In this document: positions 1-64,000 of the stretch, in pieces | Layout of the letters: every line of letters begins with the position of its first letter | How positions within the stretch are numbered: position 1 is the stretch's first letter | Position numbers and translations under genes: made by a program | The notes under the pieces: generated by a model | The model's input: only the letters and a program-made list of their open reading frames with translations | Told to the model about the DNA's origin: nothing | Database searches by the model: none | Sequence record: OM632671.1 | Length of the DNA stretch: 64,000 nt | DNA from: Escherichia phage BEU50 | Reading direction: 5' to 3' (one strand)

Positions 1-882
1 TCTAAAATTGACTCATATAACAAAGTTATTAAGATGTATCATGATGGTGGTACATGTCCTACTTGTGCATCACAGTTGCACCAGGGTGATCCTATTGTCT
101 CTAAGATTACCGATAAGCTTCACGAATGTAATCACTCATTCGAGCAACTTACATGTCACAGAGATAATCTGAGTGTCCTAGTGGACGAATATAGAGCTAA
201 TGTTAAGACTAAACAGGACCTTGCATCTGATATTCGTACCAAGAAACAAGCAATGATTGCCACTATTGATAAAGCTAAGAAAGTTAAAGCTGCAATAGAA
301 CAAGCCTCGGCGGAATTTATCGACCATGCCGATGAGATAGCTTTGCTTCAAAAAGAACTTGATAAAATCATTAAAACAAAATCGGATATCGTTCTTGAAA
401 AATACCATCGCGGTATTATCACAGATATGTTAAAAGATTCTGGTATTAAAGGTGCTATCATTAAAAAATATGTGCCTCTGTTCAACAAGCAGATTAACCA
501 TTATCTTAAAATCATGGAAGCTGATTATGTGTTTTCTATTGACGAAGAATTCAATGAATCTATAAAATCACGTGGACGTGAAGAATTCAGTTATGCTTCG
601 TTTAGTCAAGGTGAAAAGGCACGTATCGATATCGCATTGTTGTTTACATGGCGAGATATCGCTGAAAAGGTCTCTGGCGTTAGAATCAATACATTAATTA
701 TGGACGAAGTCATGGATTCCGCGACTGATTCTGAAGGTATTAAAGCTATTTCAACAATTCTTAACTCTCTAACCGATGCAAACGTGTTTATAATTAGTCA
801 CAGAGACCATGACCCACAAGCTTATGGACAACATCTTCAAATGAGCAAAGTTGGACGATTTACTGTAATGAAAGCCTCTTAA
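1..882 (+). CDS. 46: Recombination endonuclease subunit gp46 (SbcC/Rad50-like), C-terminal part; 5' end lies outside the window
   Basis: Frame open from position 1; translation has the Rad50/SbcC-type signature region (FSQGEKARIDIALL ... LIMDEV); synteny directly upstream of 45.2/rpbA/45. Confidence 0.8.
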   Translation, partial: SKIDSYNKVIKMYHDGGTCPTCASQLHQGDPIVSKITDKLHECNHSFEQLTCHRDNLSVLVDEYRANVKTKQDLASDIRTKKQAMIATIDKAKKVKAAIEQASAEFIDHADEIALLQKELDKIIKTKSDIVLEKYHRGIITDMLKDSGIKGAIIKKYVPLFNKQINHYLKIMEADYVFSIDEEFNESIKSRGREEFSYASFSQGEKARIDIALLFTWRDIAEKVSGVRINTLIMDEVMDSATDSEGIKAISTILNSLTDANVFIISHRDHDPQAYGQHLQMSKVGRFTVMKAS

Positions 883-1595
883 TGAGGCTTATATTTACAA
901 TTATCGAAATGCCAACGATGCATATTAGCAGGGATCCCTATTTTATCGCAATGAGGACATTTAATTTTCTTGTCCTCTTTTTTCTTTCTGTTAGGATTTG
1001 ATTTACAGAATTTTATATGTGGCTTTAACGCCGATAACTTAGTAGTTAAGCCACAAAACGGGCAAGAATCTTCTTTCCAAATTTTCGTGGCCATGGTTTT
1101 AATTATTTTATCTTTTGTTTCTTGATCAAGTTTTACTATTTTAGGCGTTGGACCTTGTTTACAATTATCAAAATGCCAACGTCGCATGTTTCCTTCAGTT
1201 CCAGTTAAACCACAATGTGGACAGGTAATCTTTGGTTTATTTTTTGCAGACTCGGACATTTTCTTACGGGTTTCAGCAGTGAATTCTTTATTCTTTTGAA
1301 CTTCTTGATTCTTACGTCGAAGCCATCCAAATAATTTGTTTTTGCTTCTATCTGCTTTAGGAGATGATATGGTCATCATACGAGCGGCATATATTAAAGA
1401 GGCATTATCTGGATGGATTTTTACCAACAGTTGATGTGCCAAATAATGTTCTTCCGGTGTTAAGTCTACTAAGTTTAAAGCATCATCACTTCCACCTAAA
1501 CATTGTGGTATAATGTGATGACGTTCTGTATAACCATCTAAACTTCTTGATTTAGCATTGGTGATAAGCTTTTCGTATATTGAGTTATAATTCAT
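879..1595 (-). CDS. HNH homing endonuclease with three C-terminal zinc-ribbon repeats (Mob/I-TevIII-like)
   Basis: N-terminal HNH motif (TERHHIIPQCLGGSDDALNLVDLTPEEHYLAH); three CPHCG...RWHFDNCK repeats; opposite orientation to flanking early genes; paralogue of 35065..35862 and 61264..62073. Confidence 0.75.
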   Translation of the reverse strand: MNYNSIYEKLITNAKSRSLDGYTERHHIIPQCLGGSDDALNLVDLTPEEHYLAHQLLVKIHPDNASLIYAARMMTISSPKADRSKNKLFGWLRRKNQEVQKNKEFTAETRKKMSESAKNKPKITCPHCGLTGTEGNMRRWHFDNCKQGPTPKIVKLDQETKDKIIKTMATKIWKEDSCPFCGLTTKLSALKPHIKFCKSNPNRKKKEDKKIKCPHCDKIGIPANMHRWHFDNCKYKPH

Positions 1596-1640
1596 TTACT
1601 AAATCCTTATTTGATACAGCAACAGATAAATTGATAAACC

Positions 1641-1648
1641 TATTTATA
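1641..1648 (-). promoter_or_regulatory. T4-type late promoter TATAAATA (minus strand) about 45 nt upstream of the HNH gene
   Basis: Plus-strand TATTTATA is the reverse complement of the late-promoter octamer. Confidence 0.4.
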
Positions 1649-1672
1649 TTGCTTTAATCACGGAGATTTATA

Positions 1673-1864
1673 ATGGCGGAGTATTCAACCGGACAACATC
1701 TTCTCGTTGTCCCTGAAATTAAAAGATATGTTTTGACCAATACGTTTTCAGGTGAAGAACATATTGTTACTGAACAAATGCTCAAATCTGCTTTTAAAGA
1801 TGAGTATAATAAAATAATGTCTAATCGCAATTCCGCATGGACAGTTACCGACTTCTACGAATAA
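1673..1864 (+). CDS. Small early protein at the 45.2 position
   Basis: 63-aa ORF with ATG; position between 46 and rpbA as in T4. Confidence 0.4.
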   Translation: MAEYSTGQHLLVVPEIKRYVLTNTFSGEEHIVTEQMLKSAFKDEYNKIMSNRNSAWTVTDFYE

Positions 1865-1876
1865 GAGAGAAATAAT

Positions 1877-2293
1877 ATGTTTACTACTGCTAAAGGTTTC
1901 ACTGCTGCTGATCTGAAAGTTACTTCTATCCGTACTGACGCTAACCCACATAACCATAATCGTGTTCGTAAAGCATGGGTCCTGCATTGTGATGACGCAA
2001 GTGCTAAAAAACTCCAATCTTTGCCACAAGAAACTCGTTTTATGATTTATGGTTTTATTGATAACGATGTATCTGATATGTGGATTCATCTGATGCGTAA
2101 GCACTATAAAGATTCTATTGAAGCTGGCGGAAAAATCGTTCTTGATAAAGACGGTTCTGAGCGTCTGGAAGATTTCTATTGTGTTGATGCCGACGAACAA
2201 CTAATTGCAGCTGGCGAAATTGTTGCTTCTAAAATTCCAGAATATATTGAATCACTGCCTGAAGCTATTAAAAAGCAGATGGTTGCTGCATAA
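1877..2293 (+). CDS. rpbA: RpbA-like RNA polymerase-binding protein
   Basis: 138-aa ORF immediately upstream of gene 45 (T4 rpbA position); Shine-Dalgarno GAGAGAAA before ATG. Confidence 0.45.
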   Translation: MFTTAKGFTAADLKVTSIRTDANPHNHNRVRKAWVLHCDDASAKKLQSLPQETRFMIYGFIDNDVSDMWIHLMRKHYKDSIEAGGKIVLDKDGSERLEDFYCVDADEQLIAAGEIVASKIPEYIESLPEAIKKQMVAA

Positions 2294-2335
2294 TAAATTT
2301 GTTATAAACTTTGAATTGTCTTGAAAGGAAATAAA

Positions 2336-3022
2336 ATGAAACTGTCTAAAGATACTATCGCTATTCTGAAAAACTTTGCCTCTATTAACTCCGGCATTCT
2401 GCTTAGTCAAGGTAAATTTATTATGACTCGTGCAGTTAATGGCACCACTTATGCGGAAGCAAATATCTCCGATGAAATTGATTTTGACGTAGCACTTTAT
2501 GATTTGAATAGCTTCTTAAGCATTTTGAGTCTAGTGTCTGATGATGCTGAAATTTCAATGCACACTGATGGCAATATTAAAATTGCAGACACACGTTCCA
2601 CAGTTTATTGGCCTGCCGCTGACAAGAGCACCATTGTTTTTCCTAATAAGCCAATTCAATTCCCAGTGGCTTCTGTGATTACTGAAATTAAAGCCGAAGA
2701 CCTTCAACAATTGCTTCGAGTTTCACGTGGTCTTCAGATTGATACAATTGCTATTACAAATAAAGATGGTAAAATTGTTATCAACGGCTATAATAAAGTT
2801 GAAGATTCTGGACTAACTCGTCCTAAGTATTCTTTGACTCTTACCGATTATGATGGTTCTAACAACTTTAACTTCGTAATCAATATGGCTAATATGAAAA
2901 TCCAGCCAGGTAACTATAAAGTAATGTTGTGGGGAGCTGGTGATAAAGTTGCAGCTAAGTTTGAAAGCTCTCAAGTAAGTTATGTTATTGCGATGGAAGC
3001 CGATTCTACCCACGACTTCTAA
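2336..3022 (+). CDS. 45: Sliding clamp gp45
   Basis: Translation MKLSKDT...TRAVNGTTYAEANISD...STHDF matches T4-family gp45 from memory; the ORF track start at 2321 is an upstream TTG, ATG at 2336 follows the RBS AAAGGAA. Confidence 0.9.
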   Translation: MKLSKDTIAILKNFASINSGILLSQGKFIMTRAVNGTTYAEANISDEIDFDVALYDLNSFLSILSLVSDDAEISMHTDGNIKIADTRSTVYWPAADKSTIVFPNKPIQFPVASVITEIKAEDLQQLLRVSRGLQIDTIAITNKDGKIVINGYNKVEDSGLTRPKYSLTLTDYDGSNNFNFVINMANMKIQPGNYKVMLWGAGDKVAAKFESSQVSYVIAMEADSTHDF

Positions 3023-3097
3023 GTCAAAGCTTTACGTTTATTGTGATACGTTTATGGAGGAGAAATCCTCCAGTTTAATGATAATGAGGAAAATTAC

Positions 3098-4060
3098 ATG
3101 ATTACTATCAATTCCAAAGAACACATTCTAGAACAGAAATATCGTCCTTCTTCCATTGACGAATGTATTCTGCCTGCGTATGACCATGAAACATTCAAGT
3201 CTTTAGTATCTAAAGGAAAACTTCCTCATATTATTTTGCACTCTCCTTCTCCTGGTACAGGTAAAACAACCGTAGCAAAAGCATTATGTAACGATATCAA
3301 CGCTGAAATGATGTTCGTCAACGGTTCTGATTGTAAGATTGATTTTGTGCGTGGTCCGTTAACTGCATTCGCTCGTTCAGTCTCAATGGAAGGCAAGCCG
3401 AAAGTTATCGTTATCGATGAATTTGACCGTAGTGGCCTTGCTGAATCACAACGGCACCTTCGTACATTCATGGAAGAATTCTCTAGTAACTGTTCTATTA
3501 TTATTACTGCTAACAACATCGATGGAATTATTGAACCATTACGTAGTCGTTGTCGAGTTATCGAATTCGGACGTCCAACCGAAGAAGATAAAATCTCGAT
3601 GATGAAGAAAATGATTCATCGTATGGTTGAAATCTGTAAGAACGAAAATATCGAAATCGCTGATATGAAAGTTGTTGCAGCTCTGGTTAAAAAGAACTTC
3701 CCGGACTTTCGTCGTACAATTGGACAATTAGACCAGTACTCGTCTAAAGGTGTTCTCGATGCAGGTATTCTGTCTATCGTAACTAATGACCGTGGCACAG
3801 TCTCTGATGTTATCGAAGCAATGAAGAACAAAGATATCAAACAACTTCGTGCATTAGCTCCAAAATATGCTGCAGATTATTCATGGTTCATCGATAAATT
3901 AGTTTCAGAATGTTATGACCAAGTTGCACCTGGTAAAAGTATTATTTCGCTTTACGAAATTGCAGGCGAAAATAATAAGTTTCATGGACTAGCTAGTAAT
4001 ATTGAATTACATGTTATGTATATGCTTCTTCAATTGACTTGTGAACTGACTTGGAAATAA
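3098..4060 (+). CDS. 44: Clamp loader large subunit gp44 (AAA+)
   Basis: Walker [15 protein letters not shown] Walker B, SRC motif ([10 protein letters not shown]); synteny 45-44-62. Confidence 0.9.
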
Positions 4061-4061
4061 T

Positions 4062-4625
4062 ATGAACTTATTCGATGATGACGTCCGGCTTAACGAGCAC
4101 CAAATTGCATGGAAGTCTAATGACGCTGATGCGATTCAAAAATGTGCTGACATGTTTAAAGAAAAACCTGAGAATGAATTCTTTAAAATCATTAATGCTA
4201 TTAATGAAAAGAAATCTATGTCAATTGCTCAGGTCGACTACTCAAAATTTATGGTTGAGAACTCATTATCCCAGTTCCCGGAATGTATGCCAGCTGTTTA
4301 CATGATGAACTTAGTCGGTTCTGAATTAAGTGATGAAGCACACTTCAACTATATGATGGCGGCAATTCCGCGTGGTCGTCGATTCTCTAAATGGGCTAAA
4401 CTAGTTGAAGACACTTCAGAGTTACTAGTTATCAAACTGTTGATGAAACATTACACAATCAACATGAATGATGCTACCGAGTATAAGCGGCTCCTTGAAA
4501 AAAATAACAAGTTGCCAATAGTCCTTAAAGAACTGAAGGCCATGGTCACTGATGAGTTTCTCAAAGAAGTTACAAAAAATGTGAAAGAACAAAAACAATT
4601 TAAAAAATTAGCATTGGAATGGTAA
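4062..4625 (+). CDS. 62: Clamp loader small subunit gp62
   Basis: 187-aa ORF starting 1 nt after gp44 stop; T4 synteny. Confidence 0.75.
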
Positions 4626-4627
4626 AA

Positions 4628-4996
4628 ATGATCGAAATTAAATTGAAGAACCCTGAAGATTTTCTGAAAGTCAAAGAGACTTTGACCCGTATGGGCATCG
4701 CTAATAACAAGGATAAAGTCCTTTATCAGTCCTGTCATATACTCCAAAAGCAAGGTAAATATTACATCGTCCACTTTAAAGAAATGTTGCGTATGGATGG
4801 ACGACAAGTTGATATCGATGGTGAAGACTACCAACGACGTGATTCGATTGCTCAGTTGCTTGAAGACTGGGGCTTGATTGTTATTGAAGACTCTGCTCGT
4901 GAAGATCTGTTTGGCCTGACTAATAACTTCCGTGTTATCTCTTTTAAACAGAAAGATGACTGGACTTTGAAAGCAAAATATACAATTGGTAATTAA
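4628..4996 (+). CDS. regA: Translational repressor RegA
   Basis: MIEIKLKNPEDFLKVKETLTRMGIANNKDKVLYQSCHILQK... closely matches T4 RegA from memory; ATG at 4628 preferred over 4619. Confidence 0.85.
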   Translation: MIEIKLKNPEDFLKVKETLTRMGIANNKDKVLYQSCHILQKQGKYYIVHFKEMLRMDGRQVDIDGEDYQRRDSIAQLLEDWGLIVIEDSAREDLFGLTNNFRVISFKQKDDWTLKAKYTIGN

Positions 4997-5000
4997 AGCA

Positions 5001-5018
5001 ATGGGACTTCGGTCCCAT
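5001..5018 (+). other. Perfect RNA stem-loop ATGGGAC-UUCG-GUCCCAT between regA and gene 43 (no U tract)
   Basis: 7-bp stem with UUCG tetraloop; no downstream T run, so more likely a stability/processing or regulatory hairpin than a terminator. Confidence 0.35.
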
Positions 5019-5077
5019 TTGGAGTATAATAAGTTCATCAACAAACAAAAGACAATAACTCGTCTAAAGGAAATTAA

Positions 5078-7789
5078 ATGAAAGAATTTTACTTAACGGT
5101 TGAACAGATTGGTGATTCAATTTTTGAACGTTACATCGATTCTAATGGCCGTGAACGTACTCGTGAAGTAGAATATAAACCATCACTGTTTGCTCATTGT
5201 CCAGAAAGTCAGGCTACGAAATATTTCGATATCTACGGTAAACCGTGTACTCGTAAGTTGTTCGCTAATATGCGTGATGCCTCCCAATGGATTAAACGCA
5301 TGGAAGATATCGGACTTGAAGCACTTGGCATGGACGATTTCAAATTGGCGTATTTGTCTGACACTTATAACTATGAAATCAAATACGACCATACAAAAAT
5401 TCGTGTGGCTAACTTCGACATCGAAGTAACATCTCCGGATGGGTTCCCTGAGCCGTCACAAGCAAAACATCCTATTGATGCTATCACCCATTATGACTCA
5501 ATTGACGACAGGTTCTACGTATTTGATCTATTGAATTCTCCATATGGTAATGTGGAAGAATGGTCTATCGAAATTGCGGCTAAGCTTCAAGAACAAGGCG
5601 GTGATGAAGTTCCATCCGAAATTATCGACAAAATCGTTTATATGCCGTTCGATAACGAAAAAGAATTGTTGATGGAATATCTCAACTTCTGGCAACAGAA
5701 AACTCCTGTCATTTTGACTGGATGGAACGTTGAGTCATTTGATATTCCATATGTGTATAACCGAATCAAGAATATTTTTGGCGAATCTACTGCGAAACGT
5801 TTATCACCACATCGTAAAACTCGTGTTAAAGTTATCGAAAACATGTATGGTTCTCGTGAAATCATTACATTGTTCGGTATCTCTGTTCTTGATTACATTG
5901 ACCTTTACAAAAAATTCTCTTTTACCAATCAACCGTCGTATTCTCTGGATTACATTTCAGAATTTGAATTGAACGTTGGTAAACTGAAATATGACGGCCC
6001 TATTTCTAAGCTTCGTGAAAGCAATCACCAACGATATATTTCTTATAACATTATCGACGTGTATCGTGTATTGCAAATTGATGCTAAGCGTCAGTTCATC
6101 AACTTGAGCTTGGACATGGGTTATTATGCTAAGATACAGATTCAATCTGTGTTTAGCCCAATTAAAACATGGGATGCTATTATTTTTAATAGCCTTAAAG
6201 AGCAGAACAAGGTGATTCCACAAGGTCGTTCTCACCCAGTTCAACCTTACCCTGGTGCTTTTGTTAAGGAACCTATTCCAAATCGATACAAATATGTAAT
6301 GAGTTTCGACCTTACATCTCTGTATCCAAGTATTATTCGCCAAGTGAATATTAGCCCGGAAACAATAGCAGGAACGTTTAAAGTAGCTCCACTGCATGAT
6401 TATATTAACGCAATCGCTGAACGTCCTTCAGATGTGTACAGTTGCTCTCCTAACGGCATGATGTATTATAAAGACCGTGATGGTGTAGTTCCAACTGAAA
6501 TCACTAAGGTCTTTAATCAACGTAAAGAACATAAAGGTTACATGCTTGCAGCTCAACGTAATGGTGAAATAATTAAAGAGGCATTGCATAATCCTAATCT
6601 TTCTGTTGACGAACCATTAGATGTTGATTATCGTTTCGACTTCAGTGATGAGATTAAAGAAAAGATTAAAAAGTTGTCTGCTAAATCTCTTAATGAAATG
6701 TTGTTTAGAGCTCAACGTACTGAAGTTGCAGGTATGACTGCACAGATTAACCGTAAATTGCTCATCAACTCACTTTATGGTGCACTTGGCAACGTTTGGT
6801 TCCGTTATTATGATTTGCGTAATGCTACTGCAATCACAACATTTGGTCAAATGGCTTTACAGTGGATTGAACGTAAAGTTAATGAATATCTGAATGAAGT
6901 TTGTGGTACAGAAGGTGAAGCTTTCGTTCTATATGGTGATACAGACTCCATTTACGTATCTGCAGATAAAATTATTGATAAGGTTGGTGAATCTAAATTC
7001 CGTGATACCAACCATTGGGTAGACTTCTTAGATAAGTTCGCTCGTGAACGTATGGAACCTGCTATTGATAGAGGTTTCCGTGAAATGTGCGAATACATGA
7101 ACAATAAACAACACTTAATGTTCATGGACCGAGAAGCTATCGCTGGTCCTCCGCTCGGTTCTAAAGGTATTGGTGGATTTTGGACTGGTAAGAAACGTTA
7201 TGCATTAAACGTGTGGGATATGGAAGGAACCAGATACGCTGAACCTAAGCTTAAAATCATGGGTCTCGAAACACAGAAATCTTCGACTCCTAAAGCAGTA
7301 CAGAAAGCTCTTAAAGAATGTATTCGTCGTATGCTTCAAGAAGGTGAAGAATCATTACAAGAATATTTTAAAGAGTTTGAAAAAGAATTCCGTCAATTGA
7401 ATTATATTAGCATCGCGTCGGTATCTTCTGCGAATAACATTGCTAAATATGATGTAGGTGGATATCCAGGACCTAAATGCCCGTTCCATATTCGTGGAAT
7501 TCTGACGTATAACCGGGCTATCAAAGGTAATACCGATGCACCGCAAGTTGTAGAAGGTGAAAAAGTATATGTTCTGCCTTTACGTGAAGGAAACCCATTC
7601 GGTGATAAATGTATCGCATGGCCTTCTGGTACTGAAATCACAGATTTAATTAAAGACGATGTACTTCATTGGATGGACTACACTGTTCTCCTTGAGAAGA
7701 CATTTATTAAACCACTTGAAGGATTCACATCAGCAGCGAAACTCGATTACGAGAAGAAAGCATCTCTGTTCGATATGTTCGATTTTTGA
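5078..7789 (+). CDS. 43: DNA polymerase gp43 (family B), RB69-type, 903 aa
   Basis: Translation matches the RB69 polymerase sequence as I remember it (MKEFYLTVEQIGDSIFERYIDSNGRERTREVEYKPSLFAHC...), exonuclease motifs FDIE and YNIIDV, polymerase motifs SLYPS, YGDTDS. Confidence 0.95.
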   Translation: MKEFYLTVEQIGDSIFERYIDSNGRERTREVEYKPSLFAHCPESQATKYFDIYGKPCTRKLFANMRDASQWIKRMEDIGLEALGMDDFKLAYLSDTYNYEIKYDHTKIRVANFDIEVTSPDGFPEPSQAKHPIDAITHYDSIDDRFYVFDLLNSPYGNVEEWSIEIAAKLQEQGGDEVPSEIIDKIVYMPFDNEKELLMEYLNFWQQKTPVILTGWNVESFDIPYVYNRIKNIFGESTAKRLSPHRKTRVKVIENMYGSREIITLFGISVLDYIDLYKKFSFTNQPSYSLDYISEFELNVGKLKYDGPISKLRESNHQRYISYNIIDVYRVLQIDAKRQFINLSLDMGYYAKIQIQSVFSPIKTWDAIIFNSLKEQNKVIPQGRSHPVQPYPGAFVKEPIPNRYKYVMSFDLTSLYPSIIRQVNISPETIAGTFKVAPLHDYINAIAERPSDVYSCSPNGMMYYKDRDGVVPTEITKVFNQRKEHKGYMLAAQRNGEIIKEALHNPNLSVDEPLDVDYRFDFSDEIKEKIKKLSAKSLNEMLFRAQRTEVAGMTAQINRKLLINSLYGALGNVWFRYYDLRNATAITTFGQMALQWIERKVNEYLNEVCGTEGEAFVLYGDTDSIYVSADKIIDKVGESKFRDTNHWVDFLDKFARERMEPAIDRGFREMCEYMNNKQHLMFMDREAIAGPPLGSKGIGGFWTGKKRYALNVWDMEGTRYAEPKLKIMGLETQKSSTPKAVQKALKECIRRMLQEGEESLQEYFKEFEKEFRQLNYISIASVSSANNIAKYDVGGYPGPKCPFHIRGILTYNRAIKGNTDAPQVVEGEKVYVLPLREGNPFGDKCIAWPSGTEITDLIKDDVLHWMDYTVLLEKTFIKPLEGFTSAAKLDYEKKASLFDMFDF

Positions 7790-7829
7790 TATAATGTCAT
7801 GGACGGTAAACTAATTAAATGAGAGAAAT

Positions 7830-8465
7830 ATGAAAACTACTCCTATTACTATCGCTATTGACGCAATCATAAAACAAGCTTCTTCTTTGGCCGCTATGGC
7901 CAAAGTAATTAGTCAAAACCCTGCTCGTTATAATGCTATTCTAGAAACTCTTCGACGCCCGGGACTTAGTAATTATGAAAGCCGAGTAATTATTACAGGT
8001 GTTGGTAAGAATGCTAATATTGCAACTAAAGCTTCTGAGACATTTGCTTCACTCGGTATCCCGAGTATGTACTTGAACACTGGGCATTATTCTCACGGTG
8101 ATGCAGGATTCATTGCGCCTAATGATGTGTTGATTCATATTAGTCGTTCTGGTAAAACTGAAGAAATGATAGGCGTGGCTAAGCATCTTAAAATGATTCG
8201 ACCGAACGTCAAACAGATTCTGTTGCATTGTAACCCAGACATTCCACAAGAAAATGAAGCCCTTTTTGATTACTCTTTCTGTACAGGCATCGCAGTAGAG
8301 GTTGATGAGAATTCTCTGGCTCCGACTATGTCCACTACATTGTTGTTAGCGCTTATCGATACGTTTGCTATCAACCTTTCGTCTGAACGTGGATTTACCT
8401 CTAATGACTTCCTTAAGTTCCACCCTGGTGGTGCACTAGGTGCCATGTTACGAGGCGAACAATGA
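7830..8465 (+). CDS. SIS-domain sugar-phosphate isomerase, KdsD/GutQ-type arabinose-5-phosphate isomerase catalytic domain without CBS domains
   Basis: Motifs GVGKNANIATKASETFASLG, HGDAG, ISRSGKT, LAPTMSTT, HPGGALG align with the KdsD SIS domain (ATFASTG, HGDLG, ISNSGES, LAPTSSTT, HPGGALG) from memory. Confidence 0.7.
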   Translation: MKTTPITIAIDAIIKQASSLAAMAKVISQNPARYNAILETLRRPGLSNYESRVIITGVGKNANIATKASETFASLGIPSMYLNTGHYSHGDAGFIAPNDVLIHISRSGKTEEMIGVAKHLKMIRPNVKQILLHCNPDIPQENEALFDYSFCTGIAVEVDENSLAPTMSTTLLLALIDTFAINLSSERGFTSNDFLKFHPGGALGAMLRGEQ

Positions 8466-8605
8466 AAGCAATAACAATAGGACTTTTACTATTGATGCTT
8501 GTCATGACTATCTACTGGAGCTTAACGGCTCCAGTAATGATTCCAACACTTGTAATTGGATGGATTATGATTGGACTACAAGCAAAGTATGAATGCTTTA
8601 ACTAG
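8462..8605 (+). CDS. Small hydrophobic membrane protein (47 aa), start overlaps the isomerase stop (ATGA)
   Basis: MKAITIGLLLLMLVMTIYWSLTAPVMIPTLVIGWIMIGLQAKYECFN; below the ORF-track size cutoff. Confidence 0.3.
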   Translation: MKAITIGLLLLMLVMTIYWSLTAPVMIPTLVIGWIMIGLQAKYECFN

Positions 8606-8618
8606 AATAGTGTACAAT
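8594..8618 (+). promoter_or_regulatory. Possible MotA-dependent middle promoter (MotA box TGCTTTA, 12 nt, TACAAT)
   Basis: aTGCTTTAactagaatagtgTACAAT about 30 nt upstream of the 8647 start. Confidence 0.35.
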
Positions 8619-8646
8619 ACTCCTACTTACCAATGAGGACCACAAC

Positions 8647-10332
8647 ATGAAAAAAGCTGTTATTCTTGGTGCTGGACTGGCAACTCGTTTATATCCAATT
8701 ACTCACCATATTCCTAAGGTGCTTGTTAACTATAAACAAGACACTATTCTGAGCAATTTGTATACAATTTATTCTGACCTAGGCGCAGATGAAATTATTG
8801 TAGTAGTTCATTCAAAATTTGCTGAAACTGTTCGAGCTTATTGTGAGCAAGAAGGGTTCAATGTGACTATTCGTACAGTTGATGAAGCGTATGGTTCTGC
8901 TTATGCTCTTGCTAAATTACACAAAGATTTAGACGGCCATAATGTAATTGTTAACTGGTGTGATATTATTCCGGATTTTGGTTCATGGTCTTGGAATGTT
9001 AACGCAATCTATGTTAAGGGTGACGAATGTCGATATAATTTCGACGGTGAAAATATCACTAACGTAGGTTCAACAGGTGGTAATGTTGTAGGAATTTATC
9101 AGTTCAAAGACTGGGAATTCTATATGGGTTCTACTGATGAGGAAATTCATGAATACTGCAAAGGACGTGATTTCGTAGAATTCCTTTACGGCAGCGCATT
9201 CAATAAATCAGAGCTTATGAATCTAATTGATTTAGGTGATATGCCTAAACTTGAAAAAGCTCATGAAGTTCGTGAACTTAATCGTAGTTTTAATGCAGTT
9301 GAAATTGGTGAAGAAACTGTAACTAAATTCGCATTAACCGAACAGGGCCGAGCTCTTCAGAAAGATGAGATTTCGTGGTATTTGAAAGTGAAATCAGATT
9401 CAGTCCCTCAGTTAGTTTCTGTTAATGAAAATAACTTTGAAATGGAACGCATTAAAGGTAAGCCGGCATTTGAATATATTAAATCCAAATCAAGTCTTGC
9501 TCGTCCACAAATTGTTGATGCAATTTTAGATGCACTGAAATTCAGCACAGACACTTATTTTGTAAGTCCTGAAACTGTTCGTCGTGATTTCACTAAAGAA
9601 TTCTATACGAAAGTTATTGATCGTTGTGAAAGCATTCAACCATTGATTGATTCATTTGGTAAAATCACACATGTGAACTACACTAAGATTGGACGTCTGA
9701 AGCCAATGCTGAAACAAGCTTTAGAACACCTTATTCGTTATCATAACCGTTCTCAGGGACAGTACTCTGTTATTCATGGTGACCCGAACTTCAGTAATAC
9801 TATGATTACTGATAACGGCGAAGTCAAATTTATCGACCCTCGTGGATATTTTGGCGAAACCAAGATTTACGGGCCAAAATTGTACGATGAAGCTAAAGTG
9901 CTTTACGCTGTTTCAGGTTATGATGAATTCAATGCTAATCCGACCTGGGGACAGTTTACTATTGATGAAACAACTTGTAATGTGACTATTAACATCAATC
10001 CATTAGTTTACAAATATGGAAAGATGAGTTCGTTTAACGAGTATCATCATTTGGCAGTGGCAATTATCTGGATTGCATTAGGTGGTTATTTCAAGAATAA
10101 TCCACTTAAAGCGGTAGCCGCATATTATAAAGGTATGGAACTTCTGACTAAGCAATTACGTAACATGGGCCGTGTACTTCAGGACGGCTCTATTAGTTAT
10201 GACGTAGCAGAACCTGTAACGGCTACTCTGATTACAAAAAATCCTGGTAAATGGGTACTAACTGATAAAGAAACTGGTGTTTCCTATCGTCCAATCGGTG
10301 GCGATATCACTCATCAATGGGAACGAATTTGA
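8647..10332 (+). CDS. Bifunctional sugar-1-phosphate nucleotidyltransferase (N-terminal) / APH-fold anomeric sugar kinase (C-terminal)
   Basis: N-terminal MKKAVILGAGLATRLYPIT (RmlA/GlmU-type G-x-G-T-R-L motif); C-terminal HGDPNFSNTMITDNGEVKFIDPRGYFG (APH/choline-kinase Brenner motif HGDxxxxN and DxxG). Confidence 0.65.
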   Translation: MKKAVILGAGLATRLYPITHHIPKVLVNYKQDTILSNLYTIYSDLGADEIIVVVHSKFAETVRAYCEQEGFNVTIRTVDEAYGSAYALAKLHKDLDGHNVIVNWCDIIPDFGSWSWNVNAIYVKGDECRYNFDGENITNVGSTGGNVVGIYQFKDWEFYMGSTDEEIHEYCKGRDFVEFLYGSAFNKSELMNLIDLGDMPKLEKAHEVRELNRSFNAVEIGEETVTKFALTEQGRALQKDEISWYLKVKSDSVPQLVSVNENNFEMERIKGKPAFEYIKSKSSLARPQIVDAILDALKFSTDTYFVSPETVRRDFTKEFYTKVIDRCESIQPLIDSFGKITHVNYTKIGRLKPMLKQALEHLIRYHNRSQGQYSVIHGDPNFSNTMITDNGEVKFIDPRGYFGETKIYGPKLYDEAKVLYAVSGYDEFNANPTWGQFTIDETTCNVTININPLVYKYGKMSSFNEYHHLAVAIIWIALGGYFKNNPLKAVAAYYKGMELLTKQLRNMGRVLQDGSISYDVAEPVTATLITKNPGKWVLTDKETGVSYRPIGGDITHQWERI

Positions 10333-11078
10333 TACATTATCTCTACAAAACTACTAATCTTATAAACGGTAAAGTTTATTTAGGAATGCACTCGGCTGAA
10401 GAAGCCGAGCCTTTAGATTTATATAAAGGTTCTGGTAAATTATATAAAAAGGCTGAAAGGAAATACGGTAAGGAAAATTTTCTTAAAGAAATCATTTCCT
10501 ACCATAGCTCAAGAGAAGAATTAAAAATAGCTGAAAAGGCTCTAATAACATTAGACATAGTTAAAGACCCGAATTATTACAATCTTAAAACTGGTGGCGA
10601 AGGTGGTTCTGACGGGTTATCCCAAAGGTCCAAGGATAAAATTTCTAAGGCAAATAAAGGACGTTTAGTTGGTGATAAAAACCCAAGATGGGGTAAAACT
10701 TTGTCAGCTGAATCTATAGCTAGGGGTAAAGAAAAGCACAGGAGGTATGGTAAACCTGCATTACATGGTCTAAAGATTAATGTAGATGGCAAATATTATG
10801 AATCCTGTCGGGAAGCGGCTAAAGATTTGGGTATATCTTCTGCCACGATTCAAAAGAGAGTAAAATCGCCTAAATATCTTAATTATCGATATCAGGACGA
10901 AAGCAAAAATGCTCACAAGTCTCAAAAATTTGTTAAAATAAACGAAAATTACTATGAATCTCTTAGGATAGCTGAAAAGAAAACGGGTATTCCTAGAAAG
11001 CGTATAGCTGATAATATTAAAAATTCTATTGAAGGATATTGCTATGAAACCATTACATCTTTGCGTGGACGTCGATGA
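10317..11078 (+). CDS. GIY-YIG homing endonuclease (seg-like) with NUMOD-type DNA-binding repeats
   Basis: N-terminal YLYKTTNLINGKVYLGMH (GIY-YIG core); repeated KISKANKGR / GK-x-x-S-x-E motifs; overlaps neighbours at both ends as typical of free-standing HEGs. Confidence 0.65.
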   Translation: MGTNLIHYLYKTTNLINGKVYLGMHSAEEAEPLDLYKGSGKLYKKAERKYGKENFLKEIISYHSSREELKIAEKALITLDIVKDPNYYNLKTGGEGGSDGLSQRSKDKISKANKGRLVGDKNPRWGKTLSAESIARGKEKHRRYGKPALHGLKINVDGKYYESCREAAKDLGISSATIQKRVKSPKYLNYRYQDESKNAHKSQKFVKINENYYESLRIAEKKTGIPRKRIADNIKNSIEGYCYETITSLRGRR

Positions 11079-11418
11079 TTGTATAACAGAGTGGAATAAC
11101 AATCGTGATTACGTGAACTTCAAACCAGACGTCGAAATGGTGTCTGCCATTAATGCCCTGTATGAGGCAGGGCATACCATAACGCTTTACACTGCTCGCG
11201 GTATGAAGTCAGTAGGTCCTGGTCGTATAGCAATTGACATTCTCCCAAGTCTGATTCAGAACTTGGCAAACATTGGCTTGAAGTACCATAATTTGCTAAC
11301 ACATAAACCAGTATATGATTGGATTATCGACGACAAAGCTATGCGTCCTGACGAATTCAAAGCTCTTATGAATAAAGGCGAATTCGAAACATTTAAATCA
11401 TATAAACCGAATCTATAA
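11044..11418 (+). CDS. HAD-superfamily phosphatase (small, KdsC/GmhB-like)
   Basis: Motif I LCVDVDDCIT (DxDx[T/V]); about 125 aa; ATG at 11044 preferred over 11029. Confidence 0.55.
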   Translation: MKPLHLCVDVDDCITEWNNNRDYVNFKPDVEMVSAINALYEAGHTITLYTARGMKSVGPGRIAIDILPSLIQNLANIGLKYHNLLTHKPVYDWIIDDKAMRPDEFKALMNKGEFETFKSYKPNL

Positions 11419-11464
11419 TAATTTAAGTAAGACCTGCAAAAACCATCGCATCAATTAACGTGAG

Positions 11465-12637
11465 ATGCAAAAAAAAATGAATACTTTTAAAATCGGAACG
11501 AATTTTGATTTAGCTCTTCTTGATAAAATCGTAGAGCTCAATAAAACTTATCCTAATAGCTTGATAAACGAAGTATACGGCTCTACAAGAGAAATGGCTT
11601 TTGTAGCAGCCAGACCTGATTTTAGGCTTCCTGACGTTGACAAAAAGATGTTAGAAGATTACGTTAAACGTTGTAACGAATTAGGTATTTGCTTTAACTA
11701 TACACTCAACACGATAAATCCTGGTTCAAAAAGAGAACTAGTTGAGTGGAAGAAGAAAGCTATTCAGGATTATGTTCAGTATCTTTGGTCAATAGGCGTA
11801 TGGCGTATTACTATCGCTAACCCTGTTGTTATGGAAATTGTTCGTGAAGTCAATAAAGACATTGAGATTGAAGTTTCAACAATTCTACATGTCGATGCTG
11901 TAACTCAAATCAAATACTTGCATGACCAATATAATATCAAAAAGGTCTGCTGTGGAATTCATAAGAACCGTTCAGTTTCTTTCCTGAAGCGTGCAGCAGA
12001 GTTTTGCAATAAGAACAATATAATATTTGAAGTTCTTGTAAATGAGTTCTGTTCTAATGCTGGTAAAGGGTATACAACACATTGTAGCTATCGTGACTCT
12101 TGCTATATTTTCCATAGTACTGATGTTACAGCTGATGATGCTAAATCCTTAAACGGATATCCAATGCAGCACTGTATTAAAGCTCGTGATACAGACCCAT
12201 TTAACTGGTTGAGAACTCGTTTTGTTCGTCCTCAAGATTTGAAACTTTATAATGATATTGGTATCACTCAATTCAAAGTTTCAGGACGTACAGGTAGCAC
12301 AGACTACATTTTGAAAGTTCTTGAAGCATACGCTTCTGAAAAGTTTGAAGGTAATTTGTTAGAACTGTGGAAGCCTTTAGAGACTATTTTCACTCTTGAA
12401 AACGAAACTGAGTTTTCACATACGGTAAATATTGAAACCTCTTTGTTAGATGGCTTTTTAGAAAAAAGGTGGTTCAGACATCCAGATTTCGATTGTGCTA
12501 ATGAAATCTGCGGGACGACGTGTACATATTGTGAAAGATATTATAAACGTCAGTTATCTAAAAATGGGTTATCAGAAAATTCTATATCTATTATTGATAT
12601 AACTAACTCTGACGACGCTTTGAGGTACCCGGAATGA
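11465..12637 (+). CDS. Cys-rich protein with U32-family-like features (function unknown)
   Basis: EVLVNEFCSNAGKGYTTHCSYRDSC and FKVSGRTGSTDY resemble U32 family signatures (E-x-F...C...C and K-I-E-G-R-x-x-S-x-x-Y); C-terminal CANEICGTTCTYCERYY cysteine cluster; weak, from memory. Confidence 0.3.
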   Translation: MQKKMNTFKIGTNFDLALLDKIVELNKTYPNSLINEVYGSTREMAFVAARPDFRLPDVDKKMLEDYVKRCNELGICFNYTLNTINPGSKRELVEWKKKAIQDYVQYLWSIGVWRITIANPVVMEIVREVNKDIEIEVSTILHVDAVTQIKYLHDQYNIKKVCCGIHKNRSVSFLKRAAEFCNKNNIIFEVLVNEFCSNAGKGYTTHCSYRDSCYIFHSTDVTADDAKSLNGYPMQHCIKARDTDPFNWLRTRFVRPQDLKLYNDIGITQFKVSGRTGSTDYILKVLEAYASEKFEGNLLELWKPLETIFTLENETEFSHTVNIETSLLDGFLEKRWFRHPDFDCANEICGTTCTYCERYYKRQLSKNGLSENSISIIDITNSDDALRYPE

Positions 12638-12873
12638 TTTCTAGAAAAACTTTTAATTATAAACTTAATGAAGAGATTTTGACTATGAAACTGAACACCA
12701 ACGAACAAATTCTTAAAAAGGCCCTTATGGGCCTGTTTGAAACCAAAGCGGCTAAAGTGATTAAAGAACCTATTCAATTGGAATACTATGCTGATGCATT
12801 TCTTCATAGTGTTCTTGGAAGTATCGATGCTGAAGCTTTACGTTATATCAACATTGCCAAGAAATTCAAATAA
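12634..12873 (+). CDS. Hypothetical protein (79 aa)
   Basis: ORF with ATG overlapping upstream stop. Confidence 0.3.
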   Translation: MISRKTFNYKLNEEILTMKLNTNEQILKKALMGLFETKAAKVIKEPIQLEYYADAFLHSVLGSIDAEALRYINIAKKFK

Positions 12874-12896
12874 GCTTTACGAATTGAGTATATAAT
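12874..12896 (+). promoter_or_regulatory. Possible middle promoter for gene 42 (GCTTTA MotA-box-like, 11 nt, TATAAT)
   Basis: aaGCTTTAcgaattgagtaTATAAT 20 nt upstream of the gene 42 ATG. Confidence 0.35.
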
Positions 12897-12915
12897 AAAT
12901 TGTATTGAGGTAAAC

Positions 12916-13632
12916 ATGGGAAAACATAACACAATGAAATATATCAAAGCCGCAGATTTTCAAGCCGCATTTAAAGCAGTCAATCGTGAAATTTTAGAAA
13001 ACCCGGAATTCGTAACTGATTCTCGTATTGGGCGTTGTAATGAAATTGGGTCTATGACAGTAGTTGTTGACACTCCATCATCATTCAAAATGACCGACCC
13101 ACGTATTAACCGCATCTCTTATGAATATGCCGAAGACTTCTGGAAGTTTATGATTTCTGGTGGTACCAACGCAGAAGAAGCGTTTAAGGCATATCCTAAT
13201 GTCGCTAAATTTATTTCTAAACCAAAATCAGATGTTTTGCCGGCGAACTTCAACACTTTCTATGGTCCTCGCATTGCGGCCCAATTACCAGCTCTTCTAA
13301 AAGAACTTAAAGAGAAGCCTAACTCTCGAAGAGTTGTGTTCCAAATTCTAGAAAGTTCTGATCAGGCTTTGCTTGATTCAGACGAAACGCTTGAATATCC
13401 ATGTACTGACTCAGTGACTTATTATATTCGTGATGGTAAGCTTTATACCCACTGTCATATGCGTTCTCAGAACTGTGCTGTTGTTATGCAGTTGGATTTT
13501 TATCTCCAAGGAAAATTACTTCATTATATCGCTAACGAATGTGGTGTAGAAGTTGGTGATTATACTCATACCATGGTAAGTGCCCATGTGTTTGAACGTG
13601 ATTTTGATTATGTTAAAGGATTCCTTGACTAA
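12916..13632 (+). CDS. 42: dCMP hydroxymethylase gp42-like (thymidylate synthase fold)
   Basis: TS-fold motifs (RRVVFQILESSD, EYPCTDSVTYYIRDGKLYTHCHMRSQN, H..VFERD); T4 position between 43 and uvsX. Confidence 0.7.
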   Translation: MGKHNTMKYIKAADFQAAFKAVNREILENPEFVTDSRIGRCNEIGSMTVVVDTPSSFKMTDPRINRISYEYAEDFWKFMISGGTNAEEAFKAYPNVAKFISKPKSDVLPANFNTFYGPRIAAQLPALLKELKEKPNSRRVVFQILESSDQALLDSDETLEYPCTDSVTYYIRDGKLYTHCHMRSQNCAVVMQLDFYLQGKLLHYIANECGVEVGDYTHTMVSAHVFERDFDYVKGFLD

Positions 13633-14531
13633 TGGCTATTTTCCGCGTACCTATTTTGAGTATGCGGTCTTATGAAACTGGACAGTATGCCATCCTTAAG
13701 GATGGCAACTTCCAACTTCATTTGCACCGTGCTAATCCAGGTGATGTGATTACATATCCACGTAATGCATCCGATATTAAAGAATGTGAACGTCTTTTCC
13801 CAGAATTTAAGTTTGTTCCATTATGGTATAAAGATAACGCGTATAACACTCGTAAATATTTCTGGTCTGAAAATGAATTTGTGGTTGATTCATTAATCGC
13901 TTATTATGATTGTGATTTTCTAATCACAGATATCACTGGATACGACGGCGCTTTTGATGTAGAATTCAATTTCAATATCACTGCAGACCCTAATAAACCA
14001 CGTTTTTATATTGACGAATTCTTAAAAACCGACATGTTGTCGGTTAATCGTTCAATCCAAACAACTGTGTTGAATAAACGTCAAAAGGAAGTGCTGGTTA
14101 ACGCAGGTGCAGATGGTAATAAGATTATCATAACCCAGAAAGTTATACGTCCTTCCATCATGCAGCGTCTTGTAGGTGATTTAGCTCCTATTCATCTAGA
14201 TGGTATTTTTCATCCATTTCGAATTAGTGACCCGTGCTATCGGTTTGAACAAGTGGTTGAATGTGCAATTCAATTAGGCCAACCGCTTTATATAACCGAT
14301 CCAAATAATAGCTTCGACAGAAATAAGTATCCTGAAGAAGCGCTGATTCGAATTTTTAAACCAACTAAAACTGAGTACTATCAAATTCTTAAAGGACGTC
14401 CGAAGATTCAATATTTCGAAAATCCTGAAGAAGTATTCCATCCAGGTCTTGGTGAGTTCATCTACTTTAATGCTTTAATTTCTTCACCGTATAATATACC
14501 TAAATACGAAGATGTCGTAATCGAGGAATAA
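13632..14531 (+). CDS. Hypothetical protein (299 aa) at the locus where T4 encodes beta-glucosyltransferase
   Basis: ORF with ATG overlapping gene 42 stop; no confident family assignment; position-based suspicion of a DNA-modification role. Confidence 0.4.
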   Translation: MAIFRVPILSMRSYETGQYAILKDGNFQLHLHRANPGDVITYPRNASDIKECERLFPEFKFVPLWYKDNAYNTRKYFWSENEFVVDSLIAYYDCDFLITDITGYDGAFDVEFNFNITADPNKPRFYIDEFLKTDMLSVNRSIQTTVLNKRQKEVLVNAGADGNKIIITQKVIRPSIMQRLVGDLAPIHLDGIFHPFRISDPCYRFEQVVECAIQLGQPLYITDPNNSFDRNKYPEEALIRIFKPTKTEYYQILKGRPKIQYFENPEEVFHPGLGEFIYFNALISSPYNIPKYEDVVIEE

Positions 14532-14532
14532 A

Positions 14533-15081
14533 ATGGCTAAAATTATTTTAGTAGATGGCCCGGATAATGCTGGTAAAACAACTTTCATTAATGACATAAT
14601 GGAAATTAGTGAAAGATATGTAAAGATTGATTTCCCTAAACGAACAGTTGATGGACGTTTCGATGTTAAGTCTCGAAATGAAGTTGGCTGTTTCGAAACG
14701 ATGTTGAATTATTTAGACCCTACTAAGATTTATCTGTTAGACCGTGGATATATTAGTAACTGGGTTTACGGACGTATTCGACAAGATGCGGACTCTGTTC
14801 TTGACGTTTATGAACAGGATTATGTTCGTCTTTGCCAAAACCATGATGTGTTCACAATTATTTTAACACGTAACGAAATGACTGAAAGTTTTGAAGACGA
14901 CCTTATTACTTTGTCTTCATTCGGTTTTAATACAGTCATTTCACATTTTGAAGAGTTTGCAATTCATAACAAAATCCAAACGTATCAATTACTTAATCAT
15001 GATGGTGCTAACAAAGTTATAGGATTTAATGCAAGCGAACGTAATGTTTTGATTACAGAAATCATCAAATGGGCTCGTTAA
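14533..15081 (+). CDS. P-loop nucleotide/nucleoside kinase-like protein
   Basis: Walker A VDGPDNAGKTTF (thymidylate/dNMP kinase-like), 182 aa. Confidence 0.5.
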   Translation: MAKIILVDGPDNAGKTTFINDIMEISERYVKIDFPKRTVDGRFDVKSRNEVGCFETMLNYLDPTKIYLLDRGYISNWVYGRIRQDADSVLDVYEQDYVRLCQNHDVFTIILTRNEMTESFEDDLITLSSFGFNTVISHFEEFAIHNKIQTYQLLNHDGANKVIGFNASERNVLITEIIKWAR

Positions 15082-15179
15082 GAGCCATTTAAAGTTTTAA
15101 ATGCTGTATAACCCTTAGTATATAATCATCTTATCTTTTAAACATGAGTAAAATATAATGATGCCTATGGAAAAATACA

Positions 15180-16352
15180 ATGTCTGATTTAAAATCTCGT
15201 CTGATTAAAGCTTCTACTTCTAAAATGACTGCAGACTTGACTAAGTCTAAGCTGTTTAATAATCGTGATGAAGTCCCTACTCGTATTCCGATGTTGAATA
15301 TTGCATTAGGTGGTGCACTGAATGCAGGGTTGCAATCAGGCTTAACTATTTTTGCTGCTCCTTCTAAACACTTTAAAACGTTGTTTGGGCTGACTATGGT
15401 TGCAGCGTATATGAAGAAATATAAAGATGCAATCTGTTTGTTTTATGACTCAGAATTCGGTGCTTCAGAATCTTATTTTCGTTCAATGGGTGTTGATTTA
15501 GACCGTGTAGTTCATACTCCGATTCAATCTGTCGAACAACTTAAAGTCGATATGACTAATCAGCTTGACGCTATTGAACGCGGTGATAAAGTTATTATCT
15601 TTATTGACTCGATTGGTAATACTGCATCTAAGAAAGAAACCGAAGATGCATTGAACGAGAAAGTTGTAGGTGATATGTCTCGTGCTAAGGCACTTAAATC
15701 TCTGTTCCGCATTGTGACTCCTTATCTGACTATTAAAGATATTCCATGTGTTGCAATTAACCATACAGCAATGGAAATCGGCGGATTGTATCCTAAAGAG
15801 ATTATGGGCGGTGGTACAGGTATTCTTTATTCTGCCAACACGGTATTTTTTATCTCTAAACGTCAGGTTAAAGAAGGTACAGAATTGACCGGTTATGACT
15901 TCACGTTGAAAGCAGAAAAATCTCGCACAGTTAAAGAGAAATCTACTTTCCCGATCACGGTTAATTTTGATGGCGGTATTGACCCATTCAGTGGCTTGTT
16001 AGAAATGGCAACTGAAATTGGTTTTGTAGTTAAGCCTAAAGCCGGTTGGTATGCTCGCGAATTCCTTGACGAAGAAACAGGTGAAATGATTCGTGAAGAA
16101 AAATCATGGCGTGCTAAAGCTACTGATTGTGTAGAATTCTGGGGACCTTTGTTTAAACACAAACCTTTCCGAGATGCAATTGAAACTAAATATAAACTAG
16201 GTGCTATCTCTTCTATTAAAGAAGTTGATGACGCTGTTAATGACCTTATTAATTGCAAAGCAACAACTAAAGTTCCGGTTAAAACTTCTGATGCTCCGTC
16301 TGCAGCAGATATAGAAAACGACCTTGACGAAATGGAAGATTTCGATGAATAA
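15180..16352 (+). CDS. uvsX: RecA-like recombinase UvsX
   Basis: 390 aa; RecA core (FAAPSKHFKT P-loop, IFIDSIGN); T4 synteny. Confidence 0.9.
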   Translation: MSDLKSRLIKASTSKMTADLTKSKLFNNRDEVPTRIPMLNIALGGALNAGLQSGLTIFAAPSKHFKTLFGLTMVAAYMKKYKDAICLFYDSEFGASESYFRSMGVDLDRVVHTPIQSVEQLKVDMTNQLDAIERGDKVIIFIDSIGNTASKKETEDALNEKVVGDMSRAKALKSLFRIVTPYLTIKDIPCVAINHTAMEIGGLYPKEIMGGGTGILYSANTVFFISKRQVKEGTELTGYDFTLKAEKSRTVKEKSTFPITVNFDGGIDPFSGLLEMATEIGFVVKPKAGWYAREFLDEETGEMIREEKSWRAKATDCVEFWGPLFKHKPFRDAIETKYKLGAISSIKEVDDAVNDLINCKATTKVPVKTSDAPSAADIENDLDEMEDFDE

Positions 16353-16686
16353 TCTCGATGATTTAAATCTAGAAATCGTTGATGAATCCCCTTCTTCGGA
16401 AGGGGAAGACATTCGCAAAGAACGAGTGTTTAATGAATCTCTTAAAATTATCCGTTCAGCAATGGAAAATGTCATTCAAGAGATTCTGATTACACTTGAA
16501 GACGGTTCCCATCATATAGTCTATATTACAAAACTAGACTGGGTTGATGGTAAAATCGTAATGGACTTTGCAGTTCTTGACCAGGACAGAAAAGCAGAAC
16601 TTGCACCACATGTTGAAAAATGTGTTACAATGCAAGTACAACAAGCTTTTAATGAACGAACCAAGAAAAAATTTAAATTCTTTTAA
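16345..16686 (+). CDS. 40: gp40-like head vertex assembly protein
   Basis: ATG at 16345 overlaps uvsX stop; about 113 aa; T4 position between uvsX and 41. Confidence 0.4.
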   Translation: MNNLDDLNLEIVDESPSSEGEDIRKERVFNESLKIIRSAMENVIQEILITLEDGSHHIVYITKLDWVDGKIVMDFAVLDQDRKAELAPHVEKCVTMQVQQAFNERTKKKFKFF

Positions 16687-16695
16687 GGAGTTATC

Positions 16696-18138
16696 GTGGT
16701 AGAAATTATTTTGTCTCATCTAGTATACGACCAGGCTTATTTTTCTAAGGTCTGGCCTTATATGGATTCTGAGTATTTTGAGCGTGGACCGGCAAAAAAC
16801 GTCTTTAAAATTATAAAGAGCCACGTTAACGAATATAATGCAATGCCATCTATCAATGCATTAAAGGTGGCTTTAGATAACAGTTCTTTAACTGAAGCCG
16901 AATATAAAGGAACTTCAGACCTAATTGAAAAATTGGCTGATACTCCTGAAGACCACGAATGGTTGGTTAAAGAAACTGAGAAATATGTCCAGCAAAAAGC
17001 GATGTATAATGCTACATCCAAAATCATTGAGATTCAGTCTAATGCTGAACTACCTCCAGAACAACGTAACAAGAAAATGCCTGATGTAGGAGCTATTCCT
17101 GATATTATGCGTCAAGCACTTTCAATTTCGTTTGATAGTTATGTTGGACATGACTGGATGGAAGACTACGAAGCACGCTGGCTTTCTTATCTAAATAAAG
17201 CACGTAAGGTCCCGTTCAAATTAAACATTCTGAATAAAATCACTAAAGGTGGTGCTGAAACAGGTACACTAAACGTTTTAATGGCTGGTGTTAACGTTGG
17301 TAAATCTTTAGGCCTTTGTTCACTTGCTGCAGATTATCTTCAAACAGGTCATAATGTTCTTTATATTTCCATGGAAATGGCTGAAGAAGTTTGCGCTAAG
17401 CGTATAGATGCAAACATGCTTGACGTATCACTTGATGATATCGATGATGGTAACGTATCTTATGCTGAATATAAAGCCAAGATGGAAAAATGGCGTTCAA
17501 AATCCACATTAGGACGTTTAGTAGTTAAACAGTATCCTACTGGTGGAGCTAATGCTAATACATTTCGTGCATTGCTTAATGAGTTAAAACTTAAGAAGAA
17601 CTTTGTGCCATCTGTAATCATGGTTGATTACTTAGGTATTTGTGGGTCTTGTCGTATCAGAGTTTACACTGAAAATAGCTACACATTAGTTAAAGCTATC
17701 GCAGAAGAACTTCGTGCATTAGCAGTAGAATCTGAAACAGTTCTATGGACTGCAGCTCAAGTAGGACGTGCAGCATGGGATGCTTCGGATATGAACATGA
17801 GTGATATTGCAGAATCAGCAGGTTTACCAGCAACGGCAGATTTCATGTTGGCCGTAATTGAAACCGAAGAACTTGCACAAGCTGAACAACAACTTATCAA
17901 ACAAATCAAATCACGATATGGTGATAAGAATAAGTGGAATAAATTCCTGATGGGTGTACGTAAAGGCAACCAGAAATGGATTGAGATTGAGCAAGAAGGC
18001 ATGAACACACCTAACACAGTAAATGAAAACGCAGGTGCTCAGATGCGTCAGGCAGAGGTGAATCGTACGGAACGCGTAGGTAAAGCCAAAGCAACACGGG
18101 CTGACCTAGATAGCTTAGCCAATGAGTTAAAATTTTAA
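16696..18138 (+). CDS. 41: Replicative DnaB-like helicase gp41 (GTG start)
   Basis: Walker A GVNVGKS, DnaB-family core; RBS AAGGAG 6 nt upstream of GTG. Confidence 0.9.
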   Translation: MVEIILSHLVYDQAYFSKVWPYMDSEYFERGPAKNVFKIIKSHVNEYNAMPSINALKVALDNSSLTEAEYKGTSDLIEKLADTPEDHEWLVKETEKYVQQKAMYNATSKIIEIQSNAELPPEQRNKKMPDVGAIPDIMRQALSISFDSYVGHDWMEDYEARWLSYLNKARKVPFKLNILNKITKGGAETGTLNVLMAGVNVGKSLGLCSLAADYLQTGHNVLYISMEMAEEVCAKRIDANMLDVSLDDIDDGNVSYAEYKAKMEKWRSKSTLGRLVVKQYPTGGANANTFRALLNELKLKKNFVPSVIMVDYLGICGSCRIRVYTENSYTLVKAIAEELRALAVESETVLWTAAQVGRAAWDASDMNMSDIAESAGLPATADFMLAVIETEELAQAEQQLIKQIKSRYGDKNKWNKFLMGVRKGNQKWIEIEQEGMNTPNTVNENAGAQMRQAEVNRTERVGKAKATRADLDSLANELKF

Positions 18139-18144
18139 TAAAAA

Positions 18145-18163
18145 GGAGACTTCGGTCTCCTTT
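18145..18163 (+). terminator. Stem-loop GGAGAC-UUCG-GUCUCC followed by UUU after gene 41
   Basis: 6-bp GC-rich stem, UUCG tetraloop, short U run. Confidence 0.5.
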
Positions 18164-18167
18164 CGGG

Positions 18168-18197
18168 GTTTACATCTTCCTCTAGGCATGATATGAT
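18168..18197 (+). promoter_or_regulatory. Early promoter (GTTTACA, 18 nt, TATGAT)
   Basis: Matches the recurrent GTTTAC-N18-TAnnnT pattern seen before many early genes here. Confidence 0.4.
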
Positions 18198-18226
18198 GTA
18201 CTTACACCAACCAAGAGGAAAACATT

Positions 18227-18601
18227 ATGAATATGTCTCAAGCAATTTTTACTGCAATCACCGAAAACACAACTGTTGAAGTAGTTTCTCCACTGGCAAC
18301 CTACGTTATTCTTGCTCCTAAAACTATTGTATCTCGTATGGAAAACATGGGCAAACGTATCGTACAAATAGTTGGAGCCGGAAATCAAAAACTTGATTAT
18401 CTACGAACCATCAAAGCTTATGAACATTTCCAACTCGAAAAAGGTTCTCCTATCCAGGTAGAACTCGTAAATGGTGATATCGTTCGAGCAATGTTCCATC
18501 ATTTCTATGCATTGAATGACCCATCTAAAGCGGTTCGTTTAATTGCATACGATGCAAACCAAAACGAAATCAACGCAGATATATCTAAATTACGTTTTTA
18601 A
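18227..18601 (+). CDS. Hypothetical protein (124 aa)
   Basis: ORF with RBS AAGAGGA before ATG. Confidence 0.4.
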   Translation: MNMSQAIFTAITENTTVEVVSPLATYVILAPKTIVSRMENMGKRIVQIVGAGNQKLDYLRTIKAYEHFQLEKGSPIQVELVNGDIVRAMFHHFYALNDPSKAVRLIAYDANQNEINADISKLRF

Positions 18602-18656
18602 GTTTACTTCTCCAGTAGTTGTGTTATTATAGATCTATCAACTACTGGAGAACAAA

Positions 18657-18974
18657 ATGAAAACCATCGATTGTAAAGCAGAATTTAAGATTTTTTATCA
18701 CGGTTCAAGTAGTTCAGCTAACATCGAAAACATGCTTTGTCCTCCTGAGGAAACAGGAGTTCTGTCTGAAACTGGACGTAAGAAAAACTTGGATCGTGTA
18801 TTCTTTACTGAAGATATCGGTTTAGCAAAGATTTATGCAGGACGAGCAGCACGCTCTTATGGAGGTGAACCACGTCTCTACCGAGTAATTTCTCCGGTAG
18901 ATGTAGTTCAAATGAATGATACTAAAGGCGCTACAGTTTATCACGCTGAATGGGCATTTTGCGAGGAAATATGA
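18657..18974 (+). CDS. Hypothetical protein (105 aa)
   Basis: ORF with ATG; no confident family. Confidence 0.4.
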   Translation: MKTIDCKAEFKIFYHGSSSSANIENMLCPPEETGVLSETGRKKNLDRVFFTEDIGLAKIYAGRAARSYGGEPRLYRVISPVDVVQMNDTKGATVYHAEWAFCEEI

Positions 18975-19172
18975 GCAAATTAACTAAAGTTACTTTTATC
19001 GGTTGGTTTAAAAGCGGTGAGATGTTCACTAAAGATATGATGTTATCAGGTGATCGCGAAGAAATCGAGTGGGTTACGGTACAACTTGCTGAAGTGAACA
19101 AAGCATTAGTTAAAGCATTTGTTAATGACGAGAAAGTTTTCGAAGCAGATTTTCGATAATTTTAAAATAACT

Positions 19173-19202
19173 GTTTACAAGCCCCACATACTGTGTTACT
19201 AT
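19173..19202 (+). promoter_or_regulatory. Early promoter (GTTTAC, 18 nt, TACTAT)
   Basis: Consensus-like elements about 30 nt upstream of the 19231 start. Confidence 0.4.
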
Positions 19203-19230
19203 CTTTCTATCAACTACAGAGGAAATTGAA

Positions 19231-19599
19231 ATGAAAAAATTAATCGCTTTAGCAATGGTATTCGGATTAACCGGATGTGGTGCCCATGGCTTTATCCCTA
19301 ATAACGTTGGCCAACTGATTTACAATCCGAATGTTAAACAGTACGACCAACCTAAAGTTGAAGTGGAAGACCCGGTTACTGTAGGTAATCGAATGATTCA
19401 AGCTGATGCCCATGCTCAACGTTATCGTGACTCTGATACTGTAGCATTGTCAAAAGAACAACGCGTTAAAGAACATTGCTTACAGGCTACTGAAATCGCA
19501 TTCATTCGCTATGTTGAAACAACTGGTAAAGAGCCTACCCAGAAACAAATAGCGAATAACTACGTCCAGTGTATTGAACGTTTAAACAAATTTAATTAA
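19231..19599 (+). CDS. Putative lipoprotein (122 aa)
   Basis: Signal peptide with lipobox MKKLIALAMVFGLTGCG. Confidence 0.45.
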   Translation: MKKLIALAMVFGLTGCGAHGFIPNNVGQLIYNPNVKQYDQPKVEVEDPVTVGNRMIQADAHAQRYRDSDTVALSKEQRVKEHCLQATEIAFIRYVETTGKEPTQKQIANNYVQCIERLNKFN

Positions 19600-19602
19600 T
19601 TG

Positions 19603-19632
19603 GTTTACACCAAAGTTAAAACAAGATACTAT
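19603..19632 (+). promoter_or_regulatory. Early promoter (GTTTAC, 18 nt, TACTAT)
   Basis: Upstream of the 19661 start. Confidence 0.4.
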
Positions 19633-19660
19633 AAACATAACAAATCAAGAGGAAATTAAC

Positions 19661-19909
19661 ATGGAATTATTCGTAGCTAGTTCAGTAGCAGTTTTAATCG
19701 CAGGTATTGGTTCAATCATCATTTACATGTTGCCTTGGGTAATCGCACTTATTCGTGGCACAAAAGGCACAACAGCAATCTTCTTTGTATCTTTACTCTT
19801 TAACTGGACGATGGTTGGTTGGATTGGAACTTTAATTTGGTCTATCGTTGCCGAAAAGAAATCTGCTCAGCAGCCTCAACAAGTAATTATTATTCGCGAA
19901 AAAGAATAA
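19661..19909 (+). CDS. Superinfection immunity (Imm)-family small membrane protein
   Basis: Two TM segments and motif YMLPWVIALIRG...NWTMVGWIGTLIWSIV resembling the Imm family pattern (LPxxIA..R ... GWT.IGW..A.IW). Confidence 0.45.
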   Translation: MELFVASSVAVLIAGIGSIIIYMLPWVIALIRGTKGTTAIFFVSLLFNWTMVGWIGTLIWSIVAEKKSAQQPQQVIIIREKE

Positions 19910-19913
19910 ACTT

Positions 19914-19943
19914 GTTTACATTATAGATGGACTATAGTATAGT
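19914..19943 (+). promoter_or_regulatory. Early promoter (GTTTACA, 18 nt, TATAGT)
   Basis: Upstream of the 19973 start. Confidence 0.4.
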
Positions 19944-19972
19944 AGTCCTATCAAATCAACTAAGGAGTTAAA

Positions 19973-20266
19973 ATGAAAAAGTTATCATTGGCAGCAATCT
20001 TACTTGCAGTATCATGTGCACCGGCTCCAGTTACGGCAGGTTATGATAAAGACCTCTGTGAGTGGTCAATGACTGCAAATCAAGAAGATGTTGAACAACA
20101 AATCTTCTCTGATATCATGAACATCACTAAACGAGACCGTCCTAATATGGTTAATAAAGTTGTTGAACAACTTAAGTCTGGCGGTATCATGCAGTACAAC
20201 TATGTTTTGTATTGTGACCCTAATTTCGATAACAAAGATATCGTAACCGAAATCACAGGTGAATAA
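19973..20266 (+). CDS. Periplasmic Sp (spackle)-like protein, 97 aa with signal peptide
   Basis: Signal peptide MKKLSLAAILLAVSCAPAPVTA; size and GYDKDLCEW...YNYVLYCD content fit what I recall of T4 Sp. Confidence 0.45.
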   Translation: MKKLSLAAILLAVSCAPAPVTAGYDKDLCEWSMTANQEDVEQQIFSDIMNITKRDRPNMVNKVVEQLKSGGIMQYNYVLYCDPNFDNKDIVTEITGE

Positions 20267-20918
20267 TATGATTTATTATATGCACAAAAATGCGCCATTT
20301 AAATATGGTAAATTTCCTAATGCACAATGTTATAATATAACGCCGAATGAAAATAATAACGGATACCATCTCGGTGTAATTTTTGTAATTGTTAAAGATA
20401 ACGAAATCGTTGCCTGGGCAGATTTTAAAGGTACAACATATGACGTTAATCCTGTGCCTTTCACATATTACAATATAATGGATTTGGCATATGATTATAA
20501 TTGGTTTAATCATGACACGTTGGCTCATATTGAAGGTGTAGGATTTGACATCTCTTATTCTAGTTATTCATTATGTCCTATGAGCCGAGCTCACGGTAAA
20601 GATGCATCATATCTTTCAATTCGGAAACGTGTAAACTTCAAACGTAGTACAGAGTATGTTGGTGGACTCTTTGTTAAAGATAATAAAATAACCCGTATTA
20701 GTTATCCTCTAAGTGTAGGCCAAAAAGATGTTGATGTTGATTTGGACTTAACTGAAAATAACATTAATCGTATTGCTTCTGTATATTTTGATATCGATGA
20801 AAAAATTGTAGTGTGTGGATATGAATTACCACCTGAAGAAAAGGCTGAAGCAATTGAAGTCGAATTAGAAATTTCTGTTGATGACCAAATATTTAATGCA
20901 TTTATGAATCGAGGTTAA
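20259..20918 (+). CDS. Hypothetical protein (about 215 aa)
   Basis: ORF; true start may be an internal ATG shortly after 20259. Confidence 0.4.
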   Translation: MNNMIYYMHKNAPFKYGKFPNAQCYNITPNENNNGYHLGVIFVIVKDNEIVAWADFKGTTYDVNPVPFTYYNIMDLAYDYNWFNHDTLAHIEGVGFDISYSSYSLCPMSRAHGKDASYLSIRKRVNFKRSTEYVGGLFVKDNKITRISYPLSVGQKDVDVDLDLTENNINRIASVYFDIDEKIVVCGYELPPEEKAEAIEVELEISVDDQIFNAFMNRG

Positions 20919-20919
20919 A

Positions 20920-21117
20920 ATGACTACTGCAATTTGCACTGGTTCTAAAATTAGTGTTTTTACAAGTTTTGAAGATTATGAAGTTGTTTCAAAACACCAA
21001 TGCCATATTAGCGTAAAAGCTAATGACGGTGTAATTTGGAATATTCCACAGTATGAAGGCACTACATATGAAGTCACAGATATAAATGGTGACAAAGCGA
21101 TCTTTGTAATTGATTAA
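20920..21117 (+). CDS. Hypothetical protein (65 aa)
   Basis: ORF starting 2 nt after the previous stop. Confidence 0.3.
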   Translation: MTTAICTGSKISVFTSFEDYEVVSKHQCHISVKANDGVIWNIPQYEGTTYEVTDINGDKAIFVID

Positions 21118-21604
21118 ATATACTCAGGAGGTACCTATGGGTATTATTAACACTGCAATAGATTCTGTTTATGCATATAAGTTTATTCGACTAATGCAAA
21201 AACCTTTTACCGAATGGAAAGCATACGAAGCCAAAATCATCGATGAACGTGGAAGTGTTCTTAAACGTCCTTCTACTCCCGAAGAAAAAGCGGCGTATAC
21301 ACCTTTTCATGCTTCAGTTCGTTCAATGAAGCGAATGATGAGCACTGTTCCGGGTCTTAATGGAATGGCCTCAATGATGTCTGCCTGGAGTGCTGTAGCT
21401 TCACGCTATAACATTACGGAAGAACAACAGAAAGAAATATTTAAAGAACTCCCTTTATTTGAGGATATGGTTGCTGGTGATTCAGGCGGCAGTCCTCAAG
21501 CTATTGCATCAGGAACAACTACAGGTGCAGTCGTAAATAAAGGTCCAGACCAAATTCCTTCCAAGAAAAGAAAGCGAATTAAAGTAAATATTAATAAGTT
21601 GTGA
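21110..21604 (+). CDS. Hypothetical protein (about 155-164 aa)
   Basis: ORF; RBS AGGAGG precedes the internal ATG at 21137. Confidence 0.35.
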   Translation: MIKYTQEVPMGIINTAIDSVYAYKFIRLMQKPFTEWKAYEAKIIDERGSVLKRPSTPEEKAAYTPFHASVRSMKRMMSTVPGLNGMASMMSAWSAVASRYNITEEQQKEIFKELPLFEDMVAGDSGGSPQAIASGTTTGAVVNKGPDQIPSKKRKRIKVNINKL

Positions 21605-21645
21605 TATGATGGCCTTAAATTAATTTAAGGCCTCTGGAGAATACT

Positions 21646-22668
21646 ATGGCTGAATGGATAGATAATGAATTTGCTTATCGTGCGTTTTCTCACCTCCCTC
21701 GTTTTAGACAAATCAATAATTCAAGCACATTTAAATTAACGTTTCGTTGTCCAGTTTGTGGCGACTCTCAGACAGATGCAATGAAAGCTCGCGGTTGGTA
21801 TTATGGCGGTACTCCTGGTAATGTACATTGCTATAACTGTCAATACCACAATACAATTTCCGGATACTTAAAAGAGTATGATGAAGAGCTTTATCGCGAA
21901 TATCTAATGGAAGTTCGTAAAGAAAAAGCTAGAATGGAACCAAAGATTGAAAAGGTTCCTGAAGCTAAGCCAGAGCCAGAGAAAAAGACTATAAATTCTT
22001 TGCCGTCTTGTTCTCGTCTGGACAAGTTGCCTGAAGAGCATCCTATTGTGAAATATGTTAAGTCTCGGTGTATTCCTAAAGAATCATGGAACAGATTATG
22101 GTTCACATTAGAATGGCCCAAATTGGTCAACAAGATTCAACCTGGTACGTATAAGAAAGAGATTCCAGAACCACGTTTAGTGATTCCTATTTTTAATAAA
22201 GATGGGAAGGCCGAGTCATTCCAAGGACGTGCACTTCGTAAAGATGCTCCTCAGAAATATATCACTATTAAAGCGTTTGAGTCTGCAACAAAAATTTATG
22301 GTGTTGAACGTGTTAAGGAAGGAGACGTCTGGGTAATGGAAGGCCCTATTGATAGTTTATTCATACCCAATGCAATCGCTATTACAGGCGGCTCAATAGA
22401 TTTAGATGTGGTACCATTTAAAGAACGTCGGGTATGGGTAATGGATAATGAACCTAGGCATCCGGATACTATAGCTCGCATGAAGCGATTAGTTGATGCA
22501 GGCGAACGTGTCATGTTCTGGGATCGAGCTCCATGGAGATCAAAGGATGTGAATGATATGGTAATGAAAGAAAATGCAACACCACAAGAAATTTTAGAAT
22601 ATATGAAACAGAATATTTCAAGTGGGTTGCATGCTAAAATGAGATTATCTCGTTATTCGAAGATTTAA
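21646..22668 (+). CDS. 61: DNA primase gp61
   Basis: Zinc ribbon FRCPVCGDSQTDAMKARGWYYGG...CYNCQYH, TOPRIM-like EGPIDSL, matches T4 gp61 from memory. Confidence 0.9.
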   Translation: MAEWIDNEFAYRAFSHLPRFRQINNSSTFKLTFRCPVCGDSQTDAMKARGWYYGGTPGNVHCYNCQYHNTISGYLKEYDEELYREYLMEVRKEKARMEPKIEKVPEAKPEPEKKTINSLPSCSRLDKLPEEHPIVKYVKSRCIPKESWNRLWFTLEWPKLVNKIQPGTYKKEIPEPRLVIPIFNKDGKAESFQGRALRKDAPQKYITIKAFESATKIYGVERVKEGDVWVMEGPIDSLFIPNAIAITGGSIDLDVVPFKERRVWVMDNEPRHPDTIARMKRLVDAGERVMFWDRAPWRSKDVNDMVMKENATPQEILEYMKQNISSGLHAKMRLSRYSKI

Positions 22669-22853
22669 ACAAGCCCTATAATAGCAAAGGCCAAATCAAC
22701 TACAGTATCCAATGGAACAGAAGGAACTATAATACCATGGGCAACTAACAATGGTGCAATCCCGAAGTTCCATGAAATAATGCCACCTACAACTATTGCA
22801 GTTTTCTTTTTATTGCCTTTAATAGCGTTGATTAACGATGGAAGTTTAAACAT
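22665..22853 (-). CDS. Small membrane protein (62 aa) encoded antisense to the early-gene direction
   Basis: Minus-strand ORF with strong RBS (TAAGGAG, 6 nt, ATG); hydrophobic; occupies the intergenic space between 61 and 56. Confidence 0.35.
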   Translation of the reverse strand: MFKLPSLINAIKGNKKKTAIVVGGIISWNFGIAPLLVAHGIIVPSVPLDTVVDLAFAIIGLV

Positions 22854-22941
22854 AATATCTCCTTAGTTACCTATTATTTATTACGCTTTATAAAATTAAT
22901 GTTAGAATTAACTCTCTTATACTGAATTGAAAGGAAAAATA

Positions 22942-23463
22942 ATGGCACACTTTAACGAATGTTCACAACTTATTTCTGGTGTTGATAAAGCAGAAGAAGC
23001 TTATTTTAATGCTCTGATTCACGAAGATAAAGACCCACTGCAGGTAATGCTTGATATGCAGAAATCTTTACAGGTTCGTCTGGCAAATGACAAGCCTGAA
23101 CATAACAAACATCCTGATGAATTGGCCACTGCTGGTGATGTTGTTGATTGGCTGCGTAATCAGAAAGATTATATTGATGATGAATTCCGTGAACTGCTGA
23201 CTTCACTTGGTGGTATGAGCAATGGTGAGAAAACCGCTAGCTCTGTATGGAAGCCATGGAAAGCACAACATGCTGAATATCGAAATCGTCGTATCGATGA
23301 ACTGTCTCCTGAAGACCAGCTTGAAATTAAATTCGAGATGATTGATATCCTCCACTTTGTTCTGAATATGTTCCAAGGTCTGGGTCTTTCCGCTGAAGAA
23401 ATCTTTAAACTTTACTACTTGAAAAACCAACACAACTTTGAACGTCAGGATAATGGTTACTGA
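22942..23463 (+). CDS. 56: dCTP pyrophosphatase gp56-like (MazG-like)
   Basis: About 173 aa; T4 position near 61; motif content DELATAGDVVDWLRN...EFRELL...DILHFVLNMF. Confidence 0.6.
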   Translation: MAHFNECSQLISGVDKAEEAYFNALIHEDKDPLQVMLDMQKSLQVRLANDKPEHNKHPDELATAGDVVDWLRNQKDYIDDEFRELLTSLGGMSNGEKTASSVWKPWKAQHAEYRNRRIDELSPEDQLEIKFEMIDILHFVLNMFQGLGLSAEEIFKLYYLKNQHNFERQDNGY

Positions 23464-23469
23464 TTAAGT

Positions 23470-23477
23470 TATAAATA
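23470..23477 (+). promoter_or_regulatory. Late promoter TATAAATA for soc
   Basis: Exact octamer 32 nt upstream of the soc ATG. Confidence 0.55.
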
Positions 23478-23508
23478 CACCTGTAATTAAACAACAAAGG
23501 AGTTAATT

Positions 23509-23745
23509 ATGGGTGGTTACGTTAATATCAAAACCTTTACACATCCGGCTGGTGAAGGCAAAGAAGTTAAAGGTATGGAAGTTTCTGTACCGTTTGAGAT
23601 TTATTCAAACGAACATCGGATTGCAGATTCTCATTACCAAATCTTTCCATCAGAAAAGGCAGCTTATTCTGATGTCGTTTCTGATGCAGCAACTTGGAAA
23701 ACTAAGAACGCTGCAATGTTTACCCCTACACCAGTAAGTGGTTAA
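23509..23745 (+). CDS. soc: Small outer capsid protein Soc
   Basis: 78 aa; GYVNIKTF...HYQIFPSEKAAYS matches T4 Soc from memory; late promoter and terminator flank it. Confidence 0.65.
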   Translation: MGGYVNIKTFTHPAGEGKEVKGMEVSVPFEIYSNEHRIADSHYQIFPSEKAAYSDVVSDAATWKTKNAAMFTPTPVSG

Positions 23746-23753
23746 ATAATTTA

Positions 23754-23781
23754 AGGAATCCTTCGGGATTCCTTTTTTTTT
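23754..23781 (+). terminator. Intrinsic terminator (AAGGAAUCC-UUCG-GGAUUCCUU followed by U9)
   Basis: 9-bp stem, UUCG loop, long T run immediately after soc. Confidence 0.7.
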
Positions 23782-23790
23782 GTTTCTACA

Positions 23791-23820
23791 GTTTACATCC
23801 ACTAAAAACTGTGTTAAGAT
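23791..23820 (+). promoter_or_regulatory. Early promoter (GTTTACA, 18 nt, TAAGAT)
   Basis: Lies inside the ORF-track start at 23780, so the downstream gene more likely starts at ATG 23849. Confidence 0.35.
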
Positions 23821-23848
23821 ATTCTTACTTACTCAAGAGGAGAACAAT

Positions 23849-24076
23849 ATGTTAAATCGTTGGATTAAACCTAATAACACATTAGGTGCTTTGATTGCTC
23901 AAGAAGTTTCATTGAAATACGGTCTTGGATATTACGATGATGTAGTCGTACACTCATTCATGATGGATGGTGAAGACGTCAAATTTAATGCCGAAATCCG
24001 TTGGGATGATGGTGGTGTTCGTTTTGTTCGAGGAACAATTAATGCTTACGATACTGAAGAAGTTGTTTGCTGTTAA
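23849..24076 (+). CDS. Hypothetical protein (75 aa)
   Basis: ATG preceded by AAGAGGAG; shortened relative to ORF-track 23780. Confidence 0.35.
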   Translation: MLNRWIKPNNTLGALIAQEVSLKYGLGYYDDVVVHSFMMDGEDVKFNAEIRWDDGGVRFVRGTINAYDTEEVVCC

Positions 24077-24465
24077 ACCAGGCGAAGGTATGATGCCTAT
24101 TCCTGATACACATGAAAAGGCTTGGGAATACATTGGTGACGGCATGATAGAAGAAGTTGTTCGTCCAAAAACAAAACATGTTAATGCTTCAAGCTCTTCA
24201 AGTTATAATCATTCATACGTATCGTCTTGGCCTGGTGATTCTGGGTCAAGTTATTCTGATTGTGGTTCAAGCTCAGGGAGCTGCGAATGAACAAGATAGT
24301 TAAATGGTTTAAAAGCTGGGACGATGGTGTCGGTCCAGAAGATTGGCTGGATGTTCTTGAAGAGAATATGGCTAAAGAATTCCAGAAACATGAAGAAAAG
24401 CTCGTCGAAGATGAAGGCGAACGTATTGTAAAACTTTATATGGGTGAACCATCGAGGAAATTATA

Positions 24466-24930
24466 ATGGATGCTATGTTATTTAAAATGTATTTGCTTGA
24501 AGCCAAGTCATTTAAACATATACCAGTGGAAGATAAGACTCCACTAGAAATAGCTATTCTCATTAACAAAAGTCTAAATAATCCGCAATATATCGTAGAA
24601 GAATTCTGCAAATTGCAGATTCCTAAAGGTTACAAAATTCGTGTAGAGCGAGTTGGAGCTATTACTCATTCTAAAAATTCTCCGTTTAGTCTTGAAGAAG
24701 GCATAAAGGACTTAGGTTATGAATCTACGGAAAATGCCGTTTATGTGAATCCTGAAAAGCGTTTAGACTTGTTTGAAAAGCGAGACCATAAGTATTTTGC
24801 CAAAAAATACTTTATTACATCATTAGCAGATTTAATCCATTTGCAACGAGCTATTTGGAAATTTTTTAAGACAAAAGGTGTAGCGCTAGAAACATTCTCC
24901 GAGCAGCCTAGTTTTTATTTAGGTGAATAA
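24466..24930 (+). CDS. Hypothetical protein (154 aa)
   Basis: ORF with ATG overlapping upstream stop. Confidence 0.4.
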   Translation: MDAMLFKMYLLEAKSFKHIPVEDKTPLEIAILINKSLNNPQYIVEEFCKLQIPKGYKIRVERVGAITHSKNSPFSLEEGIKDLGYESTENAVYVNPEKRLDLFEKRDHKYFAKKYFITSLADLIHLQRAIWKFFKTKGVALETFSEQPSFYLGE

Positions 24931-25271
24931 TATGGACCTTATGAGTATGTTTGACGAGCCTGAAGTTGAGGCTCCTAAAGTGCATCGTAGTGAACTTGTT
25001 GATGAACTAGATAGTATTATACAACGACACGGCTTTAGTTTACCTGTTGAAGCCCTGAAAGACCTTGCCTCTTATTATGACGACCCTCCGCCATGGAGTC
25101 CTTGGAAATGAAAGAGAAATTTAAAGAGAAATTCTTACTAGAAATCAAGGAAAAAGACTTTGAGACATGGTATCGAATGGTGAAAGGGTTGACATTGCTT
25201 TTTAAAGCATCCTTATTCATGTTAGAACAACCTGGTCCTGATGGTCCTTTAGTAGGAAAGCTTAAAAAGTA

Positions 25272-25300
25272 GTTTACATTCCCTCCTCTCGTGTTATGAT
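25272..25300 (+). promoter_or_regulatory. Early promoter (GTTTACA, 17 nt, TATGAT)
   Basis: Upstream of the 25328 start. Confidence 0.4.
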
Positions 25301-25327
25301 AGGCTTATCTTTAAATGGAGGTCTATC

Positions 25328-25909
25328 ATGACATGTCAATCTGAACTTCAAGAACGTGAATACCTAACAAATCTGATTGATAGCAAATTCACCCGCCAAG
25401 AACAAAACATTCTCTGGGCTTGCACCGATTCTAAGGAAGACCCGGATTTCCACTATGAATTAGACCATCTTGTTCGTAAGCATATGACTTCTACAGTACC
25501 AGTAGAACTCTACCGTGGTGTAACTCCAGAAGAAGTAGAACGTCTTTCCCTTCTTTCTGTTGGATGCCATTGGTCTCCTGGACGAGTAACATCGTTCACA
25601 ACTGATTTCAGTACAGCTCGTCAATTCTCCGGGAGTTGGGAATATCAGACGTACACTATTCTTAGTCTCAGGAATGCTCCATTCATTTTTGATTACTACC
25701 AAAACATGATTAACATTGTACTTGCCGGAAAGAACCCTAAGCATGTTATGGAAGAAACTCGTATCGATGTCCTAGATATGATTGAATCTGAACAAGAGTA
25801 CATGGTCTCAGGCATCTCTCGATTTGAGATTGTGGAAATTGAAGACTTAGAATATGACCCTTTATCTCGATTATACAAAATCATTCATTTGAAAATGTTG
25901 AATTTTTAG
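25328..25909 (+). CDS. ADP-ribosyltransferase-like protein (ModB/ModA family paralogue 1)
   Basis: R-S-E type spacing: LYRG (Arg), TTDFSTARQFS, EQE; T4 position of modA/modB between soc and dda. Confidence 0.5.
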   Translation: MTCQSELQEREYLTNLIDSKFTRQEQNILWACTDSKEDPDFHYELDHLVRKHMTSTVPVELYRGVTPEEVERLSLLSVGCHWSPGRVTSFTTDFSTARQFSGSWEYQTYTILSLRNAPFIFDYYQNMINIVLAGKNPKHVMEETRIDVLDMIESEQEYMVSGISRFEIVEIEDLEYDPLSRLYKIIHLKMLNF

Positions 25910-25966
25910 TGTACAAACTCTTCCGATGATGATATTATACCTTTATCAACCACAGGAGAAACCTAA

Positions 25967-26575
25967 ATGTTTATGCCGTATAACGAGTGTGAAATTGAAG
26001 AAATGGTTCGTCGTGCTCAAAACCCCGAATATCAAGATGTATTGCAGTACGAAATTGATAGTCAATTCAACGATAATGAACAAAGCATCCTTTGGCAGTG
26101 TATGGAAAACAAGCCAGACTGTATTCAACAGGAGTTAAGTTCAATCGTTCGTAGAAATTGGACGTCTTCTGTTCCTGAGACAATGTATCGTGGAATCTCT
26201 AAGAAAACTATGGCCACACTTGATGATAAAGGCATTGGTAGTATTATTAAATTTGACAGAGTAATGAGCTTCAGCCCAGTGTTCGGTGTAGCACGTAACT
26301 TTGCTTCGTATAATTTTTACGGAACATTTAATATGTTCTGCATCAAAGATGCACCATTTGCTTTCAACTTCCGTGAACATATGCTTAACATGATTCTGGC
26401 CGCGCCATCTTGCGAGTTCAATGGAGCTTTCCCTGAAGCGACAAGACGGTCTAATGCTAGACTTATATCTGACGAATGTGAATTTATGCTCCCTATAGGG
26501 ACTACACTGCGTGTAGATTCTATTATTCAAGATGGACGTTATACAATCTGGAATCTATCTATTGTCAGTTACTGA
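25967..26575 (+). CDS. ADP-ribosyltransferase-like protein (ModB/ModA family paralogue 2)
   Basis: Paralogue of 25328..25909 (ILWxC, SxVP..xYRG, FxF/STS-like, ECE motif). Confidence 0.5.
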   Translation: MFMPYNECEIEEMVRRAQNPEYQDVLQYEIDSQFNDNEQSILWQCMENKPDCIQQELSSIVRRNWTSSVPETMYRGISKKTMATLDDKGIGSIIKFDRVMSFSPVFGVARNFASYNFYGTFNMFCIKDAPFAFNFREHMLNMILAAPSCEFNGAFPEATRRSNARLISDECEFMLPIGTTLRVDSIIQDGRYTIWNLSIVSY

Positions 26576-26650
26576 CTGAATTGGAATAACCGGATGGAAC
26601 TCAGAACCATTATAACACATAAAAAATTAAAGCATTTTACGAAAAAAGAG

Positions 26651-26678
26651 TGTACACTACCTGAGGGCATGATATTAT
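26651..26678 (+). promoter_or_regulatory. Early promoter-like element (TGTACA, 16 nt, TATTAT)
   Basis: Upstream of the 26728 start. Confidence 0.3.
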
Positions 26679-26727
26679 AAGCTTATCAGCTAAATGACCT
26701 AACGTCCGTAAGACAGAGGAAAATATT

Positions 26728-27474
26728 ATGTTATCAAATAATAAAATTAACAAAATCAATCGTCGTCTTGACCACACCAGAGCTTCTGCGAAGAGACGCT
26801 CTAAGGATTTTAACTTAGACTTTAATTACCTTAAAAACATTCTTGATCAAAAGGTCTGCGCTTACTCAGGTGAATCTTTTAATAACTCTGTTGAAGGTGA
26901 GAAATTATCCTTAGAACGTTTTAATAATGATATAGGCTACATTAAAGGTAATGTTATCCCAGTTAAGAAAAAATATAACACGGCTCGTTCTGATTTAACA
27001 TTAGAAGAACTTATTGGGAAACGTGATGCCATTGCAAGACGTATCGCTAATCCTTCTGTCAGTAAAGTAGAGAAACTTAATCTTGACGAGAAGAAATGGG
27101 CCCAAATTAAAAAGGTTTATGATACTATTTTAAAAATCCGAGCAAAACGTGAAAATCGTGTTAAGCATATGGCGAACATGATGAAAAATCAACCTTTATC
27201 TAACGAATCTAAACTTAGAATTGTTGCTTTGAAAGCACGCATTAATGGCTCACATCAAGCACTAGGCCATGAACTTACTAAACTCAACGTTCTTCTTAAA
27301 GGCTCTGACTGGAAAACTAAAACTAAATTAACTGACGCTGAATCGCTTTTCGATACATATGATAAAGTTATCCAAGGTCTGCAACGTTTTGAAAAGATTG
27401 GTTTCATTGGTAAATTAAAATTGAAACGTGGCTTACCACTTAGCGCATCATTATTCCAACTGATTAAAGGTTAA
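26728..27474 (+). CDS. Hypothetical protein (248 aa), possibly HNH-like nuclease-related
   Basis: Weak HNH-like segment CAYSGESF...ERFNNDIGYIKGNVIP; position of T4 srd. Confidence 0.35.
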   Translation: MLSNNKINKINRRLDHTRASAKRRSKDFNLDFNYLKNILDQKVCAYSGESFNNSVEGEKLSLERFNNDIGYIKGNVIPVKKKYNTARSDLTLEELIGKRDAIARRIANPSVSKVEKLNLDEKKWAQIKKVYDTILKIRAKRENRVKHMANMMKNQPLSNESKLRIVALKARINGSHQALGHELTKLNVLLKGSDWKTKTKLTDAESLFDTYDKVIQGLQRFEKIGFIGKLKLKRGLPLSASLFQLIKG

Positions 27475-27476
27475 TT

Positions 27477-27788
27477 ATGGTTTATGTATATGCAATAGTT
27501 TATCGAGATATGGAAGGATTTACTGTCCCGGTTCCACTTGATGAGCATCGTCCTGCAGTATTTTTTAGAAAGGATATTGCAGATAAAGTTTTCGATACTT
27601 TGAAAACACAGTATAAAACAGATTTAAAAATGGGAGTTCTAAGAATGGTCGAAACTCCGCGTAAGTTCTGGTTTAATAAGCTTGAAATGAAACACGTTAA
27701 ACTAGATGCGGAGACGCAAAGATTGTATCAACGAATCCTGGACACAGGCCGTATTGTTAGTATTCCAATTGCAGGGACTTTACGATGA
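27477..27788 (+). CDS. Hypothetical protein (103 aa) upstream of dda
   Basis: ORF; overlapping stop/start with dda. Confidence 0.35.
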   Translation: MVYVYAIVYRDMEGFTVPVPLDEHRPAVFFRKDIADKVFDTLKTQYKTDLKMGVLRMVETPRKFWFNKLEMKHVKLDAETQRLYQRILDTGRIVSIPIAGTLR

Positions 27789-29098
27789 CATTTGATGATT
27801 TGACTGAAGGTCAGAAAAACGCCTTCAACGTTGTTATGAACGCTATTAAAGAAAAGAAACATCACGTAACTATTAATGGGCCTGCTGGTACAGGTAAAAC
27901 AACCCTTACTAGATTCATCGTTGAAGCCCTTATTTCTTCTGGAGAATCAGGTATTATTTTAGCAGCCCCTACACATGCTGCTAAAAAGGTTCTAAGCAAA
28001 CTTGCTGGTCAAGAAGCATCGACTATTCATAGCATTCTTAAAATCAACCCAACTACATACGAAGAAAACGTATTGTTTGAACAGAAAAAGGTTCCCGACT
28101 TAGCCTTGTGCCGTGTACTGTTATTTGATGAAGCGTCAATGTGCGACCGTTCTCTGTTTAAAATAATGTTAGCTAGTATCCCTAAATGGTGTACAGTAAT
28201 TGGAATCGGCGACCGATGCCAGATTCGACCGGTAGACCCAGGCGAATCAACTGCGTATCTAAGTCCTTTCTTCACTCACAAAGACTTCGTGCAATGCAAC
28301 CTTACAGAAGTTAAACGTAGCAATGCACCAATTATTGATGTTGCGACTGATATTCGTAATGGCAAATGGATTTACGATAAAGTAGTTGATGGGCACGGTG
28401 TTCATGGATATACAGACCTTAAATCGTATATGATGAACTATTTTAACGTTGTTAAAACTCCTGAAGACCTTTTCGAAAATCGAATGATGGCATTCACAAA
28501 TAAGTCAGTGGACAAGTTAAATTCAATTATTCGCCGAAAACTTCTTGAAACAGAAAAACCATTTATTAAAGACGAAGTCATTGTTCTACAAGAGCCATTT
28601 ACTAAGACATATAAGCTAGATGGTAAAAATATGACCGAAATGCTTTTCAATAACGGGCAATTCGTTCGTATTCGAGATGCTGTAGAAACGTCTACATTCG
28701 TTAAAGCACGTGGTGTTTCAGGCGAATATATGATACGATACTGGAATCTTACAGTAGAAACATATGGGGATGATGAAGAATATATCCGCGAAGATATAAA
28801 GGTTATTTCTTCTGAAGAAGAGCTTTATAAATTCAATTTGTTTTTGGCTAAGACTGCAGAAACATACAAATTCTGGAATAAAGGTGGTAAAGCTCCATGG
28901 AGCGAATTCTGGGATGCTAAACGTATGTTCACTAAGGTGAAGGCACTACCTGTATCAACCTTCCATAAGGCCCAGGGTATGTCTGTTGACACGGCCTTTG
29001 TTTATACACCGTGTATCCATTATGCTGATTCAGAATTAGCTAAACAGTTATTGTATGTCGGCACGACTCGTGGTCGTTTTGACGTCCATTTTATTTGA
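27785..29098 (+). CDS. dda: SF1 DNA helicase Dda
   Basis: Walker A NGPAGTGKTT; 437 aa; RecD-like motifs; T4 synteny with dexA. Confidence 0.9.
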   Translation: MTFDDLTEGQKNAFNVVMNAIKEKKHHVTINGPAGTGKTTLTRFIVEALISSGESGIILAAPTHAAKKVLSKLAGQEASTIHSILKINPTTYEENVLFEQKKVPDLALCRVLLFDEASMCDRSLFKIMLASIPKWCTVIGIGDRCQIRPVDPGESTAYLSPFFTHKDFVQCNLTEVKRSNAPIIDVATDIRNGKWIYDKVVDGHGVHGYTDLKSYMMNYFNVVKTPEDLFENRMMAFTNKSVDKLNSIIRRKLLETEKPFIKDEVIVLQEPFTKTYKLDGKNMTEMLFNNGQFVRIRDAVETSTFVKARGVSGEYMIRYWNLTVETYGDDEEYIREDIKVISSEEELYKFNLFLAKTAETYKFWNKGGKAPWSEFWDAKRMFTKVKALPVSTFHKAQGMSVDTAFVYTPCIHYADSELAKQLLYVGTTRGRFDVHFI

Positions 29099-29107
29099 GA
29101 GAAAATT

Positions 29108-29785
29108 ATGAGCACTGATGTTATTATAGATTTTGAAACATTCGGCAATACATCAAAAGCGGCTGTTATTGACCTTGCGGTTATTGCATATAATTCCGAC
29201 CCTGAAGTTGTTGAATCATTTGAAGAACTTGTTCAACGAGGTAAGCGAATTAAATTTAATTTAGCTTCTCAGAAAGGGAAGCGAGTTTTCGCTAAATCCA
29301 CTATGAAATGGTGGAAAGAACAATCGGCTGAAGCGCGTAAAAACTTGGCTCCGTCTGAAGACGATGTCACTACGCTTGAAGGCATTAAAATCTTTTTAGA
29401 CTATTGCCGAGCTAATAAAGTTGACCAATGGAAATCACAGATGTGGTGCCGTGGTATGAGCTTTGACTTCCCGATCTTGGTCGATTTGATTCGTGACCTC
29501 TATCGTGATGAAGGTGTTCTTGAACCAGATATTGATACTGATAAATTAGAACCGGTTAAATTCTGGGCTCAACGCGATATTCGTACGGCAATCGAAGCTT
29601 ACTCTTTGACACGAGGATTAAGTATGTGTCCATTACCGATGGGTACGCTAAAAGGATTCGTTGCCCATGATAGTATTCATGATTGTGCTAAAGATATTTT
29701 GATGTTAAAATATGCTCAGCGTTATGCGCTTGGCCTTGAAGATGTACCTGAGAATCCTGACCCGTTAAGTGTAAAACAGCGATAA
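29108..29785 (+). CDS. dexA: 3'-5' exonuclease DexA
   Basis: DEDD-type N-terminus VIIDFETFG; 225 aa. Confidence 0.8.
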   Translation: MSTDVIIDFETFGNTSKAAVIDLAVIAYNSDPEVVESFEELVQRGKRIKFNLASQKGKRVFAKSTMKWWKEQSAEARKNLAPSEDDVTTLEGIKIFLDYCRANKVDQWKSQMWCRGMSFDFPILVDLIRDLYRDEGVLEPDIDTDKLEPVKFWAQRDIRTAIEAYSLTRGLSMCPLPMGTLKGFVAHDSIHDCAKDILMLKYAQRYALGLEDVPENPDPLSVKQR

Positions 29786-29789
29786 AACA

Positions 29790-29819
29790 GTTTACAACCA
29801 AGGACGGTTGGAGTATAAT
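29790..29819 (+). promoter_or_regulatory. Early promoter (GTTTACA, 18 nt, TATAAT)
   Basis: Upstream of paralogue 1 (29851). Confidence 0.4.
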
Positions 29820-29850
29820 CTTTCTATCTTAACCAAACAGGAAAAACATT

Positions 29851-30345
29851 ATGAATATCAATACTACGGCTACTTACATCCTGAAAGACGAAAAACAAAT
29901 CAACTGGTACGGTGCTTCAGTGAGAGCTTATGAAAAGTTTTGTGAAATTTTAGGTGCCACTCAAGGTAATAGTTTCACTATTGTTAACTTCATCAAACAA
30001 GCTGAAGGCCCTTGGTTATTCTTAGAAATTAAAAATTCATACGGTACAATTTCTACTACCGCCCTTCCAAGCACCGACTTTGAACTGTTGATTGAAGAAG
30101 TAGAACCCGGTAAAGACATCTGTATTGATATGGATATCGCTTGTATGTACGGTACTCTGATTAAGCCTATTGAGCCTACTGATTTGTTGTGTAAAGCTGT
30201 TTCAATTCGACGTCCGTTCGCAGGTCCAGTGAGTGGATGGGTAACTGATCAATGGATTGAAGACGGTGTTGAACTTCTGAACGTTGTTCATGCAGGTGAT
30301 TTTAGTGTAGTTCCACGTAGTGCTGTGGTTAATATCCTTAATTAA
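29851..30345 (+). CDS. Tandem paralogue 1 of a three-gene family (function unknown)
   Basis: Shares C-terminal block ...WV(T/S)DQWIEDGVELLNVVHAGDFSVVP... with the next two ORFs. Confidence 0.45.
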   Translation: MNINTTATYILKDEKQINWYGASVRAYEKFCEILGATQGNSFTIVNFIKQAEGPWLFLEIKNSYGTISTTALPSTDFELLIEEVEPGKDICIDMDIACMYGTLIKPIEPTDLLCKAVSIRRPFAGPVSGWVTDQWIEDGVELLNVVHAGDFSVVPRSAVVNILN

Positions 30346-30347
30346 TG

Positions 30348-30377
30348 TTGTACATCCAAGGATGGATGGAGTATAGT
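30348..30377 (+). promoter_or_regulatory. Early promoter-like element (TTGTACA, 18 nt, TATAGT)
   Basis: Upstream of paralogue 2. Confidence 0.35.
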
Positions 30378-30407
30378 GAATTCAATTTAAACAAAGAGAG
30401 AAAAATT

Positions 30408-30863
30408 ATGATTACTATTGGTGAAATTAAGCGTGTATCGTCTGCATCTCGTTCTAAAGCTGCAGGTCGTCTAGTTGAAGTGGTAGGACTTCGTACTAAT
30501 GGTACTGGTCGTGTTAAAGAAGTTAAAGTTCGAATCATTCCTAGTTCTGGAAAAACTGAAACTCAGTACGCTTACGTAAGTCCTAAATTTTTGGAAACTC
30601 CTGTGAGCGCTCATTTTGCTTCTACTGAACCTAATGCACAGTTCAAATGGGCCCTTTGCAAAGGTGTTGAATTCCAGACGGATAAAGAATTTGACTTCAT
30701 CGATGAATACGGTTATCCAAGCAAAACTGATACTATGTGTGGCTTCATTAGTGACCAATGGGTTGAAGATGGTGAAAAGTTATACAATATCGTATTCTTA
30801 GGTGACTTCCGAGTTGTTAAAGAATCTGAAATCACTCGCTATGTGTCTCCTCGTAAAGCTTAA
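30408..30863 (+). CDS. Tandem paralogue 2 of the three-gene family
   Basis: ISDQWVEDGEKLYNIVFLGDFRVV; ATG at 30408 preceded by AAAGAGAG. Confidence 0.45.
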   Translation: MITIGEIKRVSSASRSKAAGRLVEVVGLRTNGTGRVKEVKVRIIPSSGKTETQYAYVSPKFLETPVSAHFASTEPNAQFKWALCKGVEFQTDKEFDFIDEYGYPSKTDTMCGFISDQWVEDGEKLYNIVFLGDFRVVKESEITRYVSPRKA

Positions 30864-30872
30864 GGAATTATT

Positions 30873-31292
30873 ATGAATATTGTAAATCTCTCTACAGGTG
30901 ATTATGTATATGTATCCGTTGCTTCTCGCTCTAAAGTTGCCGGGAAGTTGGTTGAAGTTCTTTCTGTGAGTGATCCGGTTTTTGGACGTAACGAAGTTAA
31001 AGTTCGTGACGCTGATGGTAACATTGGTTATGTCTCAAGCCAATTCATTGAACCAGAAGAAAAAGCGTTCAAATGGGGACTATGCAGATCAGTTTCTGTT
31101 GAAAAAGACCATGAATTCACTATTGCTGCGGCAACTGATGGAACACCGTGGAAAACTAAGCAAATCGCTGGATTTATTAGCGACCGTTGGGTAGAAGATG
31201 GTGTTAAGCTTTATAACATCGTTTTCGCTGGACAGTTCATGGTAGTTCCTGAATTCCAAATTAAAAAATATAGCCCAGCTGCTTTCGCATAA
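30873..31292 (+). CDS. Tandem paralogue 3 of the three-gene family
   Basis: ISDRWVEDGVKLYNIVFAGQFMVV; N-terminal ...SRSKVAGKLVEV... shared with paralogue 2. Confidence 0.45.
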   Translation: MNIVNLSTGDYVYVSVASRSKVAGKLVEVLSVSDPVFGRNEVKVRDADGNIGYVSSQFIEPEEKAFKWGLCRSVSVEKDHEFTIAAATDGTPWKTKQIAGFISDRWVEDGVKLYNIVFAGQFMVVPEFQIKKYSPAAFA

Positions 31293-31296
31293 AGTT

Positions 31297-31325
31297 GTTT
31301 ACTTCTCCTCTGGTTTTGGTATTAT
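31297..31325 (+). promoter_or_regulatory. Early promoter (GTTTAC, 17 nt, TATTAT)
   Basis: Upstream of the 31352 start. Confidence 0.35.
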
Positions 31326-31351
31326 AACCATATCAACCAGAGGAGAATAAT

Positions 31352-31876
31352 ATGTTAGTTTACCGCGTAGAACGTAGTTTTTGTACTCAACGTGAATCAT
31401 TACCAGGAATTGCTATCGAAGACGGTAAAGCCGTCAGAATTTGGGAAACCTCTTGGAATAAAGAACCTCGCTCACCATACGGTTGGTCGGGCACCGACAA
31501 CTCTGAAGAAACATGGGAGTTCCTTGATAAACATGGAATAATCTCAGGTAATTTCTACCATCACGGCGACAACTATAACGTCCCTAATCGTCCTACAGTA
31601 AATGAAGACAAACTCCTTGAACAAAATATCTTAAGATACTATAGAATTGAGCACACATTTGAATTGAGTGAAGATTGGGCTCAAGGGTTCTATTTTGGAT
31701 TTGAAAGTGTTGACGCGGTTTATGCATGGTTTGATGACCAGGTGGATGTTGAACTCTTGAAAGCTAAAGGATACTACATCGCGGTCTATGAAGCACCTGA
31801 TTTCATCCTCGGAAGTTGTCAATTAATGTTCAGACGTTCATTGGCAGAACAAGTTGATTTTATTTTGCTAAAATGA
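31352..31876 (+). CDS. Hypothetical protein (174 aa)
   Basis: ORF with RBS AGAGGAGAA. Confidence 0.4.
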   Translation: MLVYRVERSFCTQRESLPGIAIEDGKAVRIWETSWNKEPRSPYGWSGTDNSEETWEFLDKHGIISGNFYHHGDNYNVPNRPTVNEDKLLEQNILRYYRIEHTFELSEDWAQGFYFGFESVDAVYAWFDDQVDVELLKAKGYYIAVYEAPDFILGSCQLMFRRSLAEQVDFILLK

Positions 31877-31933
31877 TGTACAACAACTATGGTCTATGAT
31901 ACTATAGACCTATCAAAACAAGAGGAGAATATT

Positions 31934-32161
31934 ATGAAACGTCAAATCATTAAAAACGTAACTACTGATTCAAACATCGATGAGTTTGAAGATGTTCTGT
32001 TTAATCCTGATTTAGTTGTTGTACAGAAAAACTGGACCGAATTTTTATGCTACACTGAAGTGGTTTACGTTTACGAAAAACTCGGCGATGAAATGCCTAT
32101 CTATGGTATCTTCCGTGAAATCACTGAAAACGGTACAACTTATTGGAAGGAAACTTACTAA
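31934..32161 (+). CDS. Hypothetical protein (75 aa)
   Basis: ATG at 31934 preceded by AAGAGGAGAA and a promoter-like element at 31877..31905. Confidence 0.3.
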
Positions 32162-32574
32162 TGGCTAATAAATTCCGCGTTAACTCATGGTACCAATTTA
32201 AAGATAAACGTGCCCAAGAAGAGTTTATTAAAGACCACACTGATAATGGGATTTATGCACGACGTCTTGGCATGGAACCATTTAAAGTATTAGATGTTGA
32301 CCATCTTGGTCGTCCTACTAAAATTGTGACATCTACTGGCATGGTTGGATACGCAACAGGCGGTGATATCCTTGATGAAAACTTTATCTGGCTCTCCACG
32401 AATGAAGCAGAGTTCTTTGACGAAGTTGGAAATCCATATCAAGAGTCTAAAGAGCAAGATTCTGGTGAACTTGACGAATTGTCTGAATTTCCGGTGATGA
32501 CGATTACTATCGAAAATAACGACCAGGCATGGTCTTTGTATCAAATGTTGAAAGCTCACTTTAAGGAACAATAA
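32161..32574 (+). CDS. Hypothetical protein (137 aa)
   Basis: ATG overlapping upstream stop. Confidence 0.35.
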
Positions 32575-32753
32575 TGCCGTTATACGACTATAAATGTCAA
32601 TCTGAAGATTGTGGTCATGAATATGAAAAAATTAAAAGAATTTCTGAACGAGAAAACGATGTTTGCCCTGAATGTCATCGTCTGTCTACTCGTCGGGTTT
32701 CTGCTCCTAAACATGTGAACGGTGGTTTTTACGACTTACTTAAGAAGGGTTAA
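32574..32753 (+). CDS. Small zinc-ribbon protein (59 aa)
   Basis: CQSEDCGH ... CPECH (two CxxC pairs); ATG overlaps upstream stop; below ORF-track cutoff. Confidence 0.35.
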   Translation: MPLYDYKCQSEDCGHEYEKIKRISERENDVCPECHRLSTRRVSAPKHVNGGFYDLLKKG

Positions 32754-32755
32754 TT

Positions 32756-33181
32756 ATGGCTTTTAAAGGTTTTGAAGTTGGTAAGAAATATCGTATTATC
32801 AAAGGACAAGAAGATAATTTCTTGAGAATTCTTAATACGACTGGTAAACGTCTTAATACTAATCTGCATACTACTTTATTGTCCAAAGATTTTATTGTGG
32901 AAGAGATGATTGGTTACGGTGTTTCGATGATTGCTGTAGAAGCCGTAGGCGATTATGGCCGAACTATTCATAGTATGCAAGGTGATATTCTGCTTTATGG
33001 TGCAGAATTTAAATTCTTTGAAGAAGTTCCGGAACCAGATACAGCTGTCGATTTCAAAAAAGGCTCTATAGAATTTGTTGATGGTTCGGTGATCGTATCA
33101 GGCGATGTGGTCATTACAGTTAAAAGTGAACAAGGGCGTTTAGCTGCAATTGATGCACTTCAGAAAATTAAATTTAAATAA
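32756..33181 (+). CDS. Hypothetical protein (141 aa)
   Basis: ORF directly upstream of gene 39; same length as T4 goF, not verified. Confidence 0.35.
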   Translation: MAFKGFEVGKKYRIIKGQEDNFLRILNTTGKRLNTNLHTTLLSKDFIVEEMIGYGVSMIAVEAVGDYGRTIHSMQGDILLYGAEFKFFEEVPEPDTAVDFKKGSIEFVDGSVIVSGDVVITVKSEQGRLAAIDALQKIKFK

Positions 33182-33199
33182 GGGCTTAGGCCCTTTTTG
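33181..33199 (+). terminator. Terminator-like hairpin (AGGGC-UUAG-GCCCU followed by UUUU)
   Basis: Short GC stem plus T run immediately after the 32756..33181 ORF. Confidence 0.4.
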
Positions 33200-33244
33200 C
33201 TTTAGATTTTGGATGATAGAATACCTTCATAACGAGGAGACAAC

Positions 33245-35065
33245 ATGATTAAAAATGAAATTAAGGTATTGTCAGATGTAGAACATATTAAGAAACGTAG
33301 TGGTATGTATATTGGTTCTTCTGCTAAAGAAGCACATGAGCGTTTTTTGTTTGGTAAATATCAACAAGTTGAATATGTTCCTGGTCTGGTTAAATTAATC
33401 GATGAGATTATTGACAACTCGGTTGATGAAGCTATTCGTACATCATTTAAGTTTGCAAATAAAATTGATGTGCAAATTAAAAATAATCAAGTTTCGGTGG
33501 AAGATAACGGACGTGGTATTCCTCAAGGTTTAGTTACCGACCAAACGGGTGAACAAATTCCTGGGCCTGTAGCAGCCTGGACTATTCCAAAGGCTGGTGG
33601 TAACTTTGGTGATGACTCTGAACGCAAGACTGGTGGTATGAACGGTGTAGGGAGTAGTTTAACTAATATCTTCTCTACGTTGTTTACAGGCATCACGTCA
33701 GATGGCGAAAATGAAATCACTGTTAACTGTTCAAACGGAATGGAAAACAAATCATGGTCTTCTAAGAAATCTAAAGGTAAAGGCACTAAAGTAATCTTCA
33801 CTCCTGATTTCTCTTCATTTGAAGAGCATAATTTATCTCAAATTTATTTAGATATTACTTTAGACAGACTTCAAACATTGGCAGTCGTTTATCCTGATAT
33901 CAAGTTCACATTTAATGGTAAAAAGGTTGATGGTAATTTTAAACGATTTGCTAAACAATTTGGTGAAGATAACATCATTCAAGAAAATGATAAAGTCTCT
34001 ATAGCATTCACAACATCACCAGATGGCTTCCGTCATTTAACTTATGTGAATAACATCCATACTAAAAATGGTGGCCATCATGTTGAATGTGTAATGGATG
34101 ATATCTGTGAACATCTTTTGCCGGGTATTAAAAAGAAATATAAGGGTATTGAAGTCACTAAAGCTCGTGTTAAAGAATGCCTCACAATGTTGATGTTTAT
34201 TAGAGACATGAGCAACATGCGTTTTGATTCTCAGACTAAAGAACGTTTAACGTCAACGTATGGTGATATTCGTAATCATATCCAATTAGATGCTAAGAAA
34301 ATTGCTCAGGCACTTCTTAAAAACGAAGCCTTGATTATGCCTATTGTTGAAGCAGCATTAGCTCGTAAATTGGCAGCAGAAAAGGCTGCAGAAACTAAAG
34401 CAGCTAAAAAGGCGACTAAAGCTAAGGTTCATAAGCATATTAAAGCTAACCAATGTGGTAAAGATGCAGATACGACATTGTTTTTAACAGAAGGTGATTC
34501 GGCAATTGGTTATCTCATTGATGTTCGTGACCGTGAACTACACGGCGGATTCCCATTACGTGGTAAGGTGATGAATAGCTGGGGTATGTCATATGCTGAT
34601 ATGATGAAGAACAAAGAGCTCTTTGATATCTGTGCTATCACAGGTCTTATTCTTGGTGAAAAGGCAGAGAATACGAACTATCGTAATATTGCAATTATGA
34701 CCGATGCCGATCATGACGGTCTTGGAAGTATCTATCCAGCTTTGCTTGCTTTCTTTAGTAATTGGCCTGAATTGTTTGAACAAGGACGTATTCGCTTTGT
34801 TAAAACGCCTGTAATTATTGCACAAATTGGCAAAACTCAAAAATGGTTTTATACTGTAGCTGAGTATGAAGAAGCTAAAGATACACTGCCTAAGCATAGT
34901 ATTCGATACATCAAGGGATTGGGCTCACTTCAGCGAGATGAATATAAAGAAATGATTCAAAACCCTGTGTACGACGTAGTTAAACTTCCTGAAAATTGGA
35001 AAGAACTATTTGAAATGCTCATGGGTAACGACCCTGAACTCCGTAAAGATTGGATGCTAGGATAA
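33245..35065 (+). CDS. 39: DNA topoisomerase II ATPase subunit, fused gp60+gp39 form (606 aa)
   Basis: GyrB-like GHKL ATPase N-terminus (LVKLIDEIIDNSVDEA), TOPRIM (LTEGDSA ... DADHDG); continuous ORF of the length of the fused 60+39 form. Confidence 0.9.
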   Translation: MIKNEIKVLSDVEHIKKRSGMYIGSSAKEAHERFLFGKYQQVEYVPGLVKLIDEIIDNSVDEAIRTSFKFANKIDVQIKNNQVSVEDNGRGIPQGLVTDQTGEQIPGPVAAWTIPKAGGNFGDDSERKTGGMNGVGSSLTNIFSTLFTGITSDGENEITVNCSNGMENKSWSSKKSKGKGTKVIFTPDFSSFEEHNLSQIYLDITLDRLQTLAVVYPDIKFTFNGKKVDGNFKRFAKQFGEDNIIQENDKVSIAFTTSPDGFRHLTYVNNIHTKNGGHHVECVMDDICEHLLPGIKKKYKGIEVTKARVKECLTMLMFIRDMSNMRFDSQTKERLTSTYGDIRNHIQLDAKKIAQALLKNEALIMPIVEAALARKLAAEKAAETKAAKKATKAKVHKHIKANQCGKDADTTLFLTEGDSAIGYLIDVRDRELHGGFPLRGKVMNSWGMSYADMMKNKELFDICAITGLILGEKAENTNYRNIAIMTDADHDGLGSIYPALLAFFSNWPELFEQGRIRFVKTPVIIAQIGKTQKWFYTVAEYEEAKDTLPKHSIRYIKGLGSLQRDEYKEMIQNPVYDVVKLPENWKELFEMLMGNDPELRKDWMLG

Positions 35066-35862
35066 TGAATTATCGTAAAATTTATGATAAACTTATCGCT
35101 GCGGCTAAAAACCGCAGCATTATTCCTAATTATACTGAGACACATCATATATTGCCAAAATCTATGGGTGGGAGTAATGATAAATCAAATCTAGTTAAAA
35201 TGACCCCTAGAGAGCATTTTATCGCCCATTTATTGCTTTATAAAATTCATAAGAACCGTTCTATGCTTATGGCTATTAGAGCTTTTTACATGGGAGCTAG
35301 AAATTCTAGAGATTATGATTGGCTTAAACAAGAATTCTCTAAAGAGCACTCTAGATTTATGAAAGAATGGATTGCTAAAAACGGCAACCCATTTAAAGGT
35401 AAAAAACATACTAAAGCAACAAGAGAATTAATGTCACATATTGCTTCACAACGTATAGGCGAATTAAATCCATTTTATGGTAAAACTCATACGCAAGAAG
35501 CAATAGATAAAATAATACAGGCCAACAAGTTATCTTGGGAGAATGGGCGAAAAGCACCTGTAAAAACAAAAGAACACCAGGATAAAATAACTAAATCAAG
35601 AATGGAAACATTTAAAACAAAAGGATTTAAACCATACACTCCTAGGTCGGAAGAAACTAAAGCTAAGACTAGAGAGTTGTATAAATCTAAATATGAAAGA
35701 AGGCCTATAAGAATCACAAGTGTAAAAACAGGTGAAACTATTGATTTTAACTATCTTTATGAATTAAGAGAGTATTTAGATATAGGGTCTTCTAATATAT
35801 TGAAAGCATTAAATAATCCTAACAGAACCTGCAAAGGTTATAAAATGTGTTGGATGTCCTAA
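35065..35862 (+). CDS. HNH homing endonuclease (MobA-like position)
   Basis: ETHHILPKSMGGSNDKSNLVKMTPREHFIAH; N-terminus MNYRKIYDKL parallels the other two HNH paralogues; ATG overlaps gene 39 stop. Confidence 0.7.
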   Translation: MNYRKIYDKLIAAAKNRSIIPNYTETHHILPKSMGGSNDKSNLVKMTPREHFIAHLLLYKIHKNRSMLMAIRAFYMGARNSRDYDWLKQEFSKEHSRFMKEWIAKNGNPFKGKKHTKATRELMSHIASQRIGELNPFYGKTHTQEAIDKIIQANKLSWENGRKAPVKTKEHQDKITKSRMETFKTKGFKPYTPRSEETKAKTRELYKSKYERRPIRITSVKTGETIDFNYLYELREYLDIGSSNILKALNNPNRTCKGYKMCWMS

Positions 35863-35885
35863 GCTCCTTCGGGAGCTTCATTTTA
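35861..35885 (+). terminator. Terminator-like hairpin (AAGCUCC-UUCG-GGAGCUU)
   Basis: 7-bp stem with UUCG loop immediately after the HNH gene; weak U tract. Confidence 0.4.
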
Positions 35886-35904
35886 ATTTTAATAAGGCTT
35901 AATT

Positions 35905-37005
35905 ATGAAAGTTATGTTTATCCCATCTCGTGCAGTCCCATTTAATCCTGACCGTGTACAAGGTGGTCTTGAAGCGGTTCATTTGAACGTGTTGAAATAT
36001 TTAGTTTCTATCGGTGCCGATATTGATTATATCGGCTTTGATAATGACACGTTTGGTGACTGGAAAGTTACACACCATCCTGTTGGTCATCTGACTAAAT
36101 TCAGTCTAGGTATGAGTTATACTATGGCTCGTAAGATTGTTGAACTAGCCGGCATCCATGAATACGATTTTGTTGTTACTATGGAACCGACTAAACTAAC
36201 CGTTCAGGCAATTAAAGACGCAGGTCTCTCTAAAGTTCATAAGAATTTTATGGCAACACCATTTGAACCAGTATCTCGTGGCATTGTTCAAATTTGGGAC
36301 CAGACTATTCAAATTCATAAGAATGGCGGTAAGAGTTATGCTCCTACTAAAGCCTTCCGTGAATTTGAACGCAAATATTGTTATATGACTTCAGGTCTGA
36401 CTGACAAAATCGATTATGATTATTGGCGAGCAAATCCGTTGTTTGAAGCCGAAGATTATCCGGTTATTTGTTTGACTGAAAAGCCAGAAGTTCTCCCGGC
36501 AACTGATTTGATTATTAGTGCTCAACGTTATGACACTAAGATGCGTCGCACTGATGTTGCTCTTGAAGCAATTAAAGCACTAGGCGAAAATGGTGTAGGA
36601 TACTGTCCTAGTAAATGGGCACCACCAGCTAAATATCCTGTTATTATTGATGCTCCACACAGTGAAATCATGGAACGTCTTAAAACAGCTAAAGCACTTA
36701 TTAATACGTGTCCTGACACAGGTACGGTAGAGAATAGTTCTATTGAAGCCATCTCTAAAGGTGTCCCTGTAATCCAGTTAGTTTTTAAGGATTATCCTCA
36801 TGCGACATTTGAATACGACCCAGATACTGTGCGTGTAGAAATTGATTCCTCTACTCCTAAGAAAGAAGTAGTTGCGCTTTACACAAAAGCTGTATTAGAA
36901 TTCACTGACACATACGAAGCTCGAGTTAAACGTGCTGAAGCAGTATGGAAGAAGTATAATCGAGATGCAGTTGTTGCGATGTGGGATAAAATCTTCACAG
37001 CGTAA
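35905..37005 (+). CDS. GT-B fold glycosyltransferase (candidate DNA hydroxymethylcytosine sugar transferase)
   Basis: C-terminal GT-B/GT4-like motif TGTVENSSIEAISKGVPVIQ (compare EGFG..LEAMA.G.PVI); located between topoisomerase and rIIA. Confidence 0.6.
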   Translation: MKVMFIPSRAVPFNPDRVQGGLEAVHLNVLKYLVSIGADIDYIGFDNDTFGDWKVTHHPVGHLTKFSLGMSYTMARKIVELAGIHEYDFVVTMEPTKLTVQAIKDAGLSKVHKNFMATPFEPVSRGIVQIWDQTIQIHKNGGKSYAPTKAFREFERKYCYMTSGLTDKIDYDYWRANPLFEAEDYPVICLTEKPEVLPATDLIISAQRYDTKMRRTDVALEAIKALGENGVGYCPSKWAPPAKYPVIIDAPHSEIMERLKTAKALINTCPDTGTVENSSIEAISKGVPVIQLVFKDYPHATFEYDPDTVRVEIDSSTPKKEVVALYTKAVLEFTDTYEARVKRAEAVWKKYNRDAVVAMWDKIFTA

Positions 37006-37020
37006 ATCCTGAATAGCCTG

Positions 37021-37071
37021 AGGCACTATTACACATAAGATGATAGATTATATGGTCTTTAGTAATAGTGC
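37021..37071. repeat. Inverted repeat GGCACTATTAC / GTAATAGTGCC separated by 29 nt
   Basis: 11-bp perfect inverted repeat in the intergenic region after the glycosyltransferase gene. Confidence 0.5.
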
Positions 37072-37097
37072 CCTAGGAATCTACTGAAGAGAATATT

Positions 37098-37298
37098 ATG
37101 AGAACATATAACGTGGACTTGGAACTTTTTGATAAAGCAGTGCTCCGGGAATTCCGGCTTATCCAAAGATTTTTTGATATCGAATCAGCAGAGTCCTTTA
37201 AAGAACGCTTTAAAGAAATTCGATATAAAATACAAACCGATACAGCTACTAAAGAAGAACTTCTTGAAGTAGCAGAAATTTTTAAACGTAACTTGTGA
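37098..37298 (+). CDS. Small protein (66 aa) at the rIIA.1 position
   Basis: ORF with RBS GAAGAGAA. Confidence 0.3.
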   Translation: MRTYNVDLELFDKAVLREFRLIQRFFDIESAESFKERFKEIRYKIQTDTATKEELLEVAEIFKRNL

Positions 37299-37310
37299 TG
37301 AGAGAAAAAC

Positions 37311-39368
37311 ATGATTATCGAAACGGCTAAAGAAACGATTATTGGTTCTGGTGGTAAGAGCACAGCATTCACTATTCAAGGCAATAGCAAAGTTTATAAG
37401 ATTTTGTCTAATGACCTTTATACAAACAAAGAATTGGCTTGTGTACGTGAATTAATCACAAACTGTATCGATGGACAAATTCTTAATGGTTGCACTGATA
37501 AGTTTATTGTTCAGGCTCCAGGTCGTTTAGACCCACGTTTTGTAGTTCGAGACTTTGGTCCTGGTATGAGTGATTTCACCATTCGAGGTAATGACGAAGA
37601 GCCAGGAATCTATAACTCATATTTTGCTTCAACTAAAACATCGAGTAATGATTTCATTGGTGGATTCGGACTCGGCTCTAAAGCTCCATTAGCATATACT
37701 GATACGTTTAACATTACTTCTTATCATAATGGTGAAGTTCGTGGTTATGTAATTTATCAAGATGACAGTGGTCCACAAATTAAGCCAACCTTTGTAGATA
37801 AGATGGGCCCTGATGACCGTACGGGTGTAGAAGTAGTTGTGCCTGTTAACCCGGAAGATTTTGAAAAGTTCGCATCTGAAATTGCGTATGTTATGCGTCC
37901 TCTCGGCGATATTGCAGAAGTTCGTGGTGTTAAAGATATCAAATACTTCCCGGAATTCGATGATGTTTATTTAGCCAAGGAAGCTCCATGGGGTGAACGT
38001 GGTAATATCATGGCTGTTTATGGTGGTATTGTATATCCAATCGGAAGTGTTATTAAAGAACAAACATGGATGATGACGCGATGCACTACAGCTTATATCA
38101 AATTCCCTATGGGTGAACTAGATGTAGCCCCGTCTCGTGAAGCATTGTCATTTGATAAACGTACAGTAGCAAATATTCATAAACGTGTTGCAGAAATTGA
38201 TGCAAAATTATTTGCTGAAGATTCTAAGAAATGGATTGATTGTGAATATCCACGTCATGTATTCCGTGAAATCGATTCTCTTGGTTACTCTGCTCGTAAA
38301 TACATGGAAAAAGCCGGTTCTAATATTGAATCACTGAAATATTCTAAAGAACAACTAACTTATTCTGAGTTGTACAAACGTTTTAAAATGGGACCTGAAT
38401 GGTGCAACCTTGGCGTTGTATATGATATCGTTTCAGATCCACGACTTCGTCGTATTCGTGAAAGCGGAAGCTCGTCTGCAACTATTTCAATTAATAGCCT
38501 GCTAGGTATTAGTCGTAAGCATATTGATATTGTTATTGACGATGTGAAAGGCCGCGTACCAATGATGCGTGCTCTGAACGATGCTTTGACTTCCACCGAT
38601 GCATCAACACTCGTTGATAAGGTTCCTTCCGGACGGGGTAGTAGCGTATTATTCATTAACCCGGAAGATGAAGTTGCAATGAAACTTCTGGAACGATTAA
38701 AGGTTATTTTCGCTGGTGATAGCCTTAAATTTTATAAGACCTCTGAAATTCTTGCATTAGTTAAACCATGGATTGAAGTTAAAGAACGTTCATCGCAGCC
38801 TCGTCCTAAATCCCCAAGTGCTCATCGGTTCTTTAAGAATGAAAACGATGTTTGGGTATCAGAAGATCTCTTTATTCCGGCCGGTAAAGCTGATGAGATT
38901 CAAGGTTATGTTGTAATTCGTAATCGTTCTAACGCTGAATGTCTTGACGCAGATAAAGGTTGGTTGAACTATGATTCTAATTTCTTGACTCGTATTGCTG
39001 ATTTGTCAGGTATTAAAGAGTTCACTGTAGTCCGTCCACAGATTGCTAAGAAAGTTCGTAAACTTGGTGAAGTAGAATGCTTGTTCGAAAAATCAATTAA
39101 TGACTATATTACGCTAATTGATAAAGTGGATTATGATGAGTATGTATCACCAAGTCGTAGAGCACAGCCTTATTTGAATCATATTACTCGTAACGAAGAG
39201 CTTAACTTCCTTAGTAAGTATTTTAGCTCTAAGAACAAAGAAATCAGTAAAGACTTTGCAAAACTCTCAACAGTAAATAATCGCTGGGGATGGAATCGAT
39301 TCGCAGGTGCTGATAACAGAGACCTGAACAGGAAGTTAGAATTGTGCTTAAAGAGGACTCTTTTGTAG
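37311..39368 (+). CDS. rIIA: rIIA-like protein (GHKL ATPase fold), possibly C-terminally truncated at a breakpoint
   Basis: N-terminal MIIETAKET...[15 protein letters not shown] (GHKL motif I-like), GGFGLGSK (G-loop); 685 aa versus about 725 aa recalled for T4 rIIA; no rIIB follows. Confidence 0.55.
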
Positions 39369-39619
39369 ACCCAGAAATTTTCTACGGTTTGCGTGCCCGT
39401 GAAATTGAAATTGAGCCACAACCTACAGTTAAAATTGAAGGTGGTCAACACCTGAACGTTAACGTTCTGCGTCGTGAAACTCTGGAAGATGCAGTTAAGC
39501 ATCCGGAAAAATATCCGCAATTGACTATCCGTGTATCCGGTTATGCAGTTCGCTTTAACTCTCTGACTCCGGAACAGCAGCGCGACGTTATCGCTCGTAC
39601 CTTTACCGAGAGTTTGTAA
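39344..39619 (+). CDS. GrcA/YfiD-like autonomous glycyl-radical domain (3' portion of gene; N-terminal part not present upstream)
   Basis: C-terminal about 60 aa ...[60 protein letters not shown] is near-identical to E. coli GrcA as I recall it, including the glycyl-radical motif RVSGYAV; host-like GC-rich codons. Confidence 0.6.
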
Positions 39620-39840
39620 TGGCAAAGATAATTATTGAAGGTTCTGAAGATGTGCTAAATGCTTTCGCCGAGTGGTTTAGTAATTCAGGTGAACAACAAT
39701 TTAATGAAGCGTGGAATATGGGTGATATTGATGGAATTTATCCTACGACAGAAATTTCTGTTCAGGGATATGGCATTCATGAACCTATTCGTTTAGTTGA
39801 ATACGATTTATGTACTGGCGAGGAAGTCAAATATGATTGA
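39619..39840 (+). CDS. Hypothetical protein (73 aa)
   Basis: ATG overlapping upstream stop. Confidence 0.3.
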   Translation: MAKIIIEGSEDVLNAFAEWFSNSGEQQFNEAWNMGDIDGIYPTTEISVQGYGIHEPIRLVEYDLCTGEEVKYD

Positions 39841-40099
39841 AGATATTAAGGGTTATAAACCACATACCGACGAAAAAATCGGTAAAGTAAATGCTATTAA
39901 AGACGCTGAAGTTCGTTTAGGACTTATCTTTGATGCTTTATACGATGAATTTTGGGAAGCATTTGATAGCTGTGAAGATGATGAACTCGCGAAGAATTAC
40001 GCCGAAAGCCTCGATCAGTTAACTATTGCTAAAACGAAACTCAAAGAAGCAAGTATGTGGGCTTGCCGTGCTGTGTTCCAACCAGAGGAAAAATACTAA
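39833..40099 (+). CDS. Hypothetical protein (88 aa)
   Basis: ATGA start/stop overlap with previous ORF. Confidence 0.3.
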
Positions 40100-40377
40100 T
40101 GGCTCAATTAAGCGCAGGGTTTGGTTATGAGTATTATACTGCCCCTCGTCGTGTATCTGTTGCTCCTAAGAAAATTCAAAGTCTTGATGATTTCCAGGAA
40201 GTAGTCCGTAACGCTTTCCAGGACTATGCACGCTATCTTAAAGAAGATTCACAGGACTGTCTCGAAGAAGATGAAATTGCTTACTATACGCAGCGTCTTG
40301 AACAGCTCAAAAATCTACATGAGGTTCGTGCCGAAGTTTCAAAGTCTATGAATAAATTGATTAGATTTAAAGAATAA
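40099..40377 (+). CDS. Hypothetical protein (92 aa)
   Basis: ATG overlapping upstream stop. Confidence 0.3.
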
Positions 40378-40379
40378 CT

Positions 40380-40409
40380 GTTTACTTTTCCTCTTGACTG
40401 TGGTATAAT
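40380..40409 (+). promoter_or_regulatory. Early promoter (GTTTAC, 18 nt, TATAAT)
   Basis: Upstream of regB. Confidence 0.4.
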
Positions 40410-40436
40410 TTTTCTATCAGTTAAGAGGAGAATAAC

Positions 40437-40898
40437 ATGACTATCAACACAGAAGTTTTTATCCGTCGAAATAAGCTTCGTCGTCACTTTGAGTCGGAGT
40501 TTCGTCAAATTAACAATGAGATTCGTGAGGCATCAAAAGCAGCAGGGGTCTCATCGTTTCATCTAAAATATTCTCAGCATCTTCTTGATCGTGCAATTCA
40601 ACGGGAGATTGATGAGACATATGTTTTTGAATTATTCCACAAAATAAAAGACCATGTTTTAGAAGTTAATGAATTCCTGAGTATGCCTCCGCGTCCTGAC
40701 ATTGATGAGGATTTTATTGATGGGGTTGAATACCGTCCTGGACGTTTAGAAATCACAGATGGAAATCTTTGGCTTGGATTTACAGTTTGTAAACCTAATG
40801 CGAAGTTCAAAGACCCGTCGCTTCAATGCAGGATGGCAATTATCAATAGTCGTCGTTTACCAGGAAAGGCTTCTAAAGCAGTAATTAAAACTCAATGA
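40437..40898 (+). CDS. regB: Endoribonuclease RegB-like (153 aa)
   Basis: Length and sequence fit T4 RegB as I recall it; position upstream of tk. Confidence 0.6.
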   Translation: MTINTEVFIRRNKLRRHFESEFRQINNEIREASKAAGVSSFHLKYSQHLLDRAIQREIDETYVFELFHKIKDHVLEVNEFLSMPPRPDIDEDFIDGVEYRPGRLEITDGNLWLGFTVCKPNAKFKDPSLQCRMAIINSRRLPGKASKAVIKTQ

Positions 40899-40905
40899 GG
40901 TAAGC

Positions 40906-41451
40906 ATGAGAAAAGCACTACTCGCTGGTCTATTGGCCATTTCAATGATGGCACATAGCTCCGAGCATACTTTCAGTAATGTCCAACTCGATAACATGCG
41001 TTACGCGTATCAATTCGGGGAACAATTTTCTAAGGATGGAAAATATAAAACACACAAAAACATCCACAAGAGCGGATTGGGTCATATAATGGCTGCTATT
41101 TTGTGGCAAGAAAGCTCTGCCGGAGTTAATTTAAAATCTAAACCAAAGCATCACGCCTACGGAATGTTCCAAAATTATTTGCCTACTATGCGAGCGAGAG
41201 TTAAGGAACTTGGTTATAATATGACCGATGCTGAAATAAAAAGAATGTTGAATAAACGATCCAATTCAGCTTCCTGGGCGTACATTGAACTTTCTTATTG
41301 GTTAAATATACATAAGGGCGATATAAGAAAAGCAATATCCTCTTATAATTCGGGATGGAATGTTAAAGCAGGTTCTAAATATGCTTCTGAAGTCCTAGAA
41401 AAGGCTAATTACCTTAAAAATAATAAACTTTTGGAAATAGTAAATGACTAA
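40906..41451 (+). CDS. Secreted lytic transglycosylase-like protein (SLT-like motifs)
   Basis: Signal peptide MRKALLAGLLAISMMAHS; ILWQESSAG ... AYGMFQ ... SYNSGW resemble SLT family E-S / GLMQ / AYNAG motifs. Confidence 0.45.
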   Translation: MRKALLAGLLAISMMAHSSEHTFSNVQLDNMRYAYQFGEQFSKDGKYKTHKNIHKSGLGHIMAAILWQESSAGVNLKSKPKHHAYGMFQNYLPTMRARVKELGYNMTDAEIKRMLNKRSNSASWAYIELSYWLNIHKGDIRKAISSYNSGWNVKAGSKYASEVLEKANYLKNNKLLEIVND

Positions 41452-41785
41452 AATTTTGGTTTTATGTATAGGATTAATTTCATTTTCTGCGTTAGCAGAT
41501 ACATCATATACTGAAATTAGAGAGTATGTAAACCGTACTGCAGCGGATTATTGCGGGAAAAATAAAGCATGCCAAGCTGAATTTGCGCAGAAATTAATAT
41601 ATGCATATAAAGACGGAGAAAGAGATAAATCAAGCAGATACAAAAATGATACATTGTTAAAACGATATGCTAAAAAGTGGAATACCTTAGAATGTTCAGT
41701 TGCGGAGGAGAAAGATAAAGCCGCTTGTCATTCAATGGTTGACCGTTTAGTAGATTCTTATAATCGAGGATTGAGTACTAGATGA
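41444..41785 (+). CDS. Secreted small protein with four Cys (113 aa)
   Basis: Signal peptide MTKILVLCIGLISFSALA. Confidence 0.35.
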   Translation: MTKILVLCIGLISFSALADTSYTEIREYVNRTAADYCGKNKACQAEFAQKLIYAYKDGERDKSSRYKNDTLLKRYAKKWNTLECSVAEEKDKAACHSMVDRLVDSYNRGLSTR

Positions 41786-42261
41786 TTGTAAAATATATCA
41801 AGGGCGATATTGTCGCCCTATTTCTTCAAGGTAATATTATTGCGCACGGGTGCAATTGCTTCCACACAATGGGCTCTGGCGTAGCAGGTCAATTAGCAAG
41901 AGCCTATCCCAAAATTTTAGAAATAGATAAAACCACTACCGAGTACGGTTCTCGTGATAAATTAGGCGATATGTCTATTGTTTTTAAACATAGTCCTACG
42001 GGATTTGGTATATGCTATAACCTGTATACACAATACGAACCGGGTCCTAATCTTGATTATGGTGCTTTAGTAAACTGCATGATAGAATTAAATCTACAGG
42101 CAGAAACCCTTTTGTTTAAACCAGTAATTTACATTCCACGCATAGGTTGCGGTATTGCTGGTGGTGATTGGGATAAGGTTTCTAAATTAATCGACATGTT
42201 TACTCCTGATATTGATTTAATAGTGGTGGATTATGAAAGTACATTACCCGCATCCGTTTGA
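41782..42261 (+). CDS. Macro-domain-like protein (ADP-ribose binding/processing)
   Basis: GDIVALFLQGNIIAHGCNCFHTMGSGVAGQLARAYP resembles the macro-domain N-terminal signature (GDIT...VNAAN..L.GGGV.GAI); later PRIGCGIAGGDWDKV. Confidence 0.5.
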   Translation: MIVKYIKGDIVALFLQGNIIAHGCNCFHTMGSGVAGQLARAYPKILEIDKTTTEYGSRDKLGDMSIVFKHSPTGFGICYNLYTQYEPGPNLDYGALVNCMIELNLQAETLLFKPVIYIPRIGCGIAGGDWDKVSKLIDMFTPDIDLIVVDYESTLPASV

Positions 42262-43009
42262 TCCTAAAAACAAAGTGGAAATTATTCGTCAATGGGAACG
42301 CATTTGCCGTACTAAATGCCCAATTAATAGTCCACATGATGTAGATAAAGACTATATTGGAACATTCGTTGAATATACCTTTATTGATAGGAAAGGTCGT
42401 AAACAACATGTAGAAGAATATTGTTTAAAGGTTACATGGTTATGAGCCAAACTAGTATTCTTAAAAATGCCCATTGTGAAAAGTGTAAGTGGCCGATTGT
42501 TTTTGCTTTATGTAATGATGAAATGGCTTGTGATTTCGATTATTGGTGCTATTGTTCTAATAAAGGATGCATCAATCATAAAGGTGAAGGATTTTATTCA
42601 GGATTTTATCCTTATCCTGATTTCGTTAAAGAAGGTAAACCGAAATGAATAGTTTTGAGTTACAATATGAAGTGTTACGTGAGCTTGATAATTTAATTGA
42701 ACTCGCTGTCAATAAAGGTTTTGCCATTGGAATCGGTCAAAAAGATACTGGTCATTTAACTATGGAAATATTTAAGCAAAAGCGAATTATTTTAAAACTC
42801 CTGGAAATTAATATATGAGTCTGAGTAAAGAATAAAAAGATAAATTGTTTGAGCTTATCCATGAACTTCTAGATGAGCATGCAGAAGCAAACACCTTTTA
42901 TGATGAATACGGCCCGCTATCTCCCGAACAGCAAGAAGAATTTGCTGATCGGTTTGATAAGAAAGAAAACGAATTAATAGCTTATGTGAATATGCTTTAA
43001 GAAGGTGAT

Positions 43010-43591
43010 ATGGCGAGTTTAATTTTTACTTACGCAGCAATGAATGCTGGAAAATCTGCTTCTCTTTTGACTGCTGCACATAATTATAAAGAACGCGGAA
43101 TGAGTGTATTAGTTCTTAAGCCTGCTATTGATACTCGCGATTCTGTCTGTGAAGTCGTTTCTCGCATTGGAATTAAGCAGGAAGCGAATATTATTACAGA
43201 TGATATGGATATTTTCGAGTTCTATAAATGGGCTGAAGCACAAAAAGATATTCATTGCGTATTTGTAGATGAAGCTCAGTTTTTAAAAACTGAACAGGTG
43301 CATCAATTAAGTCGAATTGTTGATACATATAATGTTCCTGTTATGGCTTATGGATTAAGGACTGATTTCGCTGGAAAATTGTTTGAAGGTTCTAAAGAAC
43401 TTTTAGCGATTGCAGATAAACTTATTGAACTAAAGGCAGTTTGTCATTGCGGCAAAAAAGCGATTATGACAGCTCGATTAATGGAAGATGGAACACCAGT
43501 TAAAGAAGGTAATCAAATCTGTATTGGTGATGAAATTTATGTTTCTTTGTGTAGAAAACATTGGAACGAATTAACTAAAAAGCTCGGTTAG
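43010..43591 (+). CDS. tk: Thymidine kinase
   Basis: Walker A AAMNAGKSASLL, DEAQF, C-terminal zinc-binding CHCG...C..H; 193 aa. Confidence 0.9.
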   Translation: MASLIFTYAAMNAGKSASLLTAAHNYKERGMSVLVLKPAIDTRDSVCEVVSRIGIKQEANIITDDMDIFEFYKWAEAQKDIHCVFVDEAQFLKTEQVHQLSRIVDTYNVPVMAYGLRTDFAGKLFEGSKELLAIADKLIELKAVCHCGKKAIMTARLMEDGTPVKEGNQICIGDEIYVSLCRKHWNELTKKLG

Positions 43592-43600
43592 TGCAAAAGT

Positions 43601-43608
43601 TATAAATA
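43601..43608 (+). promoter_or_regulatory. Late promoter TATAAATA
   Basis: Exact octamer 26 nt upstream of the 43634 ATG. Confidence 0.4.
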
Positions 43609-43633
43609 GGTTTATCTAACTAAAGGGGTATAT

Positions 43634-43846
43634 ATGCTACAATTAACTGAAAAGCAACTTCGCAATCTTACTGTTCTTCAATTAGATGAAATTCGTAGGG
43701 AAGTTGGAAATATCATTTCAGCTTTGCGTCGAGAAGTATCACTCAACCAATCTCCGGCAGACTATACTAGATTGCGAAATTTTGAAAAATACCTTGATAA
43801 AGTTAAGGCCGTGCATCGGCATAAAGTAAATACAGGACAAAAATGA
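43634..43846 (+). CDS. Hypothetical protein (70 aa)
   Basis: ORF with RBS AAAGGGG. Confidence 0.3.
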
Positions 43847-43858
43847 TAGGAGGCCTTT

Positions 43859-44152
43859 ATGGCCTTAAAAGCAACGGCACTATTTGCCATGCTAGGATTA
43901 GCGTTTGCTTTATCTCCATCGATTGAAGCGAATGTCGATCCTCATTTTGATAAATTTATGGAATCTGGTATTAGACACGTTTATATGCTTTTTGAAAATA
44001 AAAGCGTAGAATCATCTGAACAGTTCTATAGTTTTATGCGAACGACTTATAAAAATGACCCGTGCTCTTCTGATTTTGAATGTATAGAGCGAGGCGCGGA
44101 GATGGCACAATCATACGCTAGAATTATGAACATTAAATTGGAGACTGAATGA
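43859..44152 (+). CDS. Secreted hypothetical protein (97 aa)
   Basis: Signal peptide MALKATALFAMLGLAFALSPSIEA. Confidence 0.35.
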   Translation: MALKATALFAMLGLAFALSPSIEANVDPHFDKFMESGIRHVYMLFENKSVESSEQFYSFMRTTYKNDPCSSDFECIERGAEMAQSYARIMNIKLETE

Positions 44153-44535
44153 AATTCAGCGACTTTTCACAAAGTGGAAAACCTTCAAAGGCAGATGAAT
44201 ACTTAGGTTTATTAATGGCTGCACAAGCTTATTTTCATTCTGCGCATTTTGAAACTAAAAGTTATGCTAGACACAAAGCATACGATTTTATTTTCTCCGA
44301 GTTGCCAGATTTGATTGATAAATTTGGTGAGCAATATTTGGGGTATTCTGGTAGAAAATACACACCTTCAATTCCAGATGCTAGTAAACTTCCTACCGAC
44401 ACAATTAAAATGATTGATCGCATACTAGACCAATCTAACAGCATTTATAAAGAAATGCCTCCAGCCATTCAAAGCACGATAGATGATATCACTGGGATGT
44501 TTTATCAGAGTAAATATCTTCTTTCCCTCGAATAA
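44149..44535 (+). CDS. Hypothetical protein (128 aa)
   Basis: ORF with ATGA overlap. Confidence 0.35.
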
Positions 44536-44539
44536 CGTT

Positions 44540-44563
44540 AGTCTCCTTCGGGAGACTTTTTTC
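44540..44563 (+). terminator. Intrinsic terminator (AGUCUCC-UUCG-GGAGACU followed by U6)
   Basis: 7-bp stem, UUCG loop, T6. Confidence 0.7.
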
Positions 44564-44572
44564 ATTTTACCG

Positions 44573-44602
44573 GTTTACTTTCCATTTGAGCTGTGATACT
44601 AT
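44573..44602 (+). promoter_or_regulatory. Early promoter (GTTTAC, 18 nt, TACTAT)
   Basis: Immediately after the terminator, upstream of the 44631 ATG. Confidence 0.4.
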
Positions 44603-44630
44603 ACAACCATCGGATAAAGAGGAGAACATC

Positions 44631-44819
44631 ATGAAAATTGAAGCACTTAATCAAGAAGGAAATATCTACGTCATCATTAATGGTGATTTTTTCGTCGACA
44701 TGGATGAAGTTACCAGTGAAGAACTTGTAGAACTTCTTAAGAAACGTTATAATATGTGTGATGAAGTTGCAACTCACATGGCGTGTGCAATATTCTCTCT
44801 TTCATATGTGGTGGAATAA
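44631..44819 (+). CDS. Hypothetical protein (62 aa)
   Basis: ATG preceded by AAGAGGAGAA. Confidence 0.3.
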
Positions 44820-45022
44820 TGAAAACTGAAAAGCAAGCGGATAAAATTAAGGAATTAGTGGCTTCAATTCGTAAAGCAGATGAAGAGCTGATTGACTTTG
44901 CTTGGTATTCATCGGGTATTTCGAATAAAGGCATTAAAGACTTTGAAACTAAAGTTGATAATGCTTTAGAAGCGTTAGATATGTTTCTTGATGAAATTAT
45001 CGATCATAATACGAGAGTTTAA
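44819..45022 (+). CDS. Hypothetical protein (67 aa), starts MKTEKQ within a 26-nt repeat
   Basis: ATG embedded in GGTGGAATAATGAAAACTGAAAAGCA. Confidence 0.3.
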   Translation: MKTEKQADKIKELVASIRKADEELIDFAWYSSGISNKGIKDFETKVDNALEALDMFLDEIIDHNTRV

Positions 45023-45024
45023 GT

Positions 45025-45219
45025 ATGCTAACACGTGAACAGTTTGAAAAAATCATTAAATTAGCACGTGATGTTGAAATAGATTCATATCAATTAGCAG
45101 TTGAGCATTGTGAAGGATATTCATACGATGGTATAGAATCAGCTAAAAGGGATTTGGATAAATCTAAAGCTAAGTTAGTCCAATATCTTGAAATGATTAG
45201 GTGGAATAATGAAAACTGA
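45025..45219 (+). CDS. Hypothetical protein (64 aa)
   Basis: ORF following 44819..45022. Confidence 0.3.
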   Translation: MLTREQFEKIIKLARDVEIDSYQLAVEHCEGYSYDGIESAKRDLDKSKAKLVQYLEMIRWNNEN

Positions 45220-45382
45220 AAAGCAGATGTTTTTAATGAAACTAATTGAAGAATATGCTAATGCAGTTTCTGACTATGAGCGTTCTTCTCGGGAAAGAGG
45301 TACAGCTTTCGCCAAAGAAGAAATGAAAATCATGGTTGATGCTCACACAAAGCTTCAGAATTTTATTGAAAACAACATTTAA
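45209..45382 (+). CDS. Hypothetical protein (57 aa), starts MKTEKQ within the second copy of the 26-nt repeat
   Basis: ATG embedded in second copy of GGTGGAATAATGAAAACTGAAAAGCA. Confidence 0.3.
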   Translation: MKTEKQMFLMKLIEEYANAVSDYERSSRERGTAFAKEEMKIMVDAHTKLQNFIENNI

Positions 45383-45870
45383 CGGTTTACAAGTTGGCAA
45401 GGTTATGGTATAGTAATCTTGTCAACTGTCAAGGAGAAGAGAATGAAAGTTTTGTTTGTTGTGTATGTAATGATTCAATATAATTACCCAATGTTTACTT
45501 ATAATCTGGTGAACAACATTATTGATATTATTCAAAGGAGTATGTAATTGTGAGTGAGTCGAAGAGAATCAATATGAAACGATTAGTATTAGAAGTTAGT
45601 CCGCTTTTTGGTGAATTGGCTATAGAAAAAGTAAATAACATGTATCGTTTGACGCAAGAAGACGATATGCTATATTTTACGCCTAGTGAAATCATTCATT
45701 TAACCCAAATTGAATATCCTTATACTGATAAAATAGTAAGTATCAATGATGAGCACAAAATTCATTGCTCGTTTGATTGAAGTTGAAGCCCAAATTGCAG
45801 AACACACCAAATTGTTAAAAGCTCTTAATGCAAAAGCAAATGGTTTACGTAATGCTATTGAGGTATTGAA

Positions 45871-46185
45871 ATGAAAAAGCGTCTATTAGAAGACATTGCA
45901 GCTTCAAGTAATTCCAGTTTAATTAAAATTATTATGGCCGGTGAAGAAGACGATCTGGAAATGCGTGGAAAGATTTATGGTTGTGATGATTATAGCAGCC
46001 CTATTAATTGGGATTCTGTAATGGTCATGGTTGAACGTCGCGAAAGGGCTTCTAAAAACGTTCCTAATTGCCCTGAATGTGGAACTGAACAGGTGCAATT
46101 AGTCCATTGGCAGACTAATAATCTTCGTTATAAATGTCGCCATTGTAAACACCGATTTGACCGAGAAGAAAATGACAAAGCGTAA
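45871..46185 (+). CDS. Small zinc-ribbon protein (104 aa)
   Basis: CPECG ... CRHCKH. Confidence 0.35.
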
Positions 46186-46415
46186 AGAATATATGGAGAC
46201 CGCCGAAAAGGCAGTCCGTGAATTAGCAATAGCTTATTATAATGAACACGGTAAATTTCCTGATAGATACAGCGTGCTTAAATCTGCTTTAACTCGTTCA
46301 TATAAAAATATGCTATCAGAAGTAAGTGATATTATATACAAACATAAAGAACAAACGGGCCAAAGTCTTGATTACGACGAGACTTTTAAACAAGTACTAG
46401 GAATTAAGGAATAAT

Positions 46416-46679
46416 ATGTTTAAAGTATATGGTTATGATAGCAACATCCATAAATGTGTGTATTGCGATAATGCAAAACGTCTTTTGACCGTGAAGAAAC
46501 AGCCGTTTGAATTTATCAACATTATGCCGGAAAAAGGTGTTTTTGATGATGAGAAAATCGCTGAGCTTCTGACTAAACTAGGTCGTGATACTCAAATCGG
46601 CTTAACAATGCCTCAGGTATTTGCTCCTGATGGAAGTCATATTGGTGGATTTGACCAATTGCGGGAATACTTTAAATGA
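46416..46679 (+). CDS. nrdC: Glutaredoxin/thioredoxin NrdC
   Basis: 87 aa; active-site CVYC; matches T4 NrdC from memory. Confidence 0.8.
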   Translation: MFKVYGYDSNIHKCVYCDNAKRLLTVKKQPFEFINIMPEKGVFDDEKIAELLTKLGRDTQIGLTMPQVFAPDGSHIGGFDQLREYFK

Positions 46680-47168
46680 TTCTCGAAGGAACTGATTATA
46701 TCCATGATTACCGCGGAAGCGCGGTATATGTAGGTGATGAAGTTGCAGTTTACTACGGGTATGGAACTTTGATGACAGCCAAGGTTATTCAAATTAAAAA
46801 TAATCGTGCTAAACTCGAAGTTTATTATTCTAACGGCGAAAAGTCTATTTCTAAGTGGAAATACGGCGATTGTATGGTCAAACTGGGGTAAATATGATTT
46901 ACGATATTAGTGCAGCAAGAGCTCCATCAATGGTTGCTATTCCAGCTGAAGAATTAGATCGTCTTCATAAAATTGAAGAACTTCTGTGGGAAATTGAATC
47001 TGATTTGCCATCAGGATTAGAATCCTGGATTGATTATGAAGAACTTAATAAGCTTCGGGGTTAAACCCTGGTGGGCGGCTAGATGGGAAACTGTAGAGCC
47101 AGAGCCGGAAGAACCGGTTTACACTGATGAAGAAACAGTATATAATGAACCAACGATAAATGACTTAA

Positions 47169-47672
47169 TTGATATGGAGATGGGACATGATTACAGTAGA
47201 TAAGTGGTTTAGAATTAATCGTGTTGATACAGGGCTATGTAATTACTGGCCGGAACTTAGTGCAGGTACTGTCTTTAAAGTTCGTGAACTTGCAAAAGAA
47301 TGTGAAGATGATATAGAACCTGATACTGGAATTATTGAAATTGAACTTTCTGATGGAAAGATTATTAACATCTATGATAAGCCAATTACGTATTGGTGCT
47401 TGTGGAATACTGAATCCGTTGAAAATGGCGAAATTGAAGAAGTTGTAGAGAGAACTAGCCAAGATGCTCAGAAGCCTAAAGCCGCTTTTCAAGGTGAACG
47501 TATTTCATACGCATTAGCTAAATTAGCTGCACAAGAAAATAACGATGGTTATGAAGGAAATTTAATGCAAGCTGCCGCAGAGTACATTGAATGGCTTGAA
47601 ACTCAAATTTCTTTTTCTGACCAAATGATTCGGCAATATAAGCGATTGCATCAAATGTTTTACAATACTTGA
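47169..47672 (+). CDS. Hypothetical protein (about 160 aa)
   Basis: ORF; its C-terminus (MIRQYKRLHQMFYNT) is repeated downstream. Confidence 0.35.
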   Translation: MIWRWDMITVDKWFRINRVDTGLCNYWPELSAGTVFKVRELAKECEDDIEPDTGIIEIELSDGKIINIYDKPITYWCLWNTESVENGEIEEVVERTSQDAQKPKAAFQGERISYALAKLAAQENNDGYEGNLMQAAAEYIEWLETQISFSDQMIRQYKRLHQMFYNT

Positions 47673-47925
47673 AAAAACTCAAAATTCTTTTTCTGACAAG
47701 GCATTTTAATGAAAACCGAATTGGTTTATACTGAAAAGTTAAATGGCGGTAAGGTTTGGAAACTTTTTATTAAAGGACATTCTACGGACCCTCATATGAC
47801 CACTTGCGTAGGAACCTATTCTCGTCCTACTAAAAAGATGATTCGACAGTATAAACGATTGCATCGAATGTTTTACAATACTTAAATAATAAATACCCTT
47901 ATCTATTTAAGGTAAGGGTTTTATT

Positions 47926-48399
47926 ATGTTATTGACTGGCAAATTATACAAAGAAGAAAAACAAAAATTTTATAATGTACAAAACGGTAAATGCTTAATT
48001 TGCCAACGAGAACTAAATCCTGATGTTCAAGCTAATCACCTTGACCATGACCATGAATTAAATGGACCAAAAGCAGGAAAGGTACGTGGATTGCTTTGTA
48101 ATCTCTGCAATGCTGCAGAAGGTCAAATGAAGCACAAATTTAATCGTTCTGGCTTAAAGGGTCAAGGTGTTGATTATCTTGAATGGTTAGAAAATTTACT
48201 TACTTATTTAAAATCCGATTACACCCAAAATAATATTCACCCTAACTTTGTTGGAGATAAATCAAAGGAATTTTCTCGTTTAGGAAAAGAGGAAATGATG
48301 GCCGAGATGCTTCAAAGTGGATTTGAATATAATGAATCTGACACCAAAACACAATTAATAGCTTCATTTAAGAAGCAGCTTAGAAAGAGTTTAAAATGA
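47926..48399 (+). CDS. 49: Endonuclease VII (gp49) Holliday junction resolvase
   Basis: 157 aa; GKCLICQREL...HLDHDHELNGPKAGKVRGLLCNLCN matches T4 endo VII from memory. Confidence 0.9.
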   Translation: MLLTGKLYKEEKQKFYNVQNGKCLICQRELNPDVQANHLDHDHELNGPKAGKVRGLLCNLCNAAEGQMKHKFNRSGLKGQGVDYLEWLENLLTYLKSDYTQNNIHPNFVGDKSKEFSRLGKEEMMAEMLQSGFEYNESDTKTQLIASFKKQLRKSLK

Positions 48400-49217
48400 A
48401 TGTAGTATATAAACTATCATTTATTAATAGAATTAATGCTAAAACCCCACCATATTATTACATTGGAAGTAAAACCAATTGCACTTTTGATGGAACGAAT
48501 ATTATTGATAAAAATGGTAAATTTTATTATTCGTCTTCGTCATCTTCTGAATTTCAAAAAGCCTTATTGAAAGAAACGCCGAAAGTTGAAATATTATATT
48601 TTCAATTAGTCGGAGATGAACAAATAACTAGCATTGAAGCTGAATTTCAAAAGAATATAGAAAAAGATGTATGGAATAAAGAGTATTTTAATTTAGCATA
48701 TGCTGATGGCAAATTTACGACATATGGTATTTCTCCTTCTAAAGAAACTAGAGAAAAGCAATCAATAACCATGATTAAAAGAAATCGTAATAAAGGCAAA
48801 AATCATGGATTTTATGGAAAGCATCATACTAATTTAGCTAGAAAGAAAATATCAGAAGCTTCTAAAAAATACTGGAAAGAAAATCCACATCGTGGATTTT
48901 CGCATACAAAGGAAGCTAAAATTAAAATTGGAATTTCATCTTCTATCAGGCATAAAGGAAGTGGAAATCCGATGTATGGTGTAAAACCTTGGAAAACTCC
49001 GAGCGCAATTAAATCTGGTACTTGTATATTATGGTTAAAATACGCAGAAATTTTATATGATTATTTAAGTCCAGATTTTAAAAGTAAATCATCTATTTTT
49101 GCGGATTTAAACTTACCGAAATTTAGAATTGATAATTTCATCAAAAGGTTTAAAATGGGTTGGAACCCATATTTAGACGAAGAATTTCAAAAGGATAAAT
49201 TAGAATTATGTCTTTAG
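48396..49217 (+). CDS. GIY-YIG homing endonuclease with NUMOD repeats, free-standing between 49 and nrdD
   Basis: N-terminal YKLSFINRINAKTPPYYYIGSK (GIY-YIG-like), repeated G..HTxxAxxKIS motifs. Confidence 0.6.
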   Translation: MNVVYKLSFINRINAKTPPYYYIGSKTNCTFDGTNIIDKNGKFYYSSSSSSEFQKALLKETPKVEILYFQLVGDEQITSIEAEFQKNIEKDVWNKEYFNLAYADGKFTTYGISPSKETREKQSITMIKRNRNKGKNHGFYGKHHTNLARKKISEASKKYWKENPHRGFSHTKEAKIKIGISSSIRHKGSGNPMYGVKPWKTPSAIKSGTCILWLKYAEILYDYLSPDFKSKSSIFADLNLPKFRIDNFIKRFKMGWNPYLDEEFQKDKLELCL

Positions 49218-50200
49218 AAAAAGATGTTTTAAATTTTATTTCAAATAAAGATAAAGAATTAAATACAGAAAACGCCAACAAAGATTCTCGCGTCTTTCCA
49301 ACAAAAAGAGATTTAATGGCCGGTATTGTTTCTAAACATATCGCTTGTCGTATTCTTCCAAGTCATATTGTAAATGCCCATAATGTTGGATTAATTCATT
49401 TTCATGATTTAGATTACAGTATATCATTGCCTTTTACTAATTGCTGTTTAGTAGATTTAAAAGGAATGCTTGAGAACGGGTTTAAGCTCGGTAATGCACA
49501 GATTGAAACTCCTAAATCAATCGGTGTTGCTACTGCAATTATGGCACAAATTACTGCACAGGTTGCTTCTCACCAATATGGCGGAACTACATTTGCTAAT
49601 GTCGATAAAGTACTTTCTCCTTATGTTAAACGCACCTATGCAAAACATATCGAAGACGCAGAAAAATGGCAAATCGCCGATGCGTTAAATTATGCTCAAT
49701 CTAAAACAGAAAAAGACGTATACGATGCATTCCAAGCTTATGAATATGAAGTAAATACTCTCTTTAGTTCAAACGGACAGACTCCTTTTGTAACAATTAC
49801 ATTTGGTACAGGAACTGACTGGACTGAACGAATGATTCAGAAAGCAATTCTGAAAAATCGTATTAAAGGTCTTGGTCGTGATGGGATAACTCCTATTTTC
49901 CCTAAGCTTGTTATGTTTGTTGAAGAAGGTGTTAATCTTTATAAAGACGATCCGAACTATGATATTAAGCAGCTTGCTCTAGAGTGTGCAAGCAAAAGAA
50001 TGTATCCTGATATTATTTCAGCTAAGAACAATAAAGCTATCACTGGTTCATCTGTTCCTGTTTCTCCAATGGGTTGCCGTAGTTTCTTGGGCGTATGGAA
50101 AGATTCGACTGGTAATGAAATTCTTGATGGACGTAATAATCTTGGCGTTGTAACACTGAATCTTCCTCGCATCGCGTTAGATTCTTATATTGGAACACAG
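49208..50200 (+). CDS. nrdD: Anaerobic ribonucleotide reductase NrdD, N-terminal about 330 codons only (truncated at a breakpoint)
   Basis: [72 protein letters not shown] match class III RNR; the glycyl-radical C-terminal half is absent and the ORF tail runs antisense into gene 37. Confidence 0.7.
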
Positions 50201-50205
50201 TTCAA

Positions 50206-50340
50206 TCCTGAGTCATCTTTTGTGAAAATTGTTTTATCTTTTAAGTTTATAGCCAATTCACCTTCGGCTAATACTGAAGCAGCAGGACGTTGACCTGCAG
50301 TTTTGCTTCTTTTAAATTGTATTTGTTTTAAAGTAGCCAT
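50206..50340 (-). other. 37: 5' fragment of long tail fibre distal subunit gene 37 (first 45 codons only)
   Basis: Minus-strand [45 protein letters not shown] matches the gp37 N-terminus, then diverges and stops after 6 more codons. Confidence 0.6.
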
Positions 50341-50348
50341 AAGTCCTC

Positions 50349-50999
50349 TTAATAATAGCCGAAATCTTGAACAGAATCCTTAATTACGATTTGGTCAAAT
50401 CGTGGAACGTGTGAAGGTTGAGATGCAGGATTCTGTGAAAAAAGGTTTGGCGCAGTTAAATTTCCTGTCATAGTGTCTCCAGAGCGTAATACCCTAGAGT
50501 TTGCATTTGCTGTAACAGTATTTATTGCTCCATCAACATAATCTTTACGAGTAGCATCTGATGCTGCGGAAGGAGTAGATGTAACAGTTACAGATGGAGC
50601 CGTTACAGCTTTGGTAAATGTTGTCAAACCTTCTGGCGTAATAGTAATTTGTCCAGTAGTGATTTCACTACCTGCTGGTCTAAAACTAATACCGCCAGAA
50701 GAGCCACCAACTACAAGAGTATTACCAGTGCCGCCACCAGAACGAATTCGGATGGGGGTTTCATTATTACTTAATTGAAGATAACTATTTACACCATAAT
50801 TAATAGTAACTGGGCCTGTGTAAGTACCACCAGTAGATTTAGAAACGAAATCATTATCAGCTGCCTGTGGTTTATTATATTCTGAATATATTTTAAATGA
50901 TTTGTAGAGTACATCGTCACCGGCTGAATTCAACGGAAAATTTCCTTGATGCCAAATGACAGATCCACCTACAGTTGAACCTCCTTTTAAATCAGCCAT
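50349..50999 (-). CDS. 36: Long tail fibre hinge protein gp36
   Basis: 216 aa; synteny 34-35-36-37 on the minus strand. Confidence 0.8.
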
Positions 51000-51022
51000 A
51001 GTATGCCCATTTATTTTAATAT

Positions 51023-51030
51023 TATTTATA
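51023..51030 (-). promoter_or_regulatory. Late promoter TATAAATA (minus strand) for gene 36
   Basis: Plus-strand TATTTATA about 24 nt upstream of the gp36 start. Confidence 0.5.
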
Positions 51031-51039
51031 AAGAAAAAA

Positions 51040-51055
51040 GGAGCCCGGCGGCTCC
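51040..51055 (-). terminator. Minus-strand terminator hairpin (GGAGCC-GCCG-GGCUCC followed by U6) between genes 35 and 36
   Basis: Reverse complement reads GGGAGCCGCCGGGCTCCTTTTTT. Confidence 0.5.
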
Positions 51056-51061
51056 CTCAGT

Positions 51062-52177
51062 TTAAACTTCTCTAAATTCCTGTCCAAACACTTTACCAGT
51101 TTTAGACGATGCCTGTGTAGGAAGTACCATTATATCTGGAGGTGAAGCCGATTCACAGACATAATTAACGCGAATACCATTGACGCCAAATTCGGCAGGT
51201 TTTGAAATGCCGCCATTTCTTGATACTTCAGAAAAGCTTAAATTTCTCATACCGCCTTGACCCGCTTGGGCGGTTCTCTGTGTGTATATCGTAAATCCTA
51301 CTGCATTTTCAGGAACAACTACATAATCTTCTTTTAATTCCCAAGACCCAGCTTGCCCAGTAAACTCAGCTTGGGTCGAGGAAATATATCCATTTGATGC
51401 ATCATAAAAACGAATAGATATATTTGCAGTTCCAAGATCAAGTAAATCAGCATCAGCATATAGTTGTGCTTTAAGATAAAGAACATCACCAGGAATTAAA
51501 TTGTAGTCAGAAAGTTTACTTATAGCAGCTGAAGTTGGTAAACGCGCAATTTCATTATTAGTTCCACCAACCGCAGACATAAATTGCTCAACGCTTTCGT
51601 ATGTTCTTTTAGGAAATCCTGTAGCTCCGACGTCTTCTAAACTATCAAATACAACATCTAAAATAGTTTGATAATCATCTGTGCTTTTTCTATTACTTAG
51701 TTTAACATGCTCTAATGCAATAGCTCTTTTAGAAGAAGTATAAAAAGCAGCATATGACACGTCAAATCTTGACAATACTGAATCTGATGGAAAAACTGAA
51801 GTTCCTGCTCCCCTTAACCAAGATACCACTTCAGGAGGAAAATTAACCTTTCCGCTAGTTAATATAGCAACAAGTCTATTGTTTGACAAAGAATTCATGA
51901 AACTGACAAAAGTGGTAGATGTTGTATTGTTTGAAGCAGAAAAAGCATATGACTTACTATCAACTAATGCTCCCGTAGAAGGGTCAAAAACTCTTAAATG
52001 AAGACCTGCACTAAATGTTTGATTTCCAACGGGATTATCCTGAAATTTAACATATGGTCCCGCAGTAGAAAGCGGGCAAGAACCCGCTATGCTTATTTTA
52101 TATCTTACTGAATTGCTTTCCGATAAAAATGGCGTTTGGACATATCCTTGTCCAAACTCTGCCATAAATTTTTCCAT
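51062..52177 (-). CDS. 35: Long tail fibre protein gp35
   Basis: 371 aa; synteny. Confidence 0.8.
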   Translation of the reverse strand: MEKFMAEFGQGYVQTPFLSESNSVRYKISIAGSCPLSTAGPYVKFQDNPVGNQTFSAGLHLRVFDPSTGALVDSKSYAFSASNNTTSTTFVSFMNSLSNNRLVAILTSGKVNFPPEVVSWLRGAGTSVFPSDSVLSRFDVSYAAFYTSSKRAIALEHVKLSNRKSTDDYQTILDVVFDSLEDVGATGFPKRTYESVEQFMSAVGGTNNEIARLPTSAAISKLSDYNLIPGDVLYLKAQLYADADLLDLGTANISIRFYDASNGYISSTQAEFTGQAGSWELKEDYVVVPENAVGFTIYTQRTAQAGQGGMRNLSFSEVSRNGGISKPAEFGVNGIRVNYVCESASPPDIMVLPTQASSKTGKVFGQEFREV

Positions 52178-52185
52178 AATACCTC

Positions 52186-55100
52186 TTATTCAACCCATTC
52201 AAATTTAACAGTTTTATTCACTGGGTCAGGAATAATGCGAACATTACCAATTCGTAAGAAATCACGAATAGTAAGATTACCTATTATTCCATTATCAGAT
52301 GGGATTGCTCCTATATCCGAAGGTTGAGGAGGATTACCTCCATCGAATACCTGAACAAAACTTGACCAAGAGTTTTTGGTTTTCTGCCATGTACGTGTCC
52401 AGCGAGTGGTACGTGCTTCTGGGGTCGTTGGATAAGTAATCCAATCTTGGTAAAGTGAATCAAGTGTGTTACCAAACTGAGTCAATGTACCAGGAGATTT
52501 AACTTCTTCACCGCGTTCTAAATATGGAAGTCCAGTCACTTCATTAGTTTTTTCAACCATTTTAAAATAACCCGGGAACTGGTTATAAGTGGCTGAATCA
52601 TTAATATCGATTGACCAGAATCCTACAGTATCAGATGTTGGCGCACGGGTATATAAATCAGATGTTTTAACACCTTGAGAACGAATTCTCGAGTTAACAG
52701 TTAAACCGCCTGAACTTATAGTAGCACCTTTTGCAATGATTAAGCTTTCACCAATCGTTACTTGGCCAGATGCATTATTAATAGATAAAGGACGTAATCC
52801 ATTAAATCCGCCAGTTTGATCACCCGATGCAGTAAGCATAAAATTCGTTACTGACCCATCATTGCGAACAATGAAACCATAATTTCCGTTAATAGCACGG
52901 AAAGCATTTGCGCTTCGAGAAATAATTTCACCAGTTGCAGTGACTGAATTACCAAATGTTGCTACACCATTTGCATTCAATGTTCCTGAAGCATTAACAT
53001 TTATCGGTGTTACTGTACCGTTGATATTAAATGTTATATTTCCAGCTTTATTACGCTGAGAATAAAAATGACTAGACGTTTCATCACTAACTTCAAATAC
53101 GGTAGAACGTGTTGTGTCTGATTCCCCACTAAATTGATTTCCCCACACTCTGACTGTCATCGTTTGAGCCGGGTTTGTTCCAGTTTGAGGTCCTTTCTCA
53201 AAAATCAATCGAGTTGCCGTTCCAGTATTAGAAATAGTTAATGTACTATTTGCTGAAACTGATCCACCGAATGTAGCAGTACTAGATGATACAAGAGGGG
53301 CACTCAGATTCGTTTGTTGGGTTAAGGTTAGTGAACCATTAACTGTTTGTGCAATGTCCCTACGAATGAACTGGAGCGAATCTAGACCATCTAATAAATT
53401 ACTATCTACAGCTTTTGCTTTTAATGGCAAATAATTTGCTAATACGCGATTTAATTCATATGGTGATACTGCATAACCATTTTTCTCATATGATTCTAAT
53501 GGTTGTGTTGAACCTACCGTATCATTACCAACGAATGTAATTGAACCAGATGAAGTTTTAACAAACCCTCTTATCAGAGTAGTTGCTGCCCAAGTTGGTT
53601 CACTCTGCACAATCCATTTTAAATTTTTTGGAGATACAGCAGTATTTGCTGATGTTCCAGTCACAGTTTCAGACTGAGTTGCAACTTTAATAACACCTTC
53701 CTGTGCTTCAGTAGATTTAGTACCTAAAAGCTTTTTAGGAGTTATTAAAACATTATCTAATGTTCCTGCAGCAGCTTCAACTTGTGTAGCTACACGAAGT
53801 GTACCACGCTGTGTCTCATTTGCTTCAAGAATATTAAGTGTATAATGGTCCCAGAGAGTTCCTGATTCAACTAATCCAGATAGAGCAACAACAGAAGTAC
53901 GATCAGTACTATTAAATCTAGTTTTAATTTTTAATGGTGTAGAGATGCGAGTATCGTCGACGCCTGCGTCGAATTCAACTTGCGTAGCAATTTCAGCTAT
54001 ACCACTTAAACTTTCAGTTGCTCTACGGTCATTTAAAGTTTTAGGAGTGACTGCACGAGTATAGTCAGTTCCTGTGTTAACTTCACTTTGCGTAGCAATT
54101 TCAATTAAACCAATTCTTCCATCAGTTGATGTCTTTTTATGTAACGTTTCTGGCGTTACAACCGCATTTGCCCATCCTTCTTGGCTTTGTCCAGCAATTA
54201 CTTCACTTTCAACTGCTAAAATTACTGCGCCTTGTTGCGTTGGAGTAGCTTTATACTGATCCAAAGCTTTAGGTGAAACAACTAAATTATTAGTGTTTTT
54301 ATTATAAACATTCGTACCATTTAATTCACGGCTAGAAGCTGGAGTAGCTCCTGCAGTAGATACATAAGTTACAATACCAGATAATGATTCAGAACCTTGG
54401 CGAGCTTGAAGCTTTTTAGGAGTGATGATTGTAGTATCATCAGTACCTGTATTAGTTTCCTGCTGCGTAGCAATTTCAGCGACACCTCTACGAGTTTCTG
54501 TAGCAGTTCTTTCATTCAGCTTTTTAGGAGTGATGATAAGGTCATCTGCAAAAGAGAATGTGGTGTTCTGATTCACTTGAGCAGTAGTTGCTATTCTTGC
54601 AATACCTCTGCGAGTTTCTGTAGCAGTACGATTAGCTAACGTTTCTGGAGTAATTGCTAATTCTTTTTGTGGAGAATTTTCTAAATCAGCATTTGCTTGA
54701 GCTTGCGTAGCTAAAGCAATTACGCCTAATCTTGCTCTAGTAGAAGCATTTAAAGAGTCTACTCTTTCTACAGTTGGAACGTTTTGCTGTACAACCCAGC
54801 ATTTTCCATCAGAATCTTCTATATAAGCAAGTTGTAAAACTGGAACATAATTAGTTTCACCGTTAAAAACTAATTCTTGAACTGTTACCCATTCAGCTTC
54901 AGGCGGATATTCTGAACGTTTTGGGAATTGCAGCAATTGAACTGAGGAAGCAATTTTATCTTCACCTGCAGCTTTGATTTTAACTGTTTGTCCTTTTCTC
55001 ATGTAATTCATGGAAATTTTAACAGTATCACCAACAGAAATATCAGTCGGAAGCTGAAGTTCAATTGTTTGGGTTGTTCCATTATTCGCGCCAAATACCA

Positions 55101-56055
55101 TGACTTCTTCATTTGGACGAATATTAGAATTAGTTGTTATAATGCGTAAACGTGCTTTACTATCCCCGTCAAACAATCTCCACAATTTCTCATTATCATC
55201 AAACATCAAGAAACCGTCAATCGATGTACGGCCTTCAATGGAATGAGTTCCAACTTCTTGCACTGACGTTGTTTCATCATATGTCGTAACAATTGTATGA
55301 TAAAGTGGATTTAATTTATCTAAATCAACGAAATTAATGATATCTCCATGATTGGCAAATCTTGGAAGCTTAACATTAATCGGCGCGGCAGAAGTAAATC
55401 TACGTACGATAAAATCATTAGATTGTGCTTGATATGCAGTCGATGGAGTAACAATCGCAGCTTCTCTGCTATAATCAGCAATATACATTTGCCACAAACG
55501 ATTATTAAAAATGAATACCATCTGTGACTTTGGATGAGTCATTAAAACTGAACGTACCTGTTCACCTCTAAAATTGACAATACTCTGATTTGAAGAATTT
55601 ATTTTAACCTGATTTATGCCAGGTTTTCCACCGATATCTTGAATTATTACGGTTTCTCCATCAAGCGGAGAAGGTGGTAAAGTAAACTCAATGTCATTGC
55701 CAACTGATGTATCTACTGAAATTGCTTCTCCGGATTTTAATTGATATGGTCCAGATGATACGGTTGTATATACAGCATCAGTACGTAATGCTTTCCAACG
55801 AATTCTATTAAAATTTCCAGCAGGTTTTGGAATATTATCCGTTGCTGCCCAAAAACGATTATTATAAATGATTACAAAATCTTTTAAATATCCACGAGTT
55901 GGATCATATTGCTGAACTGTGTTTTCTTGAATTAAGTAATCAACGTTAACACCGTCAGTTCCTACGGTACGATCAGCTAAAGCTACGTTGATTATTTTAT
56001 CGCCACCTGCGTCCAGACCATCTTCTGCTCTGAACTTTCTTTTAATCTCGGCCAT
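52186..56055 (-). CDS. 34: Long tail fibre proximal subunit gp34
   Basis: 1289 aa, same length as T4 gp34; fibrous repeat-rich sequence. Confidence 0.9.
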   Translation of the reverse strand: MAEIKRKFRAEDGLDAGGDKIINVALADRTVGTDGVNVDYLIQENTVQQYDPTRGYLKDFVIIYNNRFWAATDNIPKPAGNFNRIRWKALRTDAVYTTVSSGPYQLKSGEAISVDTSVGNDIEFTLPPSPLDGETVIIQDIGGKPGINQVKINSSNQSIVNFRGEQVRSVLMTHPKSQMVFIFNNRLWQMYIADYSREAAIVTPSTAYQAQSNDFIVRRFTSAAPINVKLPRFANHGDIINFVDLDKLNPLYHTIVTTYDETTSVQEVGTHSIEGRTSIDGFLMFDDNEKLWRLFDGDSKARLRIITTNSNIRPNEEVMVFGANNGTTQTIELQLPTDISVGDTVKISMNYMRKGQTVKIKAAGEDKIASSVQLLQFPKRSEYPPEAEWVTVQELVFNGETNYVPVLQLAYIEDSDGKCWVVQQNVPTVERVDSLNASTRARLGVIALATQAQANADLENSPQKELAITPETLANRTATETRRGIARIATTAQVNQNTTFSFADDLIITPKKLNERTATETRRGVAEIATQQETNTGTDDTTIITPKKLQARQGSESLSGIVTYVSTAGATPASSRELNGTNVYNKNTNNLVVSPKALDQYKATPTQQGAVILAVESEVIAGQSQEGWANAVVTPETLHKKTSTDGRIGLIEIATQSEVNTGTDYTRAVTPKTLNDRRATESLSGIAEIATQVEFDAGVDDTRISTPLKIKTRFNSTDRTSVVALSGLVESGTLWDHYTLNILEANETQRGTLRVATQVEAAAGTLDNVLITPKKLLGTKSTEAQEGVIKVATQSETVTGTSANTAVSPKNLKWIVQSEPTWAATTLIRGFVKTSSGSITFVGNDTVGSTQPLESYEKNGYAVSPYELNRVLANYLPLKAKAVDSNLLDGLDSLQFIRRDIAQTVNGSLTLTQQTNLSAPLVSSSTATFGGSVSANSTLTISNTGTATRLIFEKGPQTGTNPAQTMTVRVWGNQFSGESDTTRSTVFEVSDETSSHFYSQRNKAGNITFNINGTVTPINVNASGTLNANGVATFGNSVTATGEIISRSANAFRAINGNYGFIVRNDGSVTNFMLTASGDQTGGFNGLRPLSINNASGQVTIGESLIIAKGATISSGGLTVNSRIRSQGVKTSDLYTRAPTSDTVGFWSIDINDSATYNQFPGYFKMVEKTNEVTGLPYLERGEEVKSPGTLTQFGNTLDSLYQDWITYPTTPEARTTRWTRTWQKTKNSWSSFVQVFDGGNPPQPSDIGAIPSDNGIIGNLTIRDFLRIGNVRIIPDPVNKTVKFEWVE

Positions 56056-56089
56056 TCTCCCGGGCTCCTATTGTGTTTTCAATAATAAG

Positions 56090-56097
56090 TATTTATA
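56090..56097 (-). promoter_or_regulatory. Late promoter TATAAATA (minus strand) for gene 34
   Basis: Plus-strand TATTTATA 35 nt upstream of the gp34 start. Confidence 0.45.
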
Positions 56098-56100
56098 CTT

Positions 56101-56130
56101 GTTTACTTTAAGATTTAGATAGTATATAAT
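56101..56130 (+). promoter_or_regulatory. Early promoter for rnh (GTTTAC, 16-18 nt, TATATAAT), divergent from the gene 34 late promoter
   Basis: Consensus-like elements 30 nt upstream of the rnh ATG. Confidence 0.4.
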
Positions 56131-56159
56131 AGAAATCTCACTAATTGAACGAGGTTCAT

Positions 56160-57077
56160 ATGGATTTAGAAATGATGTTGGATGAAGATTACAAAGAAGG
56201 AATTTGCTTAATTGACTTTAGTCAGATTGCGCTTTCAACTGCTCTGGTAAACTTCCCAGATAAAGAAAAAATTAATTTATCAATGGTTCGTCATTTGATA
56301 TTGAACTCAATTAAGTTTAATGTCAAAAAAGCAAAAACGCTTGGATACACTAAAATTGTGCTGTGTATTGATAACGCGAAATCTGGATACTGGCGTCGTG
56401 ATTTTGCTTATTATTATAAGAAAAACCGTGGAAAAGCACGAGAAGAATCTACTTGGGACTGGGAAGGTTATTTTGAATCCAGCCATAAAGTTATAGATGA
56501 ATTGAAAGCTTATATGCCATACATTGTTATGGATATTGATAAGTATGAAGCAGATGACCACATTGCTGTTCTTGTTAAAAAGTTCTCTTTAGAAGGACAT
56601 AAGATTTTAATCATTTCATCGGATGGTGACTTTACACAGCTTCACAAATATCCAAATGTTAAGCAATGGTCACCGATGCATAAGAAATGGGTTAAAATTA
56701 AAAGCGGTTCTGCTGAAATTGACTGTATGACTAAAATCCTTAAAGGCGACAAAAAGGATAACGTTGCTTCAGTTAAAGTACGATCTGACTTTTGGTTTAC
56801 CAAAGTTGAAGGTGAACGGACTCCTTCAATGAAAACTTCAATCGTTGAAGCTATTGCTAATGATCGTGAGCAAGCTAAGGTGCTTCTCACAGAATCTGAA
56901 TATAATCGTTATAAAGAAAATTTAGTTCTAATTGATTTTGATTATATTCCTGATAATATTGCTTCAAACATTGTGAATTACTATAATTCATATAAATTAC
57001 CACCGCGTGGCAAAATTTATTCATATTTTGTAAAAGCGGGTCTTTCTAAATTAACTAATAGCATTAATGAATTTTGA
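56160..57077 (+). CDS. rnh: RNase H / 5'-3' flap exonuclease (rnh)
   Basis: MDLEMMLDEDYKEGICLIDFSQIA... matches T4 RNase H from memory; ATG at 56160 preferred over 56145. Confidence 0.9.
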   Translation: MDLEMMLDEDYKEGICLIDFSQIALSTALVNFPDKEKINLSMVRHLILNSIKFNVKKAKTLGYTKIVLCIDNAKSGYWRRDFAYYYKKNRGKAREESTWDWEGYFESSHKVIDELKAYMPYIVMDIDKYEADDHIAVLVKKFSLEGHKILIISSDGDFTQLHKYPNVKQWSPMHKKWVKIKSGSAEIDCMTKILKGDKKDNVASVKVRSDFWFTKVEGERTPSMKTSIVEAIANDREQAKVLLTESEYNRYKENLVLIDFDYIPDNIASNIVNYYNSYKLPPRGKIYSYFVKAGLSKLTNSINEF

Positions 57078-57085
57078 GGTGAATA

Positions 57086-57355
57086 ATGGCTAAAAAAGAA
57101 ATGGTTGAATTTGATGAAGCTATCCATGGCGAAGACTTGGCTAAATTTATTAAAGAAGCATCTGATCATAAACTGAAAATTTCCGGTTATAATGAACTGA
57201 TTAAAGATATTCGAATTCGTGCTAAAGATGAACTTGGCGTTGATGGTAAGATGTTTAATCGTCTATTAGCTTTGTATCATAAAGATAACCGTGATGTGTT
57301 TGAAGCTGAAACTGAAGAGGTAGTTGAACTTTATGACACAGTTTTCTCTAAATGA
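57086..57355 (+). CDS. dsbA: DsbA-like late transcription enhancer protein
   Basis: 89 aa; T4 position between rnh and 33. Confidence 0.5.
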   Translation: MAKKEMVEFDEAIHGEDLAKFIKEASDHKLKISGYNELIKDIRIRAKDELGVDGKMFNRLLALYHKDNRDVFEAETEEVVELYDTVFSK

Positions 57356-57671
57356 CATTCGTCCGGTCGATGAGACCGGTCTTTCAGAAAAAGAACTTTC
57401 AATTAAGAAAGAAAAGGATGAAATAGCAAAGCTTCTTGATCGTCAAGAAAATGGATTTATTATTGAAAAAATGGTAGAAGAGTTTGGAATGAGTTATCTT
57501 GAAGCTACAACAGCATTCTTAGAAGAAAATTCTATTCCTGAAACTCAATTTGCTAAATTTATTCCTTCGGGTATAATTGAAAAAATTCAGTCAGAAGCTA
57601 TTGACGAAAATCTTTTACGTCCTTCTGTTGTTCGTTGTGAAAAAACTAATACATTAGATTTTCTACTATGA
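57324..57671 (+). CDS. 33: Late transcription co-activator gp33-like
   Basis: About 112 aa; position immediately upstream of the gene 59 start; start may be ATG 57333. Confidence 0.5.
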   Translation: MNFMTQFSLNDIRPVDETGLSEKELSIKKEKDEIAKLLDRQENGFIIEKMVEEFGMSYLEATTAFLEENSIPETQFAKFIPSGIIEKIQSEAIDENLLRPSVVRCEKTNTLDFLL

Positions 57672-57727
57672 TTAAACTCCGCATGCCTGCTGGTGGTGAA
57701 AGATACATTGATGGTAAATCAGTTTAG
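57668..57727 (+). other. 59: 5' fragment of helicase loader gene 59 (first 19 codons then stop)
   Basis: [19 protein letters not shown] matches the gp59 N-terminus as recalled, followed immediately by TAG TGA. Confidence 0.55.
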
Positions 57728-57810
57728 TGAGTATTTTGATAATAAAATTTCTACAGTTAAAACTTCTTCTGATTGTTACTATGATATTACTGTTTTGACG
57801 GAAAAACAAT

Positions 57811-58137
57811 ATGTTGAATTATCACCGCGCGGGCCGTCTATGCCGGGTAGTGAATAAATATAAATCCGACTTTGATGTTAATATTCACCGTGGTACATTT
57901 TGGGGAAATTACGTCGGTAAAGATGCTGGCAGCCGGGAGGCTGCCATTGAATTATTCAAAAAAGATTTTATACGTCGAATTAAATCCGGAGAAATAACTA
58001 AAGCACATTTAGAGCCTTTACGTGGAATGAGGCTAGGATGCACATGTAAACCAAAGCCGTGTCATGGTGATATAATAGCTCATATAGTTAACCGACTGTT
58101 TAAAGACGATTTTCAAGTTGAGGACTTATGCAATTAA
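57811..58137 (+). CDS. Hypothetical Cys/His-rich protein (108 aa, DUF4326-like pattern)
   Basis: RGTFWGNY ... [18 protein letters not shown] pattern; overlaps nrdA start by 10 nt. Confidence 0.35.
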
Positions 58138-60392
58138 TTAATGTTATCAAAAGTAGTGGTGTTTCTCAGAGCTTTGACCCGCAAAAAATTATTAAAGTTT
58201 TATCTTGGGCAGCTGAAGGAACATCAGTAGATCCTTATGAATTATATGAAAATATTAAATCTTATCTCCGTGATGGAATGACAACTGATGATATTCAGAC
58301 TATTGTCATTAAGGCCGCTGCGAATTCTATTTCGGTTGAAGAGCCTGATTATCAATATGTAGCTGCACGCTGTTTAATGTTCGCTCTTCGTAAGCATGTT
58401 TATGGGCAGTATGAACCACGTTCATTTATTGACCATATTTCTTACTGCGTAAATGAAGGTAAATATGACCCTGAATTATTGTCAAAATATTCAGCAGAAG
58501 AAATTACATTTTTAGAATCAAAAATTAAGCACGAGCGGGATATGGAATTTACTTATTCCGGGGCGATGCAATTAAAAGAAAAATATCTAGTCAAAGATAA
58601 AACCACCGGTCAAATTTATGAAACTCCGCAGTTTGCATTTATGACTATTGGAATGGCATTGCATCAAGATGAACCTGTTGATAGACTAAAACACGTTATC
58701 CGTTTTTATGAAGCAGTATCCACTCGACAGATTTCATTGCCAACTCCTATTATGGCTGGTTGCCGTACTCCGACTCGACAGTTTAGTTCATGTGTTGTTA
58801 TTGAGGCAGGAGATTCATTGAAGTCTATCAATAAGGCTTCTGCTTCAATTGTTGAATATATCTCTAAACGCGCTGGAATTGGTATTAACGTTGGTATGAT
58901 TCGTGCCGAAGGTTCTAAGATTGGCATGGGTGAAGTACGCCATACTGGTGTTATTCCTTTTTGGAAACATTTTCAGACTGCAGTTAAATCATGTTCACAG
59001 GGTGGAATTCGTGGCGGCGCTGCTACTGCTTATTATCCTATTTGGCATTTGGAAGTTGAAAATCTTCTCGTTTTGAAAAATAACAAAGGCGTAGAAGAAA
59101 ACCGCATTCGTCATATGGATTATGGTGTTCAACTGAATGATTTGATGATGGAACGTTTTGGAAAGAACGATTACATTACTTTGTTCAGTCCCCATGAAAT
59201 GGGTGGAGAGCTTTATTATTCTTATTTTAAAGACCAAGACCGTTTCCGTGAATTATACGAAGCAGCAGAAAAAGACCCTAATATTCGTAAAAAGCGTATT
59301 AAAGCCCGTGAACTATTTGAATTGCTCATGACTGAACGTTCAGGAACAGCAAGGATTTATGTACAGTTCATTGATAATACGAATAACTATACTCCGTTTA
59401 TTCGTGAAAAGGCACCTATTCGTCAGAGTAACTTGTGCTGTGAAATTGCTATTCCAACAAATGATGTGAATAGTCCTGATGCTGAAATTGGATTGTGTAC
59501 TCTCTCTGCATTCGTACTAGATAATTTTGACTGGCAAGACCAAGATAAAATTAATGAATTGGCAGAAGTTCAAGTTCGTGCTCTTGATAATCTTTTGGAT
59601 TACCAAGGATATCCAGTTCCTGAAGCAGAAAAAGCTAAAAAGCGTCGTAACCTTGGCGTAGGTGTTACCAACTATGCAGCTTGGCTGGCAAGTAACTTTG
59701 CTTCTTATGAAGATGCTAACGATTTAACACATGAACTATTTGAGAGATTACAGTATGGACTCATTAAAGCATCCATTAAGCTCGCCAAAGAAAAAGGACC
59801 TTGCGAATATTATTCAGACACTCGTTGGTCTCGAGGCGAATTACCTATCGACTGGTACAATAAAAAGATTGACCAAATCGCAGCTCCAAAATACGTTTGT
59901 GACTGGTCGTCGCTGCGGGAAGACCTCAAGCTCTTTGGCATCCGTAATAGCACATTATCAGCACTTATGCCATGTGAGTCATCTTCCCAAGTTTCTAACA
60001 GTACAAACGGTATCGAGCCTCCACGTGGACCGGTAAGTGTTAAAGAATCAAAAGAGGGTTCCTTTAATCAAGTCGTGCCCAATATTGAGCATAACATAGA
60101 CCTCTATGATTATACGTGGAAATTAGCTAAGAAAGGTAATAAACCTTATCTTACGCAGGTAGCTATTATGCTGAAATGGGTATGTCAATCAGCTTCAGCG
60201 AATACATACTATGACCCGCAAATTTTTCCAAAAGGAAAGGTTCCAATGTCAATAATGATTGATGACATGCTATATGGATGGTATTATGGCATTAAAAATT
60301 TCTATTATCATAATACCCGTGATGGTTCTGGTACTGATGATTATGAAATAGAAACTCCAAAAGCTGAAGATTGTTCATCCTGTAAATTATGA
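58128..60392 (+). CDS. nrdA: Aerobic ribonucleotide reductase large subunit NrdA
   Basis: 754 aa; class Ia active-site motifs (SNLCCEIA, catalytic Cys/Glu region, C-terminal CxxC tail ...CSSCKL). Confidence 0.9.
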   Translation: MQLINVIKSSGVSQSFDPQKIIKVLSWAAEGTSVDPYELYENIKSYLRDGMTTDDIQTIVIKAAANSISVEEPDYQYVAARCLMFALRKHVYGQYEPRSFIDHISYCVNEGKYDPELLSKYSAEEITFLESKIKHERDMEFTYSGAMQLKEKYLVKDKTTGQIYETPQFAFMTIGMALHQDEPVDRLKHVIRFYEAVSTRQISLPTPIMAGCRTPTRQFSSCVVIEAGDSLKSINKASASIVEYISKRAGIGINVGMIRAEGSKIGMGEVRHTGVIPFWKHFQTAVKSCSQGGIRGGAATAYYPIWHLEVENLLVLKNNKGVEENRIRHMDYGVQLNDLMMERFGKNDYITLFSPHEMGGELYYSYFKDQDRFRELYEAAEKDPNIRKKRIKARELFELLMTERSGTARIYVQFIDNTNNYTPFIREKAPIRQSNLCCEIAIPTNDVNSPDAEIGLCTLSAFVLDNFDWQDQDKINELAEVQVRALDNLLDYQGYPVPEAEKAKKRRNLGVGVTNYAAWLASNFASYEDANDLTHELFERLQYGLIKASIKLAKEKGPCEYYSDTRWSRGELPIDWYNKKIDQIAAPKYVCDWSSLREDLKLFGIRNSTLSALMPCESSSQVSNSTNGIEPPRGPVSVKESKEGSFNQVVPNIEHNIDLYDYTWKLAKKGNKPYLTQVAIMLKWVCQSASANTYYDPQIFPKGKVPMSIMIDDMLYGWYYGIKNFYYHNTRDGSGTDDYEIETPKAEDCSSCKL

Positions 60393-60443
60393 TATAATTT
60401 GACTCATGGACGAGTCACTATCTATTAACTAAGTGGAAAATTT

Positions 60444-61100
60444 ATGAGCACAGTTTTTAATACAAACCCAGTTGATGTTTTAAAAGAACCTATGTTTTTT
60501 GGTTCAGGTCTTGGTATTGCGCGTTATGATATTCAACGCCATAAAGTTTTTGAAGATTTGACCGAAAAGCAATTGTCATTTTTCTGGCGTCCTGAAGAAG
60601 TAAACTTAATGATGGATGCTGCACAGTTTAATAAGCTTCCTCAGTATCAGCAAAATATTTTTACTAATAACCTGAAGTATCAATCACTTTTGGATAGCAT
60701 TCAGGGTCGTGCGCCATCTGCTGTACTTATGTCATTAATTTCAGACCCGAGTCTTGATACATGGGTTGCTACATGGACTTTTAGTGAAACTATTCACAGC
60801 CGTTCATATACACATATCATGCGAAATCTTTATACTGATCCATCGAAGGTATTTGATGAGATTGTATTAGATGAAGCTATTATGAAACGTGCTGAATCTA
60901 TCGGTCGCTATTATGATGATGTTCTGATTAAAACCCGTGAATGGGAAAATGCTAAAGAATTTGTAGAACTAGCTAAAGAATCTCCTGATGCTGTCTTTCG
61001 TTTAAACCGAGCTATTAAACAAGAAGCCGAAGCTAAACGTGCTTTAATGAAATCTCTTTACCTCTGTTTGCACGTTATTAATGCCTTAGAAGCATTCGTT
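60444..61100 (+). CDS. nrdB: Ribonucleotide reductase small subunit NrdB, exon 1 (3' boundary approximate)
   Basis: R2 di-iron motifs (WATWTFSETIHSRSY, LYLCLHVINALEA); reading frame then enters the intron and stops at 61133. Confidence 0.75.
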
Positions 61101-61228
61101 TTTATGTATCTTTTGCGTAAAATGCGCCTTTAAACGGTAACGTTTATCGAAAACTCCTTTAATTGCTGGAAAGTCCTTTATAGGAAAACTAGCAGCCAAG
61201 GTTTTGCTTGCACCTTTAATTAGTATAA

Positions 61229-61236
61229 TATAAATA
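61229..61236 (+). promoter_or_regulatory. Late promoter TATAAATA inside the intron, upstream of the endonuclease ORF
   Basis: Exact octamer 27 nt upstream of the ORF start. Confidence 0.45.
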
Positions 61237-61263
61237 TGGTTATACTTTTAAGAGGATGCACAA

Positions 61264-62073
61264 TTGAACTATAGAAAAATTTGGATAGATGCTAACGGAC
61301 CTATACCTAAAGATTCTGATGGAAGAACATACGAAATCCATCATAAAGACGGTAACCGTGAAAATAATGATTTAGATAATTTGATGTGCCTTTCTATACA
61401 GGAACATTATGATATACATTTAGCTCAAAAAGATTACCAGGCTTGTCATGCTATAAAGCTTAGAATGAAATATTCTCCTGAAGAAATTTCTGAATTAGCT
61501 TCTAAAGCCGCAAAATCTAGAGAAATCCAGATTTTTAATATCCCTGAAGTACGAGCTAAAAATATTGCCTCTATTAAATCTAAGATAGAAAATGGTACAT
61601 TTCATCTTTTAGATGGTGAAATACAGCGTAAATCTAATTTAAATAGAGTTGCATTAGGTATACATAATTTTCAACAAGCTGAGCATATTGCAAAAGTTAA
61701 AGAACGCAATATTGCAGCTATAAAAGAAGGTACTCATGTATTTTGCGGTGGTAAAATGCAGTCAGAAACTCAATCAAAACGGGTAAATGACGGTTCACAT
61801 CATTTCTTATCAGAAGACCATAAGAAAAGAACATCAGCAAAAACATTAGAAATGGTTAAGAACGGGACCCATCCTGCACAAAAAGAAATCACATGTGATT
61901 TTTGTGGTCACATTGGTAAAGGTCCTGGATTTTATCTAAAACATAATGACAGATGTAAATTAAATCCAAATAGAATTCAATTGAATTGTCCATATTGTGA
62001 TAAGAAAGATTTATCACCATCAACATATAAACGATGGCACGGCGACAATTGCAAAACAAGGTTCAACGACTAG
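61264..62073 (+). CDS. Intron-encoded HNH homing endonuclease (I-TevIII-like), TTG start
   Basis: HNH motif YEIHHKDGNRENNDLDNLMCLSIQEHYDIH; C-terminal zinc ribbons CDFCGH ... CPYCDK ... WHGDNC; no in-frame ATG, start is TTG after RBS AAGAGGA. Confidence 0.75.
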   Translation: MNYRKIWIDANGPIPKDSDGRTYEIHHKDGNRENNDLDNLMCLSIQEHYDIHLAQKDYQACHAIKLRMKYSPEEISELASKAAKSREIQIFNIPEVRAKNIASIKSKIENGTFHLLDGEIQRKSNLNRVALGIHNFQQAEHIAKVKERNIAAIKEGTHVFCGGKMQSETQSKRVNDGSHHFLSEDHKKRTSAKTLEMVKNGTHPAQKEITCDFCGHIGKGPGFYLKHNDRCKLNPNRIQLNCPYCDKKDLSPSTYKRWHGDNCKTRFND

Positions 62074-62192
62074 TCTTCGGACGTAGGGTCAAGCGACTCG
62101 AAATGGGGAGAATCCCTCCGGGATTGTGATATAGTCTGGACTGCATGGTAACATGCAGCAGTTCATAAGAGAACGGGTTGAGAATTAGCGAG

Positions 62193-62711
62193 CTCAATCG
62201 AACATACGGTACCTTTAACTTCCATAAAAATATGGAAATTATGGAAGGTAATGCAAAGATTATGAAGTTCATTGCTCGTGACGAACAACTCCACCTCAAG
62301 GGTACTCAGTACATTATCCGTCAACTTCAATCTGGTACTGATGGTGATGAGTGGGTTCAAATTGCTAAAGAATGTGAACAAGAAGCAGTTGACATTTTTA
62401 TGGAAGTAAATAGTCAAGAGAAGGAATGGGCTGCACACCTCTTTAAAGACGGTACATGTCCAGGTATCAATACGCAGAGTATGTGTGCTTTTGTTGATTA
62501 CTTGACTGTGTCTCGTATGAAACAGTGTGGTTTGCCATGCCCAATCACTGATGCTCCGACCAAGCATCCGTATCCTTGGATTCGTGAATATCTGAACTCT
62601 GATTTAGTTCAAGCCGCTCCTCAGGAAGTTGAAATCAGTTCTTATCTTGTCGCACAAATTGATAATGATGTAGACCAAAATGTAATCAATTCATACAAAA
62701 AATATTTCTAA
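62193..62711 (+). CDS. nrdB: NrdB exon 2 (5' boundary approximate)
   Basis: FNFHKNMEIMEGNAKIMKFIARDEQLHL continues the R2 sequence (compare E. coli [28 protein letters not shown]). Confidence 0.75.
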   Translation, partial: LNRTYGTFNFHKNMEIMEGNAKIMKFIARDEQLHLKGTQYIIRQLQSGTDGDEWVQIAKECEQEAVDIFMEVNSQEKEWAAHLFKDGTCPGINTQSMCAFVDYLTVSRMKQCGLPCPITDAPTKHPYPWIREYLNSDLVQAAPQEVEISSYLVAQIDNDVDQNVINSYKKYF

Positions 62712-62715
62712 GGAC

Positions 62716-62737
62716 GGGACTTCGGTCCCACTTTATT
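62716..62737 (+). terminator. Stem-loop GGGAC-UUCG-GUCCC after nrdB
   Basis: Same hairpin core as at 5001..5018; followed by ACUUUAUU. Confidence 0.4.
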
Positions 62738-63148
62738 ATGAAAGATATTGCCGCCGAATATTCCTTTATTAAATATACAGAATTGGAGCTATTAGAAGAT
62801 GCAACAATTAAAACAGTTGATGTCCCTAATAAGAAAAATGTCATATACGCTATTGCTATAGATGACGAACTTGTGTATATTGGTAAAACCAAGAATTTAA
62901 AGAAACGCATTAACTATTATCGAACAGCCATAAATCGAAAAGACCAGACTTCAGATTCAAGAAAATCACTTATGATTTTGGATGCCTTAATGCAAGGCAA
63001 AAAGGTTGAATTCTGGGCCCGCCAATGTTTTGACCTTTCAGTCACCAACGAACTTGGTTCAATGACCATCGCAACAATGGACCTTGAAGAACCACTTTTT
63101 ATCAAAAAGTTCAACCCGCCTTGGAATATCCAACATAAGAAAAAGTAG
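62738..63148 (+). CDS. denA: Endonuclease II (DenA), GIY-YIG family
   Basis: 136 aa; VIYAIAIDDELVYIGKTKNLKKRINYY; T4 position between nrdB and rnlA. Confidence 0.65.
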   Translation: MKDIAAEYSFIKYTELELLEDATIKTVDVPNKKNVIYAIAIDDELVYIGKTKNLKKRINYYRTAINRKDQTSDSRKSLMILDALMQGKKVEFWARQCFDLSVTNELGSMTIATMDLEEPLFIKKFNPPWNIQHKKK

Positions 63149-63177
63149 TTTACATACCACAAGGATTGTGGTACAAT
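63148..63177 (+). promoter_or_regulatory. Early promoter (GTTTACA, 18 nt, TACAAT) for rnlA
   Basis: Upstream of the rnlA ATG. Confidence 0.4.
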
Positions 63178-63195
63178 TTAAAAAAAACTAACTGA

Positions 63196-64000
<805 letters not shown>

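Follow-up and report, generated by a model that had tools for sequence, protein, structure and literature searches.

Here we report that three consecutive small genes of Escherichia phage BEU50 (accession number OM632671.1), located between the helicase and primase genes, are, judged by their sequences, RB69-type orthologues of imm.1, imm and spackle (sp) of phage T4. The analysis covered one stretch of 64,000 nucleotides of this phage, referred to below as the window. We favour, with a probability of roughly 0.9, the reading that these orthologues stand behind early-promoter motifs, that the products of sp and imm act as Sp and Imm do in T4, and that the genes came to be adjacent through relocation of the imm.1-imm pair. 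The arrangement is already known; it is found throughout the genus of RB69-type phages and has been annotated since the RB69 genome of 2003, which makes the side-by-side order a correct but ordinary finding. The result adds little new beyond confirming the presence of the classical T-even exclusion genes in RB69-type phages, and it illustrates that these genes can be recognised in the raw sequence by a reader who uses no tools.

Locus and close relatives

The reading frames were recovered exactly at positions 19231-19599 (imm.1; 122 aa), 19661-19909 (imm; 82 aa) and 19973-20266 (sp; 97 aa), all on the + strand, flanked by the genes of the gp41 helicase (16696-18138) and the gp61 primase (21646-22668), as the initial annotation had placed them. 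A strong Shine-Dalgarno sequence, either GAGGAA or AAGGAG, precedes the ATG of each gene by 6-7 nt, and each gene occurs in a single copy in the window. The left neighbour is dmd (18971-19159, + strand), which encodes an antitoxin against RnlA/LsoA (PF17587, 3.9e-20), and the right neighbour is gene 61.2, or adfA (anti-DarT factor A; 20268-20918, + strand; PF23813, 7.6e-120), whose product is 66% identical to T4 gp61.2.

Sequence comparison places the window among the RB69-like T-even phages of the genus Mosigvirus. At the DNA level, the region 18100-21700 shares 99.5% identity with Escherichia phage NRG-P0074 and 98.6% with RB69, and at least 80% of it is covered in one piece by 152 phage records. 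The order imm.1-imm-sp is common to about 150 sequenced Mosigvirus records; those encoding Imm.1, Imm and Sp at more than 95% identity number 154, 153 (plus one) and 154, respectively. The three proteins are conserved in 650-1175 phage records. In RB69 itself (AY303349 / NC_004928, annotated 2003), imm.1, imm and sp are likewise consecutive, with the same gene set, order and orientation as in the window and with identical intergenic promoter regions. The only difference is that the window has lost gene 61.4, situated between dmd and imm.1 in RB69, through a deletion of about 206 nt.

Predicted functions of Sp and Imm

All functions given here for Imm.1, Imm and Sp of the window are transferred by orthology and are worded accordingly. 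The case is strongest for the third gene, sp (gene 61.3), which had been described as encoding a 97-aa Sp-like protein. Its 97-aa precursor matches the Pfam family T4_Spackle (PF25676) from end to end (145 bits, cut-off 27; 1.1e-42; profile positions 1-96 of 96) as well as phrog_1586 (2.9e-42), and shares 66% identity with T4 Sp. The expected signal peptide features are present, namely MKK, a hydrophobic core and a cleavage site between VTA and G23 that leaves a predicted mature chain of 75 aa; Pro19 and Ala22 are invariant in an alignment across four genera. A Ser14-Cys15 pair is conserved in Sp as well and might act as a lipobox.

The structure of T4 Spackle has its mature start at Gly23, a disulfide between Cys29 and Cys81, a contact segment Ser32-Met33-Thr34-Ala35 and a C-terminal helix (PMC7677548). 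In the alignment, the window protein keeps both cysteines, the segment Ser32-Met33-Thr34-Ala35 and the C-terminal helix. It thus shares with T4 Spackle (gp61.3; PDB 6X6O for the free form, and a complex with the gp5 lysozyme domain) the length of 97 aa, the signal peptide, the Cys29-Cys81 pair, Ser32-Ala35 and the helix, and its gene has the same position between 41 and 61; about one third of the residues differ, and for the window protein we infer the binding to gp5. In T4, mature periplasmic Sp binds the lysozyme domain of gp5 of incoming phages and inhibits it allosterically, and thereby prevents both penetration of the cell wall and lysis from without (PMC7677548). Because gene 5 lies outside the window, gp5 of RB69 was examined in place of the phage's own Sp partner. 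In it, the seven basic positions in contact with Sp (R181, R182, R187, K189, R312, K321, R326) are all conserved, as is G322.

With orthology and with contact residues conserved on both partners, the window Sp is predicted to be an inhibitor of the gp5 tail lysozyme. It would be exported, cleaved after Ala22 and folded into a disulfide-bonded helical bundle in the periplasm, where it would bind and inhibit the gp5 lysozyme domain at the tail tip of T-even-type phages that arrive later. Phages inhibited in this manner would neither penetrate the cell wall nor cause lysis from without.

The second gene, imm, encodes a protein of 82 aa that matches the Pfam family Imm_superinfect (PF14373; 55 bits, cut-off 27.9; 7.4e-15) and phrog_1039 ('immunity to superinfection'). 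Its identity with T4 Imm is 63% over the full length (82 of 83 aa), and its C-terminal QVIIIREKE is conserved in an alignment across four genera. By Kyte-Doolittle hydropathy, the protein has two hydrophobic segments, at about 1-34 and 40-59, with a basic loop (R32/K35) between them, in agreement with the initial description of an Imm-like protein with two transmembrane segments. T4 Imm is a plasma-membrane protein that keeps the DNA of secondary phages from entering, an activity known as a phenotype (PMC6832632). If this phenotype is transferred from T4 by orthology, the window Imm would be held in the inner membrane by its two hydrophobic segments and would keep the DNA of a superinfecting T-even phage from crossing it. 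One paper on SieA of phage P22 contained nothing on Imm.

RB69 has been reported to lack lysis inhibition (PMC6832632). Sp and Imm therefore probably serve exclusion and protection of the envelope here rather than stabilisation of lysis inhibition, and what T4 Sp and Imm contribute to the stability of lysis inhibition may not apply to this phage.

Early-promoter motifs

The three genes are each preceded by a T4-type early-promoter motif on the + strand, located at 19173-19202 for imm.1 (GTTTACA-N17-TACTAT, with TG before the -10 element), at 19603-19632 for imm (GTTTACA-N17-TACTAT; without a counterpart in T4 or KpV477) and at 19914-19943 for sp (GTTTACA-N17-TATAGT, overlapped by the 6-bp inverted repeat GGACTA/TAGTCC). 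These motif matches lie 29-31 nt upstream of the start codons. In the whole window there are 13 copies of the pattern GTTTAC-N18-TANNNT, every one of them on the + strand, where chance would give 0.84; none of 100 shuffled sequences reached 13. At the level of motifs, the claim that every gene has its own early promoter is therefore borne out. A motif of this type before each gene makes transcription by the host RNA polymerase within minutes of infection probable. No terminator-like site was found between imm.1, imm and sp, so read-through transcripts are likely as well. The leader box TATCAACTA was considered as a further enriched element and rejected (3 copies against 0.85 expected; 6 of 100 shuffles reached 3).

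T4-like phages contain mobile regulatory cassettes termed promoter-early stem-loop elements (PeSLs; Arbiol 2010, PMC2839356; Comeau 2014, PMC4122927). Small early genes are shuffled by recombination between PeSLs, for which the T4/PST consensus is TTTACW-N17-TAYWAT (PMC4122927; PMC2839356). In the window, this consensus is matched at 19174 and 19604, and the sp promoter, with TATAGT, is one position off. Clear stem-loops are confined to the sp promoter (GGACTA/TAGTCC) and the elements 18145-18197 (stem 18145-18163) and 18603-18657. The locus resembles PeSL cassettes in that small early genes stand behind promoters and occupy a plastic stretch of the genome between core genes, where genes are gained, lost and displaced; it differs from them in that the stem-loop is clear at only part of the elements and that the relocation event itself is one that we infer.

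Gene order and proposed relocation of imm.1-imm

The gene order in T4 is 43, imm.1, imm, 42, b-gt, segA, uvsX, 40, 41, dmd, 61.4, sp, 61.2, 61.1, 61. As the initial annotation had pointed out, imm (26373-26624) and sp (19758-20051) are at different loci in T4, 6.3 kb apart and with 42, b-gt, segA, uvsX, 40, 41, dmd and 61.4 between them, whereas they are adjacent in the window. Seven Tequatrovirus records that were recovered in more than one search have their imm.1/imm and sp matches 5.3-7.5 kb apart. The sp gene is found in the 41-61 interval of T4, Dhakavirus (dhaeg) and Jiaodavirus (Metamorpho), and imm is found beside gene 43 in T4 and just downstream of 43 in Gaprivervirus VR7, Jiaodavirus KpV477 and Dhakavirus IME341. 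In the window, the interval between 43 and 42 (7831-12873) is occupied by genes for an arabinose-5-phosphate isomerase, a phosphoheptose isomerase and other proteins instead of imm.1-imm; this interval, which now carries genes of sugar metabolism in these phages, is the region linked to the arabinosyl-hydroxymethylcytosine of RB69. A search for a second copy or a remnant near gene 43 of the window gave only insignificant matches (E of at least 0.057).

Since the four other genera have sp between 41 and 61, or imm beside 43, the Mosigvirus order is best read as the result of a move of imm.1-imm by about 6 kb to sp. The simplest reading is that only this pair moved and that sp kept its usual place between 41 and 61. 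The direction of the move, with Mosigvirus as the derived state, follows from parsimony over five genera rather than from a rooted phylogeny. In the Mosigvirus lineage, the pair would have left its ancestral site beside gene 43 together with its promoter and settled next to sp, and recombination between PeSLs flanking small early genes would be the likely route.

Among the promoter regions compared pairwise, that of imm.1 is closest to the imm.1 promoter of T4 (z=8.2), which makes it probable that the promoter moved along with the module. The promoter region of imm has its best pairwise match in the sp promoter of T4 (z=7.1). A call of recombination junctions was rejected, since all early-promoter regions resemble one another (z 4-12) and the junctions are for this reason not definable.

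Apart from the location, the pair resembles its T4 counterpart, which lies between 43 and 42. The order imm.1-then-imm and the orientation are the same, and Imm.1 has a lipobox in both phages; imm.1 lies directly upstream of imm in the window, RB69 and T4. The differences are that the T4 pair is 6 kb away from the place it has in the window, and that imm follows the lipoprotein gene after only 10-11 nt and without a promoter in T4 (11 nt) and KpV477, as opposed to a 61-nt spacer with a full promoter motif in the window. The end of T4 imm is also where a small hydrophobic ORF begins, probably 42.1 as judged from VR7 although the T4 record omits it; this ORF did not accompany the pair. The locus is a clear example of promoter-flanked early genes that are reshuffled between the core replication genes of T4-like phages.

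The predicted lipoprotein Imm.1

The first gene, imm.1, had been predicted to encode a lipoprotein, and this is supported by a signal peptide and a strict lipobox (LTGC) with the cysteine at position 16 and glycine as the +2 residue; T4 Imm.1, to which the protein is 32% identical (E=5e-18), has LAGC. The 122-aa product matches DUF5481 (PF17578; 37.3 bits, cut-off 27) and phrog_1754 (5.1e-29), and its counterpart in RB69 is annotated as imm.1. The lipobox cysteine is present in five of the six aligned Imm.1 relatives and is replaced by phenylalanine in the sixth (P0002). By the usual sorting rule of E. coli, a lipoprotein whose +2 residue is not Asp is directed to the outer membrane. The glycine at this position makes outer-membrane sorting probable, with the protein facing the periplasm; Imm.1 would accordingly be exported, lipidated at Cys16 and probably anchored in the outer membrane on its periplasmic side.

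The family is small. A word-indexed homologue search with Imm.1 found only 3 proteins, an exhaustive profile search of 1.84 billion cluster representatives found 8 relatives at E<=0.001, and tblastn matches were limited to Mosigvirus and Tequatrovirus, so that a deep alignment is impossible. An AlphaFold2 model built from 3 sequences had a mean pLDDT of 59.8, with confidence confined to a C-terminal helical hairpin (residues 75-98 and 104-120; pLDDT about 87). The two helices carry Cys83 and Cys114, which are invariant in the family, and in the model this hairpin fits a disulfide-bonded periplasmic domain. Comparison of the family profile with the sequences of PDB chains gave nothing at E<=10. 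No published work on the function of Imm.1 or DUF5481 was found.

Beyond the preferred reading, Imm.1 might be a functional partner of Imm and add a third envelope component to T-even exclusion or to protection of the envelope, a proposal that we regard as possible but distinctly less probable than its opposite. It draws on the fact that imm has a lipoprotein gene as its direct neighbour in each of the five genera compared. This gene precedes imm in T4, Mosigvirus and Jiaodavirus (kpv477_044, lipobox LTGC) and follows it in Gaprivervirus (VR7ORF049c, LSGC) and Dhakavirus (an ORF of IME341, LSGC). This constant adjacency hints at a functional link, as do the short distance of 10-11 nt in T4 and KpV477, where the absence of a promoter between the lipoprotein gene and imm makes co-transcription probable, and the joint relocation of the pair in Mosigvirus.

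The lipoproteins adjacent to imm also have in common a motif G-D/E-V-V-x-A-S-E-V-G-K just after the lipidated cysteine (hhalign, 97%), but the match spans only the first 31 columns, including the signal peptide, and most of the motif is lost in the Imm.1 of the window. Because hhalign was significant only over the signal peptide and the short motif, the lipoproteins next to imm in the other genera were not accepted as full-length homologues; no homology could be demonstrated for the C-terminal parts. Further points against a partnership are the relative P0002, which lacks the lipobox cysteine, and the lack of published work on Imm.1 function. Cloned T4 imm alone was reportedly sufficient to confer immunity in the hands of Lu and Henning in 1989, which also speaks against it.

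The more specific idea, that the lipoprotein accompanying imm is an unrecognised third component of exclusion or envelope protection that faces the periplasm and works with Imm, is put forward tentatively and with slightly less confidence still. If true, RB69-type phages would encode three envelope layers side by side, namely an outer-membrane lipoprotein, the periplasmic Sp and the inner-membrane Imm. The linkage of imm with a lipoprotein gene and their joint relocation are the only lead toward anything new at this locus, and RB69-type phages have imm.1, imm and sp within 1 kb.

Significance of the adjacency

The initial annotation had regarded the three genes as a consolidated exclusion cassette. 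This description holds for the gene order; as a demonstrated functional unit it does not stand, since the lipoprotein has no known role in exclusion. It is unlikely, in our estimate, that the adjacency was selected, with Imm.1, Imm and Sp forming a co-adapted unit that is more readily transferred together or expressed in a coordinated way when its genes are clustered. Such a unit would be in keeping with the targeting of all three products to the envelope and with the overlapping phenotypes of imm and sp mutants in T4 (PMC6832632). The order is also fixed in about 150 Mosigvirus records, but fixation within one closely related genus (more than 95% identity) reflects shared descent, not repeated selection. 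Every gene has a promoter motif of its own, imm having gained one that is absent from T4, and three separate promoters argue against obligatory co-regulation. In four other genera, imm and sp are 5-7 kb apart, and the neighbours dmd and adfA are unrelated cytoplasmic counter-defence genes. Given the separate promoters, these unrelated neighbours and the four genera that do well with the genes apart, nothing shows a functional meaning of the imm.1-imm-sp adjacency, and relocation of the imm.1-imm pair remains the preferred explanation of it.

It is considerably less probable that Imm.1 is a receptor-masking lipoprotein of the kind of T5 Llp or Cor, which block the receptor, and that it prevents the adsorption of competing phages. 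Imm.1 resembles these proteins in being a small, early phage lipoprotein that is probably located in the outer membrane (+2 residue not Asp), and T5 Llp, phi80/N15 Cor and P22 SieA are likewise phage lipoproteins or membrane proteins that guard the infected or lysogenic cell against phage entry. However, no sequence or fold relationship of these proteins to those of the window was detected. DUF5481 is the sole Pfam match of Imm.1, there is no match among PDB sequences, and a Foldseek search of the PDB with the low-confidence model gave no fold match at E<0.001 and nothing below E=2.6. Moreover, T-even exclusion acts after adsorption, and T4-infected cells still adsorb secondary phages (PMC6832632).

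The view that these reading frames are open by chance and that the promoter motifs are AT-rich noise, which has nothing but the small size of the ORFs in its favour, is practically untenable and is refuted by the strong family matches (Pfam, PHROG), by conservation in 650-1175 phage records and by an approximately 15-fold excess of the promoter motif, with all copies on the coding strand.

The exclusion genes imm.1 (19231-19599), imm (19661-19909) and sp (19973-20266) are flanked on one side by dmd (18971-19159), encoding a cytoplasmic antitoxin against RnlA/LsoA, and on the other by 61.2 (20268-20918), which is adfA (anti-DarT factor A; cytoplasmic; PF23813, E = 7.6e-120). Both flanking genes serve counter-defence, and the interval between genes 41 and 61, exclusion genes included, thus constitutes an early-expressed island of host-interaction genes. 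The RB69ORF040c-type ORF of 105 aa (18657-18974; phrog_2110), which overlaps the start of dmd by 4 nt, had no Pfam match and is conserved beside dmd in Dhakavirus also (VOG2440). A single ORF of 155-164 aa (21110-21604) matched phrog_2086 over its full length, whereas the 2003 annotation of RB69 divides this region into RB69ORF032c and 61.1; the discrepancy stems either from a frameshift or from the way the region was annotated.

Gene 61.4 is absent between dmd and imm.1 (window 19140-19172 versus 2541-2776 of the RB69 locus, L001), whereas RB69 has kept it at this position and T4 has kept it between dmd and sp. The deletion comprises approximately 206 nt, is flanked by the short similar sequences GAAGC-GATTTC / AACGCAAATTTCGC, has left the final codons of 61.4 (TTTTAAAATAA) and has altered the C-terminus of Dmd (…EADFR). 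It is common to records that match this region in one piece (e.g. the Mosigvirus phage NRG-P0074, mobillu and JK45), and 61.4 is retained in those matching in two pieces (e.g. RB69, mar005P1 and moha).

The 61-nt spacer 5' of imm (19600-19660) carries an early-promoter motif of its own, whereas the lipoprotein gene and imm are separated by a promoterless gap of 10-11 nt in T4 (L003, 11126-11136) and KpV477 (L008, 2455-2464). The -10 and leader part of the imm promoter was closest to the T4 sp promoter, with a similarity score (z = 7.1) that is not discriminating. Two elements resembling the promoter-early stem-loop (PeSL) are located upstream. The first, 3' of gene 41 (18145-18197), consists of the hairpin GGAGAC-TTCG-GTCTCC followed directly by GTTTACA-N17-TATGAT; in the second, 5' of the 105-aa ORF (18603-18657), the promoter is bracketed by a 19-nt inverted repeat with 89% complementarity. 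The imm.1 leader (19192-19224) repeats 33 nt of the leader of this ORF (18620-18652) with 79% identity.

In T4, imm.1-imm is located between genes 43 and 42, whereas the corresponding interval of the window (7831-12873) contains other genes, annotated in NRG-P0074 as arabinose-5-phosphate isomerase, homing endonuclease, phosphoheptose isomerase, peptidase and a 561-aa 'dCMP deaminase'. We take this interval to be, probably, the RB69-type arabinosyl-hmC modification region.

In all three of Gaprivervirus, Dhakavirus and Jiaodavirus, the gene adjoining imm is unannotated ('hypothetical') and encodes a lipoprotein, as judged by its lipobox: VR7ORF049c (L007, 2892-3395; LSGC), an IME341 gene (L011, 2152-2652; LSGC) and kpv477_044 (L008, 2008-2454; LTGC). 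Directly C-terminal to the lipidated cysteine, they share the motif G-D-x-V-x-A-S/D-E/S-V/I-G-K/Q, which is present also in T4 Imm.1 and in the metagenomic relatives P0005 and P0008. A further metagenomic relative, P0002 (47% identical to Imm.1), has LAGF where the lipobox cysteine is expected, followed by AHA|S, and is probably a soluble periplasmic version; lipidation is therefore not universal in the Imm.1 family.

A lipobox-like motif lies also within the signal peptide of Sp (20006-20017; residues 12-15), reading AVSC in the window; its counterparts in T4, Dhakavirus and Jiaodavirus are LASC, VASC and VSSC, respectively. Ser14-Cys15 is invariant across the four genera, and nearby positions of the signal peptide are variable. 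Some Sp may be lipidated, although conservation extends to the cleavage site for signal peptidase I (Pro19, Ala22|Gly23); the form used in published work on T4 Spackle is Gly23-Glu97 (PMC7677548).

Follow-up and report, generated by a model that had tools for sequence, protein, structure and literature searches.

A conserved opposite-strand small gene beside primase in Tevenvirinae phages, probably of the late class and predicted to encode a single-pass membrane protein

Introduction

Between the primase gene (gene 61) and gene 56 of a T4-type phage, where all annotated neighbours are read from the plus strand, a short open reading frame (ORF) lies alone on the minus strand. Is it a gene, when would it be transcribed, and what could its product do? 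These questions were addressed here on a 64,000-nt stretch of Escherichia phage BEU50 (OM632671.1), the whole of which is called the window below. The window belongs to a Mosigvirus, an RB69-like T4-type phage of the Tevenvirinae, and the region of interest shares 99.8% identity with Escherichia phage NRG-P0074 and 97-98% with HX01-like Mosigvirus phages.

The ORF as such is already known. In the records of NRG-P0074 and the HX01-like phages, it is annotated on the minus strand as a 'hypothetical protein'; it is named RB69ORF029w in RB69 and RB32ORF030w in RB14/RB32; and it is clustered in PHROGs, where residues 1-62 match positions 1-65 of the 65 positions of the phrog_2024 profile (E=2.1e-24). 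Literature searches on RB32ORF030w, RB69ORF029w and phrog_2024 found no paper. Moreover, the T4 omics, CRISPRi-ART and HIDEN-SEQ papers contained no mention of the ORF, and the T4 proteome/transcriptome paper gave no sign of covering it. What is added in this study is evidence from sequence comparison that the ORF is genuinely coding, that it belongs to the late class, that its position is kept in at least seven Tevenvirinae genera, and that it was omitted from the T4 reference annotation.

Results

The minus-strand ORF starts with ATG and encodes the 62-aa protein MFKLPSLINAIKGNKKKTAIVVGGIISWNFGIAPLLVAHGIIVPSVPLDTVVDLAFAIIGLV (Table 1). A previous sequence-only reading of the window had described a hydrophobic minus-strand ORF of this length amid plus-strand neighbours, and its coordinates and ATG agreed with our analysis, which gave a GRAVY of +1.17. 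That reading also held that the ORF fills the whole intergenic gap, which was not borne out: the gap between primase and gene 56 (22669-22941) measures 273 nt, of which the ORF occupies 185 nt, and the remaining 88 nt (22854-22941) carry back-to-back promoter-like elements. The term 'antisense' used for the gene proved to be a misnomer, because no coding sequence faces the ORF apart from the primase stop codon, which the ORF's own stop overlaps by 4 nt (TTAA). A near-ideal ribosome-binding site, TAAGGAG at 6 nt from the ATG, had been proposed as well; the motif is present, but the spacer is 5 nt long (ATATT).

Table 1. Positions of the features discussed in the text (window coordinates unless a phage or lineage is named)
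Feature	Position	Strand	Remarks
Primase (gene 61)	21646-22668	+	phrog_47, E=9e-102
Hairpin, then UUUUCUUUC (pyrimidine tract)	22574-22632	-	z = -3.3; 35-95 nt past the ORF stop, within the primase 3' coding region
CDS of the 62-aa protein	22665-22853	-	phrog_2024 member; orthologue of RB69ORF029w and RB32ORF030w; purifying selection (from sequence comparison)
Codons 39-62	22668-22739	-	invariant Gly40; loop HG-x-x-[LV]P-x-V-x-L-[DE]; short hydrophobic/acidic C-terminal helix (predicted)
Codons 19-38, predicted transmembrane helix	22740-22799	-	hydropathy, AF2 helix 15-38, family alignment
Codons 1-18, basic amphipathic N-terminal segment	22800-22853	-	K3, K12, K15-17; AF2 helix 4-13
Shine-Dalgarno TAAGGAG	22859-22865	-	5 nt before ATG
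Variant T4-type late-promoter box AATAAATA (-13 to -6)	22875-22882	-	21 nt before ATG
MotA-box-like CGCTTTA, 12-nt spacer, TAGAAT	22884-22908	+	read from sequence
Gene 56 dCTPase homologue	22942-23463	+	phrog_173
Box before soc-like gene	23470	+	perfect TATAAATA; soc-like gene at 23509
Box before endonuclease VII	47888	+	
Boxes before tail-fibre genes	51030, 56097	-	
Box AATAAATA before the ORF	window, T6, JS10		
Box GATAAATA before the ORF	T4, L021, KP179, L025		
Box CATAAATA before the ORF	VR25, L024, KP179		
Perfect box TATAAATA before the ORF	Enterobacter phage MY742		
Box ATTAAATA before the ORF	STP4-a, CkP1		
GC-rich hairpins after the ORF stop	L029 1493-1510; L021 5596-5602 region; L025 6205-6235		

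The length of the ORF is by itself weak evidence, because the ORF list of the window holds many spurious minus-strand ORFs of 30-90 aa nearby. These neighbours, and the lack of any annotation in the curated T4 reference, would suit a chance ORF that annotation pipelines copied from one genome record to another. However, the comparison with other phages left this explanation hardly credible. By tblastn, orthologues were found in 692 phage records, 687 of them with at least 80% coverage; orthologues occur in T4, T6, VR25, JS10, KP179, STP4-a, CkP1, MY742 and metagenomic T4-like contigs. The reading frame is unbroken across genera that share about 25-55% amino-acid identity, and the indels between orthologues are all in frame. 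Within genera, dN/dS was 0.10-0.43; between genera, synonymous sites were saturated (pS ~0.75) at a pN of ~0.33. Furthermore, among 17 distinct sequences, the variable columns at codon positions 1, 2 and 3 numbered 41, 17 and 54 of 62 (chi-square p=5e-11), and the ORF list of the window contained no plus-strand ORF covering the region. The signal goes beyond chance because of this conservation, which joins 692 records and a dN/dS of 0.1-0.4 with codon-position periodicity; the conserved Shine-Dalgarno sequence and promoter box, together with tandem paralogues in Gaprivervirus, also speak against a chance origin, which is effectively refuted by the evolutionary evidence. Comparative analysis showed the ORF to be a genuine gene that evolves under purifying selection as a protein.

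An exhaustive profile search of 1.84 billion representatives returned only 7 clusters, those with inspected context being T4-like phage contigs, and a scan of IMG/VR returned only 10 loci. The remote members obtained by this profile search and subsequent tblastn widened the family to Jiaodavirus, Gelderlandvirus, Karamvirus, Dhakavirus and uncultured T4-like contigs. Wherever the context was inspected, the gene was a lone opposite-strand ORF just downstream of primase, located between gene 61 and either gene 56 or dam, and this position and opposite orientation are kept in at least seven Tevenvirinae genera.

Several variants of the locus were observed. Gaprivervirus carries two tandem paralogues, gp031 and gp032 of VR25 (1501-1698 and 1707-1907 of the VR25 locus), which share the core LWN...P..A...G..LP; UPEC01 has a tandem pair at the same locus coordinates, and Dhakavirus JS10 keeps the gp032-like type only (locus 1259-1459). 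No paralogue was found elsewhere in the window. The copies of the window and of NRG-P0074 are without three codons (Ala-Ile-Ala, near 22797-22799) that occur in most Mosigvirus copies, which makes the hydrophobic helix 3 residues shorter. T6 has ATT in place of the ATG start of T4 and its relatives, with the Shine-Dalgarno sequence intact (T6 locus 1492-1509), and its annotation starts at an internal ATG 15 nt downstream; judging from the sequence, either the ATT serves as a rare start codon or the N-terminus is truncated. Two laboratory-derived T4 clones carry frameshifts in the orthologue: T4_ev240 lacks 1 nt of an A-run, and T4_583L lacks 2 nt as well as 3 nt of the Shine-Dalgarno sequence. 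These clones suggest that the gene is probably dispensable in the laboratory; the frameshifts could also be sequencing errors in homopolymer runs.

In T4 itself, dam and gene 61 are 309 bp apart, and this gap carries no annotated feature in either reference record (NC_000866.4 and AF158101.6). It nevertheless contains an intact orthologue of 66 codons (NC_000866.4 17738-17938, plus strand) with an AAGGAGG Shine-Dalgarno sequence and the box GATAAATA. The orthologue of JS10 is also unannotated in its record, and the SP18 record shows no feature beneath the match.

The strand of the gene bears on the time of its expression. In T4, early and middle transcripts all have one polarity and late transcripts use either; among the listed T4 late sites, 32 of 50 have the perfect TATAAATA and 9 of 50 have A at -13 (Geiduschek and Kassavetis, PMC2988020). 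The ORF shares its strand with the tail-fibre late genes of the window, whereas primase, gene 56 and modA are on the other one, so that by the polarity rule only late transcription can serve it. The box found in the window, AATAAATA, is the A(-13) variant, which is the commonest variant of T4 late promoters by the frequencies in the same source (PMC2988020). A transcript start is predicted near 22869, giving a leader of 16 nt with the Shine-Dalgarno sequence inside. Three occurrences of TAAGGAG-N5-ATG were counted in the window against 0.10 expected from shuffles, and a strong Shine-Dalgarno sequence was present in all orthologues examined.

A late-promoter-like box preceded the start codon in every lineage examined, at a distance of 12-22 nt, or 33 nt in two lineages, and took the form [A/G/C/T]ATAAATA or ATTAAATA (Table 1). 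In T4, the box cannot be explained as a part of the opposite-strand gene 56 promoter, because dam was inserted upstream and the box was retained. The promoter may be weak, because the canonical T at -13 is absent in most lineages. A T4 dRNA-seq study reports 150 phage TSSs, of which 22 are antisense (bioRxiv 10.1101/2024.04.04.588121). Both the box and the polarity support the assignment of the gene, by its sequence features, to the gp55/gp33/gp45-dependent late class of T4-type phages. The sequence-only reading had suggested a late-expressed membrane protein, and this suggestion gained computational support from the late-promoter box, the strand polarity and a predicted hydrophobic helix that follows a Lys cluster.

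Octamers of this kind are scarce in the window. The NATAAATA class has 10 sites on both strands, namely six of TATAAATA and four of AATAAATA, where base composition would predict about 14 of each. Neither GATAAATA nor CATAAATA occurs on either strand of the whole window. This depletion fits selection against stray late promoters. The other copies of the box in the window precede recognisable late or late-plus-early genes (Table 1). At a separate locus, a 238-aa minus-strand ORF (879-1595) with an HNH-like motif (ERHHIIPQCLGG) has a perfect TATAAATA ahead of it at 1648, and may be a late-transcribed homing-endonuclease-like gene.

On the plus strand, the MotA-box-like element (Table 1) is a candidate middle promoter for gene 56, as read from its sequence. 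Only 1 nt separates it from the minus-strand late box, to which it stands back-to-back within the 88-bp divergent region. At the same place, T6 has a perfect TTGCTTTA, 11 nt and TATAAT. Both candidates were recognised by the established T4 consensus. The gene 56 transcript of T4 is annotated as the oriA primer RNA.

At the other end of the gene, a scan for simple or consensus terminators detected no clear terminator after the ORF in the window. The hairpin in the 3' end of the primase gene has an 11-bp stem and a long loop, is located some 35 nt before the primase stop and can be folded on both strands. Similar hairpins occur in T4, T6, VR25 and MY742, where they are made by the codons for conserved A-T-P and G-L residues, and RNAalifold on 11 lineages gave no consensus structure for the hairpin at this primase 3' end. 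The hairpin is possibly a weak terminator of the late antisense transcript, but it may instead stabilise the 3' end of an mRNA or be a by-product of coding. In the lineages that have a gap between the convergent stops (KP179, L021 and L025), a compact GC-rich hairpin directly follows the ORF stop, that of L025 being GAGCTTCGGCTC followed by a T-run. These GC-rich hairpins look like terminators between convergent genes, which would fit an independent convergent unit.

Another possibility is that the key product is a late antisense RNA. In this case, transcription from the late promoter would run into the 3' end of the primase gene and silence gene 61 late in infection, and the ORF would be incidental or secondary. 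The ORF does converge on primase with overlapping stops and no strong terminator behind it in the window, and some T4 sites are transcribed on both strands at different times (PMC2988020). However, the purifying selection, the conserved Shine-Dalgarno sequence and start codon, and the in-frame indels indicate that the peptide itself is selected, and lineages with an intergenic hairpin terminator right after the ORF would not make such an RNA. We regard an antisense RNA as the key product as very improbable, while the two roles, RNA and protein, could coexist.

The 62-aa protein contains five Lys and two Asp, and is predicted to have a single hydrophobic helix of 20-24 residues with a Lys cluster ahead of it. 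An AlphaFold2 (AF2) model built from a 15-sequence alignment showed helices at residues 4-13, 15-38 and 48-61 (pLDDT 78). In a 13-sequence family-wide alignment, Trp28, Pro34 and Gly40 were invariant and Asn29, the Ala at 36 and Pro44 nearly so, which gave the family motif [LA]-W-N-[FYL]-x3-P-x-A-x3-G-x2-[LV]-P-x-[VI]-x-L-[DE]. The AIKG motif of the N-terminal segment is conserved in three genera. The C-terminal 22 residues contain no basic residue and end with AFAIIGLV. By the positive-inside rule, the Lys cluster suggests a cytoplasmic N-terminus, and codons 39-62 are predicted from the model to be periplasmic or at the membrane interface. The Trp-Asn pair sits centrally in the membrane helix. 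Polar Asn residues are known to drive the association of transmembrane helices, and the central pair suggests a specific helix-helix association.

Alternatively, residues 1-40 could be a long cleavable Sec signal peptide, the removal of which would release a functional hydrophobic/acidic peptide of about 22 aa at the periplasmic face. The layout can be read in this way: the n-region is basic, the h-region spans 15 residues, Pro34 stands at -7 and [A/S/T]-x-Gly40 at -3/-1. Signal peptidase I follows a -3/-1 rule, and Pro-x3-[AST]-x-Gly, which matches that rule by eye, is kept family-wide; moreover, the C-terminal segment LDTxVDLAFAxxGL is highly conserved in three genera. However, the most conserved residues (Trp28, Asn29 and Pro34) would lie inside the signal peptide, which would be unusual if that peptide only served targeting and was then discarded, and, at 20 residues, the hydrophobic stretch would make a long h-region. 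Cleavage was considered rather unlikely, and the single-pass membrane protein is preferred.

Similarity searches linked the protein to its own relatives. Pfam gave no characterised match, either for the single protein or for all 15 members of the alignment at E<=10, NCBIfam gave no match, and the AF2 model, compared with BFVD and PDB by Foldseek, matched only members of the family plus noise. A type I toxin was also considered and rejected: the sole match, to Ldr_toxin, came from one family member at E=0.1 and was treated as noise, and a scan of the ORF for an antisense promoter or terminator of its own was negative.

Discussion

In this study, a small ORF on the strand opposite the primase-gene 56 cluster was examined by sequence comparison and structure prediction. 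The preferred reading, to which we assign a probability of roughly three in four, is that it represents a genuine conserved late gene of the Tevenvirinae, the product of which is a single-pass membrane protein with a late function at the level of the envelope. Late in infection, gp55-bearing RNA polymerase would initiate at the variant box AATAAATA and produce a short-leader mRNA that converges on the primase gene and probably reads into it. The 62-aa product would then be inserted into the inner membrane in a single pass, with its Lys-rich N-terminus in the cytoplasm and about 24 C-terminal residues in the periplasm. In the weakest step of the proposal, the mid-membrane Trp, the adjacent Asn, the Pro kink and the Gly cap would make specific helix-helix contacts, either between copies of the protein or with a membrane partner from phage or host. 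Such contacts might modulate a late function of the envelope, for which lysis timing, lysis inhibition or protection of the infected-cell membrane is favoured.

This functional step is a conjecture, because homology to a characterised protein or structure is lacking, and an envelope or lysis-related role as a late inner-membrane modulator is offered with low confidence. The more specific proposal, that this overlooked Tevenvirinae late gene encodes, through its Trp-Asn single-pass product, a new envelope regulator acting on lysis timing, lysis inhibition or anti-defence, is doubtful, although we would not call it far-fetched. If it is true, the protein would be a further player in the timing or inhibition of lysis, or would counteract a host defence that acts at the membrane.

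A related possibility is that the protein is a holin, a pinholin or a viroporin-like pore former which depolarises the membrane late in infection. Such a role would agree with a small, late, hydrophobic protein that has at least one predicted transmembrane domain and a mid-helix polar Asn that could line an oligomer, and one UniProt entry of an orthologue is labelled 'Holin'. However, this label has no stated experimental basis, the protein is without the charged hydrophilic C-terminal tail of holins, its C-terminus being hydrophobic and its charges N-terminal, and no Pfam holin match was found even at E<=10. Furthermore, no lysis gene is nearby, the neighbours being genes of replication and nucleotide metabolism, and T4-type phages already own a holin, T. 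A canonical holin was rejected on the missing charged C-terminal tail, the missing endolysin/spanin linkage and the missing family match, and pore formation in the wider sense appears improbable.

T4 is among the best-studied phages, yet a seemingly 'empty' gap of 309 bp in its genome holds a protein gene conserved in at least seven genera. Studies built on the T4 reference annotation could not score the orthologue, because the gap was left empty; CRISPRi-ART, for example, designed its guides against annotated CDSs only. If the protein affects lysis timing, lysis inhibition or host membrane defences, a new component would be added to a classic system. At present, it adds to the conserved hypothetical small membrane proteins, and small conserved hypothetical late genes are common in T4-like genomes.

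Several known systems offer points of comparison. The single-pass proteins of the AcrZ, MgrB and MgtS class, all shorter than 70 aa, act through intramembrane helix packing; the mid-helix Trp-Asn pair prompted this comparison, which is an analogy only, as they have no homology to the 62-aa protein. The holins S of lambda and S68 of phage 21 resemble it in size, in late expression (inferred here) and in having at least one transmembrane helix, but differ from it in their charged C-terminal tail, lysis-cassette context and family match. Imm, Sp, the RI antiholin and holin T are likewise small phage proteins of the inner membrane or periplasm that act on the envelope, and the imm and sp genes are located a few kb upstream in the window; however, no similarity of sequence or fold to these four proteins was detected, and Imm and Sp are encoded by early genes on the other strand. 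With T4 soc, the gene shares the situation of a small late gene that has a TATAAATA box inside the otherwise early/middle 61-56-mrh region, whereas soc lies on the early-gene strand and encodes a soluble capsid decoration protein, and the 62-aa gene has the other orientation and a variant box, its product being a predicted membrane protein. Finally, phrog_2024, RB69ORF029w and RB32ORF030w represent the same family as the gene described here, with a full-length match and the same position and orientation next to primase, and the sole difference is the 3-residue in-frame deletion (AIA) of the window copy relative to most Mosigvirus copies.

Follow-up and report, generated by a model that had tools for sequence, protein, structure and literature searches.

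The two adjacent open reading frames at positions 25,328 to 26,575 of Escherichia phage BEU50 (sequence record OM632671.1) very probably encode the R-S-E mono-ADP-ribosyltransferases that occupy the ModB and ModA positions in Mosigvirus genomes, early enzymes modifying host proteins, with targets assigned by analogy to phage T4. The window analysed comprises 64,000 nucleotides of this phage. ORF1 (25328..25909, + strand) codes for 193 aa and stands at the ModB position; ORF2 (25967..26575, + strand) codes for 202 aa and stands at the ModA position. Coordinates, strand and lengths agree exactly with a preliminary description, which had reported two adjacent reading frames of 193 and 202 aa. Both genes start with ATG behind a good Shine-Dalgarno sequence, GGAGG (approximately 25318-25322) for ORF1 and AGGAG 5' of position 25967 for ORF2, and are separated by a spacer of 57 nt. 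Comparison of both proteins by BLASTP resulted in 34% identity over 147 aa (E = 8e-28). This is homology far beyond chance and confirms the earlier view of diverged paralogues with common blocks.

The pair is already known as modB and modA of RB69-like phages, genes predicted to encode early enzymes that modify host proteins: both carry annotations from the first RB69 record onwards, and the pair is labelled in over 100 records of Mosigvirus. Over all 193 aa, ORF1 shares 99.0% of its residues with RB69 ModB (NP_861709); for ORF2 and RB69 ModA (NP_861708) the identity is 93.5% over 200 aa. Hence both are orthologues and essentially the same genes as in RB69, the type member of Mosigvirus, where they are labelled modB (193 aa) and modA (200 aa) and stand in an identical gene order. 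The differences are a few substitutions and the start of ORF2, called two codons longer in BEU50 (ATG at 25967 versus the second in-frame ATG at 25973, which was chosen in the RB69 record). Furthermore, mrh is split in two ORFs in the RB69 reference record, but intact in BEU50. As a discovery the locus carries little weight; the earlier observation was correct but ordinary. Phage takeover of the host is classically exemplified by the Mod family.

The genome is that of a Mosigvirus, an RB69-like, T4-type coliphage. For the region 24400-27800, the identity to Escherichia phage NRG-P0074 (Mosigvirus, Tevenvirinae), whose record labels both genes as ADP-ribosylases, amounts to 99.6%. Identities of 98-99% were obtained for many further Mosigvirus records, and at least 80% of the region is covered by 152 phage records. 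Upstream of the pair, mrh (24466..24930, + strand, 154 aa) was recognised by Pfam T4_MRH (3e-38) and is followed by two small ORFs. Downstream, srd (26728..27474, + strand, 248 aa; PHROG 1400, 4e-99), dda.1 (27477-27788; Pfam Phage_Y01A) and dda (27785-29098; Dda SH3 domain, 5e-50) were identified. The resulting order mrh, two small ORFs, ORF1, ORF2, srd, dda.1, dda parallels that of T4 (mrh ... modA.2 - modB - modA - srd - dda.1 - dda), as the preliminary description had assumed in placing the pair at the T4 modA/modB position. The genes are located in the early region of a T4-like phage between mrh/modA.2 and srd-dda.1-dda, where members of the Mod family are expected. ORF2 occupies the slot directly 5' of srd, as T4 ModA does, and ORF1 is the first of the pair behind an early-promoter motif, as is T4 ModB. 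In Karamvirus CC31, Kagamiyamavirus EcS1, Winklervirus CHI14 and Klebsiella phage HMGUkp2 a single mod gene stands in the same slot. Scans of the whole window for tRNAs and Rfam families found nothing.

Membership in the Mod family was indicated by several sequence comparisons. Both proteins matched PHROG 832, 'RNA polymerase ADP-ribosylase', with values near 1e-38 (5e-38 for ORF1, 1e-37 for ORF2). By tblastn, about 1,060-1,080 phage records were found to contain relatives, for the most part labelled ADP-ribosylase, ModA or ModB. With T4 modB, tblastn identities of 38% for ORF1 and 31% for ORF2 were obtained; for ORF2 the top match within T4 was modB, not modA. Scans against NCBIfam and a Pfam-A version that does not contain PF26816 yielded no meaningful match for either protein. 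The precomputed annotation PF26816 was present on all 33 homologues retrieved from a large protein collection, including the near-identical cluster representatives P0001 and P0022. A profile built from 35 members detected 132 clusters (50% identity) among 1.84 billion representatives at E <= 1e-3; thus, the family is small. Some distant matches of this profile bear Pfam PF03496 (ADPrib_exo_Tox) above the gathering score (P0081, 2e-21; P0161, 5e-15), which provides a sequence link from the Mod family to C3/VIP2-type R-S-E ADP-ribosyltransferases. PDB chains, searched by sequence and by profile, yielded sub-threshold matches in all cases; XopAI came closest (E = 0.13), with the alignment at the ExE motif. 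The name 'Mod family of the RSE clade' was given by Iyer et al. (PMC9503650). Together with the RB69 ModB/ModA identity, the motif and the predicted fold described below, these matches uphold the earlier reading as paralogous R-S-E ADP-ribosyltransferases.

The catalytic motif was examined in alignments of ORF1 and ORF2 with T4 ModB and ModA and, separately, with 33 further homologues. The R-S-EXE motif was stated for T4 ModA and ModB, and R73 of T4 ModB was described as a catalytically important arginine (PMC10468400). This residue aligns with R63 of ORF1 (YRG; codon 25514..25516, + strand), located on strand E60-64 of the predicted model. The same Y/W-R-G column contains R75 of ORF2 (YRG; codon 26189..26191, + strand; model strand E72-76) and R72 of T4 ModA. 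The second element, an S-T-S-type motif, is S89-F-T91 in ORF1 (25592..25600, + strand; model strand E88-91) and S101-F-S103 in ORF2 (26267..26275, + strand; model strand E100-103). The ExE element is E155-Q-E157 in ORF1 (25790..25798, + strand), at the start of model strand E157-160, and E170-C-E172 in ORF2 (26474..26482, + strand), directly before model strand E173-175. The distance from R to S amounts to 26 residues in both proteins, and that from S to E to 68 residues in ORF1 and 71 in ORF2. Arginine, serine and both glutamates are invariant columns in the 35-sequence family alignment as well as in the four-sequence alignment with T4 ModA and ModB. Consequently, the triad R ... S-x-S/T ... 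E-x-E of the Mod family was found in the right order in both ORFs. The alignment with the T4 proteins, proposed in the preliminary description as a check, shows the catalytic Arg and Glu residues kept in both. The arrangement R/S-x-S/E-x-E described there stands as to order and alignment, but has to be corrected for the middle motif of ORF1, which is S-x-T as in T4 ModB.

Structural models were calculated by AlphaFold2 from 35-sequence alignments. Confident models were obtained for ORF1 (pLDDT 89.1, pTM 0.84) and ORF2 (pLDDT 94.0, pTM 0.88). Canonically, an R-S-E ART has its arginine within a beta strand; the core strand after it carries S-x-S/T and leads into a helix, and the ExE element leads into a strand. 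The predicted S-x-S/T strand is followed by a helix in both models (E88-91 and H94-101 in ORF1, E100-103 and H106-113 in ORF2), and all motif residues sit in the models where R-S-E ARTs have them. In the Foldseek search against the PDB, the best 50 matches of each model were without exception R-S-E ARTs, including Certhrax, CDTa, iota toxin Ia, C3bot/C3larvin, HopU1, XopAI, Vis, Tre1, VIP2 and ExoT. The best E-values were 5e-6 to 1e-5 and TM reached 0.57. The prediction by AlphaFold2 together with the Foldseek matches is consistent with the ART fold of the Mod family. Viral Mod models matched at TM 0.80-0.86: the ORF2 model superposed on that of the single-copy 'modB' of Serratia phage CBH8 (TM 0.85, 38% identity) and on the ModA model of Tequatrovirus Sf22 (TM 0.86, 29% identity). 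The PDB chains searched included no solved Mod structure, and for T4 ModB no crystal structure exists (PMC10468400; bioRxiv 10.1101/2025.07.11.664405). With the bacterial R-S-E toxins of the C3/VIP2/iota type (PF03496), the fold and the order of the catalytic elements are common (Foldseek E about 5e-6 to 1e-4, TM 0.4-0.57), but their identity to ORF1 and ORF2 is only 9-18%, and the ORFs have no direct Pfam match. Furthermore, these are secreted toxins, whereas the Mod proteins are produced early by the phage and have an N-terminal region of four helices.

Purifying selection acts on both genes. In the comparison with the orthologues of Mosigvirus LF82-9 (92% nucleotide identity), dN/dS was 0.11 for ORF1 and 0.14 for ORF2, values resembling those of mrh (0.10) and srd (0.26). 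The catalytic residues are unchanged between the BEU50 proteins and these orthologues. In the LF82-9 orthologue of ORF1, the substitution R145L alters a non-catalytic column that is invariant in the other sequences.

The question arises whether both proteins are active, and whether protein arginine is the acceptor. That one copy is a catalytically inactive pseudo-enzyme, serving as decoy or regulator beside an active paralogue, is highly improbable. Tandem paralogues often diverge in this way, but nothing specific points to it here apart from R145L, which does not concern a catalytic column. The full R-S-ExE triad is present in both copies and invariant across the family, selection on both is strongly purifying, and both were modelled confidently as complete ART domains. 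Hence, this possibility was rejected on the basis of the retained catalytic residues and the low dN/dS values. An activity mainly as NAD+ glycohydrolase, or towards bases of DNA or RNA instead of protein arginine, also seems very improbable. The ART superfamily does contain NADases and nucleic-acid-modifying members (PMC9503650), and T4 ModB takes NAD-capped RNA as donor (PMC10468400), but the closest characterised relatives of ORF1 and ORF2 are protein-arginine transferases. Moreover, it is the ExE version of the motif, and not QxE or HYE, that characterises arginine-specific protein ARTs. For ModA and ModB this arginine specificity of the ExE motif was stated explicitly (PMC10468400). We therefore prefer the reading as protein-arginine ADP-ribosyltransferases for both copies.

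T4 ModA and ModB are expressed early (PMC10468400, PMC2988021), and T4 early promoters have GTTTAC as their consensus at -35 (PMC1524935). A T4-early-type promoter motif, GTTTACA-N14-TGTTATGAT (25272..25300, + strand), was found 28 nt upstream of ORF1. An early-promoter-like motif, GTGTACA-N15-TGATATTAT (25909..25938, + strand), lies in the spacer between ORF1 and ORF2, and a third one (26650-26678, + strand) upstream of srd. The motif GT[GT]TAC-N13-16-TGnTATnAT occurs seven times on the + strand of the window and never on the - strand, with 0.035 occurrences per strand expected from shuffled sequences; three of the seven stand directly 5' of ORF1, ORF2 and srd. A generic sigma-70 scan showed no enrichment (12 found versus 10.8 expected). 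In T4 the same early motif is located 27 nt upstream of modB, and modA overlaps modB by 4 nt without a motif of its own, whereas the BEU50 genes are separated by the spacer with its own promoter-like motif. The strict early motif upstream of ORF2 was not found at that position in LF82-9. As predicted from the motifs, both genes are probably transcribed early by the unmodified host RNA polymerase from T4-early-type promoters.

From the relationship to the T4 enzymes we infer the enzymatic activity, the arginine specificity and the host targets of ORF1 and ORF2. After early transcription by the host RNA polymerase, each enzyme of about 200 aa would bind NAD+ in the ART cleft via the conserved arginine and the S-x-S/T strands. 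According to the general chemistry of ARTs (PMC9503650), the oxacarbenium intermediate would be stabilised by the glutamates of the ExE motif, which would also activate the arginine serving as acceptor. ADP-ribose would be moved to arginines of host transcription or translation proteins, and the host machinery would be turned to the phage. Functions and targets of T4 ModA and ModB have been described (PMC2988021, PMC3014915, PMC10468400). T4 ModA modifies both alpha subunits of RNA polymerase at Arg265 (PMC2988021, PMC3014915); by analogy, the most likely targets of the downstream enzyme ORF2 would be these subunits at the same residue. T4 ModB accepts NAD-capped RNA as donor and RNAylates rS1 and rL2 (PMC10468400). 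For the upstream enzyme ORF1, rS1, EF-Tu and trigger factor would be the most likely targets by analogy to T4, and it may possibly attach NAD-capped RNA. T4 ModA and ModB are about 25% identical, yet have different targets (PMC10468400), and because of this precedent it is reasonable to assume different targets for ORF1 and ORF2 as well. Among the papers searched, none reported experiments on RB69-type enzymes.

The individual assignment to ModA and ModB was investigated by pairwise comparison and by NJ trees with 200 bootstraps. The pairwise identities are 30% for ORF1 and ORF2, 26% for T4 ModA and T4 ModB, 31% for ORF1 and T4 ModB, 25% for ORF1 and T4 ModA, and 31% for ORF2 with each of the T4 proteins. 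ORF1 resembles T4 ModB (P39423; ADP-ribosyltransferase and RNAylating enzyme) in slot, size (193 versus 207 aa), the motif R-S(F)T-EQE and identity (31-38%), but the divergence is deep and a supported common clade is lacking. ORF2 resembles T4 ModA (P39421; RNA polymerase alpha Arg265) in slot, size (202 versus 200 aa), the R/S-x-S/E-x-E motif and identity (31%), but it is equally near to T4 ModB. In the trees it does not cluster with T4 ModA; its clade, supported at bootstrap 94-97, contains the downstream paralogues of Gaprivervirus VR26 and phage CUA3. ORF1 joins the upstream CUA3 copy at bootstrap 95-100. T4 ModA, T4 ModB and the upstream copy of VR26 appear as separate long branches; the latter, named 'modB', groups weakly with T4 ModA (bootstrap 62), not with ORF1 or T4 ModB. 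The backbone is star-like, with bootstrap values of at most 32 at deep nodes and below 10 at many nodes, and gives no support for one-to-one orthology of ORF1 and ORF2 with T4 ModA and ModB. By these sequence comparisons, T4 ModA, T4 ModB, the ORF1 type and the ORF2 type represent four deep lineages with about 25-31% mutual identity. Given the missing support in the trees and identities of about 30%, the names ModA and ModB outside Tequatrovirus rest on gene order. For this reason, the targets of ORF1 and ORF2 given above are tentative assignments by position. In general, the Mod paralogues across Tevenvirinae genera are deep lineages of about 30% identity without resolvable orthology. Caution is needed with the label 'RNA polymerase ADP-ribosylase' for both copies, as well as with the names ModA and ModB outside T4, all of which are to be taken as putative.

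Thus, two related alternatives concern the targets. Both proteins could be active ARTs of the Mod family with targets split otherwise than in T4: both might act on translation factors, the roles might be swapped, or new targets might have been acquired. We consider this plausible, although less likely than not. The depth of the four lineages, the poorly supported backbone, modB as the best T4 match of ORF2 and the weak grouping of the upstream VR26 copy with T4 ModA are in line with such a split, and the single mod gene in the same slot of several genera implies that the target set must be flexible across the subfamily. On the other hand, the synteny is exact, and the host is E. coli as for T4, so that the same targets are available. 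ORF1 is also nearer to T4 ModB (31-38%) than to T4 ModA (25%), and the superposition of the ORF2 model on the Tequatrovirus ModA model (TM 0.86) argues in the same direction. If the targets were split otherwise than in T4, the names inherited by synteny would be functionally misleading. In a broader form, the Mosigvirus pair may not be equivalent to T4 ModA and ModB, with other targets for at least one copy, or with RNAylation in the other copy or absent. This is tentatively suggested by the four lineages: as they are about equally distant, one or both of the BEU50 proteins may have other targets. If so, the synteny-based names would hide diversified host-takeover targets among close coliphages. 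The reading as early Mod-family transferases, with targets proposed by analogy to T4, is retained here, and the RB69-type enzymes would be natural comparators for the determinants of target choice and of RNAylation in ModB.

Finally, T4 Alt (Alt/VIP2 family) was considered as a related system. Like the Mod proteins, it falls within the RSE clade and has the general role of ADP-ribosylating host RNA polymerase and other proteins (PMC9503650, PMC2988021), but it is much larger, packaged in the virion and encoded elsewhere in the genome. Membership of ORF1 and ORF2 in the Alt/VIP2 family was rejected: they comprise 193 and 202 aa versus about 650-700 aa, are located in the early region and not near head genes, and match only weakly. 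The sole structural match to an Alt protein was that of phiAS5 (647 aa) with E = 1.5e-4 and TM 0.43.

For the upstream gene of the mod pair, the Gaprivervirus phage VR26 was compared with the window. The protein annotated there as 'modB' (185 aa, positions 1851-2408 of the VR26 record) falls outside both the ORF1 clade and T4 ModB in two trees. One tree joins it to T4 ModA with weak support (bootstrap 62); the other places it with P0050, P0054 and P0057, Mod homologues from the protein-cluster collection. The upstream slot of the pair appears to be filled by a different Mod lineage from genus to genus, a pattern that suggests replacement of the gene in this slot by recombination. Within Mosigvirus, the ORF1 orthologue of LF82-9 (1862-2443 in its record) carries three adjacent substitutions compared with the window, T144K, R145L and I146V. 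R145 of ORF1 is located in the helix before the catalytic ExE motif; its column is invariant in the family alignment of 35 sequences and the residue is also found in T4 ModA and ModB.

Both strands of the window were searched for the T4-early-type promoter motif GT[GT]TAC-N13-16-TGnTATnAT. Seven copies were detected on the plus strand and none on the minus strand, compared with 0.035 expected per strand in shuffled sequence. Three of the seven are situated before ORF1 (25272-25300), before ORF2 (25909-25938) and before srd (26650-26678), and the other four, also on the plus strand, at 18168, 18602, 31297 and 40380. The variant GTGTACA ... ATGATATTAT is common to the copies upstream of ORF2 and srd. 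In T4 a single such motif is found, upstream of modB, and modA and modB overlap by 4 nt. In contrast, ORF1 and ORF2 of the Mosigvirus pair are separated by a spacer of 57 nt which, judged by the motif, may contain an extra promoter. For ORF2, two in-frame ATGs are present 6 nt apart, at 25967 and 25973 (MFMPYNE...). The first is annotated as start in the Mosigvirus phage NRG-P0074 (202 aa), the second in RB69 (200 aa). An AGGAG is located 8 nt upstream of the first.

In the PHROG profile search, PHROG 26695 ('unknown function', 125 positions) matched the C-terminal half of ORF1 (residues 82-193, 3.6e-41) and also ORF2 (2.2e-19). Mod genes that are truncated or split look like the source of this profile, which would thus represent an unannotated fragment family of the Mod ADP-ribosyltransferases.

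The downstream gene srd (26728-27474, plus strand) was assigned by the Srd PHROG (3.6e-99). Srd is an 'anti-sigma / RNase E-stimulating' protein. No match to Pfam was obtained for it. PHROGs for endonuclease, HNH endonuclease and endonuclease VII cover its first 100-150 residues: phrog_3322 (residues 9-105, 5e-18), phrog_3118 (6e-15) and phrog_1035 (2e-10). These profile matches suggest an HNH/EndoVII-like domain at the N-terminus.

A single intact mrh of 154 aa is present in the window (24466-24930; Pfam T4_MRH, 3e-38) and in NRG-P0074, whereas in RB69 (NC_004928) mrh is annotated as two short ORFs, RB69p023 (14050-14259) and RB69p022 (13794-13979). The two ORFs in RB69 may result from a frameshift or a sequencing error, or the gene may really be split there.

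Across the window (1-64000), neither tRNA genes (tRNA scan) nor Rfam families at gathering threshold were found. Apart from the interval at 50-56 kb, the GC skew stays positive along the whole window; the exception is consistent with a single minus-strand gene block there.

Follow-up and report, generated by a model that had tools for sequence, protein, structure and literature searches.

The window analysed here, the whole 64,000-nt stretch of Escherichia phage BEU50 (OM632671.1), carries three consecutive open reading frames, ORF1, ORF2 and ORF3, on the plus strand downstream of dda and dexA (Table 1). Their coordinates and sizes are as the first-pass annotation gave them, with ORF2 read as 151 aa from an internal ATG of a mechanical reading frame that starts at 30345. 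They are followed by motB.2, which has only its name in common with MotB, and then, in plus-strand order, by cef, goF, a zinc-ribbon 39.2 gene, a goF-like ORF and the gene for the topoisomerase large subunit. Over the stretch from dexA to gene 39 (29100-33250), identity reached 98.9% with Escherichia phage NRG-P0074 and 96.7% with RB69, and the best matches were all Mosigvirus. Judged by this identity, the window is that of an RB69-like (Mosigvirus) T4-type phage. The same early region holds a second pair of related genes, goF and the RB69ORF005c-like ORF; both matched phrog_622 (E 8e-39 and 1.5e-21, respectively) and were barely similar to each other by BLASTP. A bidirectional terminator-like hairpin at 33180-33195, where AAGGGCTTAGGCCCTT precedes a run of Ts, separates the goF-like ORF from the topoisomerase gene, and the annotation of related phages gives it as a terminator.

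Table 1. Features of the early-region locus, with positions in the window except for the last two rows, which refer to the compared stretches of the T4 and RB69 records.
Feature	Position (nt)	Strand	Remarks
dda	27785-29098	+	
dexA	29108-29785	+	
Promoter-like site, ORF1	29791-29819	+	TTTACA-17-TATAAT, 11/12 matches
ORF1 (motB.1)	29851-30345	+	164 aa
ORF1 shared C-terminal domain	30175-30342	+	aa 109-164; core 30241-30312
Promoter-like site, ORF2	30349-30377	+	TGTACA-17-TATAGT, 9/12 matches
ORF2 (motB)	30408-30863	+	151 aa
ORF2 shared C-terminal domain	30639-30860	+	aa 78-151
ORF3 (second motB copy, RB69ORF010c equivalent)	30873-31292	+	139 aa
ORF3 shared C-terminal domain	31065-31289	+	aa 65-139
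motB.2	31352-31876	+	next gene after ORF3
goF	32143-32574	+	
goF-like ORF (RB69ORF005c-like)	32756-33181	+	
Topoisomerase large subunit gene	from 33245	+	
T4 motB.1	2219-2651 of compared AF158101.6 stretch	-	one extra G
RB69 motB.1	2252-2748 of compared AY303349 stretch		two single-T insertions

Similarity of the three ORFs to MotB, which the first-pass annotation could not confirm, was clear. All three scored above the curated gathering score of 25 bits of the Pfam motB family (PF17613), ORF1 with 34.9 bits (C-terminal part only), ORF2 with 130.3 and ORF3 with 76.3, and PF17613 was present in every listed homologue for which Pfam had been precomputed, which leaves aside just two fragments. 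ORF1 matched phrog_2333 over its full length (E 2e-82) and Pfam motB over aa 92-159 (E 1.7e-8), and it is the orthologue of RB69 motB.1 and T4 motB.1 (tblastn to T4 motB.1). Its C-terminal core, PTDLLCKAV...GWVTDQWIEDGVELLNVVHAG, is of the MotB.1 type and has the invariant alignment columns of that subfamily (phrog_2333; Category 2). ORF2 matched Pfam motB over its full length (E 7.7e-38) and phrog_1671 (E 2.4e-64), and ORF3 matched motB over its full length and the PHROG 'MotB-like transcriptional regulator' (E 1e-51). The features of MotB proper (phrog_1671; Category 1 of Patterson-West 2021), a KOW-like N-terminal domain with the SRSKAAGKLVEV motif followed by the C-terminal domain, were found together with a position in the early region of a T4-type phage between dexA and cef. 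In RB69 the corresponding positions have been annotated since 2003 as motB.1, motB and 'RB69ORF010c similar to motB'. The T4 genes at this position, described in the first-pass annotation as unrelated by name, are motB.2, motB.1 and motB, and they are related rather than unrelated, as T4 MotB.1 and MotB have the same C-terminal domain.

The C-terminal block that drew attention to the three ORFs is present in each of them, as VTDQWIEDGVELLNVVHAGDFSVV in ORF1, ISDQWVEDGEKLYNIVFLGDFRVV in ORF2 and ISDRWVEDGVKLYNIVFAGQFMVV in ORF3, and it is not of low complexity; pairwise alignment placed the similarity far above chance. The paralogy of ORF2 and ORF3 extends over their full length (E 1e-32, with 44% of 145 aligned aa identical), and ORF1 aligned with ORF3 (E 2e-11) and with ORF2 (E 2e-10) in its C-terminal part only. 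Alignment with homologues extended the shared unit beyond the 24-aa core to a whole domain running from (PTD/FKW)xLCxxV to the C-terminus, which measures 56 aa in ORF1 but, owing to a longer hairpin, 74-75 aa in the other two proteins. This C-terminal domain, a small beta-barrel, is common to all three. The published assignment of this domain is an OB-fold (cold-shock type), as in the eIF5A C-terminal domain; we did not reproduce it, and the output of our comparison does not show which domain aligned. A search by sequence found no relatives of solved structure. At the DNA level ORF2 and ORF3 are far diverged and have only short stretches in common, which indicates that their duplication is old and rules out a recent one. 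The earlier description of a triplicated gene family therefore holds in that the three genes are related, but the array consists of a duplicated motB (ORF2 and ORF3) plus motB.1 (ORF1) and is not a simple triplication.

Ahead of the shared domain the three proteins differ. ORF2 has a basic KOW-like N-terminal domain, and ORF3 is built from the same two domains but joins them by a shorter linker. The AF2 models of ORF3 (pLDDT 86.8, pTM 0.70) and ORF1 (pLDDT 80.7) are confident and each contain two beta domains, in agreement with the published KOW assignment of the MotB N-terminal domain. Compared with T4 MotB (AAD42609; PF17613, phrog_1671), which ORF2 and ORF3 match over their full length and which has the same KOW-like domain, C-terminal barrel and dexA-cef position, ORF3 lacks ~17 linker residues and one hairpin of the N-terminal domain, and the basic charge of that domain is lost. 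T4 has one copy of motB. The ORF3 gene is the one annotated as RB69ORF010c or RB51ncORF010c ('similar to motB'), with no difference of substance; a gene of this type follows motB directly in RB69-like and some Tequatrovirus phages (RB51) and is absent from T4.

ORF1 consists of a beta-rich N-terminal domain (~aa 1-86), a disordered linker with DMDIACMYGTLIKP and the MotB-type C-terminal domain. In the AF2 model, four strands, each 4-8 residues long, make up this N-terminal domain together with a fifth short strand and two helices. Compared with T4 and RB69 MotB.1 (AAD42610, AAP75915; phrog_2333), ORF1 has a 22-aa linker that carries this motif. The motif, D(M/F)D(I/V)A(C/S)MYGTL(I/V)KP, lies at 30124-30168 (aa 92-106) within the linker predicted to be disordered; elsewhere in the MotB.1 family it recurs at varying positions, N-terminal or between the domains. 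It may be a docking motif. [quoted passage not shown] 2025, PMC12152347), and the N-terminal domain of ORF1 is likewise small and beta-rich, with goF and a goF-like gene present in the same window. A direct sequence link between this domain and GoF was not significant in profile-profile comparison (hhalign E 0.29), and the goF-like ORF cross-matched phrog_2333, the MotB.1 PHROG, weakly (E 9.5e-4). The proposed fold relation between ORF1 and GoF draws on the published structure comparison and this weak cross-match.

The first-pass annotation gave each gene its own promoter-like element; plus-strand sites were found for ORF1 and ORF2, but none for ORF3. Both sites fall inside a 54-nt leader repeat (29793-29846 and 30351-30404, 72% identity), in which the 20-mer CCAAGGAYGGWTGGAGTATA occurs; this 20-mer was found at only two places in the window, against 0.01 expected. 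Promoter-like matches across the region numbered 14, compared with 12.8 in shuffled sequence, so that in the absence of an excess the two sites are plausible by position only. ORF3 starts 9 nt past the ORF2 stop with its own AAGGA ribosome-binding site, and the short gap together with the missing promoter indicates that it is co-transcribed with ORF2. No terminator-like site was found between the three genes. The alternative 172-aa form of ORF2 starting at 30345 was ruled out: its 5' extension overlaps the promoter-like site, and 5 nt of indels put the corresponding RB69 sequence out of frame. We prefer the start at 30408 for these reasons, and the RB69 equivalent, motB, starts likewise. We take the three ORFs to be early genes, with a related putative promoter and leader in front of both ORF1 and ORF2, and with ORF3 transcribed together with ORF2.

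All three genes are under purifying selection. Selection was assessed as pN/pS, where dN/dS had been suggested, in the window and 6-9 RB69-like sequences, varying by gene, and came to 0.077 for ORF1, 0.20 for ORF2 and 0.10 for ORF3, compared with 0.027 for dexA and 0.098 for motB.2. Within Mosigvirus every domain was constrained except the 15-aa linker of ORF2. The 139-aa and 164-aa forms were conserved on many contigs (hundreds). As a scan of IMG/VR gave only 6 loci, the GenBank phage set was used for the distribution of the family; tblastn with the ORF2 C-terminal domain returned 1816 places in 920 phage records. Among 60 records sampled across the tblastn ranking, there were mostly three places per record in RB69-like and some Tequatrovirus phages, two in most other E. 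coli T-even relatives and one in the Klebsiella T4-likes. RB51, a Tequatrovirus, has the same trio of motB.1, motB and motB-like genes. When 1.84 billion cluster representatives were searched with a profile, only 37 clusters were found, the strongest being MotB-family proteins and the rest weak or partial matches, which indicates that the MotB family is very small.

Examination of the reference sequences revealed that motB.1 is interrupted in both T4 and RB69. For T4 (AF158101.6, NC_000866.4), the gene contains a single additional G and reads ATTGGAAGAT instead of ATTGAAGAT, which ends T4 MotB.1 at 119 aa (13.8 kDa, UniProt P39415), inside the conserved core. The extra G was absent from two independent T4 genomes, and an intact MotB.1 of 143 aa (16.2 kDa) was found in 13 other T4-type records. 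In the RB69 reference, two single-T insertions split motB.1 into a 132-aa product and the 29-aa 'RB69ORF012c'. The gene was intact at 164 aa in the window and in 7 of 7 other Mosigvirus genomes compared (mobillu aligned base by base), which indicates that what the literature calls a 29-aa 'Category 3 peptide' is the C-terminal end of MotB.1, displaced by the frameshift. Both reference entries, of 119 aa in T4 and 132 + 29 aa in RB69, are frameshifted versions of an intact gene of the ORF1 type. Kim et al. 2025 (PMC12152347) used gene-synthesised motB.1, gave NC_000866.4 coordinates for the T4 constructs and reported a 13.8-kDa monomer; from these particulars we believe that their heterologous MotB.1 assays probably used the truncated protein.

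These interruptions, and the finding that deletion of T4 motB.1 has no phenotype under laboratory conditions (PMC12152347), could be taken to mean that ORF1 and/or ORF3 are functionless decaying duplicates, or even that chance or low complexity accounts for the match in the shared block. This explanation is highly improbable and is already contradicted by the data on selection and conservation. With pN/pS at 0.08-0.10, frames intact in 7-9 other RB69-like sequences and lengths conserved on many contigs, the ORFs are not pseudogenes; the T4 interruption does not recur in the 13 other T4-type records; and E values of 1e-10 to 1e-32 over domain-length alignments rule out a chance or low-complexity origin of the similarity. 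What lies downstream of dexA is a real local paralogous family of the T4-type early region, kept by selection.

The two halves of these proteins have diverged to different extents. Between BEU50 and T4, the C-terminal domain of MotB.1 (intact in the case of T4) was 88% identical and the N-terminal domain only 32% identical; for MotB the order was reversed, with 49% and 60%, respectively. The nearly invariant MotB.1-type C-terminal domain was found joined to at least four N-terminal layouts, the KOW type included. In the metagenomic proteins P0148 and P0149, the N-terminal domain is of the ORF2 or T4 type (identity 86% and 98%) and the C-terminal domain of the ORF3 type (89% and 81%), and their contigs have a single motB gene after motB.1. 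In this window the FKW codons form a DNA repeat. The chimera pattern is that expected from crossover between tandem copies near the FKW codons, and by this comparison of sequences the copies have recombined with one another. Together with P0151 and P0152, P0148 and P0149 are natural chimeras across MotB types, from loci with one motB rather than two. Within ORF1, synonymous diversity among Mosigvirus genomes was about fourfold higher in the C-terminal domain (pS 0.24, 30175-30342) than in the N-terminal domain (pS 0.05, 29851-30108), while the protein sequence remained conserved. The contrast in pS suggests a recombination boundary inside the gene.

Domain swaps of this kind raise the question of whether these genes form a counter-defence set under diversification, in which the paralogues are directed at different host factors (for example xenogeneic silencers or a defence system) and copy number changes under pressure from the host. 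The variation in copy number of the C-terminal domain (3, 2 or 1 across phage groups), the natural chimeras and the four or more N-terminal architectures would fit such a set, but selection within Mosigvirus is purifying rather than diversifying save in the ORF2 linker, and the anti-defence-related models of PADLOC gave no match. We consider this explanation improbable.

Published work on T4 gives the MotB family a connection to the host nucleoid. T4 MotB is toxic when overproduced, binds modified and unmodified DNA with no sequence specificity, copurifies with H-NS and StpA and raises the burst 2-fold (PMC6070864); it also alters H-NS footprints, with 75 host genes up, about a third of them H-NS-regulated (PMC7827196). 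Knockdown of motB hardly changed the T4 transcriptome (PMC6070864), which leaves the physiological role of MotB weakly defined. By homology, ORF2, as the MotB orthologue, would bind DNA tightly without sequence specificity, associate with H-NS and StpA, change the seating of H-NS on DNA and modestly raise phage yield. We infer the biochemical activity of all three BEU50 proteins in the same way, and their likely role is in early takeover of the host, through binding to DNA and a change in the binding of H-NS. The proposed outcome, relief or remodelling of H-NS binding during infection, is the same as for the H-NS-counteracting gp5.5 of T7; however, gp5.5 interferes with H-NS oligomerization (PMC7827196), whereas MotB binds DNA itself, and no sequence or fold relation of the MotB family to gp5.5-like H-NS counteractors was found. 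We put at roughly 80% the probability of this reading as a whole, in which the three ORFs are MotB-family early genes of an RB69-like T4-type phage (motB.1, motB and an old second copy of motB) and have the proposed roles.

The distribution of charge, although net charge is a crude predictor of DNA binding, fits MotB-type DNA binding for ORF2 only. The N-terminal domain of ORF2 has a pI of 10.7 and a net charge of +8 (pI 9.8 for that of T4 MotB), the N-terminal domain of ORF3 is not basic (pI 5.2), and the whole of ORF1 is acidic (pI 4.5). For the C-terminal domain that the three have in common, pI values run from acidic to neutral (4.7-8.1, with 4.7 in ORF2). Among the N-terminal domains only that of MotB is basic, so on charge the shared domain is probably not a general DNA binder, and the DNA binding of MotB would reside mainly in its basic N-terminal domain. 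More likely, the shared domain is a protein-interaction or assembly module. In ORF2 and ORF3 it is preceded by a KOW-like SH3 barrel, and in ORF1 by a different beta-rich domain, GoF/Frd.2 'LSm-like' according to the literature. As the N-terminal domains that accompany it in ORF1 and ORF3 are not basic, the roles of these two proteins have probably diverged.

Barrels of the KOW, LSm-like and Tudor-like kinds often bind RNA, and the neighbouring goF and cef act on RNA, so the three proteins might instead act chiefly on RNA, as post-transcriptional regulators, and not on DNA or the nucleoid. Against this, T4 MotB was shown to bind and copurify with DNA (PMC6070864), ORF1 and ORF3 are acidic to neutral, and MotB.1 had no effect in an RNA reporter assay, though the protein tested there was probably truncated. 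We regard a mainly RNA-directed role as unlikely, if a little less so than a counter-defence set. Within the preferred reading of MotB-family takeover proteins, a more specific picture is that the shared barrel does not bind DNA but serves in docking or assembly, mediating self- or hetero-association or contact with a conserved host protein such as H-NS/StpA, that interchangeable N-terminal 'heads' are mounted on it, and that the three proteins act as a mixed nucleoid complex. We offer this picture tentatively and think it more likely wrong than right.

Much of this locus was already known, as the RB69 arrangement and the sharing of domains had been annotated and described. Patterson-West et al. 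2021 (PMC7827196) reported that MotB and MotB.1 have a common C-terminal domain and different N-terminal domains, suggested that one of the two arose from the other by duplication, and listed two motB copies, one motB.1 and a 29-aa peptide for RB69. The three-gene observation is therefore real but ordinary, already explained and published, and, with the family, its common C-terminal domain and the extra RB69 copy all in annotation and literature, the finding itself adds little. Its useful by-products are the corrections to the reference sequences, mainly for curation and for the design of MotB.1 experiments. Combined with the partition of charge and the natural domain-swap chimeras, the frameshift corrections lead to concrete, cheap experiments on the role of the shared domain. 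If that domain is a docking module, the published null results for T4 MotB.1 would need to be repeated, as the protein tested was probably without the end of the shared domain. The heads carried by the module would then be KOW domains in MotB (basic) and in its second copy (neutral) and an LSm-like domain in MotB.1, with at least two further types elsewhere.

Follow-up and report, generated by a model that had tools for sequence, protein, structure and literature searches.

The rII region of native Mosigvirus genomes, as found in RB69, phiE142, and a20, runs from gene 39 through an HNH endonuclease gene (where one is present), an ORF003c homologue, and rIIA.1 to rIIA, which encodes 737 aa and is followed within ~10 nt by rIIB (311 to 315 aa). 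In T4, classical rII deletions such as r1589 fuse rIIA to rIIB, and illegitimate recombination usually occurs at short direct repeats. Genes 37, 59, and 32 are essential or important in T4 genetics. The T4 gene vs.6, also named Y06I, is the phage homologue of GrcA/YfiD from E. coli. T-even phages recombine through homology and keep their gene order, as confirmed by bred T4-type mosaics, which are homologous and collinear (PMC8614997).

We analyzed a stretch of 64,000 nt, referred to here in its entirety as the window. The native Mosigvirus order is kept in the window at 96 to 98% identity as far as position 39347, within rIIA, where T4-type DNA takes the place of the last 58 rIIA codons and of rIIB.

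Results

The rIIA ORF of the window (positions 37311 to 39368, plus strand) encodes 685 aa and is, as a first-pass annotation of the sequence had noted, shorter than the T4 protein (725 aa); RB69 rIIA is longer still (737 aa, 2,214 nt). Collinearity with the reference covers 679 native codons, to position 39347, and does not continue to the stop codon of a full-length rIIA. Past that position, the rIIA frame picks up six foreign codons (LKRTLL) from DNA of the vs.6 side before it meets a stop. When the window was aligned to RB69 and to the T4-type phage e11/2, RB69 identity extended to 39346. The RB69 identity of rIIA ends abruptly at 39346/39347, which corresponds to RB69 record position 179/178, and base 39347 is a C, the phiE142 allele. 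At junction 1 (39347/39348), RB69-type rIIA (record position 178) bluntly abuts T4-type vs.6 (T4 position 63828) with 0 nt of microhomology; on the common T-even map, ~105 kb separates the two genes. A search of the rest of the 64,000-nt window for the final 58 rIIA codons and for rIIB found neither, which bears out the earlier remark that rIIB is missing; no rIIB stands directly after rIIA on the same strand. The Mosigvirus-type sequence ends 177/178 nt from the rIIA stop codon, where RB69-type records conventionally begin, and therefore fits a record or contig end. A break at most 178 nt from a record start would have a chance of roughly 0.2% per junction if breaks were random, which hints at such an end.

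The sequence that follows (39348 to 39619, plus strand) is the 3' 272 nt of vs.6, a GrcA-like gene for an autonomous glycyl radical cofactor, without its first 91 nt and start region. The match begins 91 nt (30 codons) into the 363-nt gene, is collinear with T4 63828 to 63557, and is identical from 39348 onward to vs.6 of T4-type phages. The remnant lies in a different frame from the rIIA ORF. Its Gly_radical domain (Pfam PF01228) was recognized with an E value of 1.5e-18 over profile positions 66 to 106 of 106, in agreement with the earlier description of a partial GrcA-like gene lacking a start. The complete 120-codon vs.6 ORF with its own start is not present at this site, and the GTG at 39344, which spans junction 1, is a start codon only by chance. 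Downstream, vs.5, vs.4, vs.3, and regB follow in the same order as in T4. The first 91 nt of vs.6, its ribosome-binding region, and the upstream genes vs.7 and vs.8, all present in T4, are missing from the window. The vs.4 homologue (39797 to 40099), just downstream of junction 1, matches the Pfam Acb2/Tad1 hairpin family of anti-CBASS sponges (E = 1.4e-19).

The sequence after rIIA had also been described as GC richer. The rise exists but is modest (44.5% G+C in the vs.6 remnant versus about 37 to 39% on either side), and it fails as a signal of the breakpoint. It is intrinsic to vs.6, because positions 39435 to 39619 (185 nt, 47% G+C) share 96% DNA identity with grcA in 5,426 of 5,426 complete E. 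coli genomes. We therefore rejected the GC rise as a boundary of foreign DNA: it falls on the 3' part of vs.6 that matches grcA, a part that T4-type and RB69-type genomes both contain, and vs.6 with this annotation was found in T4, e11/2, and RB69. The 3' 185 nt of vs.6 has the look of a gene segment that T-even phages took from a host.

Comparison of the whole window with T-even genomes resolved it into five blocks. Block A (1 to 39347, plus strand) is of Mosigvirus (RB69-like) type and extends from gene 46 through genes 43, 41, and 39 and rIIA.1 to rIIA, collinear with RB69 from 37688 to 178. Its collinear pieces are 96.5 to 98.4% identical to RB69 by local BLAST and 68 to 78% identical to T4. 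The Mosigvirus phage a20 matches positions 1 to 25000 at 99.1% and 27000 to 39347 at 98.4%, each in one piece. Relative to RB69, block A holds an insertion at 871 to 1678, with a 238-aa minus-strand ORF of no clear family, and another at 10336 to 11057, with a 253-aa ORF containing I-TevI-type DNA-binding and NUMOD motifs. Both insertions are natural, because a20 and NRG-P0074 match across them in one piece. A free-standing HNH/NUMOD3 homing endonuclease ORF (35050 to 35862, 270 aa), whose TTG start overlaps the end of gene 39, separates that gene from the ORF003c homologue. This ORF is absent from RB69 and present in phiE142 and in Logan contig L011, and a20 matches the stretch in one piece. 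The next ORF (35905 to 37005, 366 aa) has no Pfam hit, and its protein is 100% conserved in at least 10 public contigs. In phage AlbertHofmann, the region matching this ORF carries the annotation "putative hmC-arabinosyltransferase," which fits the Mosigvirus type of DNA modification.

From 39348 on, the window is 91 to 98% identical to Tequatrovirus phages and 71 to 78% identical to RB69. Judged by these identities, junction 1 is a switch of genus, with Mosigvirus on its left and Tequatrovirus on its right. This change of genus and three further breakpoints go beyond what the first-pass annotation had reported. The regB-tk-nrdC-49-nrdD block that it had placed after the GrcA-like gene is present as described, and it contains one of these breakpoints, at 45766, and ends with nrdD cut at 50206. 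Block B1 (39348 to 45766, plus strand; T4 63828 to 57624) comprises the vs.6 remnant, vs.5, vs.4/Acb2, vs.3, regB, vs.1, vs, tk.4 through tk, rI.1, rI, rI.-1, mobD.x, and the 5' part of mobD.1, and is 98.5% identical to SHFML-26 in one piece. Block B2 (45767 to 50206, plus strand; T4 49040 to 44354) comprises a partial nrdC.3, nrdC.2, nrdC.1, nrdC, 49.x, pin, and 49, then an ORF for an HNH/NUMOD3 endonuclease and the 5' portion of an nrdD that has no intron. The NUMOD3 endonuclease ORF (48396 to 49217, 273 aa) lies between gene 49 and nrdD. The lack of an intron in nrdD (49208 to 50206) is relative to T4, whose positions 45850 and 44814 meet at 49743/49746 of the window.

Block C (50207 to 57726; T4 156675 to 149138) carries the first ~135 nt of gene 37 followed by genes 36, 35, and 34 on the minus strand, and rnh, dsbA, gene 33, and the first 59 nt of gene 59 on the plus strand. 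Its ends are 99.5 to 100% identical to T6, PST, and PV654517. Block D (57727 to 64000, plus strand; T4 143081 to 136676) comprises a partial nrdA.2, nrdA.1, nrdA, nrdB with an intron HNH ORF, denA, and the start of rnlA. Single records match blocks C and D in two to three pieces, split at the boundary between them. Within block D, nrdB appears to be interrupted (60444 to 62073): a 229-aa ORF forms exon 1 and is followed by a full-length ORF (269 aa) for an HNH_3 endonuclease. This is probably the intact form of the I-TevIII-type intron ORF that is truncated in T4. All five blocks are oriented alike on the common T-even map, on which B1 and B2 (gap of 8.6 kb) and C and D (gap of 6 kb) are near neighbors. 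No gene is duplicated between the RB69-like and T4-like parts of the window, so redundancy cannot serve as proof of two genomes.

The three joins downstream of junction 1 all fall within 18 kb of it. Junction 2 (45766/45767) fuses mobD.1, of which the 5' part remains, to nrdC.3, of which the 3' part remains, and skips ~8.6 kb of the T4 map. Junction 3 (50206/50207; T4 44354/156675) connects nrdD, in mid-gene, to antisense codon 45 of tail fiber gene 37, all but 45 codons of which are missing. Junction 4 (57726/57727; T4 149138/143081) breaks gene 59 at codon 19 and continues midway through nrdA.2, and the skipped segment holds most of 59, segG, 32, frd.x, frd, and td. At all four junctions, microhomology amounts to 0 to 1 nt and homology to each parent ends at the same base. 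None of the four (0 of 4) has the short direct repeat or microhomology typical of illegitimate recombination, and 14-mers from the 150 nt around each junction were never found again near other block ends. Eight gene ends (rIIA, vs.6, mobD.1, nrdC.3, nrdD, 37, 59, and nrdA.2) are cut in mid-ORF and out of frame, and the missing halves of these genes were not found elsewhere in the window. Neither Ns nor a linker occurs at the joins, and inspection by eye saw no restriction site common to the four junction sequences. Inside its ends, every piece is natural, with intact ORFs in each block. Recombination mediated by repeats and the collapse of repeats in a de Bruijn graph were both ruled out as sources of the junctions by the 0 to 1 nt shared and the absence of recurring 14-mers. 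Wrap-around of a circularly permuted record was likewise rejected: rIIB would be expected after rIIA, and the flanks of the join differ in genus.

Queries of 1.2 to 1.4 kb centered on each junction were searched against a phage collection of 50,697 records. Junction 1 was spanned by none of 742 matching records, junction 2 by none of 509, junction 3 by none of 870, and junction 4 by none of 517. In interior controls from block A, for which spanning meant coverage of at least 80% of the query, 144 records spanned the query from 1 to 25000 and 141 spanned the query from 27000 to 39347. Block B1 was spanned by 487 records, and block B2 was spanned by 36. By exact match, a 30-mer across 39347/39348 was absent from IMG/VR, GTDB genomes (one per species), and JGI metagenome contigs. 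Strain-specific 40- to 45-mers taken from either side of this junction likewise had no match in IMG/VR. The chimeric 685-aa product had no exact match on record among 153 billion gene positions.

Public relatives of the region left of junction 1 were identified by a protein identical to the 366-aa upstream neighbor. These contigs are 93 to 98% identical to the window, and their homology to it ends at 39346 except for a few bases of chance extension. In 10 of 10 such contigs, as in phiE142, rIIA encodes 737 aa. In all 8 of the 8 that extend far enough, rIIB comes next, and phiE142 has the same order. The rIIA-vs.6 adjacency of the window was present in none of these related genomes.

Discussion

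The four junctions very probably mark an in silico composite of Mosigvirus and Tequatrovirus sequences, made either by concatenation of contigs or records or by chimeric assembly. The interiors of the blocks are natural and widely matched, and the junctions occur in no independent sequence among those searched. One of the two options raised in the first-pass annotation, a composite of nonadjacent regions, is upheld by the presence of two genera, by the blunt joins, and by the failure of any of 50,697 records to span any of the four junctions. The window is almost certainly artifactual as judged from the sequence, which is likewise the basis for assuming a software or curation step that produced it. 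In such a step, a Mosigvirus contig or record ending 177 nt before the rIIA stop codon would have been joined to a Tequatrovirus fragment starting 91 nt into vs.6, and three more T4-like fragments, of 4.4 to 7.5 kb, would have been placed end to end to make up the rest of the window. The likely cause would be a sample or data set that contained both phages and whose contigs or records were concatenated, possibly after ordering and orientation against a reference; a chimeric assembly could have had the same result. The shared orientation and the near-neighbor pairs are unlike a random concatenation, and some ordering step must therefore be assumed. This suggests reference-guided scaffolding of contigs or the dropping of uncovered stretches. 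As a counterpoint, the same two features could reflect one molecule with deletions.

The second option of the first-pass annotation, a large rearrangement of the genome, fared less well. With genes 37 and 59 cut and with 32, frd, and td left out, it is very unlikely that a genome rearranged in this way would be viable. We regard as extremely unlikely the related proposal that illegitimate recombination during coinfection by a Mosigvirus and a Tequatrovirus gave rise to a replicating intergeneric hybrid with the missing genes elsewhere in its genome. It would be in keeping with the avid recombination of T-even phages, for which bred T4-type mosaics are documented (PMC8614997), and with the lack of gene redundancy between the parental parts of the window. 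However, the documented T-even mosaics are products of homologous exchange and are collinear, as are the 36 to 487 records that match the block interiors. A natural mosaic would switch within homology, keep the gene order, and leave essential genes intact, whereas here the switch joins rIIA to a gene ~105 kb away, tail fiber gene 37 is cut at codon 45, helicase-loader gene 59 is cut at codon 19, and single-stranded-DNA-binding gene 32 lies in a skipped segment. The cut genes would stay broken even if their other halves lay elsewhere. Moreover, the joins have no short direct repeats, and no public sequence shares them.

Fragments from a mixed lysate of the two genera could also have been joined physically, by nonhomologous end joining or ligation, into a defective molecule that was then sequenced faithfully, for example, as a ligation chimera of library preparation, as a concatenate that had been cloned, or as DNA packaged aberrantly in a coinfection. 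Blunt joins without microhomology are what in vitro ligation of sheared fragments yields, and both parents are phages of E. coli that often occur together, according to the host lists of the matching records. Ligation would nevertheless produce random order and orientation, whereas the window has five blocks in one orientation with two pairs of map neighbors. To place four joins within 18 kb, ligation would have had to occur many times in a single molecule, and a consensus assembly would not normally retain such a molecule. We consider this physical origin quite unlikely. The arbitrary mid-gene cuts, the absence of a linker, and the otherwise natural pieces with intact ORFs would suit a test sequence that was deliberately built or shuffled by pasting together parts of real phage genomes. 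Shared orientation and near-neighbor pairs would be odd choices in designing a shuffle, and we give this origin hardly any credence. Its sequence would be inseparable from that of concatenated contigs, both being in silico composites, and it is covered by the composite that we favor.

On that favored reading, the main value of the analysis is quality control. The rIIA-vs.6 junction is almost certainly not a biological feature of any phage chromosome. Annotation, gene order, or recombination inferred across 39347, 45766, 50206, or 57726 would be wrong. The artifacts include the 685-aa "short rIIA," a 91-aa "GrcA-like" ORF, and the rIIA-vs.6 and nrdD-37 adjacencies. The window would have a different meaning in the highly improbable event that it is a true piece of a replicating hybrid, with a Mosigvirus replication module fused nonhomologously to scrambled Tequatrovirus segments. 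T-even genomes could then survive large noncollinear rearrangements and intergeneric exchange, and the joins, if real, would upend the strong collinearity that T-even genomes show; this analysis found no support for the joins being real.

Among known systems, T4 rII deletions resemble the window in that a truncated rIIA gives way to foreign sequence at a sharply defined breakpoint. However, those deletions are intragenomic, remove at most a few kilobases of nonessential DNA, and usually involve short repeats. In the window, by comparison, the partner comes from another genus and from ~105 kb away on the map, and microhomology is absent. Public phage assemblies that are chimeric or concatenated show blunt joins of unrelated or nonadjacent segments, cut ORFs, and junctions confined to a single record, as the window does. 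The window differs from them in having no contig-boundary marker such as Ns and in the common orientation of its blocks, which implies an ordering step. Other T4-type records of odd length may be comparable, among them phiE142 (121 kb, placed in its own genus, Carettavirus), phiC120 (187 kb), and the "Pseudomonas phage" PV654520 (142 kb).
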